Part shown: in pieces, positions 1 through 32,641 of the stretch
Layout of the letters: each line of letters starts with the position of its first letter
Numbering within the stretch: position 1 is the first letter of the stretch
NCBI GenBank assembly: GCA_003222455.1
Contig: QHWF01000011.1
Coordinates: 1-32,641, forward strand
Origin: Acidobacteriota bacterium
GTDB lineage: Bacteria > Acidobacteriota > Vicinamibacteria > Vicinamibacterales > CAVVIG01
Direction: 5' to 3'
Length of the DNA stretch: 32,641 nucleotides
Notes under the pieces: model-generated
Told to the model about the DNA's origin: nothing
Databases searched by the model: none
Seen by the model: only the letters and a program-made list of their open reading frames with translations
Made by a program: the position numbers and the translations under genes

Positions 1-309
1 CGTGAAGCCGCGGCGCTTCGCCATGTCAAGTACGCACCCCACGAGCGCCCGGCCGATGCCGAGCCGGCGGTCGCGAGAGTCCACGATCACCTGCGTGATG
101 AATGCCTGCTTCGTCGCGTGGTCGTTGCAGTAGAACGCGACGAAGCCCCGGCATCGGCCCTCGGCCGAATCCGACAGGATCTCGGCCCTCGCGCCGAGCT
201 TGGCTAAATACAGATCGACATCGACATCTCCGATAAAGCCAGGACCCTGTCGCGCAAGTTCTTCGAGGATGAGCGCCTTGAAGGAGTCAGAGGGGCTCAC
301 ATCACTCAT
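1..309 (-). CDS. GNAT-family N-acetyltransferase, partial (3' end lies beyond the left window edge)
   Basis: Absent from the ORF track because it is open to the window edge. My reverse-strand translation from ATG 309..307 gives MSDVSPSDSFKALILEELARQGPGFIG...GFVAFYCNDHATKQAFITQVIVDSRDRRLGIGRALVGCVLDMAKRRGFT. The segment VIVDSRDRRLGIGRAL is the GNAT motif-A acetyl-CoA signature (R-x-x-G-x-G). The ATG overlaps the stop of the upstream frame (ATGAGTGA). Confidence 0.7.
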   Translation of the reverse strand, partial: MSDVSPSDSFKALILEELARQGPGFIGDVDVDLYLAKLGARAEILSDSAEGRCRGFVAFYCNDHATKQAFITQVIVDSRDRRLGIGRALVGCVLDMAKRRGFT

Positions 310-701
310 GCAAGCGACTTCCGGCGACCAGCATCAAGGACCCGCCCACCGGCCAACGCATCCCGTGACGAATCGTCCAGCGTTCCAGATCCATGATCCT
401 GGCGAACAGCCAGTTGAGCGGCCCGATCTTGAACTCCCCGGCGCTGTCGTACGAGCCGCCCCGCCACTTAGCGAGGAGCCGCACCGCAGCCATCGCGGGA
501 AAAAGGACGGAGAAAGTGCGCCTCAATCAGCTTCCACGACGCATACACGCTGCCGTCGTCCACGAAAATGATCTCGAACGCATCCTCGGGAAGACCCTCT
601 CGCTGACACAAGTCGTCGAGCACGCGTACCAGCGCGTGTGCCAACTCGGGAATGTTGCCGGCTTCGTTCAAGACAGGAACAACGACCGAAACGGCGATCA
701 C
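302..701 (-). pseudogene. Family-2 glycosyltransferase remnant (N-terminal ~55 aa, then a frame change and a short unrelated or shifted tail)
   Basis: ORF 468..701 begins (GTG) MIAVSVVVPVLNEAGNIPELAHALVRVLDDL...FEIIFVDDGS, the classic GT2 N-terminus, but stops after 77 aa. GC3-rich coding signal continues in the other frame (ORF 302..526), which is coupled to the GNAT start. Total length is about 133 codons, far too short for a GT-A domain, and no DxD region is present. Confidence 0.45.
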
Positions 702-902
702 CCGGTTCGCTTCAGGATGCGTTCGTCAGCGCCTCATTCGTCGACGACATCTGATCTCAGGCATATCACAGGCACATGAACCGGTGCGGCATCGCCCTGA
801 TCGATGGACGCTCCTGGCGTCCGTGTCCCCTCCAGGATGAGGGACCGAGTCGCCTCGGGGAGCATTGGCTCGGGGAATCCGATGGCGTGGTGCTACTGCC
901 GC

Positions 903-2177
903 TCAAATGGCGCTGACGATGTGCGGTTCAGGCAGCGGGACGAGGTACTGTCCCTTGAAGCCTCGTTGACGAAGTTTGGGGATCAGCTCGTCGGCGATGT
1001 GCCAGGACAGCAACAGCGCAAACTCCGGCTGGTCCTCGAAGAGACGCGCCTCGTCCACGACCGGCACGAGGGTTCCGGGCATGTACTTGCCAACCTTGTA
1101 CGAGTCCTTCACCTCGACCACACAGTCGAGAATCTCCCGGTCGAGGCCGACATAACTGATCAGGGTGCTCGCACGCGATGGCGCGCCCACTCCGTAGATG
1201 TGGCTGCCGCGCCCGAGCAGATCCTTCAAGAGCGCGTGCAGTTGCACTTTCGACATGGCGACATGACGCTTGAATGCCTTCAACCGGTCTGAAACCGGCC
1301 CGCCGGCGCGTTCTTCCGCGAAGACCTGCTGGACTGTCGGCATGACCTTTCGCGCACCGCGGCGCGCCGCATAGACCCTGATGGAGCCGCCGTGCGTCGG
1401 GATCCGCTTCGTGTGAATCACCTCGAGGCCATGCATGTTCAGGAGGAACTGCATGCTCTCGAGCGAGTAATGGCGGAGATGCTCGTGGTAAATCGTGTCG
1501 TACTGGAGCGTCTCGATCAGCGCTATCAGGTAGTGCGACTCGGTGATGAAGACCCCATCGTCTGCGAGCAGGGCGAGGACGCTTTTCACGATATCGTGGA
1601 TGCCCTCGATGTGTGCGAATACATTGGTCGCGGTGACGACACCGGCCTTTCCGCATTCATCGACCACACGTGCGGCCGCTTCCGGGCCGAAGAAACTCAT
1701 GATCGAGCGAATGCCACGCTGGTTGGCGAGGTTCGCCATCAATGTGGGCTCGACGCCGCAGACCGGATGCCCGGCCGCATGGAAGTTCTGCAGCAGGGTG
1801 CCGTCGTTCGAACCAATGTCCACGACGAGCTCCTTGCCGGTGAGGTTCAGCAGCAGCGTCGACTCTCGCTCGAGCTCGGCAAAGTTCTCACGAAGAATGC
1901 GGGTTGTCCCGCTGGTGTACGGATACTCCGGCGGAAACAGAATCGCGGGATCGACGATCAGCCCGATTTGCACGAGCTGGCATTTCGAACAGTGCAGGAC
2001 CTCGGCCGGATAGGAGGGTTGCTCGTGCGGGCGCTCTCCGATCGTTCGCATCTGGTTGACTGGGGGCAGATAGCCGAGAAACAGGACCGACTCGAGATCC
2101 CTCTTCCCGCAGACCTGACACTGATCGACGACGACACTGCCGCCGGTTCCTGCCGCGCGCGCAAGCTGTTGAGACAC
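903..2177 (-). CDS. NDP-sugar C-methyltransferase (zinc-ribbon + class I SAM-MT + C-methyltransferase C-terminal domain; TylC3/NovU-like architecture)
   Basis: ORF 903..2177, 424 aa. It has an N-terminal Cys pair-of-pairs (CQVCG ... CSKCQ), the SAM motif LVVDIGSNDG, and a C-terminal half (YDTIYHEHLRHYS, HGGSIRVY, IYGVGAPSRASTL) typical of sugar 3-C-methyltransferases. The GTG start at 2177 lies 5 nt downstream of GAGGGGG. Confidence 0.85.
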   Translation of the reverse strand: MSQQLARAAGTGGSVVVDQCQVCGKRDLESVLFLGYLPPVNQMRTIGERPHEQPSYPAEVLHCSKCQLVQIGLIVDPAILFPPEYPYTSGTTRILRENFAELERESTLLLNLTGKELVVDIGSNDGTLLQNFHAAGHPVCGVEPTLMANLANQRGIRSIMSFFGPEAAARVVDECGKAGVVTATNVFAHIEGIHDIVKSVLALLADDGVFITESHYLIALIETLQYDTIYHEHLRHYSLESMQFLLNMHGLEVIHTKRIPTHGGSIRVYAARRGARKVMPTVQQVFAEERAGGPVSDRLKAFKRHVAMSKVQLHALLKDLLGRGSHIYGVGAPSRASTLISYVGLDREILDCVVEVKDSYKVGKYMPGTLVPVVDEARLFEDQPEFALLLSWHIADELIPKLRQRGFKGQYLVPLPEPHIVSAI

Positions 2178-2181
2178 TGAG

Positions 2182-2188
2182 CCCCCTC
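2182..2188 (-). promoter_or_regulatory. Shine-Dalgarno-like GAGGGGG for the C-methyltransferase, overlapping the SDR stop codon
   Basis: The minus strand reads CTGAGGGGGCTCAGTG. The purine-rich element overlaps the TGA stop (2187..2189) and sits 5 nt upstream of the GTG at 2177. Confidence 0.5.
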
Positions 2189-3182
2189 AGCGTTGGACGA
2201 CCCGCTCGTCGGCGGGGACATGCGAGTGCTCATCGTACCAGCGAACCACGCCCGGCAACGCCTCTCGCAGTGAGAATCTCGGTTGGTAACCGAGCTTCAG
2301 CATTTTGGTGATATCCGGACACCGGCGGTTCGTCCCGCCGTCCGCCGGCGGTCCGGGCACGATCTGGATCGGCCGGCCGAAGTGTTCCGCCACGATCGCG
2401 GCGACCGACTCGATCGCGACCTCCTCGAACGTCCCCACGTGATAGATGCCGCGGTGCTCGCCCCGCTCGAGGACGATCATCACGCCGTCGATGAAGTCGT
2501 CCACGAAGACGAACGAACGCGTCTGACGACCGGTGCCTTGAATGGTGAACGGAATCGGATCGGACGGATGCTGCTGCAGAGCTTTCAGACGAGCCACGAA
2601 CTGCGGAATGACATGCTCCTGTCCCATGTCGGGCCCATAGACGTTGTGCGGCCGCACGATCGTCACGCGCTTGAAGTGGTCCCGGCCGTAGTTCAGCGCG
2701 ACGATCTCGCTGATGATCTTCCCTGCCGCGTACGAATACCGTGGATTCAGCGGATCGGGAATCGACAAAGCGACGCTTTCATCGGTCGGCACGACCTTCG
2801 GCTCCTGGTACACCTCGGAGCTCGACATCACCATCAGCTCGGGAACGCGATGACGGATGCTCGATTCGAGCACGTTCGTGATCCCCTTCAATGCGACATC
2901 GAGGACCAGGTCGGGCTTCGTATAGAAGAATTCCGTGCCGTTCACGAACGCCAGGTGGCATACGATATCGATGCCCGCACAGGCGCGGTCGACCGCCGCC
3001 GGATCCCGGATGTCGCCCTCGACGTACTCGAATCGCCCCTGGAGATCCTGCAGGCGCGACGCGCGGCCGCGCGAATTGTTGTCGAGAACGCGCACGCGCT
3101 TCCCTTCTCCGACGAGGCGCCTGACCAGCGCGGATCCCAGAAACCCTGTACCGCCTGTCACCAATAGAAACGGCACGCTCAC
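2187..3182 (-). CDS. NAD-dependent sugar epimerase/dehydratase/decarboxylase (extended SDR)
   Basis: The track ORF 2187..3575 carries an Arg/Gly-rich N-terminal extension that overlaps the upstream GT2 gene. Homology starts at VSVPFLLVTGGTGFLGSALV (Rossmann GxxGxxG). GTG 3182..3180 overlaps the GT2 stop (ATGTGA). The catalytic region is SSSEVY ... YSYAAGK (YxxxK). FEYVEGDI and PLNPRYSYAAGK resemble the ArnA C-terminal / UDP-glucuronate decarboxylase branch, but that sub-assignment is inference. Confidence 0.88.
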   Translation of the reverse strand: MSVPFLLVTGGTGFLGSALVRRLVGEGKRVRVLDNNSRGRASRLQDLQGRFEYVEGDIRDPAAVDRACAGIDIVCHLAFVNGTEFFYTKPDLVLDVALKGITNVLESSIRHRVPELMVMSSSEVYQEPKVVPTDESVALSIPDPLNPRYSYAAGKIISEIVALNYGRDHFKRVTIVRPHNVYGPDMGQEHVIPQFVARLKALQQHPSDPIPFTIQGTGRQTRSFVFVDDFIDGVMIVLERGEHRGIYHVGTFEEVAIESVAAIVAEHFGRPIQIVPGPPADGGTNRRCPDITKMLKLGYQPRFSLREALPGVVRWYDEHSHVPADERVVQR

Positions 3183-3976
3183 ATCCTGACCTTTCCACCC
3201 ATCGCCGTCGCCGACGGGATACGGACCCGGACTGTAGTGGTGCGGGATGAGCGCGATCGGAACGATTGACGCAGCCCCCACATGAACCAGCGCAGGTATT
3301 CCGCCACCCACGGACCGAGCACGAACGTCGATTTCCCGCCGTACAACCGGTCGATCGACACGATCGGCACTTCGCCCAGTGTGAGCCCGGCGAGCTGTGC
3401 CTTGATGCCCATCTCGAACGCCACCGCCCAACCGATGGGTCGAGCCTCGAGATGGAGCCGATCGAACAACTCCGGCCGGAACATCTTGATGCCGGTCGTC
3501 GCATCCGTGAGCTGGCACCCCGAGAGCCGGCAGAACATGCGGTTCGCAATCCGCGAGAGGATACCGCCGATCCACGATCCCCCGAGCCGCCGGCCGCCGT
3601 GCGCGTACCGGGTGCAGCTGACGAAATCGCAGCCCTGTTCCATCAGCTCAATCATGTCGTCGATGGCGAGCACGGGGCCGACTTCATCCGCGGCAAAGAT
3701 CAACACGTACTTGCCTCTCGCCTCGGCGACGCCGGTGCGCAGCGCGTTGAGAATGCCGCGGCCGAGGCGGTTGTGAACGGCGCGCACGCGCCGATACTCC
3801 GGCGACATCCCGCCCACGACCACGAGGCTTTCATCGCCTTCCTGATCGAAGACCACGAGCACCTCGTGGGGAACGTCGACCACAGCCTTCAGGATCTTCA
3901 ACATGATCTTGAGGTTGAGGCCCTCGTTCCTCACGGGCATGAGGATGGTGAGGACTGTATCGGCGTCGCGGCTCAC
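3179..3976 (-). CDS. Short soluble family-2 glycosyltransferase, DPM1/ArnC-like (candidate polyprenyl-phosphate sugar synthase)
   Basis: ORF 3179..3976, 265 aa. Motifs are LTILMPVRNEG (GT2 N-terminus), SRIANRMFCRLSGCQLTDATTGIKMFRPELF (DPM1-type acceptor loop) and RLYGGKSTF. The nucleotide and DxD positions are atypical (VVFDQEGDES, IFAADE instead of DDGS / DAD). Confidence 0.8.
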   Translation of the reverse strand: MSRDADTVLTILMPVRNEGLNLKIMLKILKAVVDVPHEVLVVFDQEGDESLVVVGGMSPEYRRVRAVHNRLGRGILNALRTGVAEARGKYVLIFAADEVGPVLAIDDMIELMEQGCDFVSCTRYAHGGRRLGGSWIGGILSRIANRMFCRLSGCQLTDATTGIKMFRPELFDRLHLEARPIGWAVAFEMGIKAQLAGLTLGEVPIVSIDRLYGGKSTFVLGPWVAEYLRWFMWGLRQSFRSRSSRTTTVRVRIPSATAMGGKVRM

Positions 3977-3982
3977 AAGGCG

Positions 3983-5089
3983 TCAGCGCTGATAGTACTG
4001 CCGGATTCGGGTGCACACGGCCGACACGTCGTCGTCGGACAGCGACAGCGCGGAGGGCAGCCAGAGTGCCCGATCTGCCACGCTCATGGCGTTCGGGAAA
4101 TCGGCATCCGGCCGGCGATACGGACGCTGGGTGTGAAGCGGGTACCAGAACGGACGGCAATGCATGTCGTGTTCGAGCAGGAACGCGACGAGCCGGTCAC
4201 GGTCGGTCGCGAGCACGTCCACCCATTGCGGAGATTCCCCGCGGTCCACGGCGAACGGCAGCACGCGAATCTGGCCGACGCCAGCGAGGCCGTCGCGATA
4301 GCCACGATAGATCTTCTTCAGACGATCCGCGCGCGAGTCGAGTCGATCGAGTTGGGCAATGCCCACCGCCGATTGCAGATTGGTCAGCTTGAAATTGAAC
4401 CCGATGCTCGCGTGCACGTCGTTACCGCCTGTGCCGCGGACCGGACGCCCCTGATCTTTCAGCTGTCGCAACCGAACCGCCAGCGACTCGTCGTCGGTGA
4501 CGACGAGCCCGCCCTGGCCAGTGGTGATCGTCTTGTTCGGAGAGAACGAAAAGCAGCCTGCCCGTCCGAACGTCCCGAGGTACCGCCCGGCATGACTGGA
4601 GAAGAGCGCTTCGGCGGCGTCCTCAATGACCACGACGCCGCGATCCCGCGCAAGCGGCAGAATATGCTCCAGGGGCGCCGCACGGCCACTGACATGGACG
4701 GGCACGACGGCCTTCGTTCGCCCGGTGATCGCGCCCGCGAATGCGTCCGGTGCCATGTTCAGCGTCCCGGGATCGACGTCAACCAACACGGGGGTCGCGC
4801 CCGTAAGAGTAGCGGCGTTGGCGGTGGCGATGAAGGTGAGATCGGGCACGATCACCTCGTCGCCGGCCGCCACGCCGGCCGCGACGAGCGCCAGGAATAT
4901 CGCCGTCGTGCCGCTGGTGACGGCAACCGCGTGCCTCGCGCCGAGCCTCGCGGCCATCCGCCGTTCGAACTCGGTGGTGACGTCGCCGTCGTTGAGGTAG
5001 TTGCTGTCGAGGACGCGGAGCACCATCTCTCGTTCTTCGGCGCCGGTCTCCGGCCGCCACCAGGGGATTGTGGTCTTGGTCGTGATCAT
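3983..5089 (-). CDS. DegT/DnrJ/EryC1/StrS-family PLP-dependent sugar aminotransferase
   Basis: ORF 3983..5089, 368 aa. Motifs are AVAVTSGTTAIFLAL, GDEVIVPDLTFIATANA and the PLP-lysine motif FSFSPNKTITTGQGG. ATG 5089 overlaps the upstream stop as ATGA. Confidence 0.9.
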   Translation of the reverse strand: MITTKTTIPWWRPETGAEEREMVLRVLDSNYLNDGDVTTEFERRMAARLGARHAVAVTSGTTAIFLALVAAGVAAGDEVIVPDLTFIATANAATLTGATPVLVDVDPGTLNMAPDAFAGAITGRTKAVVPVHVSGRAAPLEHILPLARDRGVVVIEDAAEALFSSHAGRYLGTFGRAGCFSFSPNKTITTGQGGLVVTDDESLAVRLRQLKDQGRPVRGTGGNDVHASIGFNFKLTNLQSAVGIAQLDRLDSRADRLKKIYRGYRDGLAGVGQIRVLPFAVDRGESPQWVDVLATDRDRLVAFLLEHDMHCRPFWYPLHTQRPYRRPDADFPNAMSVADRALWLPSALSLSDDDVSAVCTRIRQYYQR

Positions 5090-5628
5090 GCTTTGTGCCT
5101 CAATGCTTCGAGCCTCCGCTCGATCAGCCTGACCTGCGCCGTGACAGCTTCATGGTTGCGCCGGCCGATGAGCCGAATCGGCACGCCAGCATAGACGGAC
5201 CAGGGCTCAAAACGAAACCGCGCCGGCACAAAACTCAGCGCGCCGATCACAGTGCCTTCGGGGATGTCATTGCCCGGCATCACGACGCTGTTGGAGCCGA
5301 CCGCCGTGCAGTCGGCCAGGCTCACATCGCCCTCGATGAGATGTTCCTTGATCGGTCCGACACCGTCCGGGAGAATGGCGACGACGTCGTTGACGAAGTC
5401 GTCGCTCGTGCACCAGATCTTGACGCCCGACGACAGGCTGCAGTAGTCACCGAGCGTGAACTGACGCGCTCGGCCGCCCGCTATCGAACAGCCCGACGCG
5501 ATGTGCGAACACACGCCGATCCGCACGCGCGTGGAGAAATAGCAGAAGTCATCGACGATCGAGTGCTCCCCGATCTCGAACAGGTCGGGATGCCGAATCC
5601 TCACGTTCGGCGACACGAGCGGCGTCAT
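5086..5628 (-). CDS. Left-handed beta-helix (hexapeptide-repeat) sugar acyltransferase
   Basis: The track ORF is 5086..5685. I prefer ATG 5628 (MTPLVSPNVRIRHPDLFEIGEHSIV...), which lies 7 nt after the Nudix stop. Imperfect hexapeptide repeats run throughout (IGVCSHIASGCSIAGG, LGDYCSLSSGVKIW, VGSNSVVMPGNDIPEGTVIGA). Confidence 0.8.
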   Translation of the reverse strand: MTPLVSPNVRIRHPDLFEIGEHSIVDDFCYFSTRVRIGVCSHIASGCSIAGGRARQFTLGDYCSLSSGVKIWCTSDDFVNDVVAILPDGVGPIKEHLIEGDVSLADCTAVGSNSVVMPGNDIPEGTVIGALSFVPARFRFEPWSVYAGVPIRLIGRRNHEAVTAQVRLIERRLEALRHKA

Positions 5629-5635
5629 GCGCCTG

Positions 5636-6184
5636 TCACAGCGTGATGTACCCGGCCCGGACCGACAAGAAGATCGCCGCCACATGGAGCGCGTGATCGA
5701 ATGTTCCTTCGCTCATCCATCGCGCGAGTTCGGCGGCGGTGGCCACGACGACGTCAACCCCGGGCTCCTGTTCCCATGTGCCCGTGCCCTTGGACGCCTC
5801 CGTGAAATACACCCACATCCGGTTGGCCAATCGGCCGGTGTCGGGCTTCAGACAGCCCACCGAATGCAGACGCGCCGCCGTGTAGCCTGTCTCTTCGGCG
5901 AGCTCGACCCGCGCCGCATCCTCGGGATCCTGTCCCAGTTCCACGTGGCCAGCCGGAAGCTCCAGTGTAACGGCCTCGACCGCGGGACGGAATTGCCGAA
6001 CCAGTACGAACGATCCGTCCCCCGTGGTCGCGACCACCGAGACGTAGTCGAGCATATCGAGCGAGTAGTACGGCTCGCCGCTCGGCTGCCCGTCGAGGCG
6101 CTTCCCAATCACACGAAAAAACGCGGTGGTCAGGACCGCTTCACGACTGGCAATTCGGGGCCCTGATGTGTCGCCCGATTTCAT
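5636..6184 (-). CDS. Nudix hydrolase (nucleoside-diphosphate-sugar / ADP-ribose pyrophosphatase-like)
   Basis: The track ORF is 5636..6211. ATG 6184 overlaps the dehydrogenase stop as ATGA. The Nudix box is GHVELGQDPEDAARVELAEETGY. The EE pair is present, while the first Glu (Q here) and the RE pair (RVE here) deviate slightly from GX5EX7REUXEEXGU. Confidence 0.8.
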   Translation of the reverse strand: MKSGDTSGPRIASREAVLTTAFFRVIGKRLDGQPSGEPYYSLDMLDYVSVVATTGDGSFVLVRQFRPAVEAVTLELPAGHVELGQDPEDAARVELAEETGYTAARLHSVGCLKPDTGRLANRMWVYFTEASKGTGTWEQEPGVDVVVATAAELARWMSEGTFDHALHVAAIFLSVRAGYITL

Positions 6185-7377
6185 GGCGAGTTGATCGGCA
6201 GAACACCCCACAGGTCGACGACATCGACGCCGTCGGGGACGACCAGCGTTTTATAGGCCGAGTGCGGCACGCCGACGATGACCACGTCGCTCGAGGCGAC
6301 GAGCTGTTCCTTCGTGATGAAGGTCGGATCTTTCGCGAACTCGTCGGAGTACAAGACCTGTGCGCCCTGAAACCGCAGGACCTTGCCGAGCTTGTACGAC
6401 AGCGAATCGCGAATGTCGTCTATGTCGGCCTTGAACGCCATCCCGAGGATCCCGACCCGCATCTCCGACAGCTTGTGCCGTCGGCTGAGGCTGTCCACGA
6501 GGTAATTGGGAAGCCCTTCGTTGATGGCCATCGCCGCGTGTCCAAGGGTGAAGCTGTTGTTGTTGAAGGCCGCCAGCTGCATCGTGTCCTTGAGCAGACA
6601 GGGTCCGGCAGCGAACCCGGCGCCGGGCAGGCTGGCCGCTCGTCCGTACCCGTCCACCATCGCCTGTCGCACGCGGGTGAAATCGAGCCCGATGCTCTCG
6701 GCGACCATATAGAACTGGTTCGCGGCGGCGAACTGAATATAGCGCCAGGCGTTCGAAAACAACTTCGCCAGCTCCGCTTCCTCGACTTCGAGCGTGATCA
6801 CCTGGGGGGCAATCAGCGAAAACAGTTCCGTCGCCCGGCGAACCGCTTCCTCCGAACATCCGGAGACGATCTGAGGGAGGTCCTTCAACTCGCGAATCGC
6901 GTGTCCCTGCGCGATCCGTTCCGGGCAATACGCCACATGCCAGTTGTGGCCGTCTTCGTTCAGCGCACGCAGCACGAAGCGGCACGTCCGCGGGAAGACC
7001 GTGCTCCTGATGATGATCGTCTGGTCTGGATCGAGATTCGGCTTGATCGCCTTGAACAGATCGATCAGCGCCCGAAGCTTTGGATTGAGATACTCGTCGA
7101 CCGGCGTGCCGACGGCGACAATGATGTGCTTCGCGCGTGCCATGTCGCGCGGGTCCGACGAAAACAGCAGCCGCTGATCGCGCAGCGCCGCCTGCAGGAG
7201 CGGCTCGGCGCCGTACTCGATGAACGGCATCGTGCCGCCGGCGATCTGCTTCAGCGCGTCGGCGTTCAGATCGTAGATGATGACGCGCTGTCCGGCAGCC
7301 GCGAACACGAGCGCCAGCGGCAGTCCGACATGGCCGGCACCGCCGATGATGCAGATATCAACGTCCCGTTGCGTCAT
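6181..7377 (-). CDS. Nucleotide-sugar 6-dehydrogenase (UDP-glucose/GDP-mannose dehydrogenase family)
   Basis: The track ORF 6181..7680 has a 101-aa non-homologous extension. The true start is ATG 7377 (MTQRDVDICIIGGAGHVGLPLALVFA, a GxGxxG fold). Other motifs are VAVGTPVD, YCPERIAQG and the catalytic Cys in AAGPCLLKDT. Confidence 0.9.
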   Translation of the reverse strand: MTQRDVDICIIGGAGHVGLPLALVFAAAGQRVIIYDLNADALKQIAGGTMPFIEYGAEPLLQAALRDQRLLFSSDPRDMARAKHIIVAVGTPVDEYLNPKLRALIDLFKAIKPNLDPDQTIIIRSTVFPRTCRFVLRALNEDGHNWHVAYCPERIAQGHAIRELKDLPQIVSGCSEEAVRRATELFSLIAPQVITLEVEEAELAKLFSNAWRYIQFAAANQFYMVAESIGLDFTRVRQAMVDGYGRAASLPGAGFAAGPCLLKDTMQLAAFNNNSFTLGHAAMAINEGLPNYLVDSLSRRHKLSEMRVGILGMAFKADIDDIRDSLSYKLGKVLRFQGAQVLYSDEFAKDPTFITKEQLVASSDVVIVGVPHSAYKTLVVPDGVDVVDLWGVLPINSP

Positions 7378-7891
7378 AGCTTGATGTAGCCGGTCTGGAC
7401 CGACAGAACAGCGAGGCGACGTGGAACGCGTGGTCGAACGTTCCTTCGCTGAGGCATCGCGCCACGTCGGCCGGCGTGGCCACGACGACGTCAACGCCGG
7501 GCTCCGATTGCCAGGGAATGATCCGCGGGAGCAGCGATTCCTTGATCGGATGGGTCGTGTACATGCCGGGCCACGGCTGATACCAGACGTCGAAGACCGC
7601 CAATTCCTGCCTGAAACCACGTATGAAATACTGTCCAAGGACAACGGAGGCGACGAGCGCGATTGCGATCGAACGTCCATTCATCGCCCGGCAACGACGG
7701 ACCGCAGGAACGAGCTGCACTCTGTGCATGACCAGGTAGAGAACGGGATGGTGGACGAGCATCTGTCCCAGAAGTTGGCGACCCGCGAGCGAGAAGCCCT
7801 GATACTCATACGTCAGTGGCGCCGAGTCCCGTATCAGCGGCTCGGCAGACGATGCAGCGTAGACGCCGGAATCGCCCAGCGCGTAGACCAT
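7358..7891 (-). pseudogene. Chimeric remnant: middle part of an SGNH/DltD-like paralogue joined to the Nudix 3' fragment
   Basis: This is the frame of ORF 7358..8095, with an internal ATG at 7891. DSGVYAASSAEPLIRDSAPLTYEYQGFSLAGRQLLGQMLVHHP aligns with DSGYAPLRDADGRPAYNFGLPGVSIRELLAAFEHVVALHP of the intact gene at 17878..19254. The last ~45 aa are the Nudix remnant. The frame overruns the dehydrogenase start by 20 nt. Confidence 0.45.
7374..7513 (-). repeat. Duplicated 3' end of the Nudix gene (about 140 nt; partner copy at 5636..5775)
   Basis: The DNA aligns by eye with one 1-nt gap. The protein WQSEPGVDVVVATPADVARCLSEGTFDHAFHVASLF matches WEQEPGVDVVVATAAELARWMSEGTFDHALHVAAIF. If the 1-nt deletion is repaired, the remnant ends ...SVQTGYIKL-stop, with its TGA overlapping the dehydrogenase ATG as ATGA. 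Confidence 0.8.
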
Positions 7892-7961
7892 GGATTCGGC
7901 CGCTCCGTCCAGAAGCCGGAGGTCAACGCGAAATCGCCGAACGACACGGAACTGGCGAAGT

Positions 7962-8558
7962 TCAGCGCGCTGACTCCGGCGAGTTGCCGCTTCGCAAACC
8001 GCGAGCAGTCGTACAAGCCCCACAACACGATCGCCGCCACGGCAAGACACCAACCGATTTCTCGCGACTCGGCCGTGAAGCGACGGTGAGCCCACACAAT
8101 AGCTGGAGGACCGTCACCGTGAGAAACGCCGCCGAGTGGACGATGATAAGGTAGGCGAGCAGATTGATCGACAGTGTGACAACCAGGATCGCCCATGTCG
8201 AGCGGCAGCGGGCCCGCTCCCGCGCCAGAACAGCGATCAGCCAGGCCGTCGAAAAGCCGTACCACGCAATCAGAATCTCCTGCGGGAACCAGGGCGCGAT
8301 TCCCCGGTCGATGCTCGCCACGCCTGCCAGCGCGAGGACCGACAGCAGGTTGGAGCGCGTCAGAAAAAAAGCGAGGCGCGCGCTTCCGAATGTACCCAGC
8401 CGCCAGCCGGCCGCGCGCGCGTACCCGAGCGGGTCCATCACGATGTTCAAGGTCGGGATGGCGCCCAACAGCGCGAGCACTATGATCGCCATGGTGAACA
8501 TGTAACGTCGAGCCTGTGGAGAGTCAGCGACCATCCCAGGAACCGGGCCGGAACTCAC
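7962..8558 (-). CDS. Hypothetical multi-pass membrane protein; its N-terminus duplicates that of the SGNH/DltD-like gene; possibly the 5' part of a frameshifted pseudogene
   Basis: GTG 8558 overlaps the GT2 stop (GTGA). ADSPQARRYMFTMAIIVLALLGAIPTLNIVMDPLGYARAAGWR matches ADAPEGRRYMFAMGVAVAALLGSIPTVNIVMDPLGYARVAGWR. About 4 hydrophobic helices follow. The last ~45 codons become rich in T-ending codons, while GC3-rich signal moves to the 7834..8265 frame (SALNFASSVSFGDF versus MLNVAFYAPQSVVFGSS of the intact gene) and then to the 7358..8095 frame. Confidence 0.4.
   Translation of the reverse strand: MSSGPVPGMVADSPQARRYMFTMAIIVLALLGAIPTLNIVMDPLGYARAAGWRLGTFGSARLAFFLTRSNLLSVLALAGVASIDRGIAPWFPQEILIAWYGFSTAWLIAVLARERARCRSTWAILVVTLSINLLAYLIIVHSAAFLTVTVLQLLCGLTVASRPSREKSVGVLPWRRSCCGACTTARGLRSGNSPESAR
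8401..8531 (-). repeat. Duplicated 5' end of the SGNH/DltD-like gene (about 131 nt; partner copy at 19115..19245)
   Basis: The two DNA stretches align by eye without gaps (for example gtacccgagcgggtccatcacgatgttcaaggtcggg versus gtacccaagcgggtccatcacgatgttcacggtggg). Many of the differences are synonymous third positions. Confidence 0.75.
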
Positions 8559-9268
8559 TCGCGGCGAAGCTCCAGCCAGAGGTGCGCCATGTCGGAAATC
8601 GCGCGGCGAATGTTTTTTATGTTCGCCGAAGATGGCTGCCCGACTTCGCGAGGGTGGTAATCGACTTCGACTTCGACGACACAGAGGCCCTTCTTGTGCG
8701 CGCGGATGATGATCTCAGGCGTCACGAACGGCGTCGCGTCGGAGAGCGCCGGTTGCGTGAGAAGGACTCCCTTCTTGTAGACCTGAATGAAGTTGTAGTC
8801 GCGAAGGTGCGCCCCAAACAGAACATCCAGGAGCGTGCGGTTCGCCCATGAGACGAACCGTCGCTGAGCAGTCGTTCCCGGATACATCTTGCGAGCTGCG
8901 ACGACGATATCGGCGCGTGGAAAGTGTTCGAGGAGCAGCGGCAGATTCTCGAAATCAAAGGGGTAGTCCATGGCGTTGTGCGTGACGTACTCGTATTTCG
9001 CCAGAGCAAAACCCTTCCGCAGCACACCTCCCTGGCGGAGGTTCGTCTCGTTCTTGAGATGCGCCACTTCCGGGAACGTGCGCGCGAGCGCCGCCGCGAG
9101 CGCCGGCGTCCTGTCTTTGCTGCAGTCGTCGATGAGCAGGATCTCGAACGCCCCGACCATCCGCCGGAGTGACTCAACGGACCGGCGGATCGTTCGCTCG
9201 ATATTCCCTTCTTCGTTGTACGCGGGAAAGACGACCGAGAGACGAAGAGCGGGATAGCGCGCGGCCAC
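8555..9268 (-). CDS. Short soluble family-2 glycosyltransferase, DPM1-like (second candidate polyprenyl-phosphate sugar synthase)
   Basis: The track ORF 8555..9508 has a non-homologous extension overlapping the upstream gene. I chose GTG 9268 (VAARYPALRLSVVFPAYNEEGNIERTI...). Motifs are ILLIDDCSKDRT, the DPM1-type loop RRFVSWANRTLLDVLFGAHLRDYN and YHPREVGQPSS. The start codon choice is uncertain. Confidence 0.8.
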   Translation of the reverse strand: MAARYPALRLSVVFPAYNEEGNIERTIRRSVESLRRMVGAFEILLIDDCSKDRTPALAAALARTFPEVAHLKNETNLRQGGVLRKGFALAKYEYVTHNAMDYPFDFENLPLLLEHFPRADIVVAARKMYPGTTAQRRFVSWANRTLLDVLFGAHLRDYNFIQVYKKGVLLTQPALSDATPFVTPEIIIRAHKKGLCVVEVEVDYHPREVGQPSSANIKNIRRAISDMAHLWLELRRE

Positions 9269-9297
9269 AGAGAAGGCTTGGACTCGATCAGGTCTGG

Positions 9298-9966
9298 TTA
9301 GAGAAGGCGTTCCCAGTCGAATGTCGAATCGATCGGTCTGGCAATGCGCGCCGGAACGCCGTAGGCAAGAACGCTCGGCGGCAGATCCCTGGTCACCACC
9401 GAGCCAGCGCCAACGATTGTCCCGGCGCCAATCGTCACGCGGGGCGCAACGGTCACTCCCGCGGAGAGAAAGGCGCCGCGGCCGACCGTCACGCGGCCGG
9501 CCATGCATACGCCTGGACCCAGCGACGCGCCATCTTCAATGTGACAATCGTGCTCGACGATGCTCCCGGTATTCACGATCACATGACGGCCGACACGTGC
9601 ACCAGCGTTGACGATCGCGCCGGCAAAGACCACGGTCCCTTCTCCGACCGTTGCCGACGCGAGAATCACCGCCGACGGGTGCGTGACGCGCCCCCATGTT
9701 CGCCCCTTCCACGTGCGGGCGAACGCGAGGCGAACGTCGTTGTTGCCAATCGCCAGGATCGCCTCTCCCTCCAGATCAGCGAGCCGGGACGTCGGTCCCA
9801 CGACGCCGGCGCCAAGGATCTGTGTGCCCCGTACCGTCTCCGCATCGTCCAGGAAGCAGAACAATGCAGCCGGGATCTCCGAGCGCCACACATCGAGGAC
9901 CACGCGACCCTGTCCCCCCGCGCCGACGATGATCCGGACATCGCTTCGCGAACGGTCAGCCGTCAC
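9298..9966 (-). CDS. PglD/NeuD-type amino-sugar N-acetyltransferase (N-terminal Rossmann-like domain + LbH)
   Basis: ORF 9298..9966, 222 aa. Motifs are RIIVGAGGQGRVVLDV, then hexapeptide repeats (VGEGTVVFAGAIVNAGARVGRHVIVNTGSIVEHDCHIEDGASLGPGVCMAG...). The GTG start overlaps the upstream stop (GTGA). Confidence 0.85.
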   Translation of the reverse strand: MTADRSRSDVRIIVGAGGQGRVVLDVWRSEIPAALFCFLDDAETVRGTQILGAGVVGPTSRLADLEGEAILAIGNNDVRLAFARTWKGRTWGRVTHPSAVILASATVGEGTVVFAGAIVNAGARVGRHVIVNTGSIVEHDCHIEDGASLGPGVCMAGRVTVGRGAFLSAGVTVAPRVTIGAGTIVGAGSVVTRDLPPSVLAYGVPARIARPIDSTFDWERLL

Positions 9967-11114
9967 GGAATGACACTGCGCTTGAGCGCCTCGATCACGG
10001 CTCGCTGTTGTCCGTCGGTGAGGCCCGGAAAGATCGGGAGGAACAGCGTCTCCTTTGCTGCGAGCTCGGTCTCGGGCAGCACGAGCCCGTTCATGGTGTG
10101 TTGGAAGTACGGTTCACAATGGAGCGGTTGAATGCCGCGCCGGCACGACACGTTGCGGTCCGCCATGCGCCGCACGATGTCGTCAGCGCCAACCCTCGCG
10201 CTCGGGCGAACACGCACGCAATACGATGTGTAGGCATGCGTCGCGTACGAAGGCACGTACGGCGGCGCAATCTCGTCCACGGCGGCAAGCAGGTCGTCGT
10301 AGAGCCTCGCCTGCTCCGCTCGCTGGCCGACGATCGCGTCAAACTTCGCGAGCTGTACGAGCCCCATCGCGGCCTGCATGTCGGTCATCCGGTAGTTGTA
10401 CCCGGATTCGGCATACTCCTGGAACAGCGCGCCTTTTGCCTGATGGCGCTTCAGGTCCGAGATCGACGCTCCAGCGGACCGGAGCACGCGCGCACGGTCG
10501 GCGAACGCGGCATCGCCGGTCATCATCATTCCACCTTCGCCGGTCGTGATCAGCTTGCGCGGGTGAAAGCTGTAACAGGCCGTCACGCCGTGCCCGCCGA
10601 CGAATGTCTCCTTGTATTTCGAGCCGAGTGCCGTGGCCGCATCTTCGACGAGAATGAGATTGTGCTTCTTCGCCAGCGCCTTGAACGCGTCAAGGTTGGC
10701 CGGCAGACCAATCTGATCGACCATCATGATCGCGCGCGTTTTCTCCGTGATCCGCTCCTCGACCGATCGCGGCTCGAGGTTGTAGGTGTCCCGCTCGATG
10801 TCGGCAAACCTCGGGACGCCACCGGCGATGATGACGGCGTTCGCATTCGCCATGCATGTGAACGACGGCAGAATCACTTCGTCACCCTGCTGCAGACCGT
10901 TGACCTGCAACGCCAGGTGAAGCGCACTCGTCGCCGCGTTCGTCGCGACGCCGTGCTTCGCCCCGACAAGCGCGGACAGCTCACCCTCGAACTGAGCCAC
11001 CTTCGGCCCGGTACATATCCAGCCCGATTTCACCACGTCGCGAATCGCGTCGGCTTCTTCGTCGCCGAGCCAGGGCTTCATGAAGGGGATCTGTTCGGCG
11101 AAGAGGTCAGTCAC
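9963..11114 (-). CDS. DegT-family PLP-dependent sugar aminotransferase (tandem paralogue A)
   Basis: The track ORF 9963..11363 has an extension overlapping the upstream gene. GTG 11114 overlaps the upstream stop (ATGTGA). The protein reads VTDLFAEQIPFMKPWLGDEEADAIRDVVKSGW, ATNAATSALHLAL, with the PLP-lysine motif YSFHPRKLITTGEGG. Confidence 0.9.
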   Translation of the reverse strand: MTDLFAEQIPFMKPWLGDEEADAIRDVVKSGWICTGPKVAQFEGELSALVGAKHGVATNAATSALHLALQVNGLQQGDEVILPSFTCMANANAVIIAGGVPRFADIERDTYNLEPRSVEERITEKTRAIMMVDQIGLPANLDAFKALAKKHNLILVEDAATALGSKYKETFVGGHGVTACYSFHPRKLITTGEGGMMMTGDAAFADRARVLRSAGASISDLKRHQAKGALFQEYAESGYNYRMTDMQAAMGLVQLAKFDAIVGQRAEQARLYDDLLAAVDEIAPPYVPSYATHAYTSYCVRVRPSARVGADDIVRRMADRNVSCRRGIQPLHCEPYFQHTMNGLVLPETELAAKETLFLPIFPGLTDGQQRAVIEALKRSVIP

Positions 11115-12307
11115 ATTGCCTGCCGCTTCTCTGGCACGTGCGACACGCCCAAAAGGATCTCGAAGAGCCCGGACACGACGAGGTCGACCTGTTGGATGCT
11201 CATGTCGGGACACAGCGGCAACAACATGCACTCGTCCTGAGCAGCCTCGCTCTGCGTCAGCATGGGCCGGGACAGCGGATCGCAGCGGTACCCCGCTTCG
11301 CGATGCGCGTTCATGATTCCCCGGCGCGTCGCAATGCCGGCGTCGAGCAGCCGTTGCATGCATTGATCGCGACTCACGGGACTGTCAGGCCGCACCCGGA
11401 CGGGGAAACTCTGCCAGTTCGTGACGGCGTAGGCTGGCTGCTGCGGGAGGACGAGATACGGATGCTCTGCCAGCGCCGTCAGGTACCGGCCGGCGAGCTC
11501 GCGCCGGCTCCGGAGGATACCGGCGACTCGATTCATCTGCACGCAGCCAACAGCGGCCTGCAAATCGGTCATTCTGTAGTTGTAGCCAACCACGGGATAC
11601 TCTTCGAAGACGATCTCGCGCGCACCGTGACGCGCCACATCCGACAAGGACATGCCATGCTGCCGCAGCATGCGCAGCTTCGCATCCCACTCGGTGCTAC
11701 GGTACGTCAGCATGCCGCCGTCCCCCGTGGAGATCAGCTTGCGGGGATGAAATGAGAAGCAGGCGATGTCGCCATGAGGTTTGCCGATGCGCTCGCAGGA
11801 ACCTTCCCCCGGGTCTATCTCGCTGCCGAGTGCGCAGGCCGCGTCTTCAACGACTGGCAGGTGGTGACGTCGTGCGATGTGCAGAATGGCGTGCATATCA
11901 CAGGGCATCCCCATCTGATGCACTGGCATGATTGCGCGCGTTCGCGGTGTAATCGCGGCTTCAATGAGAGACGCGTCGATGTTGTAGGTGGCCGGGTCAA
12001 TGTCTATGAAGACCGGCTCGGCGCCGCAATAGCGCACCGCATTTGCCGTCGCAATGAACGAATGGCTGACCGTGACCACTTCATCGCCTGGCTGGACGCC
12101 AACGAGCAGCAGCGCGAGATGCAAGGCTGTCGTGCAATTCGATACAGCACAGGCGTATGGAGCCCCAACGTACGAGGCGAAGAGCCGCTCGAACTCGGCG
12201 ACTTTTGGCCCCTGAGTAATCCACCCGGAAAGGATGACGTCTCGTACAGCAGCAGCTTCTTCCTCGCCCATCGAGGGACGGGCGAATGGTACGCGCAGGT
12301 TAGTCAT
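11111..12307 (-). CDS. DegT-family PLP-dependent sugar aminotransferase (tandem paralogue B)
   Basis: ORF 11111..12307, 398 aa. Motifs are VPFARPSMGEEEAAAVRDVILSGW, SNCTTALHLAL and FSFHPRKLISTGDGG. It has a ~15-aa insertion (SEIDPGEGSCERIGKPHG) relative to paralogue A. ATG 12307 overlaps the SDR stop (ATGA). Confidence 0.9.
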   Translation of the reverse strand: MTNLRVPFARPSMGEEEAAAVRDVILSGWITQGPKVAEFERLFASYVGAPYACAVSNCTTALHLALLLVGVQPGDEVVTVSHSFIATANAVRYCGAEPVFIDIDPATYNIDASLIEAAITPRTRAIMPVHQMGMPCDMHAILHIARRHHLPVVEDAACALGSEIDPGEGSCERIGKPHGDIACFSFHPRKLISTGDGGMLTYRSTEWDAKLRMLRQHGMSLSDVARHGAREIVFEEYPVVGYNYRMTDLQAAVGCVQMNRVAGILRSRRELAGRYLTALAEHPYLVLPQQPAYAVTNWQSFPVRVRPDSPVSRDQCMQRLLDAGIATRRGIMNAHREAGYRCDPLSRPMLTQSEAAQDECMLLPLCPDMSIQQVDLVVSGLFEILLGVSHVPEKRQAM

Positions 12308-13323
12308 CTTTCGAACTCCTGAGGGATCCAGTTGGAGACCTGCTCCTCTTCCAGCAGTTCTTCAGGGCGGCGTCCGAGAGACTGATACCAGGCGATCAGG
12401 TTCTGAAGTCCGATTTCGAATGGGGTAGAAGGGCGGAAACGCAGCAGATCTGCGGCATATTCCACGTCCGCGAAGAGTCGCTGCACATCCCCTGGGCGTG
12501 GTGGAGCGTACTGAGGACGCAGGTCAGTGCGCCCGGTCAGACGCAGGACCAGTTCGGCTAAAGCGCCGATGGAAACCTCACAACCGCTCGCTAGGTTGAC
12601 GGTTTCGCCTAAGGCCGCTTCCGAGTTCGCAGCCAGTAAGATGCCGCGCGCAGTGTCTTTGACAAACGTGAAATCGCGCCGCTGCGATCCATCCCCGAAA
12701 ATGATCGGGGGGCGTCCAGCCAGCGCGCGTAAGACGAACTTCGGGATCACCTCGCCTGAATCTCCTTCGTGGTGACAGCGCGGGCCATAGGCGTTGAACG
12801 GCCGAACAATGACTATAGGAAAATCATAGGTATGGTAATAGGCTCTGGCATAGGCTTCGCCGGCCAGTTTCGACGCGCCGTAGACAGTTCGGGGAAAGGT
12901 CGTGTGGCTTTCATCCATCGGGACCCTCAAGGCCGTCCCGTAGACTTCCGAGCTCGAAACGTAGACGAACCGTGCGACGCCAGAGGCCCGGGCCGCCGCG
13001 AGAGTCCGCAACGTACCAAGGGCATTGACCTCATGGTTTTCTTTTGGTGAGTGAATGGAGTGTCGAACTCCCAGGCACGCCAAATGAAAGACCACCGCCA
13101 CACCTTTACACGCTTCGGTGAGCGCCGGACCGTCCCGGACATCTCCGGCAATCACTTGTAAAGGGTAACGGTAAAAGAGCGGCGGAAGGTTTTCCATCCT
13201 TCCATTGATGAAGTTATCCAGGACTCGCACTCGCGCGCCGGCGTTCAGCAACGCTTCAACCAGATGCGATCCAATGAATCCAGCCCCGCCCGTCACCAAT
13301 ACGAGGCGATTTGTCAATTCCAT
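12304..13323 (-). CDS. NAD-dependent sugar epimerase/dehydratase (extended SDR), compositionally atypical
   Basis: The track ORF 12304..13329 begins at a TTG. I prefer ATG 13323 (MELTNRLVLVTGGAGFIGSHLVEAL). Motifs are VYVSSSEVYG and YGASKLAGE (YxxxK). Many A/T-ending codons are present, unlike the neighbouring genes. Confidence 0.9.
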   Translation of the reverse strand: MELTNRLVLVTGGAGFIGSHLVEALLNAGARVRVLDNFINGRMENLPPLFYRYPLQVIAGDVRDGPALTEACKGVAVVFHLACLGVRHSIHSPKENHEVNALGTLRTLAAARASGVARFVYVSSSEVYGTALRVPMDESHTTFPRTVYGASKLAGEAYARAYYHTYDFPIVIVRPFNAYGPRCHHEGDSGEVIPKFVLRALAGRPPIIFGDGSQRRDFTFVKDTARGILLAANSEAALGETVNLASGCEVSIGALAELVLRLTGRTDLRPQYAPPRPGDVQRLFADVEYAADLLRFRPSTPFEIGLQNLIAWYQSLGRRPEELLEEEQVSNWIPQEFER

Positions 13324-13335
13324 GTTCAATTTTGC

Positions 13336-13834
13336 TCAGATCCGATCAAGAGCTCTATAGATGGCCTGCGCAACGTGCGAGAGTTGTCCTTCACTCAGTT
13401 CGGCATAGATTGGCAGACTCAGGCACTCTCGGGGCAAGAGCGCGCGTCCGGGACGTGATGGCGCGTTCGATTTGATTCGGGTCGATGGTGCACGTCCGCG
13501 GTTCGATGTCGACGAACACAGGACGCGCGCCGACGTACGAGATTGCCCAGGTCGTGGCGATGAATGTCATCGGGACAGTGATGACTTCGTCGCCCGGGCC
13601 GACGCCACAGGCCAGCAGCGCCAGATGCAGTGCGCCGGTGCCGGAATTCACCCCGGCACAGTGCTGCACGCCGCAGTATCTGGCAAACCCACCCTCGAAC
13701 GCCTCGACCGCGGGGCCGGAAGCAAATGCGCATCGCTCGATCACGTCCTGCATCGCCTGACGGACATCGTGTGAGATCGCCGCGTACTGGCTCTTCAAAT
13801 CCAAGAACGGGACGACGACACACGTCGTGCTCAT
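13336..13834 (-). pseudogene. DegT/WbpE-like aminotransferase with a large internal deletion (N-terminal ~135 aa joined out of frame to the last ~28 aa)
   Basis: ORF 13391..13834 reads [47 protein letters not shown]...[33 protein letters not shown]...[12 protein letters not shown] and then terminates. In the +1 frame the sequence continues [30 protein letters not shown]-stop (TGA 13338..13336), a typical DegT C-terminus. The ~200 codons in between, including the PLP lysine, are missing. Confidence 0.7.
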
Positions 13835-14312
13835 GATTCAGAACCACCGCTTTCCGAATGGTGCGGGCTGGATTGCCCGCCACGATCGTGCCGGCGGCCA
13901 CGTCACGGGTTACGACGCTTCCCGCTCCGACGATCGCGTCTTCGCCGATGGTAACGCCACAGAGTATGACCGCGCCGGACCCGATAGAGGCGCCGCGCCG
14001 GACAGCCGTCACCACGACCTGCCAATCGTCCTCGGTTTGCAGTCGCCCGTCCCTCGTGGCGCGTGGATACCGATCGTTGGTGAAGACCACATGATGCCCG
14101 ACAAAGACATCATCCTCGATGGAAACCCCCTCGCAAATGAATGACTGGCTCGAGGTCTTGCAGTTGCGCCCAATCCGCGCCCCCTTTTGAATTTCGACGA
14201 AGGTGCCGATCTTGGTGCCGTCGCCCAGCTCGCAGCCATAGAGATTGACAAAGTCGTAGATGGTGACGTTCTGCCCGCGCTTGACGTCAGTGCGATGCGT
14301 TGGAACGTCGCG
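13830..14312 (-). pseudogene. WbpD-like LbH N-acetyltransferase lacking both a usable start and its stop
   Basis: My translation gives TDVKRGQNVTIYDFVNLYGCELGDGTKIGTFVEIQKGARIGRNCKTSSQSFICEGVSIEDDVFVGHHVVFTNDRYPRAT...GASIGSGAVILCGVTIGEDAIVGAGSVVTRDVAAGTIVAGNPARTIRK. This frame has no ATG/GTG/TTG between the upstream in-frame TGA (14315..14313) and GTG 14090. The ATG directly after the oxidoreductase stop is in a different frame and ends after 9 codons. At the 3' end the frame has no stop and runs 140 low-GC3 codons through the DegT remnant to 13419. Confidence 0.55.
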
Positions 14313-14316
14313 TCAT

Positions 14317-15333
14317 TCACAGCGCCACTCGCTTTCCGCCGGCCTTGATGCTCATCTGGGCCGCCTCCAGAATCCTCACCACGCGAAGCCCGGCCTTGCC
14401 GTCGGTCATCGGCTTCTCACCACGCTCGATGCAATCGAGGAAGTGCCTGACCTCCACCGTCAGGGCTTCTGTCCCGTCCAGCGCCGGGGCCCACATATCG
14501 CCACTGCGATAGCCCACCTGCAGCTTGTAGATCCCCTCGCGATTGTCCGCCTTGACCTCGATGCCCTTGTCGTAAATCCGGAGCTTCTCCGACGGTTCGA
14601 TGTCGTTGAAGATGACCATGCGTTCGCTACCGCCAAGGAACATCTGGCGCACCTTGACCGGGCTGAGCCAGTTGACGTGAAAGTGCGCAATCAGCTCGTT
14701 GTCGAAGTCGAGATGCAGGTACGCCACGTCCTCGGTGCCGTTGCCGGTATGAGAGGCACCAGTCGCCTGCACCGTGACCGGATCCTTGCCCAGCAGATGG
14801 GTCACGATCGAGAGATCGTGCGGAGCCAGATCCCACACAACGTTGACGTCGCGCTGGAACAGCCCGAGGTTGATGCGCACGCTGTCGACGTACCAGAGCG
14901 TGCCAAACAAGCCCTCTTCGCACAGCTTCTTGAGGTGGCGGACCGCGCCCGTATACACGAACGTGTGGTCGACCATCAGGATCCGGTCGTGCCGCTCCGC
15001 CTGTTCGACCAGATCCTCGGCCAGCGTCACTTGATCGGCGAGCGGTTTCTCGACCAGCACGTGTTTTCCCGACTGGAGGGCCAACCGCGCCAGACGATGA
15101 TGCGTGCGCACCGGCGTCGCAACAACGATCGCATGGACACCCTGATCCGACAGAACGTCCTCGTAGCGCGTGGTCGTACGCACGGAAGGGTAGCGCAACC
15201 GCAGGCTCTCCAGTTTCCCCTCGTCCAGATCGCAGATCCACCGGACCTGCGCGCGCGGCTCGGCGGCAAAGTTGCGCAACAGGTTCGGCCCCCAGTATCC
15301 GCAGCCCACGACGGCGACACCGATCGGCGACAT
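14317..15333 (-). CDS. Gfo/Idh/MocA-family NAD-dependent sugar oxidoreductase (WbpB-like)
   Basis: ORF 14317..15333, 338 aa. Motifs are IGVAVVGCGYWGPNLLRN (Rossmann), HVLVEKPLA (the EKP motif of the family) and VDHTFVY. A strong SD sequence precedes the ATG. Confidence 0.9.
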   Translation of the reverse strand: MSPIGVAVVGCGYWGPNLLRNFAAEPRAQVRWICDLDEGKLESLRLRYPSVRTTTRYEDVLSDQGVHAIVVATPVRTHHRLARLALQSGKHVLVEKPLADQVTLAEDLVEQAERHDRILMVDHTFVYTGAVRHLKKLCEEGLFGTLWYVDSVRINLGLFQRDVNVVWDLAPHDLSIVTHLLGKDPVTVQATGASHTGNGTEDVAYLHLDFDNELIAHFHVNWLSPVKVRQMFLGGSERMVIFNDIEPSEKLRIYDKGIEVKADNREGIYKLQVGYRSGDMWAPALDGTEALTVEVRHFLDCIERGEKPMTDGKAGLRVVRILEAAQMSIKAGGKRVAL

Positions 15334-15336
15334 CCG

Positions 15337-15346
15337 TTTCCTCCTC
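15337..15346 (-). promoter_or_regulatory. Shine-Dalgarno GAGGAGGAAA for the oxidoreductase gene
   Basis: The minus strand reads TGAGTCCGGGCTGAGGAGGAAACGGATG. The element lies in the 22-nt gap after the 841-aa gene stop, with 3-nt spacing to ATG 15333 measured from the end of the purine run. Confidence 0.6.
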
Positions 15347-15355
15347 AGCCCGGAC

Positions 15356-17881
15356 TCAACGAAACCATCGTGGATTCTCGACGAGCGGATACAGGTCCCG
15401 AATCACGAACCGCGCGCCCTGCGGTCCACCCACCAACGCGAGTCGGGCCTGTGAGTTCACGCGTGAGGGAGGATTGCCGCCAAGGTTCTCGAAGTGCCAT
15501 GCGCGGTAGGCGACATCATCACTTGGCGACATCACTGGAAGATCGGCCAGCCGCGCTCCGCGCGCATCAAGGAGTTGCCCCGTCAGCTGCCCCTCGGTCA
15601 CTCGCAGAAACACACCGATGCTCAAGCGATCCGTGCTGAAGGTTTTGAACGGCTCGACTGAGAGAATTTCACCGGGAAGCAGACTTGTCAGCATTCCTTC
15701 AGCCGTCGCGACGACCGGGCCCTTCGCGGTAAGGCTCGGTACGGCTCGAAGCCCCGGACGAAACGACTCGGACGCTCGCAGTTGCGCGCGGACCGATTCG
15801 TCGTAGAAAGACCGGTAGTGGTCTCGCGCCTTGCGGTCGAGGGTTGGGACCTCGGACAAGAGAGCCCATGTCATCATCACCCCGTAGGGATGTTCGGGAA
15901 ATCGGCGGAGGGCTTCTTCGAAAACGATCGGCCAAGCAGGATCCCCGAAGTACCGGGCGTAGCTGTAGAAGTGCGGGTTCTCCGGCCCTTCGACCAGTGC
16001 GCGTTTGTAGTACTGAAACATCAACTGCTTCACCGAATAGGCGCTGATCGGCTGGCCGGTGAGCGCCGTATAGGAGCCGAGGCGCTCGAGATAGCCGAAG
16101 AGCGCCCACGCGCCATACATGCTCACCGTCCCGGGCGCCTCCCCGCCCAGGGCGCGAAGAGCCTCTATTTCGCGGGCGAGCTCGGTCGGCGTGCGGAACG
16201 CCGCGCGGTCGATCAGACCGGCATGAACGGCTCGCCAGATGTGCGTGACATGGACTTCTTTCCGGAACTCACGAACGACCCAGGCGCCCGCCACGAGCAG
16301 CACGGCGGCCGCTGCAGCCAGCGGCGCCAGCCGGCGCCCCCGCGGCAATCGCCAGGCCGTCCACGTTTGGGAAGAAGGGCGCAGCCACGCCGGCGCGCCG
16401 CGCACGGCCACGACGGCGAGGCACGGCAGCGTGCACCAGAGCAGCGGAAGGCCCTTGAGCAGATACATGTTGTGGACGTGCATCAGGGCGAGCAACGTGT
16501 GCAGACCAAAGATCTCCCAGAAGATGAGGCCGATCAATGGCCACGCGGATGACGAACGCTGGCCGCCGAGCAGCACGATGAACCCGACGCCTAACGCCAA
16601 CCACACCACCGCTGTCCCGAGCGTCGCGTGTCCGCCATAGATCCCGTACGACAGATCTTTGTGAAACACGATCTGAACGGCGAAACGTTTCCACCACGCG
16701 TTCGGCAGCTCAGTCGGATGTCGAAAAAGTGTTTCGATCAGAAAGTGACGGCCCCAGGGCGGATACCCGTGATGAAACGCGTACGTCGGCGACAGTTGAC
16801 GCAGGTAGTAATCGCCGTCGTGGATCCAGCTGTTGTTGAAGTCGAGAATGAAATTCCCGAAATGGCTCGGACGTTCGTTGACGTACTGCACGACGTTGAC
16901 GAGCTTGAACTCGTCGCTGGCCGCCGTGTTCACGGCGCTGACGGGGCCGAGAAGGCTTGCGGAAAACTGCTGATACGGCCATTGCACCGAGGTGACGAGC
17001 GCGAAGAGGAGCACGGCGCGCCGGAAAATGTCCCAATTGCGCCCGACGGCTGCCACGGCAAACACAGAGGCAATCACGACCATTGCGTCGAGTCTGGTGG
17101 GAGGCAAACGAAAAAAAATGAGCAGCAACGCGTACAGCGCAAAGACCAACGCCGCCAACCCTTCCAGTGCCCACGCGCGGAACCACCCCCTGACCGGCGG
17201 CATGTCGCACAGGAACTGGGCGATCCCGACCAACGCAAAGGTATTGAACAGGTTCAGACGGAAGTCCGTGTACTGTAGGCTGGGACCGGATGGCGAAACG
17301 CTGAACCAGAGTATCGCCAGGCTGGCGAACCCAATGACCGAAGACCTGGACAGGCTCTTCGTGATGCAGAACAAGCAGACAATCCCAAACCATGATCCGA
17401 GGATTGCAAGAACAACCAGATAGATTTCTGAACGGTGAAGTACATCGATCACCCAGATGATCGGGACGACTTTCATGAAGAAGCTCTGGTACTCCGCGTA
17501 GTAGTAGTAGTAGGTCCAGGCCTGCGCGCATTCAGACGAATAAAAGGTCTGGGCCTCGCGATTGAACAAGCGGACCAGGCGGAGCAAGCGGACTGGCTCG
17601 AACCGGGAGCTCGCCTCGATACCTGCAATCGCGCCTTCGACCCGCTGCAGCGATTGCGCATGCAGCACCTCGACCCCCGGACACATCTCAAAGGGCCGGC
17701 GATGTACCTGAGAGAACACGATCTTGTCGTAGGTTCCAAACGCAGTCGTTCGAACGTAGTCGGATGCCGCTGTAAAGACCGTGCGGGTGTCCAACGGGGC
17801 CAATGAGAGACACGCTGCGCCGACCACCAGCGCTTCCAAAGCGTGGCGGATCCACGAAAGGCGCGACCAGGATTCAATCAT
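15356..17881 (-). CDS. Large polytopic membrane protein (841 aa) with a ~330-aa C-terminal soluble region; function unknown
   Basis: The track ORF 15356..19120 is inflated. Its first 413 aa are an alternative frame of the SGNH/DltD-like gene. ATG 17881 (MIESWSRLSW...) overlaps that gene's stop as ATGA. It has one N-terminal helix, a ~100-aa loop, many hydrophobic helices (VVLAILGSWFGIVCLFCI, LAALVFALYALLLIFF, WLALGVGFIVLLGG ...), then a helical and beta-rich tail. The membrane part is visibly AT-richer than its neighbours. Confidence 0.75.
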   Translation of the reverse strand: MIESWSRLSWIRHALEALVVGAACLSLAPLDTRTVFTAASDYVRTTAFGTYDKIVFSQVHRRPFEMCPGVEVLHAQSLQRVEGAIAGIEASSRFEPVRLLRLVRLFNREAQTFYSSECAQAWTYYYYYAEYQSFFMKVVPIIWVIDVLHRSEIYLVVLAILGSWFGIVCLFCITKSLSRSSVIGFASLAILWFSVSPSGPSLQYTDFRLNLFNTFALVGIAQFLCDMPPVRGWFRAWALEGLAALVFALYALLLIFFRLPPTRLDAMVVIASVFAVAAVGRNWDIFRRAVLLFALVTSVQWPYQQFSASLLGPVSAVNTAASDEFKLVNVVQYVNERPSHFGNFILDFNNSWIHDGDYYLRQLSPTYAFHHGYPPWGRHFLIETLFRHPTELPNAWWKRFAVQIVFHKDLSYGIYGGHATLGTAVVWLALGVGFIVLLGGQRSSSAWPLIGLIFWEIFGLHTLLALMHVHNMYLLKGLPLLWCTLPCLAVVAVRGAPAWLRPSSQTWTAWRLPRGRRLAPLAAAAAVLLVAGAWVVREFRKEVHVTHIWRAVHAGLIDRAAFRTPTELAREIEALRALGGEAPGTVSMYGAWALFGYLERLGSYTALTGQPISAYSVKQLMFQYYKRALVEGPENPHFYSYARYFGDPAWPIVFEEALRRFPEHPYGVMMTWALLSEVPTLDRKARDHYRSFYDESVRAQLRASESFRPGLRAVPSLTAKGPVVATAEGMLTSLLPGEILSVEPFKTFSTDRLSIGVFLRVTEGQLTGQLLDARGARLADLPVMSPSDDVAYRAWHFENLGGNPPSRVNSQARLALVGGPQGARFVIRDLYPLVENPRWFR

Positions 17882-19254
17882 CGCGAGGCGGCCTCGCGGC
17901 GGCCAAGGCTTTCGAGCATCCGCTCGATGGCGGCAATGTCTTCCACATTCGCCGAGGCATAGCGCTGTTGCGCGCGCGCCATCCCCGAGAGGTGCTCCTC
18001 GACGGTGGTACCGGCGACAAGCACGCCGAAATCGACAGGGAGTTTCTGGGCACCTTCGGTCTGGAAGATCCGGTCCATGAACATGTAGCCGACTTCGGTC
18101 TTGAAGTGAATGCTGTCGGCATAGAGGCGGAAGCCGGCGCGGCCCGTAGGCAAGTCGACGACGGGATCGGTGGTCACGCTCGTGTACCCGCCAAAGTCCC
18201 ACAGCGGGTAACGACGCTGGCCTGGATGCGTGTTGGCATCCTGCTCGAGAATGGCCGCCAGCCCACGTTCCCATTCGACGAACTGCGGCCACCATCCCAT
18301 CAGCCGAATCGCCTCGTACGATCGCGCGTGATGAGGCGAGAGATAAAACCGCAGGTCGACGCCGTGCGCGCGGGCAACCGACACCAGCCGGCGCATGGCC
18401 TCCAGAGAGGACCAGCCTTCGTTGTCCACGAACCGGAATGGCTGACCGGGCACGGGATAGATGCCGGCAATGATGACCCGGTCGCCATCGATCATCCCTT
18501 GCAGGAACTTGGACCGAGAGACGCGGTCGGGCGGTGCGGGTGGCGGGGGCGCGCCCTCGGCCGGACGCGGTCCGGGACCGACGCCTATCCCGAAATTGGG
18601 TCCGGTTCCCTTGAACCAGGTTCGCTCTGCCCAGAGCGACCCCGCACGCTGAACGAGCGGCTCCCAGAGTTTCGCTTGTGACGCGTACGTGTAATCGGCG
18701 GTGAACAGGCGCTGCCCGACAAACCGCGCCAGATCGCGGCGATAGGAAGGGCGCTGCGCCAGCGGAAGATCGAAGAACCCCGGCGACGTGGGCTTGTCGG
18801 CGGCGAACATATAGAACTCCAGCCCGATCACGGCCCGCCTCGGCGGGTGCAGCGCGACAACATGTTCGAACGCGGCCAGGAGCTCGCGGATGCTGACGCC
18901 CGGTAAGCCGAAGTTGTAGGCGGGCCGACCGTCGGCGTCCCGCAGCGGCGCGTAGCCGGAGTCGACGTACGACCAGACTGTTGAACTGCCGAACACCACT
19001 GACTGTGGCGCGTAGAATGCCACGTTCAGCATCTTCGCCTCGCGCGTTCCGTGTGGCACCGGCCAGGCGCCGCCGGCCGCCAGCGACAACTCCACCGCCG
19101 TCGGGTTCGCCGGGCGCCATCCGGCGACGCGGGCGTACCCAAGCGGGTCCATCACGATGTTCACGGTGGGAATGCTGCCCAGCAGAGCAGCGACCGCGAC
19201 GCCCATGGCGAACATGTACCGTCGGCCTTCCGGAGCGTCAGCGATCGTGCTCAA
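17878..19254 (-). CDS. Membrane-anchored SGNH/DltD-like partner protein of the MBOAT acyltransferase
   Basis: ORF 17878..19338. Candidate starts are TTG 19254 (TTGA overlap with the MBOAT stop) or ATG 19215. The amino-acid conservation ADAPEGRRYMF / ADSPQARRYMF with the paralogous fragment, upstream of that ATG, favours 19254. It has a single N-terminal TM helix, a block-I-like VVFGSST and a block-V-like YADSIHF (DxxH). Confidence 0.7.
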   Translation of the reverse strand: MSTIADAPEGRRYMFAMGVAVAALLGSIPTVNIVMDPLGYARVAGWRPANPTAVELSLAAGGAWPVPHGTREAKMLNVAFYAPQSVVFGSSTVWSYVDSGYAPLRDADGRPAYNFGLPGVSIRELLAAFEHVVALHPPRRAVIGLEFYMFAADKPTSPGFFDLPLAQRPSYRRDLARFVGQRLFTADYTYASQAKLWEPLVQRAGSLWAERTWFKGTGPNFGIGVGPGPRPAEGAPPPPAPPDRVSRSKFLQGMIDGDRVIIAGIYPVPGQPFRFVDNEGWSSLEAMRRLVSVARAHGVDLRFYLSPHHARSYEAIRLMGWWPQFVEWERGLAAILEQDANTHPGQRRYPLWDFGGYTSVTTDPVVDLPTGRAGFRLYADSIHFKTEVGYMFMDRIFQTEGAQKLPVDFGVLVAGTTVEEHLSGMARAQQRYASANVEDIAAIERMLESLGRREAASR

Positions 19255-20831
19255 AACTGGTAGTACAGAAACTCGCTCGGCTTGGTCAGATTCAGCAGGG
19301 CAATCGTGAACAACACCGCTGCCACAACGGCCCACCACAGCGTGGGCCGCCAGCTGATTCTGGAAGCGACCGCACGGTCATCGCTGCCGGCGCGCTGCAA
19401 GACGACGTCGAAACGACCCATGATTTCCAAGCTGTTAGGCATCCACAGCACGATCGGCAGGAGGGCCGCGATCCAGAGGCCCACCGGAATGATCGACGCC
19501 TGCATGGCCGGCTCGAATCTAACGCCGGCGCTCGCAAGCCACGTCCCGATCGATCCCAGTGCCGCGCGGTCGCCTTCGAACAACCTGAAACCGTTCATCC
19601 CGGCCATTCCAGACCACACGCCGCAGGCTCCGGCCAGCGTGGTCGATCGAAAAAAGACCCAGGCGACCACGACGGCTGCGAACGTCACCGTTCTGGAAGC
19701 GAAACGTCCCGAAAGGGTCGACCGGGACAGATCAGCGCCGAAGGCGGCGCGCAGCGATCGCCAGCCGTGATTCACTACGAGAAATATCCCGTGCAGACCG
19801 CCCCAGATGACGAATGTCCAGCCCGCCCCGTGCCACAGTCCACCAATGAGCATCGTCACGAGCAGGTTGACATACCGGCGGAATGAACCCCGCCGATTGC
19901 CGCCGAGTGGCAGGTACAAGTAGTCCCGCAGGAATCGCGAGAGCGTCATGTGCCAGCGACGCCAGAACTCGATGATGTTGACCGCCTTGTAGGGCGAATT
20001 GAAGTTCGCGGGGAATCGGACGCCGAACATGAGCGTCAAGCCGACCGCCATGTCCGAATAGCCGGAAAAGTCGAAGTAGAGTTGCAGCGTATAAGCAAGC
20101 GCACCCGCCCACCCGTCGAAGAAGCCGACGGGAACTCCCAGGCCGGACTTCGTGAACACCGACATGGCGTTGGTTGCGGCCACGTAGTACCCGATGCCGT
20201 CCGCAAGCACGACTTTCTTGAACAGCCCCATGGTCAACATCGCGGAGCCGGAGGCCATCGCCATCCAGTTGAACCTGGACGCCGCAGCAGTCGCAAACTG
20301 GGGCATGGTCTCCTTGTGATGGATGATCGGACCCGCAATCAAGTGAGGGAACCACGTCACAAACAGCAGGTAGTGCAGCGGGTCCTGCTCGCGCGCCTCC
20401 GAGCAGTACGTATCGACGATAAAGGCTATCTGGGTGAAGGTGAAGAACGAGATACCAAGTGGCAGCACCACGTCGACACGTGTGAGGTGCCAACCGGTCA
20501 CTGTATTGACGCTTGAAACGAAGAAGCCGTAGTACTTGAAGTACCCGAGAAGCACCAGGTCGGCGGCAACGGTGGCGCCCGCGAGCCATTTGGCGATCGT
20601 CTTCCGGCGTCGTCCCTGGCTTCGTACGATGGCCCGGCTCATCGCGTAGTTGAACGCCGCTGATCCCAGGAGCAGCGGGACATATCGGATGTCCCAACAA
20701 CCGTAGAAAAACACCGACGCCAGGACGAGCACGACGGTTCCCAGACGGGGTTTCGCACGAGCCACCAGAAAGAAGCCCAGCAGGGTCGCCGGCAGAAATG
20801 CGAAAAGAAACGAATAGGAGTTGAACAGCAT
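19251..20831 (-). CDS. MBOAT-family membrane-bound O-acyltransferase (AlgI/DltB/PatA-like)
   Basis: ORF 19251..20831, 526 aa. It has the canonical N-terminus MLFNSYSFLFAFLPATLLGFFL, plus FNSPYKAVNIIEFWRRWHMTLSRFLRDYLYLPLGGNR and the conserved His region LIGGLWHGAGWTFVIWGGLHG. Confidence 0.9.
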   Translation of the reverse strand: MLFNSYSFLFAFLPATLLGFFLVARAKPRLGTVVLVLASVFFYGCWDIRYVPLLLGSAAFNYAMSRAIVRSQGRRRKTIAKWLAGATVAADLVLLGYFKYYGFFVSSVNTVTGWHLTRVDVVLPLGISFFTFTQIAFIVDTYCSEAREQDPLHYLLFVTWFPHLIAGPIIHHKETMPQFATAAASRFNWMAMASGSAMLTMGLFKKVVLADGIGYYVAATNAMSVFTKSGLGVPVGFFDGWAGALAYTLQLYFDFSGYSDMAVGLTLMFGVRFPANFNSPYKAVNIIEFWRRWHMTLSRFLRDYLYLPLGGNRRGSFRRYVNLLVTMLIGGLWHGAGWTFVIWGGLHGIFLVVNHGWRSLRAAFGADLSRSTLSGRFASRTVTFAAVVVAWVFFRSTTLAGACGVWSGMAGMNGFRLFEGDRAALGSIGTWLASAGVRFEPAMQASIIPVGLWIAALLPIVLWMPNSLEIMGRFDVVLQRAGSDDRAVASRISWRPTLWWAVVAAVLFTIALLNLTKPSEFLYYQF

Positions 20832-20834
20832 GCG

Positions 20835-22832
20835 TCAGAAGCAGTCGGGGTTGCCGGCAATCCAGGACTCGTGCCACAACACCGCGTTCAGCACGGTCCA
20901 GAGGTGAAAGCTGTAGCCGCCGTTGCCGTCCATCTGGCGCTGCAGCAACTCGCTGAAGTAGGTGTTGTCGAAGAAGCCTTCCTTCTTGAGCACCGATCGA
21001 TCGAAGGCGGCCTGGCAGCGGCGTCCGAAATCGCCCTCGCGAAACCACTCTTCCATCGGCGCCCCGAAACCCTGTTTCTTGCGGTACACGAGATCGTCGT
21101 CCAGATAAGGCGCTGCGGCCTTCTTCAGGAGGGCTTTGCCCACGCCGTTCTGCAGCTTGTAGGACGGGGGCAGCTTCGTCGCGAACTCGACGACGTCGTG
21201 ATCGAGAAACGGCACTCTGGCTTCGATGGAATGTGCCATGGTGAGCTTGTCGACCCGCATCAACAGGTGTTCCGGTAGCCGCAGTTTCATTTCCATGTAC
21301 GGAATCTTCTGCAGCACTTCCGGCTCCACCAGCTTTCCATCGAGGCTGCCGAGATACTCGCGCACCACGGCGTGACTGTCGCGCACCGTGTGACCATGCG
21401 GCATCAGGCCTTCGACGGGGCACTCGACAGCCTGCTCGAACGGAGCCGTGCATGGCGTGAGCGACCCACGCATCTGACCCCACCAGCACACCGCGCCGCC
21501 CCAGAACAATTCCTGGCCGGCTCTGACGCGATTGATGATCTCGAGATCTTCCCCGCTGACGCCTGGAACGGCCGCCCTGGCTCTCGTCCGAAACATCTGC
21601 CACCAGCCCGGCGTCTGCCGCGCCGGTCGGTACACGTCCTCATACTTCTGGCGATAGTGCTCGCACCACCAGTACCCGAGAAAGCTCTCGTCGGCGCCCT
21701 CTCCCACCTGGACGACCGTCGTGCCGCACTGCTTCACGAGCCGCGCGAGAAAGTAGAGCGGGATGCAGACGTTGTCGGCGATGGGCTCGTCCTGCAACCG
21801 CACCAGCAGCGGCAGAAAGTCCTGCGCCTCCTGCCGGCTGATGAGCGTCTCGTGATGGTCCGTCCTGTAGCGCTCGCTCACGCGCCGGGCAAACTGGAAC
21901 TCGTTGTAGTCTTCCTTCCCTTCGTACCCGATCGTGAACGTCGTGACTGGGCGCGTCATCAACTCGCTCATCAGCGCCACGTTCAGCGAAGAGTCCACGC
22001 CGCCTGACAGCAGCACACCGAACGGCACGTCCGACACCATCCGGCGGGCGATGGACTGCTTCATCAGCCGCGTGAGCTCCTGCACCGCTTCGTCTTCGCT
22101 CAGGTCCTGCTCACCGAGCGTCCTGGCCGCCGCCGGTTTGCAATCCCAGAACTGCCGGGCGGTGGCGCGTCCGTGATGATCGATGGTGACGGTGTGGCCC
22201 GCCGGAAGCTTGAAGACATTGCGAAAGAGTGTCATCGGGGCCGGCGTCACGATGAACGTGAGGTAGTGCCAGAAAGCGGTGAGGTCCATTTCGGCCGATA
22301 CCTGGGGATGCGCGAGCAGCGCGCGGATCTCCGACGCAAACAACCATTCCCCGGCGGCCGTCTTCGTGAAGTAGAGCGGCTTGATGCCCACGCGGTCACG
22401 CACGAGGTGAAGCAATGGCCGGCGATCGCGGGCATCGTAGATCCCGGCGGCAAACATGCCGCAGAACTGCTGGAAGCAGTCCAGGCCCCATTCTTCGTAG
22501 GCATGCAGCAGCACTTCGGTGTCCGAGTGATCGGTCTTCCACTCGTATTTTCCGATCGCCGCCAGTTTCAGCCTGAGCTCGGCGTGGTTGTAGATCTCGC
22601 CGTTGAACGTGACAGCCACGGTTCCCGCGGCGTTCAGCATCGGCTGCGCGGCGGCGTCAGACAAATCGATGATCGACAGGCGTCGGTGGCCGAGCGCGCA
22701 GCGACGGTCCGGAGAGAGCCACAGGCCGACACCGTCGGGACCGCGATGGGGCATCCTGTCCCGCATCGCCTCCACGATGTCGGCTCGACACTCGCCGCCG
22801 AGGGGTTTGAAGCTACCGGCGATTCCACACAT
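20835..22832 (-). CDS. Asparagine synthase (glutamine-hydrolysing) family amidotransferase
   Basis: ORF 20835..22832, 665 aa. It has the N-terminal nucleophile MCGIAG, HRGPDG, FNGEIYN, and the PP-loop SGGVDSS in the synthetase domain. Confidence 0.9.
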   Translation of the reverse strand: MCGIAGSFKPLGGECRADIVEAMRDRMPHRGPDGVGLWLSPDRRCALGHRRLSIIDLSDAAAQPMLNAAGTVAVTFNGEIYNHAELRLKLAAIGKYEWKTDHSDTEVLLHAYEEWGLDCFQQFCGMFAAGIYDARDRRPLLHLVRDRVGIKPLYFTKTAAGEWLFASEIRALLAHPQVSAEMDLTAFWHYLTFIVTPAPMTLFRNVFKLPAGHTVTIDHHGRATARQFWDCKPAAARTLGEQDLSEDEAVQELTRLMKQSIARRMVSDVPFGVLLSGGVDSSLNVALMSELMTRPVTTFTIGYEGKEDYNEFQFARRVSERYRTDHHETLISRQEAQDFLPLLVRLQDEPIADNVCIPLYFLARLVKQCGTTVVQVGEGADESFLGYWWCEHYRQKYEDVYRPARQTPGWWQMFRTRARAAVPGVSGEDLEIINRVRAGQELFWGGAVCWWGQMRGSLTPCTAPFEQAVECPVEGLMPHGHTVRDSHAVVREYLGSLDGKLVEPEVLQKIPYMEMKLRLPEHLLMRVDKLTMAHSIEARVPFLDHDVVEFATKLPPSYKLQNGVGKALLKKAAAPYLDDDLVYRKKQGFGAPMEEWFREGDFGRRCQAAFDRSVLKKEGFFDNTYFSELLQRQMDGNGGYSFHLWTVLNAVLWHESWIAGNPDCF

Positions 22833-22852
22833 GGTGTTCCGTTGCCCCTGAA

Positions 22853-24178
22853 TCAGCTGTGGGTTTTTCCTGAATTCCGGCGCAAGAGTCGCTTAACGAC
22901 CTCGCTGGGCGTGGCATCGAAGGCCGCCTGGAGATCGCCGAGCCGATCGTTGAGCCTGCCAAGCTGATCGTTCTGCCGCGCGATCGTCTGATCGCGTGTT
23001 GCGATCTCCTCATACAGCCGGGCGATGGTGCGATCGCGTTCCTCGACCGCACGATTCCGCTCTTCCTGGAACTCCGCCAGCAGGCGATCGCGCGTCGCGA
23101 CGTCGGCCTGCAGCTGGACCAGCAGCGGCTCCCGTTCAAGGTCGGCCAGCATCTGATCACGAACTACCACCTCGTGCTGCAGCTGCGCCAGCAACGGCTC
23201 CCGGTCGACGAGATCGTCAGCCTGAAACTCCGGACTGTCGTGCCGCATGGCTTCCCAGTGGCGTTCCGTCTCGACGAACAGCGTGCGCCACTCGGGGGCG
23301 GGGCCGGTGGCGGTCGTCGTCTCCCCGCGGCGGGACAGCGTCGTGATGTACTCGCGCTGCGTCGGGTCGGCCAGCATTTTCCAGAAGTTGGTCACGTCAC
23401 GGCCACTGAGCTCCGGCTGCTCATAACAGCTATAGCTGTACAACTCGATCGCCTTCACCTCGTGACCGACTTCGTTCAGCATCCACGCGACTTCAGGCGC
23501 GGTGTATTCACGGTGATGCCCTTCGTACGGAATCGGCGAGTAGAACTGCGCGGCCAGAGGCGGCCACACACTCTCGCCCCGCGCAAGTGCCTGACGCTTG
23601 TAGAGGTGCGCGAGGTTCGGGGTGTCGATCACCAGATGACCGCCCGGCTTCAGCACACGATTGATCGTGGTCAGCAATCCAAGAGGCGTATGAGGCACGT
23701 GCTCGATCACGCCGGCGCACAGCACCACGTCGTAGCCGCCATCAGGCAACCCCGCCAGAGCCCGGCCTGCGTCGTCGAAGTCGAGCAGCCGAATGCCGCG
23801 ACTCCGCATGAGCGACAACGGCGGTTCAAGCGTGCGTGCATACGTGCGATAGGCATCGACCGCATCGACGTCGAAACCCAGATCCGCGAACATGCCTGAA
23901 AAATTGCCGAAGTACGCGCCGTAGTCCAGCAGGCGTCCCTGACGGACGCCTGCGCGCCTCAGCGCGCCGGCCGCATGAATCATTCGCGCAATGCTGCAAC
24001 GGAGATAGTTGGACCAATCGTTCTCCCTGAGCGCCGGCGAATGACGCTCCAGGGCATCGTAAGACAGCCCGTGGATCACGCCCAGCACGCGATCCACCGC
24101 TGCGATGGCGACGGGCAGCTCCTCCGGGAAGTCGTCCGCGAGACACGCGGGGAAATGAAGGTCGAGCGTCTCGTTCAT
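22853..24178 (-). CDS. Class I SAM-dependent methyltransferase with a ~110-aa C-terminal coiled-coil tail containing tandem repeats
   Basis: The track ORF is 22853..24199. ATG 24178 overlaps the ABC ATPase stop (ATGA). MT motifs are RLLDYGAYFGNFSGMFADLGFDVDAVD, YDVVLCAGVIEHV and LKPGGHLVIDTPN. The tail reads DREPLLAQLQHEVVVRDQMLADLE / REPLLVQLQADVATRDRLLAEFQ / EERNRAVEERDRTIARLYEEIATRDQTIARQNDQLGRLNDRLGDLQ. Confidence 0.8.
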   Translation of the reverse strand: MNETLDLHFPACLADDFPEELPVAIAAVDRVLGVIHGLSYDALERHSPALRENDWSNYLRCSIARMIHAAGALRRAGVRQGRLLDYGAYFGNFSGMFADLGFDVDAVDAYRTYARTLEPPLSLMRSRGIRLLDFDDAGRALAGLPDGGYDVVLCAGVIEHVPHTPLGLLTTINRVLKPGGHLVIDTPNLAHLYKRQALARGESVWPPLAAQFYSPIPYEGHHREYTAPEVAWMLNEVGHEVKAIELYSYSCYEQPELSGRDVTNFWKMLADPTQREYITTLSRRGETTTATGPAPEWRTLFVETERHWEAMRHDSPEFQADDLVDREPLLAQLQHEVVVRDQMLADLEREPLLVQLQADVATRDRLLAEFQEERNRAVEERDRTIARLYEEIATRDQTIARQNDQLGRLNDRLGDLQAAFDATPSEVVKRLLRRNSGKTHS

Positions 24179-25947
24179 GACGAACCAACCAGGCCCCAAT
24201 CGGCCTCAGAGACCTGAAGCGTACCGCGGCCGATCAGGCCCGAGCCCTCCACCGCGAACTCAAACATGCGGGAGATACAGCAATAGACCTGCTCGTTGAT
24301 GGAATAAAACACGGTTTGCTCGCGATCGTAGTAACCCTCGCTGGAAATCATGATCGTGACGGAGTAGTGGCCATCGGTCAGCATCAGCCGGGGCACTCTG
24401 AGCCGAATCGTGCCGCTGCCCCGTTCCCTCGCACGGAAGCACAGATTTCTGCTGATGAAGCGGCAGACGTCCAGCACGCCTTCGCGATGGATGGCCACGA
24501 CGACCTGCGCCCGTTCGTCCAGCTTCGGGTCGGCGATTCGGTAGCCGATTTCCAGAGTGGCGAGCTCGCCATGACGTAAAAAGAACGCGGCCTGCCCTTC
24601 CGCATCGACAAAGCCCGCTTGGGTCACGCTGATGGCGCCGCTTCCCTGGACGCCGGCCGTGTTCAGGACAACGGCCTCGCTCCGCGACTGAAACGCGGCG
24701 AATGGGACGGACAGCGTCGCGGTAGCCCAGCGCCCGACTTCTGCCGGCAGTGCGCCAAGCCTTGCCGCACGGTCATCGACATGGGCACTCACGACGACGT
24801 CAGCGGCTTCGTCCATCCAGAACTCGATTTCAACCTCGAGAAGGGCGTCACGATCCAGCACCGCCGCCGGCACCGGATAGACGGCGGCCACTTTGTGAAA
24901 AGAACTGCCGTAGTTGAGGAAGGGCCGCGCCGATCGTCCCTGCCAGTCGGTGTTCTCGCCCCACCCCCCGCCCGCGCGTTGCAAATGCGGTTTGTCGGGC
25001 TCGTCAAACGGCGTCACGGCCGGCTCAATCGAGCTTCTGTATTTTTCAATGACAACAGACAACGACCGCAGGTAGAGGGGCGACGGCAGGGGACGATTGT
25101 CTCGACTCTGCAACTCGATGATCATGTGCCGCACGGGAGCAACTTCGATGGGCTCCAGCTGCTTCAACCGTTCCTGCTGCTTCATCCGCAGGCGATTCTC
25201 CTCTTGCAGGCGGATCGAATCTTCGTAGGCTTTCACGACCGATGGTGCAGCCCCATCCATCAGCACGCGACCGCGGTCGATCCAGACGACGCGGTTGCAC
25301 ATCTTGACGGCCGAGTAGATGTCGTGGGTGACCAGCAGCAGCGTCGTACCCTGCCGGTCACACAGATCCCGCATGCGTTGGTAGCTTTTTGATGCGAAGT
25401 ACGCGTCTCCAACGCCCAGAATTTCGTCGAGCACGAGCAGCTCCGGCACAATCGCCGTCGCCGTGGAAAACATCAGTCGTACGCCCATCCCGGAGGAGTA
25501 GGTCTTCACCGGCTGGTCGATGTACTCCTCGAGCTCGGCAAAGTCGACGATCTCCAGGTATTTCGCCTCGGCCTGCCGCCCGACGACACCGAGTTGCGCG
25601 AGATACGCAAAGACATTCTGCCGGCCGGTGAAATCGGGATGAAACCCGGTGCCGATCTGCAACAGGGCGTGCGCGTGGCCCTTCACATCGATCGCGCCCG
25701 ATGACGGCTCAATCACTCGCGTGATCAGCTTGAGCAGCGTGCTCTTCCCGGCGCCGTTGCGGCCGATGATCGCCACCTTCTCGCCGCGGCGAATCTCCAG
25801 GTTGACGCCATCGAGCGCTGCGTGCTCAGTGTAGGCGCCGCGCCGTTTGCCCAGCATCCCGAACATGTCGAGGAAGCGGTAGCCCGGTCCCGCGTACAGC
25901 CGGTACACCTTGCTCAAATCGCGGGCTCGAATCACCGTGTCGTTCAT
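24175..25947 (-). CDS. Wzt/TagH-type polysaccharide-export ABC transporter ATP-binding protein with a ~340-aa C-terminal extension
   Basis: ORF 24175..25947, 590 aa. It has Walker A GRNGAGKST, the signature YSSGMGVRL, Walker B LLVLDE and an H-loop VTHD. The early motif KVYRLY...F.DMFG is typical of Wzt/TagH. A short coiled segment (QEENRLRMKQQERLKQLE) follows, then two beta-rich regions. The last ~150 aa (FLRHGELATLEIGYRI...VVVAIHREGVLDVC...LTDGHYSVTIMISSEG) resemble the Wzt C-terminal glycan-binding sandwich. Confidence 0.88.
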   Translation of the reverse strand: MNDTVIRARDLSKVYRLYAGPGYRFLDMFGMLGKRRGAYTEHAALDGVNLEIRRGEKVAIIGRNGAGKSTLLKLITRVIEPSSGAIDVKGHAHALLQIGTGFHPDFTGRQNVFAYLAQLGVVGRQAEAKYLEIVDFAELEEYIDQPVKTYSSGMGVRLMFSTATAIVPELLVLDEILGVGDAYFASKSYQRMRDLCDRQGTTLLLVTHDIYSAVKMCNRVVWIDRGRVLMDGAAPSVVKAYEDSIRLQEENRLRMKQQERLKQLEPIEVAPVRHMIIELQSRDNRPLPSPLYLRSLSVVIEKYRSSIEPAVTPFDEPDKPHLQRAGGGWGENTDWQGRSARPFLNYGSSFHKVAAVYPVPAAVLDRDALLEVEIEFWMDEAADVVVSAHVDDRAARLGALPAEVGRWATATLSVPFAAFQSRSEAVVLNTAGVQGSGAISVTQAGFVDAEGQAAFFLRHGELATLEIGYRIADPKLDERAQVVVAIHREGVLDVCRFISRNLCFRARERGSGTIRLRVPRLMLTDGHYSVTIMISSEGYYDREQTVFYSINEQVYCCISRMFEFAVEGSGLIGRGTLQVSEADWGLVGSS

Positions 25948-25955
25948 CGCGAGGC

Positions 25956-27608
25956 TTACCGAACCCGATCCGCCGGCGCGTCGAACCAGCCGAGGTGAGT
26001 GATCCGGAAGTCGTTATCTCGCCGGCCAGTCGGCAGGCAATGCGCGACGACCACGGTGTACTCCCCAGTCGTCGGCGGTTGCCATATGATCGTGAAGGGA
26101 CCCGGCACATCGACATTGTCGTAGTGCACCCACTGATTCTGCCGCTGCACGCCGACCGTCACACATCCGCCGATCAGGGCGCCCGTCGCCATCAGCACCT
26201 TGTTTGGTGTACCCGGTCCAGCACGGGAAGGCCGGGTCATGATGACGTACGCGGTCGGCGTGGCTGCCTGGCCTCTGACAGTGAAGACGCCGTTGTCGAC
26301 TTTCACCACGGGATCGATCCACGAGGTTTCCGCCTGGCCCAACGGATGAAACGACGGTCCCTCAAAGCGCGGTAGTGGAGCGAGCGAGACCGCGGCCACC
26401 GCGCGCGCCTGCCCGACGCGTCTCGTGACGAGGTTGTCGCCCAGCTGTCCGTAGAATCCGAATCCCCAGGTCCAGACCGTCCCGTCGGACTGGAGCGCCA
26501 GCATATGTGAATAACCGGACGCGATCGCGACCACGGAGCTGACGCCCACAGCCTTCACGGGCCGGCTGCGCGGCTCCCATGTCCCGTCGTCCAACTGTCC
26601 GTAGAGGTTGTCTCCCCAGGTCCACACCTGTCCGTCGCTCGTCAGGGCGGCTGAATGATCTTCTCCCGCTGCGATCATCGTGACGTTTTGGAGTCGCTCG
26701 ACCGCAGCGGCTGCCGGCTCGTCCGCAGCAGCCGTCGGCGACGGCAGACTGTCCGGCCGTTTGAATCCCGGCGGTTGAAAGGGCGTCATCATCTGACGAT
26801 CGACGCTGCTCATCACGGAAGACCTGCGACCGAGCTGACCGAACGCATTACCGCCCCAGGTCCAGACGGTGCCGCCTCTCACCAACACGAGCGTATGGAA
26901 CTGGCCCGCGGCCACGGCGACCACATCGCGCACCGCTGAAACTTCGACGGGCACAAGTCGAAGTCTCAGGACGGCGTCACCGAGCTGGCCGTGTGTGTTT
27001 TGCCCCCACATCAACACGCGTCCGGTTCGTACGACGGCTGCCGAGTGGTAGAACCCTGCGGCAATCGCGGATACATTCGATACGCCCTGGAGGCGCAGAG
27101 GTCGAAGACTCTCCGTCGTTGTCCCCGAGCCGAGCTGGCCGTAGTGATTGTCGCCCCACGCCCACACGGAGCCATCCGCGCCGAGCGCCATCGAGTGGAT
27201 GTACCCCGCCGCGATCCCCACGATGTGGTCGAGGCCGGCCACACGTGCCGGCACGGTGCGCAACGTGCGGCTGCCGTCGCCAAGCTCGCCCCACAAGTTG
27301 TCTCCCCAAGCCCACACCGTTCCGTCGCTTCGCAACGCGAGCGTGTGGTTGGAGCCAGCGGCGACAGCGGTGACGTCGAAAAGATTCTTCGCCCAGGCGC
27401 GGCCAACGGTTTCGTATCGACTCCTCAGCGCTCCATCTCCGGCTTGTCCGTATAAGCCAGACCCCCAGCTCCACACCGTACCATCGGGTCTGACGACGAC
27501 CGAATGCAGCTCGCCACCAGCCAGAACAGCCGCCGACGCGAACGCGCACGGTAACGCCGCCGCGACAGCGAGCGCGAGCGCGCCGCGCCTGAGCACGAGC
27601 CAGACCAT
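25956..27608 (-). CDS. Secreted seven-bladed RCC1-repeat (beta-propeller) protein with an unassigned ~140-aa C-terminal domain
   Basis: The track ORF 25956..27638 starts at a TTG. I prefer ATG 27608 (MVWLVLRRGALALAVAAALPCAFASAA, a Sec-type signal peptide with AFA-S). Seven repeats have the form H(S/T)xAL..DG.VW.WG.N..GQLGDG. Confidence 0.85.
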   Translation of the reverse strand: MVWLVLRRGALALAVAAALPCAFASAAVLAGGELHSVVVRPDGTVWSWGSGLYGQAGDGALRSRYETVGRAWAKNLFDVTAVAAGSNHTLALRSDGTVWAWGDNLWGELGDGSRTLRTVPARVAGLDHIVGIAAGYIHSMALGADGSVWAWGDNHYGQLGSGTTTESLRPLRLQGVSNVSAIAAGFYHSAAVVRTGRVLMWGQNTHGQLGDAVLRLRLVPVEVSAVRDVVAVAAGQFHTLVLVRGGTVWTWGGNAFGQLGRRSSVMSSVDRQMMTPFQPPGFKRPDSLPSPTAAADEPAAAAVERLQNVTMIAAGEDHSAALTSDGQVWTWGDNLYGQLDDGTWEPRSRPVKAVGVSSVVAIASGYSHMLALQSDGTVWTWGFGFYGQLGDNLVTRRVGQARAVAAVSLAPLPRFEGPSFHPLGQAETSWIDPVVKVDNGVFTVRGQAATPTAYVIMTRPSRAGPGTPNKVLMATGALIGGCVTVGVQRQNQWVHYDNVDVPGPFTIIWQPPTTGEYTVVVAHCLPTGRRDNDFRITHLGWFDAPADRVR

Positions 27609-27622
27609 TGAATGGAAAGAGG

Positions 27623-30580
27623 TCAGATGCCGAGCCAACCGAGATGGGTTATCTGGAAGTCGTTGTCCGGACGATCGTCCGGCAGACAGTGTGCGATGAC
27701 GATGACGTATTCACCTGTCGTCGGCGGGGGCCACCGGAGCGTAAACGGTCCGTGCCGATTGAAATTCTTGTAAAAGATCCATTGGTTGCGCTCCTGGACG
27801 CCAACCGTGACACATCCGTCGTTCAATACGCCCGTCGCGACCAGGACCTGGCGATCCTGGTCCGGACCGGCCCTGGACGGCGACGCCATGATCACGTAGG
27901 CCGTCGGCGATTCAGCCTTGCCCTTGACAAAGAACGAGCCGTCTTTGAATTGCACGATCGGAGCGGCCCAGGCCGTCTCTGCCCGGCCCACGGAGTGAAA
28001 AGAGGGCGCGTCGAAGCGGGGCCCCGGCACGAGCGAGAGCGCGGCGATGGTGCGCGGCCTCGCGACACGTCGCGTCGAGGTATTGTCACCAAGTTGTCCG
28101 TCGCTGCCGAATCCCCACGTGAAGATCGTTCCGTCGGATTTGAGCGCCAGCACATGCGCATGTCCCGACGCGATCGCCGTCACGGATCCCACGAGCGCTG
28201 CTCTCACCGGTCTGCGGCGAACGTCCCAGGTCCCGTCGCCCAGTTGCCCGTAGAGGTTGTCGCCCCACGTCCAGACCTGACCGTCGCCGGTCAGCGCAAC
28301 GGAGTGATCTTCACCCGCCGCAACCATCGTGACTCCGTGGAGACCAGGCACGACGGCCAGAGTCAGCTCGTCTGGATGACCACTCGAGGAGGCCGTCATT
28401 GGATCGCGACCGAGCTGTCCAAACGTGTTGCCGCCGCAGGTCCACACGGTGCCGTCGCTGCGCAGCACGAGCGTATGAAACTGGCCGGCCGCAACGGCCG
28501 CCGCGTCGCCCGCCGGCATGACGTCAACGGGAATCGCGCGCGGCTGACGTAGCCCGTCACCAAGTTGTCCGTGCTTATCGTCCCCCCAGGTCCAGACATG
28601 TCCGGCGCGATCGACCGCGGCCGAGTGAAAAAAGCCGGCGGTAATCGTCGTGGCGGTCGGGAGGCCCTGCACCCGGATTGGTTTGAGACTGACTGACGTC
28701 GCCCCGGATCCGATCTGACCGTAGTGGTTGTCACCCCACGCCCACAGCGAGCCGTCGTTCGCGAGGGCCATCGAGTGAATATACCCGGCGGCGATCGCCA
28801 CGATGTGGCCGAGACCGGGCACCTGCGTGGGAACGTCGCGCGAGGTGCGACTACCGTCGCCAAGCTCACCCCACAAATTGTCTCCCCACGCCCACACGGT
28901 GCCGTCTTTCCTCAGCGCCAGCGTATGGTTCCCGCCAGCCGCAACAGCGATGGCGTCAAACAGATTCTTCGCCGGCGCGCTGTCGGCCGTCGTATGGTCG
29001 GTGACACCGTCTCCGAGCTGTCCCAACGAGGCGGAACCCCAGCTCCAGACCGTCCCGTCCGGTTTCAGCACGACGCTATGCATCTGTCCCGCTGCCATCA
29101 CGGCCGCATCCGACCGGGGCGAGTGAAGAGCGGCCGCCAGGCCGCAAGCAGCCACAACGGCTCTGCGGCGCGTGAGCAGAAGCGCCAGACGCCGAGTGGG
29201 TTCCACGATCCCAATTGCGGCAAAGGCGAAGAGGCAGCCGTACGCCGGGACCGTCTTTCGGAGCTCTACGTAGAACACAAGACTGAACGCGATGAGAAAC
29301 GCGCTCGGGGCGACGGCCAGCACCGCCGCCGTCGCGGCGGCCCTGCGTGTCAGAACCACGCCGATGCCGATGAAGACGAACACGGCGACGACGGGTAACG
29401 CCGCATCGGCGATGCCGAGCCATTTGCGTAGAGTTTCACGCGCCTCCGGGGGGTCGCTCGGCGTGTATATGCCAGAGGCGGAAACCTGCGCGACGCTCAG
29501 CAGCCGAGGCAGTCGCAATTCGACAAGATTCGTAAGGTGTCGAGTGAATCCAGGCGACGGCACAACCGAGTAGAGAATGAAATCGCGAGTCGTTGCCGCT
29601 TGCTGCCCCGCGTTGCAGCCGGTGCAGTTCTCCTCAATCCAGTTCCAGTAGTATTTGTCGTCGAAGCCCAGGCCCCACGGATTGGGCAGCTCGCCGAACG
29701 ATGCGTATGCGAGCTGCCAGAAGCCGCCACGGACAAAGCTGAACTGACCGAACATCCGACTGTTGCGCATCGCCCACGGCGTCAGCACGAGGTACACGAG
29801 CACCTGCGCCGCCAGAAAGTACGGAACGAGCCTGAGAGCACGACCGTCGAGAACCGCGGCCGCGATCGCGGCGGCCGTGACGACGAGCGGCAGCGTGATG
29901 CTGGTGCTGTTCATCGCCGCACCGCAGAACGCAGCGCCGGCGATCAGCAGGGCCGCGCCCCATGGCCGGCCGCCGTCACGCAAGCGATCCCACGCCCCCA
30001 CCGCACCATAGGACGTGGCCAGGAACCAGAAACTATCGGTCGAGGCCGCGACGGTGAGATTGGCCAGGAATGCATGGGCCGGGGAGACGGCATACAGCGC
30101 CGCCCCCACGAGACCAGCGGCCGAAGACCACAACCGCCGGCCGATGCCGAAGACAAAGAGACACCCCGCCGCATCCAGCAGCGCCTGCATCCGCTGGGAA
30201 TACGCGTAACGGAGGTGCCCTCCAAGCCAATAGCTGATCGCGAACCACACCGAGTATCCAGCTGAATGTGCCGATCCGGGATACACGATCACACCGGGCT
30301 TTTCGTCATCAACCGGCAGCAGTTCCTCCAGATCGACCATGGAGGGGCGGTTCTCCTGTGCCCTGGCGGCGCGGTCCACCATGTCTGCATTCGCCACCCA
30401 GCCGCGTCCGGCGAGCAGGTTCCGGCCCATCTCCGCGTCCGCGAGCGTCAAGCCGGCAACCCACGGCGCTCCCGGCCGGTAAGCATGAAGAAGCCACAAC
30501 CGAAAACCTACGGCAACCGCGAAAATCACGGCAAGGCACGCGACCGTCAATTTCGTCAGCGGCTTGAGAGAGGCGCTCAT
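27623..30580 (-). CDS. Fusion protein: ArnT/PMT-like GT-C membrane glycosyltransferase domain (~480 aa) + seven-bladed RCC1 propeller + the same C-terminal domain as the downstream paralogue
   Basis: ORF 27623..30580, 985 aa, with ATG 30580 overlapping the upstream stop (ATGA). After TM1, the first loop carries ADAEMGRNLLAGRGWV, compared with the ArnT-type DE..Y....REML.SGDWV motif. Many helices follow. A signal-peptide-like last helix, RRRAVVAACGLAAALHSPRSDAAV, sits directly before the RCC1 repeats. These repeats are closely similar (roughly two-thirds of positions by eye) to those of the 25956..27608 protein. Confidence 0.8.
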   Translation of the reverse strand: MSASLKPLTKLTVACLAVIFAVAVGFRLWLLHAYRPGAPWVAGLTLADAEMGRNLLAGRGWVANADMVDRAARAQENRPSMVDLEELLPVDDEKPGVIVYPGSAHSAGYSVWFAISYWLGGHLRYAYSQRMQALLDAAGCLFVFGIGRRLWSSAAGLVGAALYAVSPAHAFLANLTVAASTDSFWFLATSYGAVGAWDRLRDGGRPWGAALLIAGAAFCGAAMNSTSITLPLVVTAAAIAAAVLDGRALRLVPYFLAAQVLVYLVLTPWAMRNSRMFGQFSFVRGGFWQLAYASFGELPNPWGLGFDDKYYWNWIEENCTGCNAGQQAATTRDFILYSVVPSPGFTRHLTNLVELRLPRLLSVAQVSASGIYTPSDPPEARETLRKWLGIADAALPVVAVFVFIGIGVVLTRRAAATAAVLAVAPSAFLIAFSLVFYVELRKTVPAYGCLFAFAAIGIVEPTRRLALLLTRRRAVVAACGLAAALHSPRSDAAVMAAGQMHSVVLKPDGTVWSWGSASLGQLGDGVTDHTTADSAPAKNLFDAIAVAAGGNHTLALRKDGTVWAWGDNLWGELGDGSRTSRDVPTQVPGLGHIVAIAAGYIHSMALANDGSLWAWGDNHYGQIGSGATSVSLKPIRVQGLPTATTITAGFFHSAAVDRAGHVWTWGDDKHGQLGDGLRQPRAIPVDVMPAGDAAAVAAGQFHTLVLRSDGTVWTCGGNTFGQLGRDPMTASSSGHPDELTLAVVPGLHGVTMVAAGEDHSVALTGDGQVWTWGDNLYGQLGDGTWDVRRRPVRAALVGSVTAIASGHAHVLALKSDGTIFTWGFGSDGQLGDNTSTRRVARPRTIAALSLVPGPRFDAPSFHSVGRAETAWAAPIVQFKDGSFFVKGKAESPTAYVIMASPSRAGPDQDRQVLVATGVLNDGCVTVGVQERNQWIFYKNFNRHGPFTLRWPPPTTGEYVIVIAHCLPDDRPDNDFQITHLGWLGI

Positions 30581-32523
30581 AGCGGTGTTTCCAGCGGAAT
30601 CCTCAGCCGTTCAAACCAGTCCCGGGTGCGCCAGTCCGCTGGCAGCAGCAGATCCAGCCAGAGCCGCTCGCTCGAGTCCTGGCGCATCGTCGAAACCGAT
30701 TGCACTGTGTCGGCGTCTTGCGCGCTCATCGCCAGACCGTCGAAGACATGCGCGGCGCCATATTGATAGATGGGCATCATCAGCGTTGATGTGCTCCCCG
30801 AGGCCGAGCAGGGCTGGCTGAACGTGTGGTCCCAGACGGCATTCGGCGGCCGATACGTGGCCGTCACGCTGATCGGTCTGCCATCTCGACATCTGAACTT
30901 GGCGACCAGATAGTCGCTTGTCATCTCGTCGGCTTTCCCGCTGGACCGGCGGTCGCGCAGGCTGATCCCCTCGACCCGCAGCATCACTCGGTCGGGTTCA
31001 TGTGCGGCACGAGCCACGTGCCGCTCGTCGAGAAGCATTTGCTCGTAGCACTCCACGAGACGCAACATTCGGTTCTGCTGATAGGCCCTTGCAGAGGCAA
31101 GCGCAGCCACAGCGCACACGCCGATGAGCGACAGACAGAGGACCGCCCGGAAGGCTGGCTTGGCGAAGCGGGCCCAAGCGTCCCCGAACGCGTTCGTGTC
31201 CAGCATCGCCCGACCCGCCAGCAGTATGGCCTGCGTAAAGAAGCCCGCCAGCCACCAGGAAATGAACTCGAGATGAAAGAAATGCCGGCGTTGGAACACG
31301 AGAGAGACGTAGGCAGAGAGAAACACCGCGACAAAGGCGATGAACCATCCCGCTCGCAGATCCCTGGCAAAAACAAGAAAGAGGCCCGCCACAGGGATCA
31401 ACACGCCCAGGCCGCTCAACTGCAACACCCGGATCGTCGCGGCAATGACGCGCAGCACGAGGTCGCCCGGGAATGTCGTCCAGAAGTCCGTGAGAAGACG
31501 CGTCGACACGTCCTGCATCTCGCGGCTGAAGAAATAGACGGTTGCCGTCGTACCAAGCACGCGATGTCCGTAGCTGTTGATGAGGACCGTGATGTGGCTG
31601 TCGTCGAAGACCAGTCCGTAGTCGTAGAGCGGGCTCACGGCGTGCATGGCCTCGGTCGCCCAGTCCTGGCCGCCAAGGACTTGAACAGCAAACAGGCTGC
31701 CTGCGGGCCCGAAGAAATTACGGTAGATCATGGTCCCGCCGCCGATGGCCACGCCGGCAATGACGCAGAGCGTTGCCAACGCCTTCCTGGACGATCCACC
31801 GGGATTCCGCCGGACGAAGATGAGTGTGGTCGCGAGGGCGAGCGGCACGGCGGCCATCACGTCAGTCTTGAATCCGATGCCGAATCCAGCCGCGAGACCC
31901 GATGCCAGCGCCGGCGCCCAGAGGGACTTTCCCTGCGCGTCGCGGCGAACGACGACGCCGCACAACGCCACCGCGGCGAGAATCCACGGCGCCTTCTCGT
32001 ACTCAATCGGCAGGCCCGTTGCCCGGAGCTGCAAAGGCGACCATACAAGTCCCGCCGTGCACGCGAGCGCGATGACCCGCCACATGCCGAGGCGGAACAT
32101 GAGGTAGGCAATCGCGCCGGTCATCGCAAACATCCCCGATTGAAACGTGATGAAGCCGTTGATCGTCGGCCCGACGATCCGAAACCATGAGCTGAGGGCA
32201 CGATGAAAGTACTCTTGACGCTGCCAGGAGATGCCGATTTCGATGAGAGGCATTCCGGCGATGGCGCTGCACGGAAAATACTCCACCTTCTGCGCGAGGA
32301 ACGCCTGCCATTGTGGCAACGCTTTCACCGCGACCGGGTCGGGCACCCAGCCTGGCCGCCCAGTGCAGGGCACCAGGAGATCTTCAATCCACGGAGCGTC
32401 GTGGTAGTAGGGCTGCAGATGGCGGCGCGCGACGCCATAGGCGACCATCGCCACTACCACGGCCAACGCGATGTCGATCGCCAAGGGCGACCGGAGCGCC
32501 CGCCGCACCGCCGAACCGGTCAT
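30577..32523 (-). CDS. Large polytopic membrane protein (648 aa) with a ~170-aa C-terminal soluble region; function unknown
   Basis: The track ORF is 30577..32628. ATG 32523 (MTGSAVRRALRSPLAIDIALAVVVAMVAYGV) has AAGG 6 nt upstream. The upstream 35 codons from GTG 32628 stay open with fairly high GC3, so a longer N-terminus is possible. The layout is TM1, a ~90-aa loop, at least 10 hydrophobic helices, and then a soluble tail. Confidence 0.7.
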   Translation of the reverse strand: MTGSAVRRALRSPLAIDIALAVVVAMVAYGVARRHLQPYYHDAPWIEDLLVPCTGRPGWVPDPVAVKALPQWQAFLAQKVEYFPCSAIAGMPLIEIGISWQRQEYFHRALSSWFRIVGPTINGFITFQSGMFAMTGAIAYLMFRLGMWRVIALACTAGLVWSPLQLRATGLPIEYEKAPWILAAVALCGVVVRRDAQGKSLWAPALASGLAAGFGIGFKTDVMAAVPLALATTLIFVRRNPGGSSRKALATLCVIAGVAIGGGTMIYRNFFGPAGSLFAVQVLGGQDWATEAMHAVSPLYDYGLVFDDSHITVLINSYGHRVLGTTATVYFFSREMQDVSTRLLTDFWTTFPGDLVLRVIAATIRVLQLSGLGVLIPVAGLFLVFARDLRAGWFIAFVAVFLSAYVSLVFQRRHFFHLEFISWWLAGFFTQAILLAGRAMLDTNAFGDAWARFAKPAFRAVLCLSLIGVCAVAALASARAYQQNRMLRLVECYEQMLLDERHVARAAHEPDRVMLRVEGISLRDRRSSGKADEMTSDYLVAKFRCRDGRPISVTATYRPPNAVWDHTFSQPCSASGSTSTLMMPIYQYGAAHVFDGLAMSAQDADTVQSVSTMRQDSSERLWLDLLLPADWRTRDWFERLRIPLETPL

Positions 32524-32641
32524 GCCTTTGCGACCGTCCCGCCTGCGCTCGCGCGGTACTTCGTGCCGCACGACCCGCAGGCCGCCGACGCCGGCGGCTT
32601 CGAGCCGGACGCCAGCTTCACTCCACACTCACAGATCCACC

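Follow-up and report, generated by a model that had tools for sequence, protein, structure and literature searches.

A long Wzt-type ATPase with an additional beta-sandwich and no adjacent wzm gene

The Wzm/Wzt transporters are a model for the export of complete polysaccharide chains by bacteria and for the checking of their caps. The nucleotide-binding domains (NBDs) of Wzt, RfbE, TagH and TarH all partner ABC-2 permeases. A stretch of 32,641 nucleotides from an Acidobacteriota bacterium (hereafter the window) carries a gene for a Wzt-type ATPase with no adjoining permease gene, and this raises the question of the membrane partner, if any, of this protein. An earlier note on this DNA had treated the missing permease as exceptional and had proposed that it is encoded beyond the right edge of the window or that the ATPase works with one of the large membrane proteins encoded nearby. 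The analysis reported here indicates that the ATPase is most likely part of a normal Wzm/Wzt exporter whose permease gene lies elsewhere.

The ATPase and its domains

The ATPase gene and the parts of its product are the following:

24175..25947, minus strand: long Wzt-type ABC transporter ATPase, 590 aa (ORF; Pfam ABC_tran and Wzt_C; PDB relatives)
25213..25947, minus strand: NBD, residues 1-245 (motifs in the translation; alignment to 6amx/6m96)
25159..25212, minus strand: conserved linker helix, residues 246-263 (AF2 model; consensus SIRQQEExRLRLKKQ)
24703..25134, minus strand: family-specific middle beta-sandwich, residues 272-415 (AF2 pLDDT 92-93)
24187..24648, minus strand: Wzt_C-type carbohydrate-binding beta-sandwich (CBD), residues 434-587 (Pfam and Foldseek)

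Pfam recognises ABC_tran at residues 45-175 (8e-20), and the catalytic motifs are complete in the translation: Walker A GRNGAGKST (62-70), Q-loop Q97, signature YSSGM (150-154), Walker B LLVLDE with the catalytic Glu (170-175) and H-loop H208. In comparisons with PDB sequences, these motifs align with those of the Aquifex aeolicus Wzt, and a conserved N-terminal segment, YRLYAGPGYRFLDMFG, pairs with the N-terminal part of the A. aeolicus NBD. In the PDB, residues 6-242 find their closest relatives in the A. aeolicus Wzt NBD (E 1.6e-50), in mycobacterial RfbE and in TagH/TarH. The 11 best matches, with E values from 1.6e-50 to 2e-35, belong without exception to Wzt, RfbE, TagH or TarH; another class first appears at 1e-25. 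The protein thus carries a Wzt/TagH-type NBD of ABC-2 glycan exporters. The top NCBIfam models, galactan Wzt/RfbE and TagH, score 142-169 bits, below the equivalog cut-offs of 320-538 bits (NF050108, 169 vs 400 bits; NF010065, 167 vs 538). The ATPase therefore belongs to a distinct subfamily, outside the equivalogs of characterised transporters.

Past about residue 245, the protein continues for ~345 aa, roughly twice the length of one Wzt CBD. The AF2 model of this extension (pLDDT 93) comprises a helix (246-263; residues 2-19 of the model), a sandwich (272-415) and a second sandwich (439-587). Column conservation in the family alignment reaches 0.85 for residues 241-260, in the region of the linker helix. 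The C-terminal sandwich matches Pfam Wzt_C (PF14524) at residues 434-566 (9e-9, 35.8 bits for a gathering cut-off of 30.4), and its top Foldseek matches are the Wzt CBDs 6o14, 8dky, 5hno/5hnp and 2r5o (E 7e-6 to 8e-4 over about 145-169 aligned columns).

The middle sandwich carries the near-invariant motif W-G...(G)R..RP.LNYGS.FHK. It matches nothing in Pfam or NCBIfam, even at E<=1, and a fold search with its AF2 model returned no PDB match at E<1e-3. Among 1.84 billion representative proteins, 116 match it; almost all share the same architecture, and the match lies mostly at positions ~268-435 of proteins of ~580-620 aa. A tandem of Wzt_C domains arising by duplication of the CBD was rejected: hhalign of the middle sandwich against the Wzt_C region gives a probability of 0.2%, and the middle-domain model alone retrieves no Wzt CBD, nor does the domain have a Pfam match. 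With this hhalign value and no PDB match, the middle region does not correspond to a known Wzt accessory domain. It could act as a spacer, a dimerisation module or a second ligand-binding module.

These results agree with the earlier reading of the protein. The Wzt/TagH-type NBD that it recognised is borne out by Pfam ABC_tran and by the PDB and NCBIfam relatives; its extension of ~340 aa, about double a Wzt glycan-binding domain, is close to the ~345 aa measured; and its division into a short coiled segment and two beta-rich regions, only the last resembling Wzt_C, is reproduced by AF2 and Pfam. The structure prediction that it proposed for residues 270-430 gives a confident beta-sandwich at 272-415.

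More than 100 full-length homologues of the 590-aa ATPase (53-80% identity) were retrieved, so that the architecture is not unique to the window. They define a distinct 'long Wzt' subfamily, with an NBD, a linker helix, a subfamily-specific beta-sandwich and a Wzt_C CBD, and its members come mostly from metagenomes of soil and groundwater; named relatives belong to Vicinamibacteria (58% identity) and Microcoleus (56%).

Neighbouring genes and the search for a permease

The genes around the ATPase gene are the following:

20835..22832, minus strand: AsnB-like glutamine amidotransferase, 665 aa (Pfam GATase_7 and Asn_synthase)
22853..24178, minus strand: class I SAM methyltransferase of 441 aa whose C-terminal tail is rich in heptads (Pfam Methyltransf_23 at 70-248)
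25956..27608, minus strand: secreted RCC1-repeat protein, 550 aa (Pfam RCC1, RCC1_2, WD40_RLD)
27623..30580, minus strand: 985-aa protein, polytopic in its N-terminal half, with an RCC1 domain (Pfam, transmembrane scan)
30577..32523, minus strand: 648-aa polytopic membrane protein, p648 family (transmembrane scan)

A GT2 fragment and a GNAT gene lie at the left edge of the window. As the earlier note had stated, the upstream RCC1 gene stops 8 nt short of the ATPase start codon, and the stop codon of the ATPase gene interlocks with the start codon of the methyltransferase gene that follows it (tcATGAac). Of the 40 loci in which 1 kb or more of downstream sequence is available, 23 have a homologous methyltransferase gene directly downstream of the ATPase gene. 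Sequence comparison gives only a generic class I similarity for this enzyme, with no specific match to WbdD; its tail has a weak Pfam SlyX match at 389-432 and, by a crude score, a heptad peak at residues 384-423. It is a candidate chain-terminating, capping enzyme. The AsnB-like gene recurs as the third gene of the module, after those of the ATPase and the methyltransferase (L007, L009, L010, L013, L014, L024 and L064; L007 comes from assembly GCA_964359505.1). RCC1-type proteins were found among the loci only in the L007 lineage, as membrane-anchored forms of 976 and 1,026 aa and one other related ORF, and, as more distant relatives, in L011; the RCC1 gene upstream of the ATPase gene is a lineage-specific insertion.

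No permease was found in the window, as the earlier note had claimed. A six-frame transmembrane scan detected only the 841-, 526-, 985- and 683/648-aa proteins and a degenerate 250-aa fragment, an HMM of the Wzm of this subfamily has no match at E<=1, and ABC2_membrane is absent from the Pfam results on the plausible genes. Of the two profiles that the note had proposed to search, Wzt_C is therefore found in the ATPase and ABC2_membrane in none of the plausible genes. The large membrane proteins might conceal an ABC-2 domain, but the same Wzm HMM (E<=1) and Pfam found none; in the 985-aa protein, too, neither gives any ABC-2 signal. The N-terminal part of this protein and the 841- and 445-aa proteins match nothing in Pfam or NCBIfam, even at E<=1. 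The p648 copy of the window has no Pfam or NCBIfam match either; of 12 family members, three match PMT_2 weakly (best 7e-4) and one is TMEM260-like, and p648 is probably a GT-C-type glycosyltransferase.

Linkage of wzm and possible partners of the ATPase

In 25 of the 31 loci with enough upstream sequence, the sampled flank (about 1.6 to 10 kb upstream) carries no wzm. The subfamily thus mostly lacks an adjacent wzm, and the absence of a channel gene beside this ATPase gene is the usual state, not the exception that the earlier note had assumed. A conserved 272-aa Wzm (ABC2_membrane) is encoded directly upstream in five loci, from Microcoleus (L010), Nitrospinota (L011), L017, L051 and L054, and 5.5 kb downstream of the long Wzt gene in L068. 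A Wzm (P0184) and a long Wzt (P0092, a 56%-identical relative outside the window's own clade) are encoded on one 145,941-bp contig, more than 10 kb apart. In three further loci (L071, L072, L073), the order is Hepar_II_III, Wzm, AsnB, GT4, with no ATPase gene within 10 kb. Among the 120 Wzm matches listed of 1,101, none could be placed on a contig of P0004, P0006, P0007 or P0060, the closest relatives, and P0092 was the only long Wzt for which one could. These comparisons point to the 272-aa Wzm as the ancestral cognate partner of the long Wzt.

The orphan state could be a contig-edge artefact, with wzm in the same operon just outside the sampled DNA. Indeed, the window ends only 13 nt upstream of GTG 32628, the longest possible start of the 683/648-aa gene that is the first of the run, and in L068 a few kb separate the Wzm gene from the long Wzt gene of the cluster. 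However, a contig of the same strain (L004, 99.5-99.9% identity) reaches 1,453 nt past the right edge, and this extension encodes a hexapeptide acyltransferase (Hexapep) and a GFO/IDH/MocA oxidoreductase (GFO_IDH) and no wzm. A permease just beyond the right edge, the first of the two alternatives of the earlier note, is thereby refuted for the next 1.45 kb, and no wzm adjoins the window there in the same operon. Furthermore, four related loci (L007, L009, L013, L014) lack wzm over 10 kb on each side of the ATPase gene, and the left edge of the window holds the GT2 fragment and GNAT gene mentioned above. An edge artefact is therefore unlikely.

The NBD itself bears on the nature of the partner. 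Among 35 family members of full or nearly full length, 32 have an NBD 70-83% identical to that of the window; lower values were found in two Wzm-linked members (61-62%) and in two others (69%), and the Wzm-linked L010, L017 and L068 are 74-78% identical to the window. Between Wzm-linked and unlinked members, a single position differs among the 152 conserved at at least 80% in both groups, which makes the two groups of NBDs essentially indistinguishable at the sequence level.

It is likely that the ATPase is a subunit of a Wzm/Wzt (ABC-2) exporter of a capped undecaprenyl-linked glycan, with wzm elsewhere, and we infer a Wzm in the genome from which the window comes. In this model, the glycosyltransferases of the cluster would polymerise the glycan in the cytoplasm and the translationally coupled methyltransferase, with its coiled-coil-like tail, would cap it according to a WbdD-like logic, the chemistry of the cap being presumed. 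The capped end would then be bound by the C-terminal CBD and the chain pushed through the Wzm channel by the dimeric ATPase. The wzm gene would lie outside the ATPase operon, either farther off in this glycan region, which is very large, or at a separate locus; the contig of a related bacterium with unlinked wzm and long wzt genes offers a model for such a distance. Of the two hallmarks of capped glycans, the locus displays a Wzt_C domain on the NBD and, as a candidate for the second, an adjoining methyltransferase with a heptad-like tail according to the crude heptad score.

Other membrane proteins recur beside the long Wzt genes. In the closest clade (L009 and L013, 75% identity), an LPG_synthase_TM/TIGR00374 (flippase-like) gene overlaps the ATPase start, exactly in the position of wzm in cyanobacteria; such a gene lies directly upstream in L064 and L070 and two genes upstream in L007. 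The p648-family genes, present in 16 non-redundant loci, are frequent neighbours of long Wzt genes, directly upstream in L024, L026, L040 and L057, and absent from all six Wzm-containing loci. The model with Wzm acting in trans leaves unexplained the LPG_synthase_TM overlap in L009/L013 and the p648 position directly upstream in many loci.

These arrangements would fit a swap of partners, in which the ATPase energises in cis a protein that is not an ABC-2 permease, such as LPG_synthase_TM or the 648-, 841- or 985-aa protein. However, no ABC NBD is known to couple to such folds, and neither LPG_synthase_TM nor p648 is a universal neighbour, since LPG_synthase_TM is absent from the window and p648 from L009, L013 and the P0092 contig. 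Nothing sets the NBD apart from that of Wzm-coupled members, its N-terminal segment and Q-loop region included, and orphan cognate Wzm genes exist. As the p648 family repeatedly, although weakly, matches GT-C models (PMT_2, TMEM260) and gives no ABC-2 signal, pairing with a large membrane protein, the second alternative of the earlier note, is disfavoured; a swap of partners is decidedly unlikely. A variant, in which the long Wzt would dock through its extra sandwich onto LPG_synthase_TM or p648 where the adjacent wzm was lost, is compatible with the anti-correlation of p648 and Wzm within loci and with the confinement of the middle domain to the subfamily. We regard it as very improbable; if true, it would represent a new type of ABC-energised glycan export or modification system.

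The ATPase could also function without any permease, as a soluble or peripheral protein that senses the glycan cap and regulates or scaffolds chain termination, the sandwiches being its core. The absence of a permease in cis, the translational coupling with a methyltransferase and not with a membrane protein, and the extra subfamily domain devoid of characterised relatives in PDB or Pfam would all suit such a role. Nevertheless, the NBD is 70-83% identical across most of the family with intact catalytic motifs and has the same conservation pattern as in Wzm-linked members, and no other NBD suggests itself for the Wzm genes that are orphan in their turn. A free ATPase would not be expected to conserve in this way the parts that solved Wzt structures show in contact with the permease, and this possibility has very little likelihood.

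The long Wzt proteins, most likely subunits of Wzm/Wzt exporters, leave the general picture of ABC-dependent glycan export unchanged. They break two textbook expectations: a structurally unmatched extra sandwich lies between the motor and the cap-binding domain, and the gene of the channel is usually not linked to that of the ATPase. In annotation, this means that the absence of an adjacent permease gene in such genomes does not amount to the absence of a transporter, and that lone ABC2_membrane genes following Hepar_II_III-type genes probably encode partners of long Wzt ATPases. The middle domain is a defined target for studies of mechanism and could be either a spacer altering the reach of the CBD to the channel or a second ligand-binding site.

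Comparison with known systems

The A. aeolicus WzmWzt O-antigen transporter (6amx, 6m96, 7k2t, 8dku) aligns with the NBD over residues 6-242, including the N-terminal segment and YSSGM. The fold of its CBD (6o14, 8dky) matches the C-terminal sandwich (E 7e-6, target TM about 0.7), at a sequence identity of only about 12-14%. The full-length A. aeolicus Wzt chains in the PDB have about 370-404 residues, with a single CBD after the NBD, whereas the ATPase described here inserts a helix and a 145-aa sandwich and has no linked wzm. According to the title of entry 8dky, the A. aeolicus CBD was solved with bound 3-O-methyl-D-mannose, which fits the methyltransferase adjoining the ATPase here.

The Wzt proteins of the O9a/O8/O12 systems have about 430-450 aa. 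Those of Escherichia coli O9a/O8 and Klebsiella/Raoultella O12 (2r5o, 5hno, 5hnp) match the CBD fold at E 1e-5 to 8e-4, and their genes sit in wzm-wzt pairs, unlike the ATPase gene here. With these systems and their WbdD- or WbbB-type terminators, the locus shares the same logic, a CBD on the NBD and a coiled-coil terminator in the cluster (here a candidate), although the resemblance of the methyltransferase to WbdD is that of generic class I enzymes. This pair of capped-glycan hallmarks was reportedly described by Mann, Kimber and Whitfield in 2019. A CBD on the NBD together with a terminating enzyme carrying a coiled coil is also given as the hallmark pair of capped glycans in PMC11231755.

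TagH/TarH (7dd0, 6jbh, 9cfl) and the mycobacterial galactan RfbE/Wzt (9qfx) belong to the same NBD subfamily (E 1e-35 to 1e-46). Only the NBD part of TagH aligns (profile positions 5-254 of 549). The C-terminal extension of the Bacillus subtilis TagH, likewise long, is of another kind. RfbE has no CBD, whereas the ATPase here carries a Wzt_C CBD.

Dispersed wzm and wzt genes are known in cyanobacteria, for example slr0977 and slr0982 of Synechocystis. Unlike these, the cyanobacterial member of the long Wzt subfamily (Microcoleus, L010) has adjacent wzm and wzt genes, and the systematic unlinking within the subfamily concerns members from soil and groundwater metagenomes, those with a name being Vicinamibacteria and Vicinamibacterales.

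The ATPase and its extended C-terminus

The ATPase gene begins 8 nt after the end of an RCC1-repeat gene; at its other end, the stop codon and the ATG of the following gene overlap (tcATGAac).

24175–25947, minus strand: long Wzt ATPase ORF, 590 aa

Pfam recognizes ABC_tran at residues 45–175 (8e-20) and Wzt_C at residues 434–566 (9e-9, above the gathering score), with no match between the two. The best PDB sequence match of residues 6–242 is the nucleotide-binding domain (NBD) of Aquifex aeolicus Wzt (6amx, 6m96, 8dku; E 1.6e-50), with RfbE of the mycobacterial galactan exporter in second place and TagH and TarH behind it; the nearest other class of ABC ATPases stands at about 1e-25. The NCBIfam models of galactan Wzt/RfbE and TagH give 169 and 167 bits, and all NCBIfam scores are far below the equivalog cut-offs. 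The catalytic motifs, read from the translation, are complete (GRNGAGKST, Q97, YSSGM, LLVLDE, H208). Because of these matches and intact motifs, the protein description in the earlier note, including the Wzt/TagH-type NBD, is correct. The ATPase belongs to the Wzt/TagH NBD family, whose mode of working it shares, and bears a genuine Wzt_C domain, but it is not an equivalog of any curated transporter.

The extension (residues 245–590), modelled from an alignment of 118 homologues (pLDDT 93, pTM 0.86), comprises a helix (246–263), a beta-sandwich (272–415) and a second beta-sandwich (439–587), in agreement with the double-length extension, coiled segment and two beta-rich regions proposed previously. 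In a Foldseek comparison with the PDB, Wzt carbohydrate-binding domains (CBDs) rank first (E 7e-6 to 8e-4, about 145–169 aligned columns), namely those of A. aeolicus (6o14, 8dky), the O12 transporter (5hno, 5hnp) and E. coli O9a (2r5o). The middle domain predicted in isolation is equally confident (pLDDT 92) and finds nothing in the PDB at E<1e-3, nor any meaningful TM-score, and its profile–profile comparison with the C-terminal region gives a probability of 0.2%. Therefore, it is the last domain that accounts for the CBD matches, the only beta region that the earlier note had considered Wzt_C-like. The middle domain was accordingly dropped both as a second Wzt_C, no duplicate being detectable, and as a known accessory domain, given the lack of any PDB or Pfam match.

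Searched against 1.84 billion representative proteins, the middle-domain profile yields only 116 matches, almost all at about residues 268–435 of proteins of 580–620 aa; this domain is therefore confined to the long Wzt subfamily. One motif in it, W-G...(G)R..RP.LNYGS.FHK, hardly varies. The shorter matching proteins look like fragments, whereas a few have 730–1,058 aa (P0244, P0248, P0252, P0255, P0279, P0284, P0290 and P0299) and therefore carry extra C-terminal domains beyond the CBD.

Gene content of the window and its edges

A six-frame hydropathy scan of the window reveals no more than five multi-helix ORFs, which encode proteins of 841, 526 (MBOAT), 985 and 683/648 aa and a degenerate 250-aa fragment. 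ABC2_membrane is absent by Pfam from all plausible window genes, and an HMM of the Wzm partners of the subfamily has no window match at E<=1. The ATPase gene has no adjacent permease gene, as the earlier note had remarked. Its suggestion of a permease encoded past the right edge is not borne out over the next 1,453 nt: a contig of the same strain (L004, 99.5–99.9% identity) reaches 1,453 nt past coordinate 32641 and encodes there a hexapeptide acyltransferase and a GFO/IDH/MocA oxidoreductase, with no wzm immediately past the edge, a finding that would have counted against the observation of the earlier note. That the operon includes a wzm at a somewhat greater distance, a reading that in part falls under the model preferred below, is unlikely.

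At the left edge (1–960, minus strand), a GNAT-type acetyltransferase gene runs off the window, accompanied by an N-terminal GT2 fragment (VVPVLNEAGNI...IIFVDDGS) that ends about 100 residues into the domain and is possibly a pseudogene. The segment 7358–8714 (minus strand) is a mosaic of gene remnants: a 198/250-aa ORF has a start (RRYMF...NIVMDPLGYAR.AGWR) like that of the 445-aa protein, matches to the family of the 841-aa protein lie in two frames that overlap (E 1e-49 to 1e-59), and the end of a 245-aa ORF resembles the NUDIX protein of 5636–6211. The mosaic has the appearance of a degraded copy of the segment encoding these three proteins. A 1,254-aa ORF (15356–19120, minus strand) was rejected as an artefact, since high-GC DNA here happens to lack stop codons over a long distance; on identical contigs, the genes called include the 841-aa membrane protein at 15356–17881 instead, and the 445-aa gene overlaps its start in a different frame.

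Bacterial RCC1 proteins are unusual within a glycan cluster. RCC1-repeat (beta-propeller) paralogues are encoded as follows:

25956–27608 and 27623–30580, minus strand: window
L007:7061–9991 and 18018–21098: related locus

In the window, one form is secreted (550 aa), the other (985 aa) is fused to a polytopic N-terminal half, and they share a similar C-terminal tail of about 130 aa. Among the surveyed loci, the paralogues occur only in the clade of the window and L007; a Nitrospinota locus (L011) has an RCC1-like ORF after the ATPase (9032–12004). L004 compared with window 22485–28173 has an identical ATPase, 0.5% divergence and indels that affect the RCC1 genes, whose predicted products in L004 have 839, 135 and 548 aa versus 985 and 550 aa. 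This discrepancy reflects either strain microdiversity or an assembly error concentrated in the repeats.

Neighbourhoods of the long Wzt subfamily

A search of 5.8 billion proteins gave more than 100 full-length homologues (577–620 aa, 53–80% identity), conserved end to end including the middle domain, whose source names include Vicinamibacteria, Vicinamibacterales, Microcoleus, Symploca and Allocoleopsis. The extended architecture is a family trait. Neighbourhoods were taken from the encoding contigs and from 56 metagenome loci found by a C-terminal-only alignment. In Microcoleus (L010), the ATPase start lies within the end of an ABC2_membrane gene (273 aa), and methyltransferase and AsnB genes follow the ATPase. 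This cognate Wzm, of which five copies share 43–56% identity, is also found directly upstream in L011, L017, L051 and L054; the L068 copy is 5.5 kb downstream of the ATPase and has the same orientation. Wzm is absent from the available flank (up to 10 kb in several loci) in 25 of the 31 non-redundant loci with enough upstream sequence. Lack of an adjacent permease is therefore the common state of the subfamily, and not the peculiarity of the window that the earlier note implied.

In Wzm-less loci, the gene directly upstream encodes a flippase-like LPG_synthase_TM/TIGR00374 protein (L009, L013, L064, L070), a relative of the 648-aa window protein (p648 family; L024, L026, L040, L057) or, elsewhere, a glycosyltransferase.

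L009:9042–10004, L013:9042–10004, L064:8220–9185, L070:4114–5367, L007:4210–5124: LPG_synthase_TM gene
Window 30577–32523 (minus strand), L024:6800–9178, L026:2974–5235, L040:111–2192, L057:2223–4304 and others: p648 family gene

LPG_synthase_TM (PF03706; TIGR00374 48.7 bits, above the cut-off) fills the cyanobacterial wzm slot, shares 4 nt with the start of the ATPase gene in L009 and L013, the closest relatives, and is absent from the window's strain; 2-oxoacid dehydrogenase E1 and E2 genes precede it in L007, L009 and L013. Neither Pfam nor NCBIfam has a model for the p648 family. Its genes accompany long Wzt in 16 loci, in many of them as the immediate upstream neighbour, and are missing from all six Wzm-containing loci; an Asp near the N-terminus (D17) is conserved in the family, and G209, G213, G215, G217 and D221 are among the invariant residues. 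Although this gene order supports a switch of the ATPase to the flippase-like protein or to a large polytopic protein, neither candidate is a universal neighbour, p648 matches GT-C models weakly but repeatedly (of 12 members, three match PMT_2 and one a TMEM260-like model), which suggests a GT-C fold, and the NBD is unchanged relative to Wzm-linked members. Such a swap is very unlikely, and use of a non-Wzm membrane partner by long Wzt proteins of lineages lacking an adjacent wzm is highly improbable.

Indeed, the NBD of the window shares 74–78% identity with those of Wzm-linked L010, L017 and L068. Among 152 positions conserved at >=80% in both groups, among them those of the N-terminal segment YRLY..P.YRF.DMFG and of the Q-loop region, a single one differs between Wzm-linked and unlinked members (a conservative I/M exchange), so that, at the level of sequence, the ATPase domain is without sign of a changed partner. 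In a neighbour-joining tree, some Wzm-linked members branch off at the base (L011, L054) and others lie nested among the rest (L010/L017, L068), so that adjacency is probably ancestral and unlinking secondary.

A probable unlinked Wzm and a putative capped-glycan pathway

At E<1e-30, the cognate Wzm profile matches 1,101 proteins; soil metagenomes are the source of many of those listed, and one is named from Acidobacteria. One JGI contig of 145,941 bp carries both a Wzm (P0184) and a long Wzt (P0092), in separate glycan-synthesis neighbourhoods, each outside the 10-kb flanks of the other. Three further Wzm contigs (188–708 kb) share a gene order in which Wzm stands between a heparinase II/III-like gene and an AsnB-like gene followed by GT4, and the 10 kb on either side of Wzm contain no ABC ATPase gene. 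These four contigs show that mutually orphan Wzm and long-Wzt genes occur in the same kinds of genomes. Around the orphan Wzm genes (L071:10001–10819, L072:10001–10819, L073:10001–10822 and the P0184 contig), the order is strongly conserved: ADH/GFO fusion, GT1-methyltransferase fusion, heparinase II/III-like, Wzm, AsnB-like and GT4 genes, then methyltransferase, DegT, GFO and Hexapep. The upstream order is that of Microcoleus L010, where the long Wzt directly follows Wzm.

The protein thus likely powers a Wzm/Wzt exporter, with the gene for its Wzm located elsewhere, and its neighbours fit a capped-glycan pathway. The ATPase would drive export using a Wzm from another locus, presumably present in this genome; the SAM methyltransferase would cap the glycan chain, and the CBD of the ATPase would read this cap. 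Translational coupling links the methyltransferase to the ATPase, and a homologue lies directly downstream in 23 of the 40 loci with enough downstream sequence. The tail of the window methyltransferase is heptad-rich according to a weak Pfam match to SlyX and a crude heptad score. That the ATPase senses the cap independently of any permease is hardly to be expected.

The ATPase represents a long-Wzt subfamily of its own, set apart by an inserted domain that is uncharacterised and by genes that are usually not linked to wzm. Mann et al. (2019) reportedly regarded a coiled-coil terminating enzyme together with a Wzt CBD as hallmarks of capped glycans. Published hallmarks are likewise a terminating enzyme with a coiled coil and a CBD on Wzt (PMC11231755), and dispersed export genes were previously noted in cyanobacteria (PMC4390846). 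The CBD of A. aeolicus was crystallised with 3-O-methyl-D-mannose (title of 8dky).

Follow-up and report, generated by a model that had tools for sequence, protein, structure and literature searches.

A candidate terminator-type methyltransferase with a predicted helical stalk, encoded beside a carbohydrate-binding Wzt in a Vicinamibacterales soil bacterium

The locus described here raises the question of whether a methyltransferase (MT) encoded beside wzt in a Vicinamibacterales soil bacterium terminates a surface glycan and whether its long tail measures that glycan. In ABC-transporter-dependent pathways, O antigens and related surface glycans acquire their length through terminator-plus-ruler proteins; to our knowledge, the detailed understanding of such proteins comes from only a few enterobacterial serotypes. 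The window, that is, the whole stretch of DNA that was analyzed (32,641 nucleotides), is an entire contig (C260) of a MAG that is 87% complete. An earlier annotation made from the letters alone, hereafter the sequence-only reading, had regarded the gene as a Wzt-coupled, WbdD-like terminator and ruler candidate with a repeat-built tail. This study used structure prediction, homologue comparison, gene neighborhoods, and metagenome contigs for reexamining that proposal.

Methyltransferase head and predicted helical tail

The ATG of the MT gene at position 24178 overlaps the TGA stop of the upstream wzt gene as ATGA. A longer open reading frame, initiated by TTG at 24199, was rejected as the MT gene because the homologues in the alignment start at the Met encoded by ATG-24178. 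The protein matched the Pfam model Methyltransf_23 (PF13489) over residues 63–241 with an E value of 1.7e-19 (70.6 bits against a cut-off of 27); it also matched Methyltransf_11 (PF08241; 38.4 bits) and further class I methyltransferase models. The open reading frame call, the Methyltransf_23 match, and the agreement of homologue starts bear out the description of a class I SAM methyltransferase gene that overlaps the Wzt stop.

We modeled the protein by using AlphaFold2 with a 119-sequence alignment, and the model had a mean pLDDT of 90.1. In the globular core, a Rossmann fold is preceded by a helical extension at the N-terminus and followed by a lid at the C-terminus. The core motifs DYGxYFGN, GVIEH, DTPN, and EGHHREY were invariant in the homologue alignment, and so were D85, G87, and D108, in agreement with the SAM-binding Rossmann-like fold, glycine-rich motif I, and acidic residue after strand 2 that characterize class I enzymes. 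Foldseek matched the model to many class I methyltransferases at E values of 1e-10 to 1e-8, and its top 50 PDB entries were generic members of this class, including the sugar O-methyltransferases RebM and AtmM. The sequence matches in the PDB, obtained with the single sequence and with the family profile, were UbiG, glycine N-methyltransferase, TehB, and similar enzymes. No kinase family matched the protein, and its layout leaves no room for a kinase domain, with the core ending at approximately residue 311 and the long helix starting at residue 320.

The results further revealed that the tail was predicted as one unbroken helix, with block pLDDT values of approximately 86–93 and a length of approximately 15 nm if straight. 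Its hydrophobic periodicity was 3.45 residues, a value reached by 27 of 2000 shuffles (p of approximately 0.014), and weak matches were obtained to SlyX (Pfam, residues 382–425) and to Sec2. On the basis of the AlphaFold2 helix, the periodicity, and these weak matches, the tail is regarded as a long amphipathic helix that probably forms a coiled coil. A home-made heptad scorer assigned 10–12 to the tail and at most 5 to the core; this crude score was not counted as evidence because composition-matched shuffles reached the score of the tail in 121 of 500 cases. Strict heptad repeat units were likewise abandoned because the dominant spacing of the family motif RDxx plus a hydrophobic residue is 18 residues (108/155), which is no multiple of 7. 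The sequence-only reading had described approximately 95 residues of heptad-like sequence; the helical character of this stretch was retained, but strict heptads were not.

The protein ends in a short cationic helix with a hydrophobic moment of 0.75 and a net charge of +3, which is a candidate anchor to the membrane or to a partner (Table 1). The SExxKRxxRRL motif in this helix is conserved among the homologues.

Table 1. Features of the methyltransferase gene and its neighbors, in positions of the window
Feature	Position	Strand	Basis
MT gene, 441 aa, class I SAM methyltransferase with helical tail	22853..24178	-	Open reading frame; stop codon 22853-22855
Globular MT core, aa 1-311	23246..24178	-	AlphaFold2 pLDDT mostly >90; invariant columns; Foldseek class I methyltransferases
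Unbroken predicted helix, aa 320-421, 102 residues, putative coiled-coil stalk	22916..23221	-	AlphaFold2; hydrophobic periodicity; length varying among homologues
Repeat unit 1, aa 326-348, REPLLAQLQHEVVVRDQMLADLE	23135..23203	-	Direct repeat D1, 69-bp spacing
Repeat unit 2, aa 349-371, REPLLVQLQADVATRDRLLAEFQ, lineage-specific duplicate of the helix-start unit	23066..23134	-	Repeat search, shuffle test
14-residue half-repeat pair, aa 380-406, ERDRTIARLYEEIA / TRDQTIARQNDQL	22961..23041	-	Direct repeat D3, 42-bp spacing; RD spacing 14
Terminal amphipathic cationic helix, aa 424-436, PSEVVKRLLRRNS	22871..22909	-	AlphaFold2; candidate for anchoring to the membrane or to a partner
Wzt, an ABC ATPase of 590 aa, upstream of MT and translationally coupled to it	24175..25947	-	Pfam ABC_tran and Wzt_C
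Wzt_C carbohydrate-binding domain, Wzt aa 434-566	24250-24648	-	Pfam score of 35.8 bits (cut-off, 30.4)
AsnB-type glutamine amidotransferase, 20 bp downstream of MT	20835..22832	-	Pfam, NCBIfam

Gene neighborhood in the window and across phyla

The nucleotide-binding part (NBD) of the window Wzt found its best PDB matches in the Aquifex Wzt NBD structures 6amx and 7k2t. Downstream of MT, the AsnB gene is accompanied by genes encoding an MBOAT with a partner protein and large membrane proteins, and farther along the contig are diacetamido-uronic-acid-type sugar pathway genes, two GT2 enzymes, and a sugar C-methyltransferase (903–2177). The glycan of this locus is probably built from diacetamido-uronic-acid-type sugars and not from mannan.

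No Wzm or other ABC-2 permease (ABC2_membrane) was found on the 32.6-kb contig, and several ABC2_membrane genes were present on other contigs of the same genome. A Wzm from another contig of this genome, used as a probe against the related loci, gave no matches. A Pfam-model search of same-genus genomes located, in G003 and G002, an ABC-2 permease on the same contig and strand as MT. Because this permease lies approximately 19–24 kb upstream of MT in the relatives and the window stops 6.7 kb upstream of wzt, the wzm of the window is probably off the contig.

L001, L003, and L004 derive from the same-genus relatives of the MAG, which are MAGs of Vicinamibacterales and Acidobacteriota. An MT homologue with 51–53% identity was present in three of the four same-genus species and absent from all 36 genomes that were sampled elsewhere in the family and order, a patchy distribution that is typical of surface-glycan loci. 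The MAG itself contains a second Wzt_C–MT–AsnB stretch on a 3.7-kb contig, the MT of which is 49% identical; this copy marks a second locus or else a strain that was binned together with the MAG.

We then determined how far the pairing of MT with Wzt extends. A word-indexed search yielded 364 MT relatives. When the core alone was used in an exhaustive HMMER search, 116 clusters passed E ≤ 1e-30, and 662 passed E ≤ 1e-10. We know of no characterized member of this family, which is of modest size. In approximately 24 of 36 genome loci that contain an MT relative, a Wzt with a homologous C-terminal domain directly adjoined MT. At the level of higher groups, these loci came from Acidobacteriota (Vicinamibacterales and others), Chloroflexia, cyanobacteria, Planctomycetota, Nitrospinota, Nitrospirota, Myxococcota, Desulfobacterota, and Pseudomonas; the taxa included Symploca, Gemmataceae, Nitrospinaceae, Nitrospiraceae, Myxococcaceae, Humidesulfovibrio, several Alphaproteobacteria, Burkholderiales, Pseudomonas fuscovaginae, and P. 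putida. The Wzt_C part was up to 44–56% identical between phyla. An AsnB orthologue (61–79% identical) followed in most MT loci across phyla and constitutes the third conserved member of a Wzt–MT–AsnB module.

In several lineages, the two partners have been joined into a single protein. In-frame fusions of ABC_tran, Wzt_C, and MT were identified at L009 (Nitrospinaceae, 919 aa) and L019 (Rhodospirillales, 970 aa), the only true in-frame fusions among the genome loci, and the same fusion occurred in the metagenome proteins P0134, P0136, and P0153 and in the partial protein P0095. The very long open reading frames at L002, L003, and L005 were rejected as fusions; they are out of frame with Wzt and represent GC-rich open-frame artefacts. 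The conserved adjacency across phyla and the repeated gene fusion provide strong evidence that MT works together with a cap-reading Wzt, and they support the proposal of a Wzt-coupled terminator candidate, since cooperation with such a Wzt is the task of a terminator (PMC11231755, PMC7820976). A literature search for a described Wzt/asparagine-synthase/methyltransferase module gave nothing relevant.

The distribution of the tail was narrower than that of the core. The tail was confined to the subclade of the window (L001–L006 and metagenome relatives), in which the proteins comprise 376–477 aa; MT proteins outside this subclade comprise 281–330 aa and end right after the core. Most family members are tail-less and still adjoin Wzt. 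Among the 119 homologues, both the start (EPLLxxLQ) and the end (LNxRLGxLQxxFDxxxSExxKRxxRRL) of the tail are conserved, and its length after W308 ranges from 40 to 169 aa (median 94; 90–99 aa in 57 of the 119; 133 aa in the window).

Tail-bearing loci usually have MT followed directly by AsnB. The next gene in many tail-less loci encodes a second methyltransferase-domain protein of one of two types, combining either a Zn-ribbon with Methyltransf_23 or a large N-terminal domain with Methyltransf_11. The second methyltransferases at L007, L009, L013, L015, L018, L020, and L023 end in an 'EVxxRDxxI/L' helix and a basic terminus, like the MT tail in kind. At L018 (P. putida strain 31800), the gene order is wzm-wzt-MT-MT(coiled coil)-AsnB-AsnB. 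Because the second methyltransferases of tail-less loci often carry the stalk module, the termination machinery seems to call for a stalk on one of its proteins, and the module seems to be portable between the proteins of Wzt–MT–AsnB loci. The stalk is not indispensable, since most members adjoin Wzt without a tail and no coiled-coil protein was seen near L014 and L019.

Repeats and variation in tail length

The helix of the window protein contains two tandem units of 23 residues and a half-repeat pair, the copies of which occupy residues 380–393 and 394–406. All of the tail segments quoted in the sequence-only reading were found in the protein, and the half-repeat pair that it had noted was recovered. 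Tandem Repeats Finder reported no repeat in the MT gene because the copies are too diverged; a gap-free repeat search and a codon-shuffle test were used instead. In the search, a direct repeat of 65 nt recurred at a spacing of 69 bp with 72% identity, and another of 30 nt recurred at a spacing of 42 bp with 77% identity. The 69-bp duplication was beyond chance: 47 of 65 positions matched, whereas 500 codon shuffles averaged 33.2 matches, with 40 as the highest value and none reaching the observed one. The tandem units had been described as approximately 21 residues long and visible as DNA repeats of approximately 63 bp; the duplication is real, but its period is 23 residues, or 69 bp.

The two 69-bp copies are 68–72% identical, and their longest shared exact run is 9 nt, which indicates that the duplication is old. 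The window protein alone, among the 119 homologues, has two EPLLxQLQ units; therefore, the helix start was duplicated in this lineage only.

We further investigated whether repeat number varies, given the suggestion that recombination between the repeats could change the tail length and thereby the glycan length. The exact window protein occurred on 15 contigs, its 90% cluster contained full-length 441-aa copies or fragments only, and all sampled words of the tail were found in at least 8 soil runs. Contigs from three soil runs of different studies (X1, X3, and X4) were identical over the tail, with no indel, no joint, no base change, and no repeat-number variant of the window gene, with the caveat that rare variants may be missing from contigs. 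Recombination or slippage between the repeats of the window is unlikely, both because the copies share such short exact runs and because the three soil metagenomes lack repeat-number variation; this part of the proposal was not sustained.

The Symploca locus (L007) carries a perfect 42-bp × 3.8 array encoding QEEVNKRDKIIVDV. The second methyltransferases of P. fuscovaginae and P. putida are 77% identical, and nearly all of their 44 gap positions are inside the coil, with conserved flanks. A soil contig (L054) encodes two tail-bearing paralogues in tandem, the tails of which measure 130 and 169 aa. These sequences indicate that length change through repeats happens in relatives.

Proposed role and competing explanations

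We favor, with moderate confidence, the reading that the gene encodes a terminator-type cap methyltransferase that has a CBM-bearing Wzt as its partner and carries a WbdD-like stalk with an end anchor. Using SAM, the core would methylate an undecaprenol-linked glycan, either at the non-reducing end itself or at a group that its last residue carries. This cap would end polymerization, and the Wzt_C domain of the co-translated Wzt would read the cap, after which Wzt would export the chain. The long helix may oligomerize as a coiled coil, and the cationic terminal helix may hold the stalk at the membrane or at the polymerase complex. With the stalk held at its C-terminal end, the catalytic head would therefore be kept approximately 15 nm from the site of polymerization, as in WbdD. 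For the window protein, we infer the substrate, the methylated atom, the oligomerization, the membrane anchoring, and any effect of tail length on chain length. The two parts of this reading differ in support: chain-end capping, which the gene pairing favors, is probable, and the idea that the stalk measures chain length, which is drawn by analogy, is somewhat doubtful.

The combination of a coiled coil in the terminator with a neighboring CBM-bearing Wzt is a hallmark of this glycan assembly strategy (PMC11231755). In the terms of that work, the window encodes a terminator-type module with a 102-aa helix together with a Wzt that bears a C-terminal CBM. We compared the protein with both forms of WbdD, namely the MT-only form (E. 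coli O8 and Klebsiella pneumoniae O5) and the methyltransferase–kinase form (O9a/O3). The predicted architecture of the window protein resembles that of WbdD in its class I SAM methyltransferase head, its long C-terminal helix or coiled coil, and its short amphipathic end, which is membrane-associating in WbdD (PMC11231755); the partner Wzt, similarly, would read the cap through its C-terminal CBM (PMC11231755, PMC3482155). In contrast to WbdD of O9a/O3, in which a kinase lies between the methyltransferase and the coiled coil, the window MT has no kinase; the MT-only WbdD suffices in E. coli O8, and the O8/O5 type needs no kinase (PMC3482155). The stalk of the window protein is also shorter (approximately 100 aa, compared with residues 460–708 of WbdD), and its host is an acidobacterium with a glycan that is probably of the diacetamido-uronic-acid type, whereas that of WbdD is mannan. 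WbdD was not matched in the PDB at E ≤ 1 with the single sequence or the 119-sequence profile, and it was absent from the Foldseek PDB top 50. Judged by these searches, the window MT is an analogue and not an orthologue of WbdD, in agreement with the initial view that its MT domain is not WbdD-like.

Other systems are similar in different respects. ORF6 of K. pneumoniae O7 is a terminator in which a methyltransferase unrelated in sequence to WbdD is followed by a coiled coil, and some of its orthologues stop after the coiled coil; however, ORF6 has kinase-like and CBM-like domains and usually C-terminal GT2 polymerase modules, which the window protein lacks (PMC11231755). In the P. syringae wzm-wzt-MT-GT 'TET' operon for CPA (wzm-wzt-MT-wbdA, with the MT named 'WbdD'), which was compared by description, a SAM methyltransferase that is read as a terminator adjoins a Wzt_C-bearing wzt (PMC7820976); the direct neighbors of wzt and MT in the window include neither wzm nor a WbdA-like polymerase. 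In WbbB of K. pneumoniae O12 and Raoultella terrigena, a coiled-coil ruler parts the terminating from the polymerizing modules (PMC11231755), but termination there falls to a Kdo transferase, and a single polypeptide carries all of the modules. The window gene most likely represents a further example of a known strategy, the coiled-coil terminator design, because this design is a recognized hallmark of the pathway (PMC11231755) and WbdD already occurs in an MT-only form (PMC3482155). The gene extends the design of a head, a long helix, an amphipathic end, and a CBM-bearing Wzt to Acidobacteria, with an uncharacterized MT family.

The explanation that survives best beside the favored reading agrees that MT is a terminator or cap enzyme but regards the tail as a localization and assembly device, which would oligomerize the enzyme and tether it to the Wzm–Wzt/glycosyltransferase complex without its length setting the chain length. 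The Wzt–MT fusions of other lineages join the same core directly to Wzt without a tail; they tether the head to the transporter and not away from it, and therefore fit localization better than the logic of a ruler. Together with the many tail-less members, they fit a localization or assembly role at least as well as a ruler. The tight mode in tail length and the terminal cationic helix, which is the most conserved part of the tail, point in the same direction. Nevertheless, tail length does vary by whole repeat units between conserved ends, stalk length variation was shown to matter in WbdD and WbbB (PMC11231755), and approximately 100 residues of rigid helix are unneeded for a pure tether. 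We consider a purely localizing tail unlikely.

It is quite improbable that MT is an ordinary decorating enzyme, acting on internal repeat-unit residues or on a sugar-nucleotide precursor, with its adjacency to wzt reflecting operon packing and its tail serving as an oligomerization helix. The locus does contain other tailoring enzymes (the C-methyltransferase, the MBOAT with its partner protein, and AsnB), and the Foldseek neighbors RebM and AtmM act on non-terminal chemistry. However, in at least 8 phyla MT has remained adjacent to a Wzt with an orthologous Wzt_C, although the sugar-pathway genes around the pair differ, and the repeated fusions with Wzt and Wzt_C are hard to explain for an enzyme of precursors or internal residues. 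That the repeat-rich tail is non-functional low-complexity sequence, arising from a drifted duplication or a gene-end extension, is highly improbable: the 23-aa duplication unique to the window and the unremarkable heptad score fit such an origin, but more than 100 homologues possess the tail and share its start and end motifs, and the tail is confidently predicted as one helix, is identical in independent soil metagenomes, and has an equivalent that recurs on a different protein in other phyla.

A broader proposal, which we put forward tentatively and regard as rather doubtful, concerns the module as a whole. The window locus would belong to a conserved, undescribed termination module, found in at least 8 phyla and made up of a Wzt with an orthologous Wzt_C, the EGHHREY methyltransferase, AsnB, and often a second methyltransferase; these systems would build and read one shared cap, with a portable stalk. 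If so, the cap might be, for example, a methylated and amidated terminal residue, and the stalk would have moved between the two methyltransferases or been replaced by fusion to Wzt.

The portable stalk, the Wzt–MT fusions, and the conserved AsnB partner are side findings of use in their own right. The comparison makes it testable that the core enzyme is served by its own stalk, by a stalk-bearing second methyltransferase as a partner, or by fusion to Wzt, and that a near-invariant amidotransferase travels with MT. The relatives in Pseudomonas putida are tractable for testing both the cap chemistry and the ruler idea.

Conserved amidotransferase and the wzt context

Comparison of the window with loci L001-L024, which hold relatives of its methyltransferase, revealed that, within the module, conservation was highest for the AsnB-type amidotransferase, which showed 61-79% identity across Acidobacteriota, Pseudomonas, and cyanobacteria. 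The gene was frequently duplicated, and across the loci it was retained alongside Wzt and the methyltransferase while the sugar-pathway genes varied. This pattern hints that amidation is part of a common cap or terminal residue.

In the 590-aa Wzt of the window, the NBD and Wzt_C domains are separated by an extra region of approximately 165 aa. This region is conserved among related Wzt proteins (33-47% identity) and matched no Pfam family. No wzm gene was found on the window contig, including the stretch from wzt to the contig end (24175-32641). In two genomes of the same genus (G003, contig C73; G002, contig C6), an ABC-2 permease gene shares contig and strand with the methyltransferase gene and lies 19-24 kb upstream of it. 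These positions suggest that the permease of the window probably lies past the contig end and that the wzt-wzm distance in this genus is unusually large.

Features of the window and related loci
Feature	Location	Strand	Remark
Extra region of Wzt	window 24658-25152		aa 266-430
AsnB-type amidotransferase	window 20835-22832	-	downstream of methyltransferase; compared across L001-L024
Wzt_C-methyltransferase(tail)-AsnB copy	G000 (MAG containing the window), contig C2:1-3753		3.7-kb contig
Tandem tail-bearing methyltransferases	L054:649-3405		soil contig
ABC_tran + Wzt_C + methyltransferase fusion	L009:6111-8867		Nitrospinaceae; single polypeptide
ABC_tran + Wzt_C + methyltransferase fusion	L019:2132-5041		Rhodospirillales; single polypeptide
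42-bp tandem array	L007:10910-11069		Symploca MAG
Stalk-bearing second methyltransferase	L015:8877-10571		P. fuscovaginae
Stalk-bearing second methyltransferase	L018:8877-10697		P. putida
Genes ahead of module	L015:273-6108		P. fuscovaginae

Additional copies and fusions

The MAG containing the window harbors a further copy of the Wzt_C-methyltransferase(tail)-AsnB stretch, 49-60% identical to that of the window; this copy belongs either to a second locus or to a related strain that was co-binned (bin contamination, 4%). On the soil contig, two paralogues of the window methyltransferase, one of 438 aa with a 130-aa tail and the other of 477 aa with a 169-aa tail, are situated in tandem between wzt and AsnB. 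They could be read as two rulers or as components of a hetero-oligomeric stalk. The proteins P0008/P0013 and P0068/P0099 may be additional pairs of this type, the longest contigs being equal in size within each pair.

Natural fusions of ABC_tran, Wzt_C, and the methyltransferase family in one polypeptide (approximately 895-970 aa) were identified in Nitrospinaceae, Rhodospirillales, and metagenomes; besides L009 and L019, the examples are P0134, P0136, P0153, and P0095. According to PMC11231755, ORF6 of K. pneumoniae O7 was the sole terminator enzyme known to contain a CBM.

Stalk length change in second methyltransferases

The Symploca array is perfect (3.8 copies, 100% matches), encodes QEEVNKRDKIIVDV, and is located in the stalk of the second methyltransferase of that locus. 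It is a recent repeat expansion of precisely the kind that the sequence-only reading had envisaged for the window. Between P. fuscovaginae and P. putida, the orthologous stalk-bearing second methyltransferases shared 77% identity, and nearly all of the 44 gap positions in their alignment fell within the coiled-coil region, with the flanks conserved.

In P. fuscovaginae, the module is preceded by genes for a heparinase II/III-like protein and a large radical-SAM/SPASM protein and by wzm, a gene set that is atypical of O-antigen-type export loci.

Follow-up and report, generated by a model that had tools for sequence, protein, structure and literature searches.

An RCC1 beta-propeller joined to a predicted GT-C fold membrane enzyme within a bacterial glycan export locus

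What an enzyme with an RCC1 beta-propeller behind a polytopic membrane domain might do is the question raised by a single gene in a 32,641-nucleotide stretch of DNA from an Acidobacteriota bacterium (hereafter the window). The gene (27623..30580; all features whose coordinates are given here lie on the minus strand) is an intact, ATG-initiated ORF of 985 amino acids (aa), as the preliminary description of this DNA had it, and its start codon shares an ATGA overlap with the stop codon of the gene upstream. It encodes a core of the lipid-donor (GT-C) glycosyltransferase type, an extra transmembrane (TM) helix, an RCC1 propeller and a CBM-like domain. Misassembly does not explain the fusion: across the GT-C/RCC1 junction, the window and an independent ENA scaffold (L012) agree with 99.5-99.9% identity, and there are records of the identical 985-aa protein on 5 contigs. 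(Note that we considered and rejected a split of the L012 protein into 839 and 135 aa, because the apparent break reflects a gap of 35 N in the scaffold.) Orthologues that span the full length (997 aa and 964 aa) share 58% and 57% identity with the fusion, respectively. The relatives that we found, in soil-metagenome bacteria represented mostly by Acidobacteriota MAGs, comprise six fused and two split versions that usually adjoin a gene for a Wzt exporter ATPase; the six fused and two adjacent cases count in favor of a functional coupling of the GT-C and RCC1 parts. Consistent with the novelty originally claimed for this architecture, our literature search found no paper combining RCC1 with GT-C.

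The N-terminal domain (aa 1-462; 29195..30580) is polytopic both by hydropathy and in an AlphaFold model (pLDDT 90.1, pTM 0.90), and has the fold of a GT-C enzyme. In particular, in a Foldseek comparison with the PDB, ranks 1-32 were all GT-C proteins (AglB/STT3/PglB, ArnT, ALG9, AftA/B and Pmt4) with probabilities of 0.66-1.00 (at least 0.97 for ranks 1-31), the probability of the first non-GT-C match being 0.12. AglB, STT3 and PglB were the top matches (E 2e-6 to 2e-3), ahead of ArnT (structure 5f15, E=9e-4); the TM-scores, at 0.35-0.49, are modest and cannot tell one GT-C subfamily from another. The claim that the protein begins with a GT-C membrane enzyme thus held up well. A PMT_2/ArnT match had also been anticipated for residues 1-480, but the window sequence matched no Pfam or NCBIfam glycosyltransferase model, and no PMT_2 at E<=1. 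Only relatives reach PMT_2 (PF13231): 14 of the 29 family members match, over 158 of the 160 profile positions, with a best score of 26.5 bits that lies near the gathering score of 26.1 bits, and GT family 39 appears in the names of some homologues. An alignment of the family profile with ArnT of E. coli K-12 (hhalign) was not significant (probability 0.8%, E=0.072), and we dropped an ArnT-specific identity. With no Pfam match of its own and relatives that match PMT_2 only at about threshold, the domain is therefore a divergent GT-C, not a specifically ArnT-like one, and belongs to a divergent, PMT_2-related family.

The K/R content of the short loops in this domain alternates (1.83, 0, 2.0, 0 and 2.34), and stand-alone close homologues end in K/R-rich tails (4-6 K/R versus 0-1 D/E). 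From charge rules and homology, rather than from a dedicated predictor or the model coordinates, we infer seven TM helices, a large periplasmic loop and three further TM helices, with the N-terminus and the C-terminal tail in the cytoplasm. In the fusion there follow an Arg-rich cytoplasmic linker (RR...RRR), a hydrophobic helix of 13-14 residues (AVVAACGLAAALH) and an S-D-A motif (29114..29194); a K/R-rich stretch and then a hydrophobic segment of 13-19 aa are common to all six fusions. The helix had been described as a fossil signal peptide, and it aligns without gaps to the signal peptide of the secreted paralogue encoded downstream, with the h-regions and the RR pairs each in register, but low identity and an Ala/Leu-rich region make that alignment weak when taken alone. 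It is the two split relatives (L017 and L018) that render the equivalence solid: in both, an ATGA overlap joins the stop of the GT-C gene to the start of a separate RCC1 gene, and the product of the latter carries a canonical N-terminal signal peptide at the position of the linker helix. From these comparisons the linker helix appears to be a signal peptide, or signal anchor, that the fusion has kept and that leads the chain outward. Ten core TM helices would be followed by the Arg-rich tail in the cytoplasm, and the eleventh helix would return the chain outward, which would place the RCC1 propeller and the CBM-like sandwich in the periplasm. A periplasmic propeller, the location first proposed, is supported by the signal peptide of the split relatives, by the positive-inside pattern, by the abundance of K/R in the tail that precedes the extra helix and by a pair of Cys residues that co-vary.

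The propeller itself (~aa 493-845; 28046..29104) is of the seven-bladed RCC1 type, as anticipated for residues 490-850: Pfam WD40_RLD (PF25390) matches with E=1.1e-114, RCC1 (PF00415) and RCC1_2 (PF13540) each match seven stretches, and the sequence shows seven W-x-W-G...GQLG blade signatures. Proteins, rather than glycans, are the better-known partners of RCC1 propellers. The remaining C-terminal domain (aa 846-985; 27626..28045), which the preliminary description left unassigned, has almost no sequence homologues and contains the pair Cys923/Cys965, of which both members are present or both absent across relatives. An AlphaFold model of this part, built from 4 sequences, has 9 strands (pLDDT 67, pTM 0.65), and its best Foldseek matches were CBM4, a porphyran-binding CBM, CBM16, CBM61 and Cry domain III, those to CBMs having E values of 1e-4 to 5e-3 and TM-scores of 0.5-0.58 for a model whose pLDDT is only 67. 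We regard the domain, with moderate confidence, as a CBM-like beta-sandwich.

The secreted paralogue (25956..27638), made up of RCC1 and CBM-like parts, shares 62% identity with aa 490-983 of the fusion; translation probably begins at the ATG at 27608, and the signal peptide reads MVWLVLRRGALALAVAAALPCAFA|SAAV. The paralogue is missing from two other fusion loci (L005 and L015). Its position within the clade of fusions marks it as a later partial tandem duplicate, and led us to reject it as the ancestor of the signal peptide in the fusion. The idea of a fossil signal peptide thus stands as regards equivalence and falls as regards descent from this neighbor. The paralogue also carries a Ser/Pro/Thr-rich insertion.

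Two loops of the GT-C domain are candidates for forming its active site. The segment LADAEMGRNLLAGRGWV (aa 45-61) directly follows TM1 and includes a helix of the first periplasmic loop with the motif D48-A-E50-M-x-R-N-L-x-x-G-R-G-W (aa 46-61; 30398..30445), which is near-invariant among 29 family members. M51, R53, N54, L55, G58 and G60 are invariant, D48 is kept in 26 of the 27 sequences that cover it, and E50 is likewise kept in 26, the remaining one having Asp. The catalytic Asp/Glu of GT-C enzymes is located just after TM1 (PMC11127046), and the conserved D48/E50 helix is a candidate region for the catalytic acidic residue. The preliminary description saw in this loop a close mirror of the ArnT motif; its position after TM1 does agree, but the closeness does not survive comparison, as the alignment with AEISREMLASGDWI of ArnT is marginal (local score 36, equalled by 32 of 500 shuffles). 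A large conserved loop (aa 278-385; 29426..29749) has as invariant features a PNPWG block, D308, Y311, W314 and C319-x-x-C322, and is predicted to be periplasmic from the alternation of loop charge and the canonical GT-C layout of seven TM helices plus loop. Together, these two loops would make up an active site on the periplasmic face.

The fusion is encoded within a glycan biosynthesis locus. Translationally coupled to it is an upstream gene for a membrane protein (30577..32628) whose true length is likely 648 aa, with a start at 32523, and which adjoins the fusion in L005 too. None of the 47 homologues of this protein has a precomputed Pfam domain in the search output; 3 of 36 family members match PMT_2 and 1 of 36 has a TMEM260-like match, and a profile-profile alignment with the GT-C family covers 367 colinear columns (E=0.001, probability 21%). 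A second GT-C-like enzyme, very divergent and ending in a soluble domain, is the probable identity of the upstream protein. On the other side of the fusion lies the gene for an ABC exporter ATPase of the Wzt type that ends in a carbohydrate-binding domain (24175..25947; Pfam ABC_tran and Wzt_C); the protein also matches the NCBIfam galactan/teichoic-acid exporter ATPases. A Wzt gene is adjacent to the GT-C gene in five loci, and it comes after the fusion in L005 and L015 and before a stand-alone GT-C gene in L002 and L003. A methyltransferase with a C-terminal coiled coil (22853..24199; Pfam Methyltransf_23/11, coiled-coil matches at aa 330-430) is a candidate WbdD-like chain terminator; pairing of such a terminator with a Wzt CBM has been described (PMC11127046). 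The locus, which also contains a DegT (ArnB-like) gene and sugar-nucleotide enzymes, is a glycan cluster of the ABC-transporter-dependent type, and the methyltransferase is the candidate for its WbdD-like terminator. Two GT2 glycosyltransferases (both Pfam Glycos_transf_2) are candidate polyprenyl-phosphate sugar synthases that might supply a donor: one (8555..9508) has ArnC as its best NCBIfam match (1e-10), and the other (3179..3976) matches AglJ, dolichyl-phosphate hexose transferase, PpgS and ArnC, although all of these matches fall far below the cutoffs (27-41 bits for the best matches versus 325-529 bits). A GtrB-type TM anchor is absent from both. A 198-aa protein with 4-5 TM helices and no family match is encoded after the ArnC-like GT2. 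In the window ORFs scanned there was neither a recognisable flippase (GtrA, MATE or ArnE/F type) nor a gene for Wzm, and the Pfam and NCBIfam scans gave no ArnA-type formyltransferase/decarboxylase, ArnD deformylase or SMR-type flippase.

The closest precedent for the fusion is the GT136 enzyme ORF12 of Citrobacter youngae O1/O2 (Kelly et al. 2024), part of a three-component system for periplasmic pentofuranosylation (PMC11127046). ORF12, which was modelled with 11 TM helices, has a small periplasmic domain after TM1 that bears the catalytic Asp and a beta-rich periplasmic CBM after TM11 that binds unmodified O-polysaccharide, and it acts post-export; the Wzm/Wzt pathway concerned includes a WbdD-like terminator and a Wzt that bears a CBM (PMC11127046). 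The inferred layout and the kind of locus are alike, whereas a sequence relationship is not detectable; the window protein places a seven-bladed RCC1 propeller between its last TM helix and the CBM-like domain, its last TM helix would be a retained signal peptide, and the window is without a MATE/GtrA flippase or a phosphoribose synthase. With ArnT (GT83) and PMT_2 proteins the fusion shares the GT-C fold, an AE..R..LA...W helix following TM1 and the segment GY..W...S..WL.G, and the DegT and ArnC-like GT2 genes recall an arn context; unlike the arn system, however, the window is without ArnA, ArnD and ArnE/F genes, and the C-terminal part of the fusion is an RCC1 propeller rather than the periplasmic domain of ArnT. 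Other GT-C enzymes likewise combine a catalytic core with an extracytoplasmic acceptor-binding module, as in PMT1/2, which have MIR domains, and in TfpW, which reportedly (a preprint) has TPR repeats. CBMs are appended to the GT-C enzymes EmbA/B/C and AftD (PMC11127046). None of these proteins has an RCC1 propeller, and none is known both split and fused via a signal peptide. The Gtr systems (GtrA/GtrB/GtrC) and the Klebsiella ABC-pathway variants follow the same concept, in which a GT2 polyprenyl-phosphate sugar synthase serves a GT-C enzyme that modifies a polymer in the periplasm, and Gtr-type modification also occurs on ABC-transporter-dependent O-antigens (PMC11127046); here, in contrast, there is no recognised GtrA-like flippase, the GT2s lack the GtrB-type anchor and the GT-C enzyme bears large periplasmic modules. 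The fusion architecture is a rare, uncharacterised variant of a known bacterial way of decorating exported surface polysaccharides. Calling it the core of an undescribed glycosylation system was too strong, because the cluster is of a known type and GT-C enzymes with C-terminal periplasmic acceptor-binding modules have been described (PMC11127046). Nothing in our analyses assigned the N-terminal domain to a non-glycosyltransferase family, put the propeller in the cytoplasm or revealed the architecture to be common and already characterised.

What follows on the sugar donor, on the acceptor and on binding by the propeller is a hypothesis. At roughly an even chance, the fusion is an inner-membrane GT-C enzyme that glycosylates an exported polymer in the periplasm, with the propeller and CBM-like module holding the acceptor. 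Cytoplasmic synthesis on undecaprenyl diphosphate would first yield a glycan with a high content of amino and uronic sugars. Once the WbdD-like methyltransferase had capped this polymer, Wzm/Wzt would export it; the propeller-plus-CBM module would then capture it in the periplasm and present it to the GT-C site. There, a sugar would be attached as a side chain, the donor being a polyprenyl-phosphate sugar that one of the DPM1/ArnC-like GT2 enzymes would supply. The coupled 648-aa protein would probably act as a second GT-C-like enzyme in the same series of steps. Several observations weigh against this reading: the fusion itself matches no glycosyltransferase model, the scanned window ORFs include no flippase or Wzm gene, the GT2 matches lie far under the curated cutoffs, RCC1 propellers are known chiefly as binders of proteins, and the structural matches are led by oligosaccharyltransferases, not by enzymes that transfer monosaccharides.

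Instead of single sugars, the enzyme might transfer a whole chain, as a ligase or oligosaccharyltransferase (OST) would, from an exported undecaprenyl-diphosphate-linked polymer to a lipid or protein acceptor, with RCC1 as a protein- or acceptor-binding platform. Such a ligase would be expected beside Wzt, where the GT-C gene lies in five loci; a WaaL-type gene was not seen in the window; and AglB, STT3 and PglB, which rank above ArnT in the structural matches, have a C-terminal periplasmic or lumenal domain behind the last TM helix that, in OSTs generally, binds the acceptor. However, the TM-scores lack the power to separate GT-C subfamilies, and the fusion, in which no WW dipeptide occurs anywhere, has neither a WWDxG motif nor an OST-type periplasmic domain, and shows no sequence match to the OSTs in the PDB. 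The sequence affinity is to PMT_2, whose members use polyprenyl-monophosphate sugars, many family members lack the periplasmic domain entirely, and the two GT2s would be left without a partner; en-bloc transfer seems to us unlikely. A protein O-glycosyltransferase resembling the GT39 PMTs, with Ser/Thr of secreted proteins as targets and RCC1-plus-CBM proteins as acceptors or glyco-carriers, is far less probable still. The GT39 names and PMT_2 matches of some homologues and the Ser/Pro/Thr-rich insertion of the adjoining secreted paralogue speak for it, but the naming rests solely on borderline HMM matches, the tight linkage is to a polysaccharide export ATPase and chain terminator rather than to protein secretion, and most family members have no RCC1 neighbor.

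A different doubt concerns the tether. If signal peptidase I still cuts the chain, the gene would yield a stand-alone GT-C enzyme and a soluble periplasmic RCC1-plus-CBM protein, equivalent to the split pairs, and the latter might be a polymer chaperone or chain-handling factor. The hydrophobic segment of 13-14 aa (window and L009) has the length of a signal peptide rather than of a TM helix, clade A fusions have a small-x-small motif before blade 1 (SDA in the window, ASA in L009, SGA in L015a and VYA in L005), and the split relatives and the in-window paralogue do make such a soluble protein. In clade B, however, the segments are 17-19 aa long and followed by basic residues, more like a stable anchor; cutting an internal signal peptide behind ten TM helices would be unusual; and the occurrence of fused and secreted copies in one locus suggests that the two forms are not equivalent. 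Cleavage is an outcome that we doubt.

Much bacterial surface diversity is created by GT-C decoration of exported polysaccharides, and the few known cases in which a GT-C enzyme holds its polymer acceptor all involve CBMs; to these the present family adds an RCC1 propeller as the appended module, predicted to be periplasmic. The fusion/split pair joined through a signal peptide amounts to a natural experiment on topology and on the value of tethering, and RCC1-repeat proteins, which are abundant in bacteria and almost entirely unassigned, gain a first concrete functional context. A more speculative and rather improbable extension of the favored role in polymer decoration is an unrecognised, Wzt-coupled periplasmic machine of two divergent GT-C-like enzymes and a beta-propeller, in which the propeller, as a modular part, threads or clamps the polymer as it emerges, so that it can be modified processively or handed over, instead of acting as a simple CBM-like tether, and in which cleavage of the signal peptide might let one gene give a membrane enzyme and a soluble partner. 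The propeller type does vary, being RCC1 in the window and WD40 in L013 and L014, and it occurs fused, split or duplicated. Finally, the analysis flags two membrane-protein families without a Pfam model as probable new GT-C families of Acidobacteriota-type soil bacteria.

The 985-aa open reading frame of the fusion (27623..30580, minus strand), whose ATG overlaps the stop codon of the upstream gene as ATGA, is supported by independent sequence. In particular, an ENA scaffold from the CRIT18-1 metagenome (L012) is 99.5-99.9% identical throughout the region, also where the membrane domain joins the propeller, and an identical copy of the 985-aa protein is recorded from five contigs. Mis-assembly was considered because L012, a public scaffold from the same organism, splits the ORF; we rejected it, since the split is made by a 35-N scaffold gap within the last RCC1 blades (L012 5912..5946), which leads gene callers to report two pieces, of 839 and 135 aa, and leaves the derived database entries P0229 and P0030 as fragments. 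At approximately residues 493-845, Pfam recognized seven RCC1 repeats within an RCC1-like domain (WD40_RLD, E=1e-114). The preliminary description of one ORF joining a membrane domain to seven RCC1 blades is therefore correct.

That description had also assigned the N-terminal domain to an ArnT-like GT-C enzyme and expected a match to PMT_2. Direct Pfam and NCBIfam scans gave no match for this domain, and searches against PDB sequences (phmmer/hmmsearch) with the domain, its family profile or the homologue P0015 returned chance matches only. A homologue search recovered 29 relatives of 39-59% identity, all from metagenomes or MAGs, a few of which carry the name "glycosyltransferase family 39"; 14 of the 29 matched nearly the full length of the PF13231 (PMT_2) profile, though only at about the gathering score. 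An AlphaFold model built from the alignment of these relatives was confident (pLDDT 90.1, pTM 0.90), and when it was compared with the PDB using Foldseek, ranks 1-32 were exclusively GT-C enzymes (AglB, STT3, PglB, ArnT, ALG9, AftA/AftB, Pmt4, DPY19 and ALG6), with the Foldseek probability falling to ~0.1 at the first non-GT-C match. Together, the GT-C-only matches of the model and the PMT_2 matches of the relatives identify the domain as an enzyme of the GT-C fold, in a divergent PMT_2-related family.

The GT-C part of the original assignment thus stands, but we dropped the label ArnT-like because an hhalign comparison of the family profile with E. coli K-12 ArnT was not significant (probability 0.8%); the domain is not specifically ArnT-like. 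Immediately after the first TM helix lies the motif LADAEMGRNLLAGRGWV (residues 45-61), in which D48, A49, E50, M51, R53, N54, L55, G58, R59, G60 and W61 are near-invariant in the family, and which aligns with AEISREMLASGDWI at the equivalent place in ArnT with a score equalled by 32 of 500 shuffles. Strong conservation also extends to H105-x-x-G-Y-x-x-W, T181-D182, N224-S225, P268-W-x-x-R-N, the PNPWG block (299-303), D308, C319-x-x-C322 and E439-x-R441.

In all six fusions detected, the last core TM helix is followed by an Arg/Lys-rich stretch, a hydrophobic segment of 13-19 residues and, within ~6-8 residues, blade 1. In two closely related loci, L017 and L018, the GT-C gene instead closes with a K/R-rich tail, its stop codon overlapping the ATG (as ATGA) of a separate RCC1 gene that opens with a canonical signal peptide (MKMRVAASAAALGLMAFALAQPAVSA followed by AILGAGDQHSV in L017, and MIGSPWRSLIAVATAWFLASASDQA followed by HIVGGGELHSV in L018). 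Because the split genes carry a true signal peptide at this junction, the extra helix of the fusions occupies exactly the signal-peptide position, which supports the earlier suggestion of a "fossil signal peptide"; this placement would leave the tail of the GT-C core in the cytoplasm, with the helix carrying the propeller outward.

The distribution of charged residues lends this placement independent support. The tails of stand-alone close homologues contain 4-6 K/R and 0-1 D/E, an Arg-rich segment precedes TM1 in 550-aa homologues, and the mean number of K/R in successive short loops alternates 1.83 / 0 / 2.0 / 0 / 2.34. A model of 10+1 TM helices gives a clean K/R alternation, whereas 12- or 13-TM topologies with a cytoplasmic PNPWG loop were rejected, as they place 9 K/R in short periplasmic loops vs 4 in cytoplasmic ones. 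We infer a protein of 11 TM helices, N-in and C-out, in which TM1 would be followed by an extended first periplasmic loop that contains juxtamembrane helices, six further TM helices, a large loop on the periplasmic side (residues 278-385, containing PNPWG/CxxC), three TM helices, the cytoplasmic tail and the eleventh helix. Further independent support for a periplasmic propeller comes from C923 and C965 of the C-terminal domain, which are both present in clade A of the fusions and in the secreted paralogue downstream and both absent in clade B, as would be expected for a disulfide. The proposed topology agrees with the 7-TM-plus-loop layout of ArnT and PMTs, and its 11 helices agree with those of the 11-TM GT136 enzyme.

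The C-terminal domain had almost no relatives in a search of 5.8 billion proteins. A model from a four-sequence alignment, of moderate quality (pLDDT 67, pTM 0.65), contained nine strands, and its best PDB matches were CBM4, a porphyran-binding CBM, CBM16, CBM61 and a Cry toxin domain III (E 1e-4 to 5e-3, TM 0.5-0.58). We tentatively regard the domain as a CBM-like beta-jelly-roll.

The combination of a GT-C domain with RCC1 is rare in very large databases, and full-text literature searches turned up no publication in which RCC1 is combined with a GT-C enzyme. Besides the window protein, the six fusions comprise a 997-aa orthologue from the MAG of an uncultured Acidobacterium (L005; 58% identity over the full length), a truncated copy from a Gemmatimonadales-binned contig (L009), P0029, and two proteins encoded on one contig of GCA_016307145.1 (L015), of 964 aa (57% identity) and 1039 aa (P0217; 46% identity). 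The two L015 genes (1849..13120) are paralogues within 10 kb, one from each clade and 46% identical to each other's relatives, with Wzt, a GT2 and an AsnB-type amidotransferase between them. In a full-length HMMER search of 1.84 billion representatives, in which giant multi-RCC1 proteins dominated, at least two fusion clusters were among the best 150 matches, a lower bound and not a census.

The secreted paralogue (25956..27638, minus strand), which carries a 23-residue Ser/Pro-rich insertion between blades, is 62% identical to residues 490-983 of the fusion. In a distance tree of the periplasmic part it falls inside clade A as sister to the window fusion (65% identity), whose identity to the corresponding parts of L005 or the 964-aa L015 protein is 55-56%; L005 and L015 are without it and have Wzt directly after the fusion. 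This nesting, together with the absence from L005 and L015, rules out the paralogue as ancestor of the fusion and marks it as a later, lineage-specific product of partial tandem duplication, which copied the 3' half of that gene and reused the eleventh helix as a signal peptide. In the membrane-domain tree, the split pairs (P0001-P0004) fall between the two fusion clades, which means that fusion or fission took place more than once.

The locus encodes an ABC-transporter-dependent glycan pathway in which export is coupled to termination, a mode described for E. coli O9a-type systems (PMC11127046). Its genes, all on the minus strand, encode in order the upstream membrane protein (648/683 aa), the fusion, the paralogue, Wzt with a Wzt_C carbohydrate-binding domain, a methyltransferase with a long coiled coil (WbdD-like terminator), an AsnB-type amidotransferase, a DltB-like MBOAT, a large membrane protein without an assigned family, a group comprising a GFO/IDH oxidoreductase, acetyltransferases, dehydratases/epimerases and three DegT aminotransferases, a nucleotide-sugar dehydrogenase with a NUDIX hydrolase, and two GT2 enzymes with a C-methyltransferase. 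The adjoining Wzt and methyltransferase genes (22853..25947), the latter with a coiled coil of ~100 residues, bear the signature of WbdD/Wzt-type termination-coupled export. Neither a Wzm permease gene nor a donor flippase of any recognised family was found in the window. Linkage between the GT-C family and Wzt is tight, with the order Wzm-Wzt-GT-C-NUDIX in two Acidobacteria MAGs and fusion-Wzt in both L005 and L015. For the two GT2s the highest scores are against polyprenyl-phosphate sugar synthases (ArnC, AglJ, PpgS and Dol-P hexose transferase), but lie far below cutoffs.

Our best explanation, which we hold with evenly balanced confidence, is that the fusion acts as a periplasmic post-export glycosyltransferase. 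The propeller-plus-CBM-like module would bind the exported polymer and present it to the GT-C site, which would transfer a sugar from a polyprenyl-phosphate donor made by a GT2 of the locus. PMT-MIR enzymes likewise append an extracytoplasmic acceptor-binding module to a GT-C core. The same design is described for GT136 and Emb/AftD (PMC11127046), and among documented precedents C. youngae ORF12 (GT136) comes closest: this GT-C enzyme has 11 TM helices, its C-terminal CBM, in the periplasm, binds unmodified O-polysaccharide, and that account places it in a Wzm/Wzt pathway with a terminator (PMC11127046). The principle of a GT-C core with an appended module acting on an exported polysaccharide is already established in several systems; this family adds the neat fusion/split relationship and places bacterial RCC1 proteins in a functional context for the first time, but is not categorically new.

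The top structural matches of the GT-C domain are OSTs, and GT-C family genes adjoin Wzt, both of which would fit an en-bloc ligase or oligosaccharyltransferase; however, the fusion is without the WWDxG motif, and its sequence affinity is to PMT_2. A further alternative is that the fusion is a precursor that might be cleaved by signal peptidase, with the propeller released at an SPase I-like small-x-small motif. Such a motif is kept just before blade 1 in the clade A fusions (SDA in the window, 29114..29140, minus strand; VYA, ASA and SGA), at equivalent positions of L005, L009 and L015, and follows a hydrophobic segment (h-region) of signal-peptide length. The fusion could also be a PMT-like protein O-glycosyltransferase, with RCC1 proteins as its substrate.

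The upstream, translationally coupled membrane protein (30577..32628, minus strand), probably 648 aa in its true form and with a C-terminal soluble domain of ~170 aa, has 47 homologues and no Pfam family, and also adjoins the fusion in L005 (50% identity). Its family profile aligned with that of the GT-C family over 367 colinear columns (hhalign E=0.001, probability 21%), PMT_2 was matched by 3 of 36 members and a TMEM260-like family by one, and its E-D pair and GRPGW align with the DAEM...GRGW motif. These similarities suggest that the protein is probably a second, very divergent GT-C-like enzyme. In two other metagenomic loci, L013 (2365..7157) and L014 (1354..6187), a member of this 683-aa family also lies beside a 489-491-aa membrane protein and a secreted beta-propeller of WD40 rather than RCC1 type. 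This suggests a recurring module of a GT-C-like protein plus a periplasmic propeller, with interchangeable propeller types. The 489-aa membrane protein was itself rejected as a GT-C homologue (hhalign probability 0.5%, not significant).

Other genes of the locus merit mention. The NUDIX hydrolase (5636..6211, minus strand) recurs in five relatives' loci (L001-L004 and L015), directly downstream of the GT-C family gene in most relatives, and might hydrolyse a nucleotide-sugar or process polyprenyl-diphosphate. At 7962..8558 (minus strand), overlapping the ArnC-like GT2 gene's stop by 4 bp, lies a gene for a 198-aa protein that has 4-5 TM helices and matches no family. Over 113 aa this protein shows 45% identity to part of an 837-aa membrane protein of L015, and it may represent a candidate flippase or a fragment of a gene. 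The large ORF at 15356..19120 (minus strand; 1254 aa) was rejected as a member of the upstream protein's family, as it matches the different 837-aa family beside an MBOAT gene. Its first ~460 codons are Arg-rich and look non-coding, and homology to the L015 protein (24% identity, E=5e-39) covers its C-terminal ~780 aa, which contain at least 8 TM helices. The 837-aa family, which adjoins an MBOAT gene in L015 also, is a conserved MBOAT partner.
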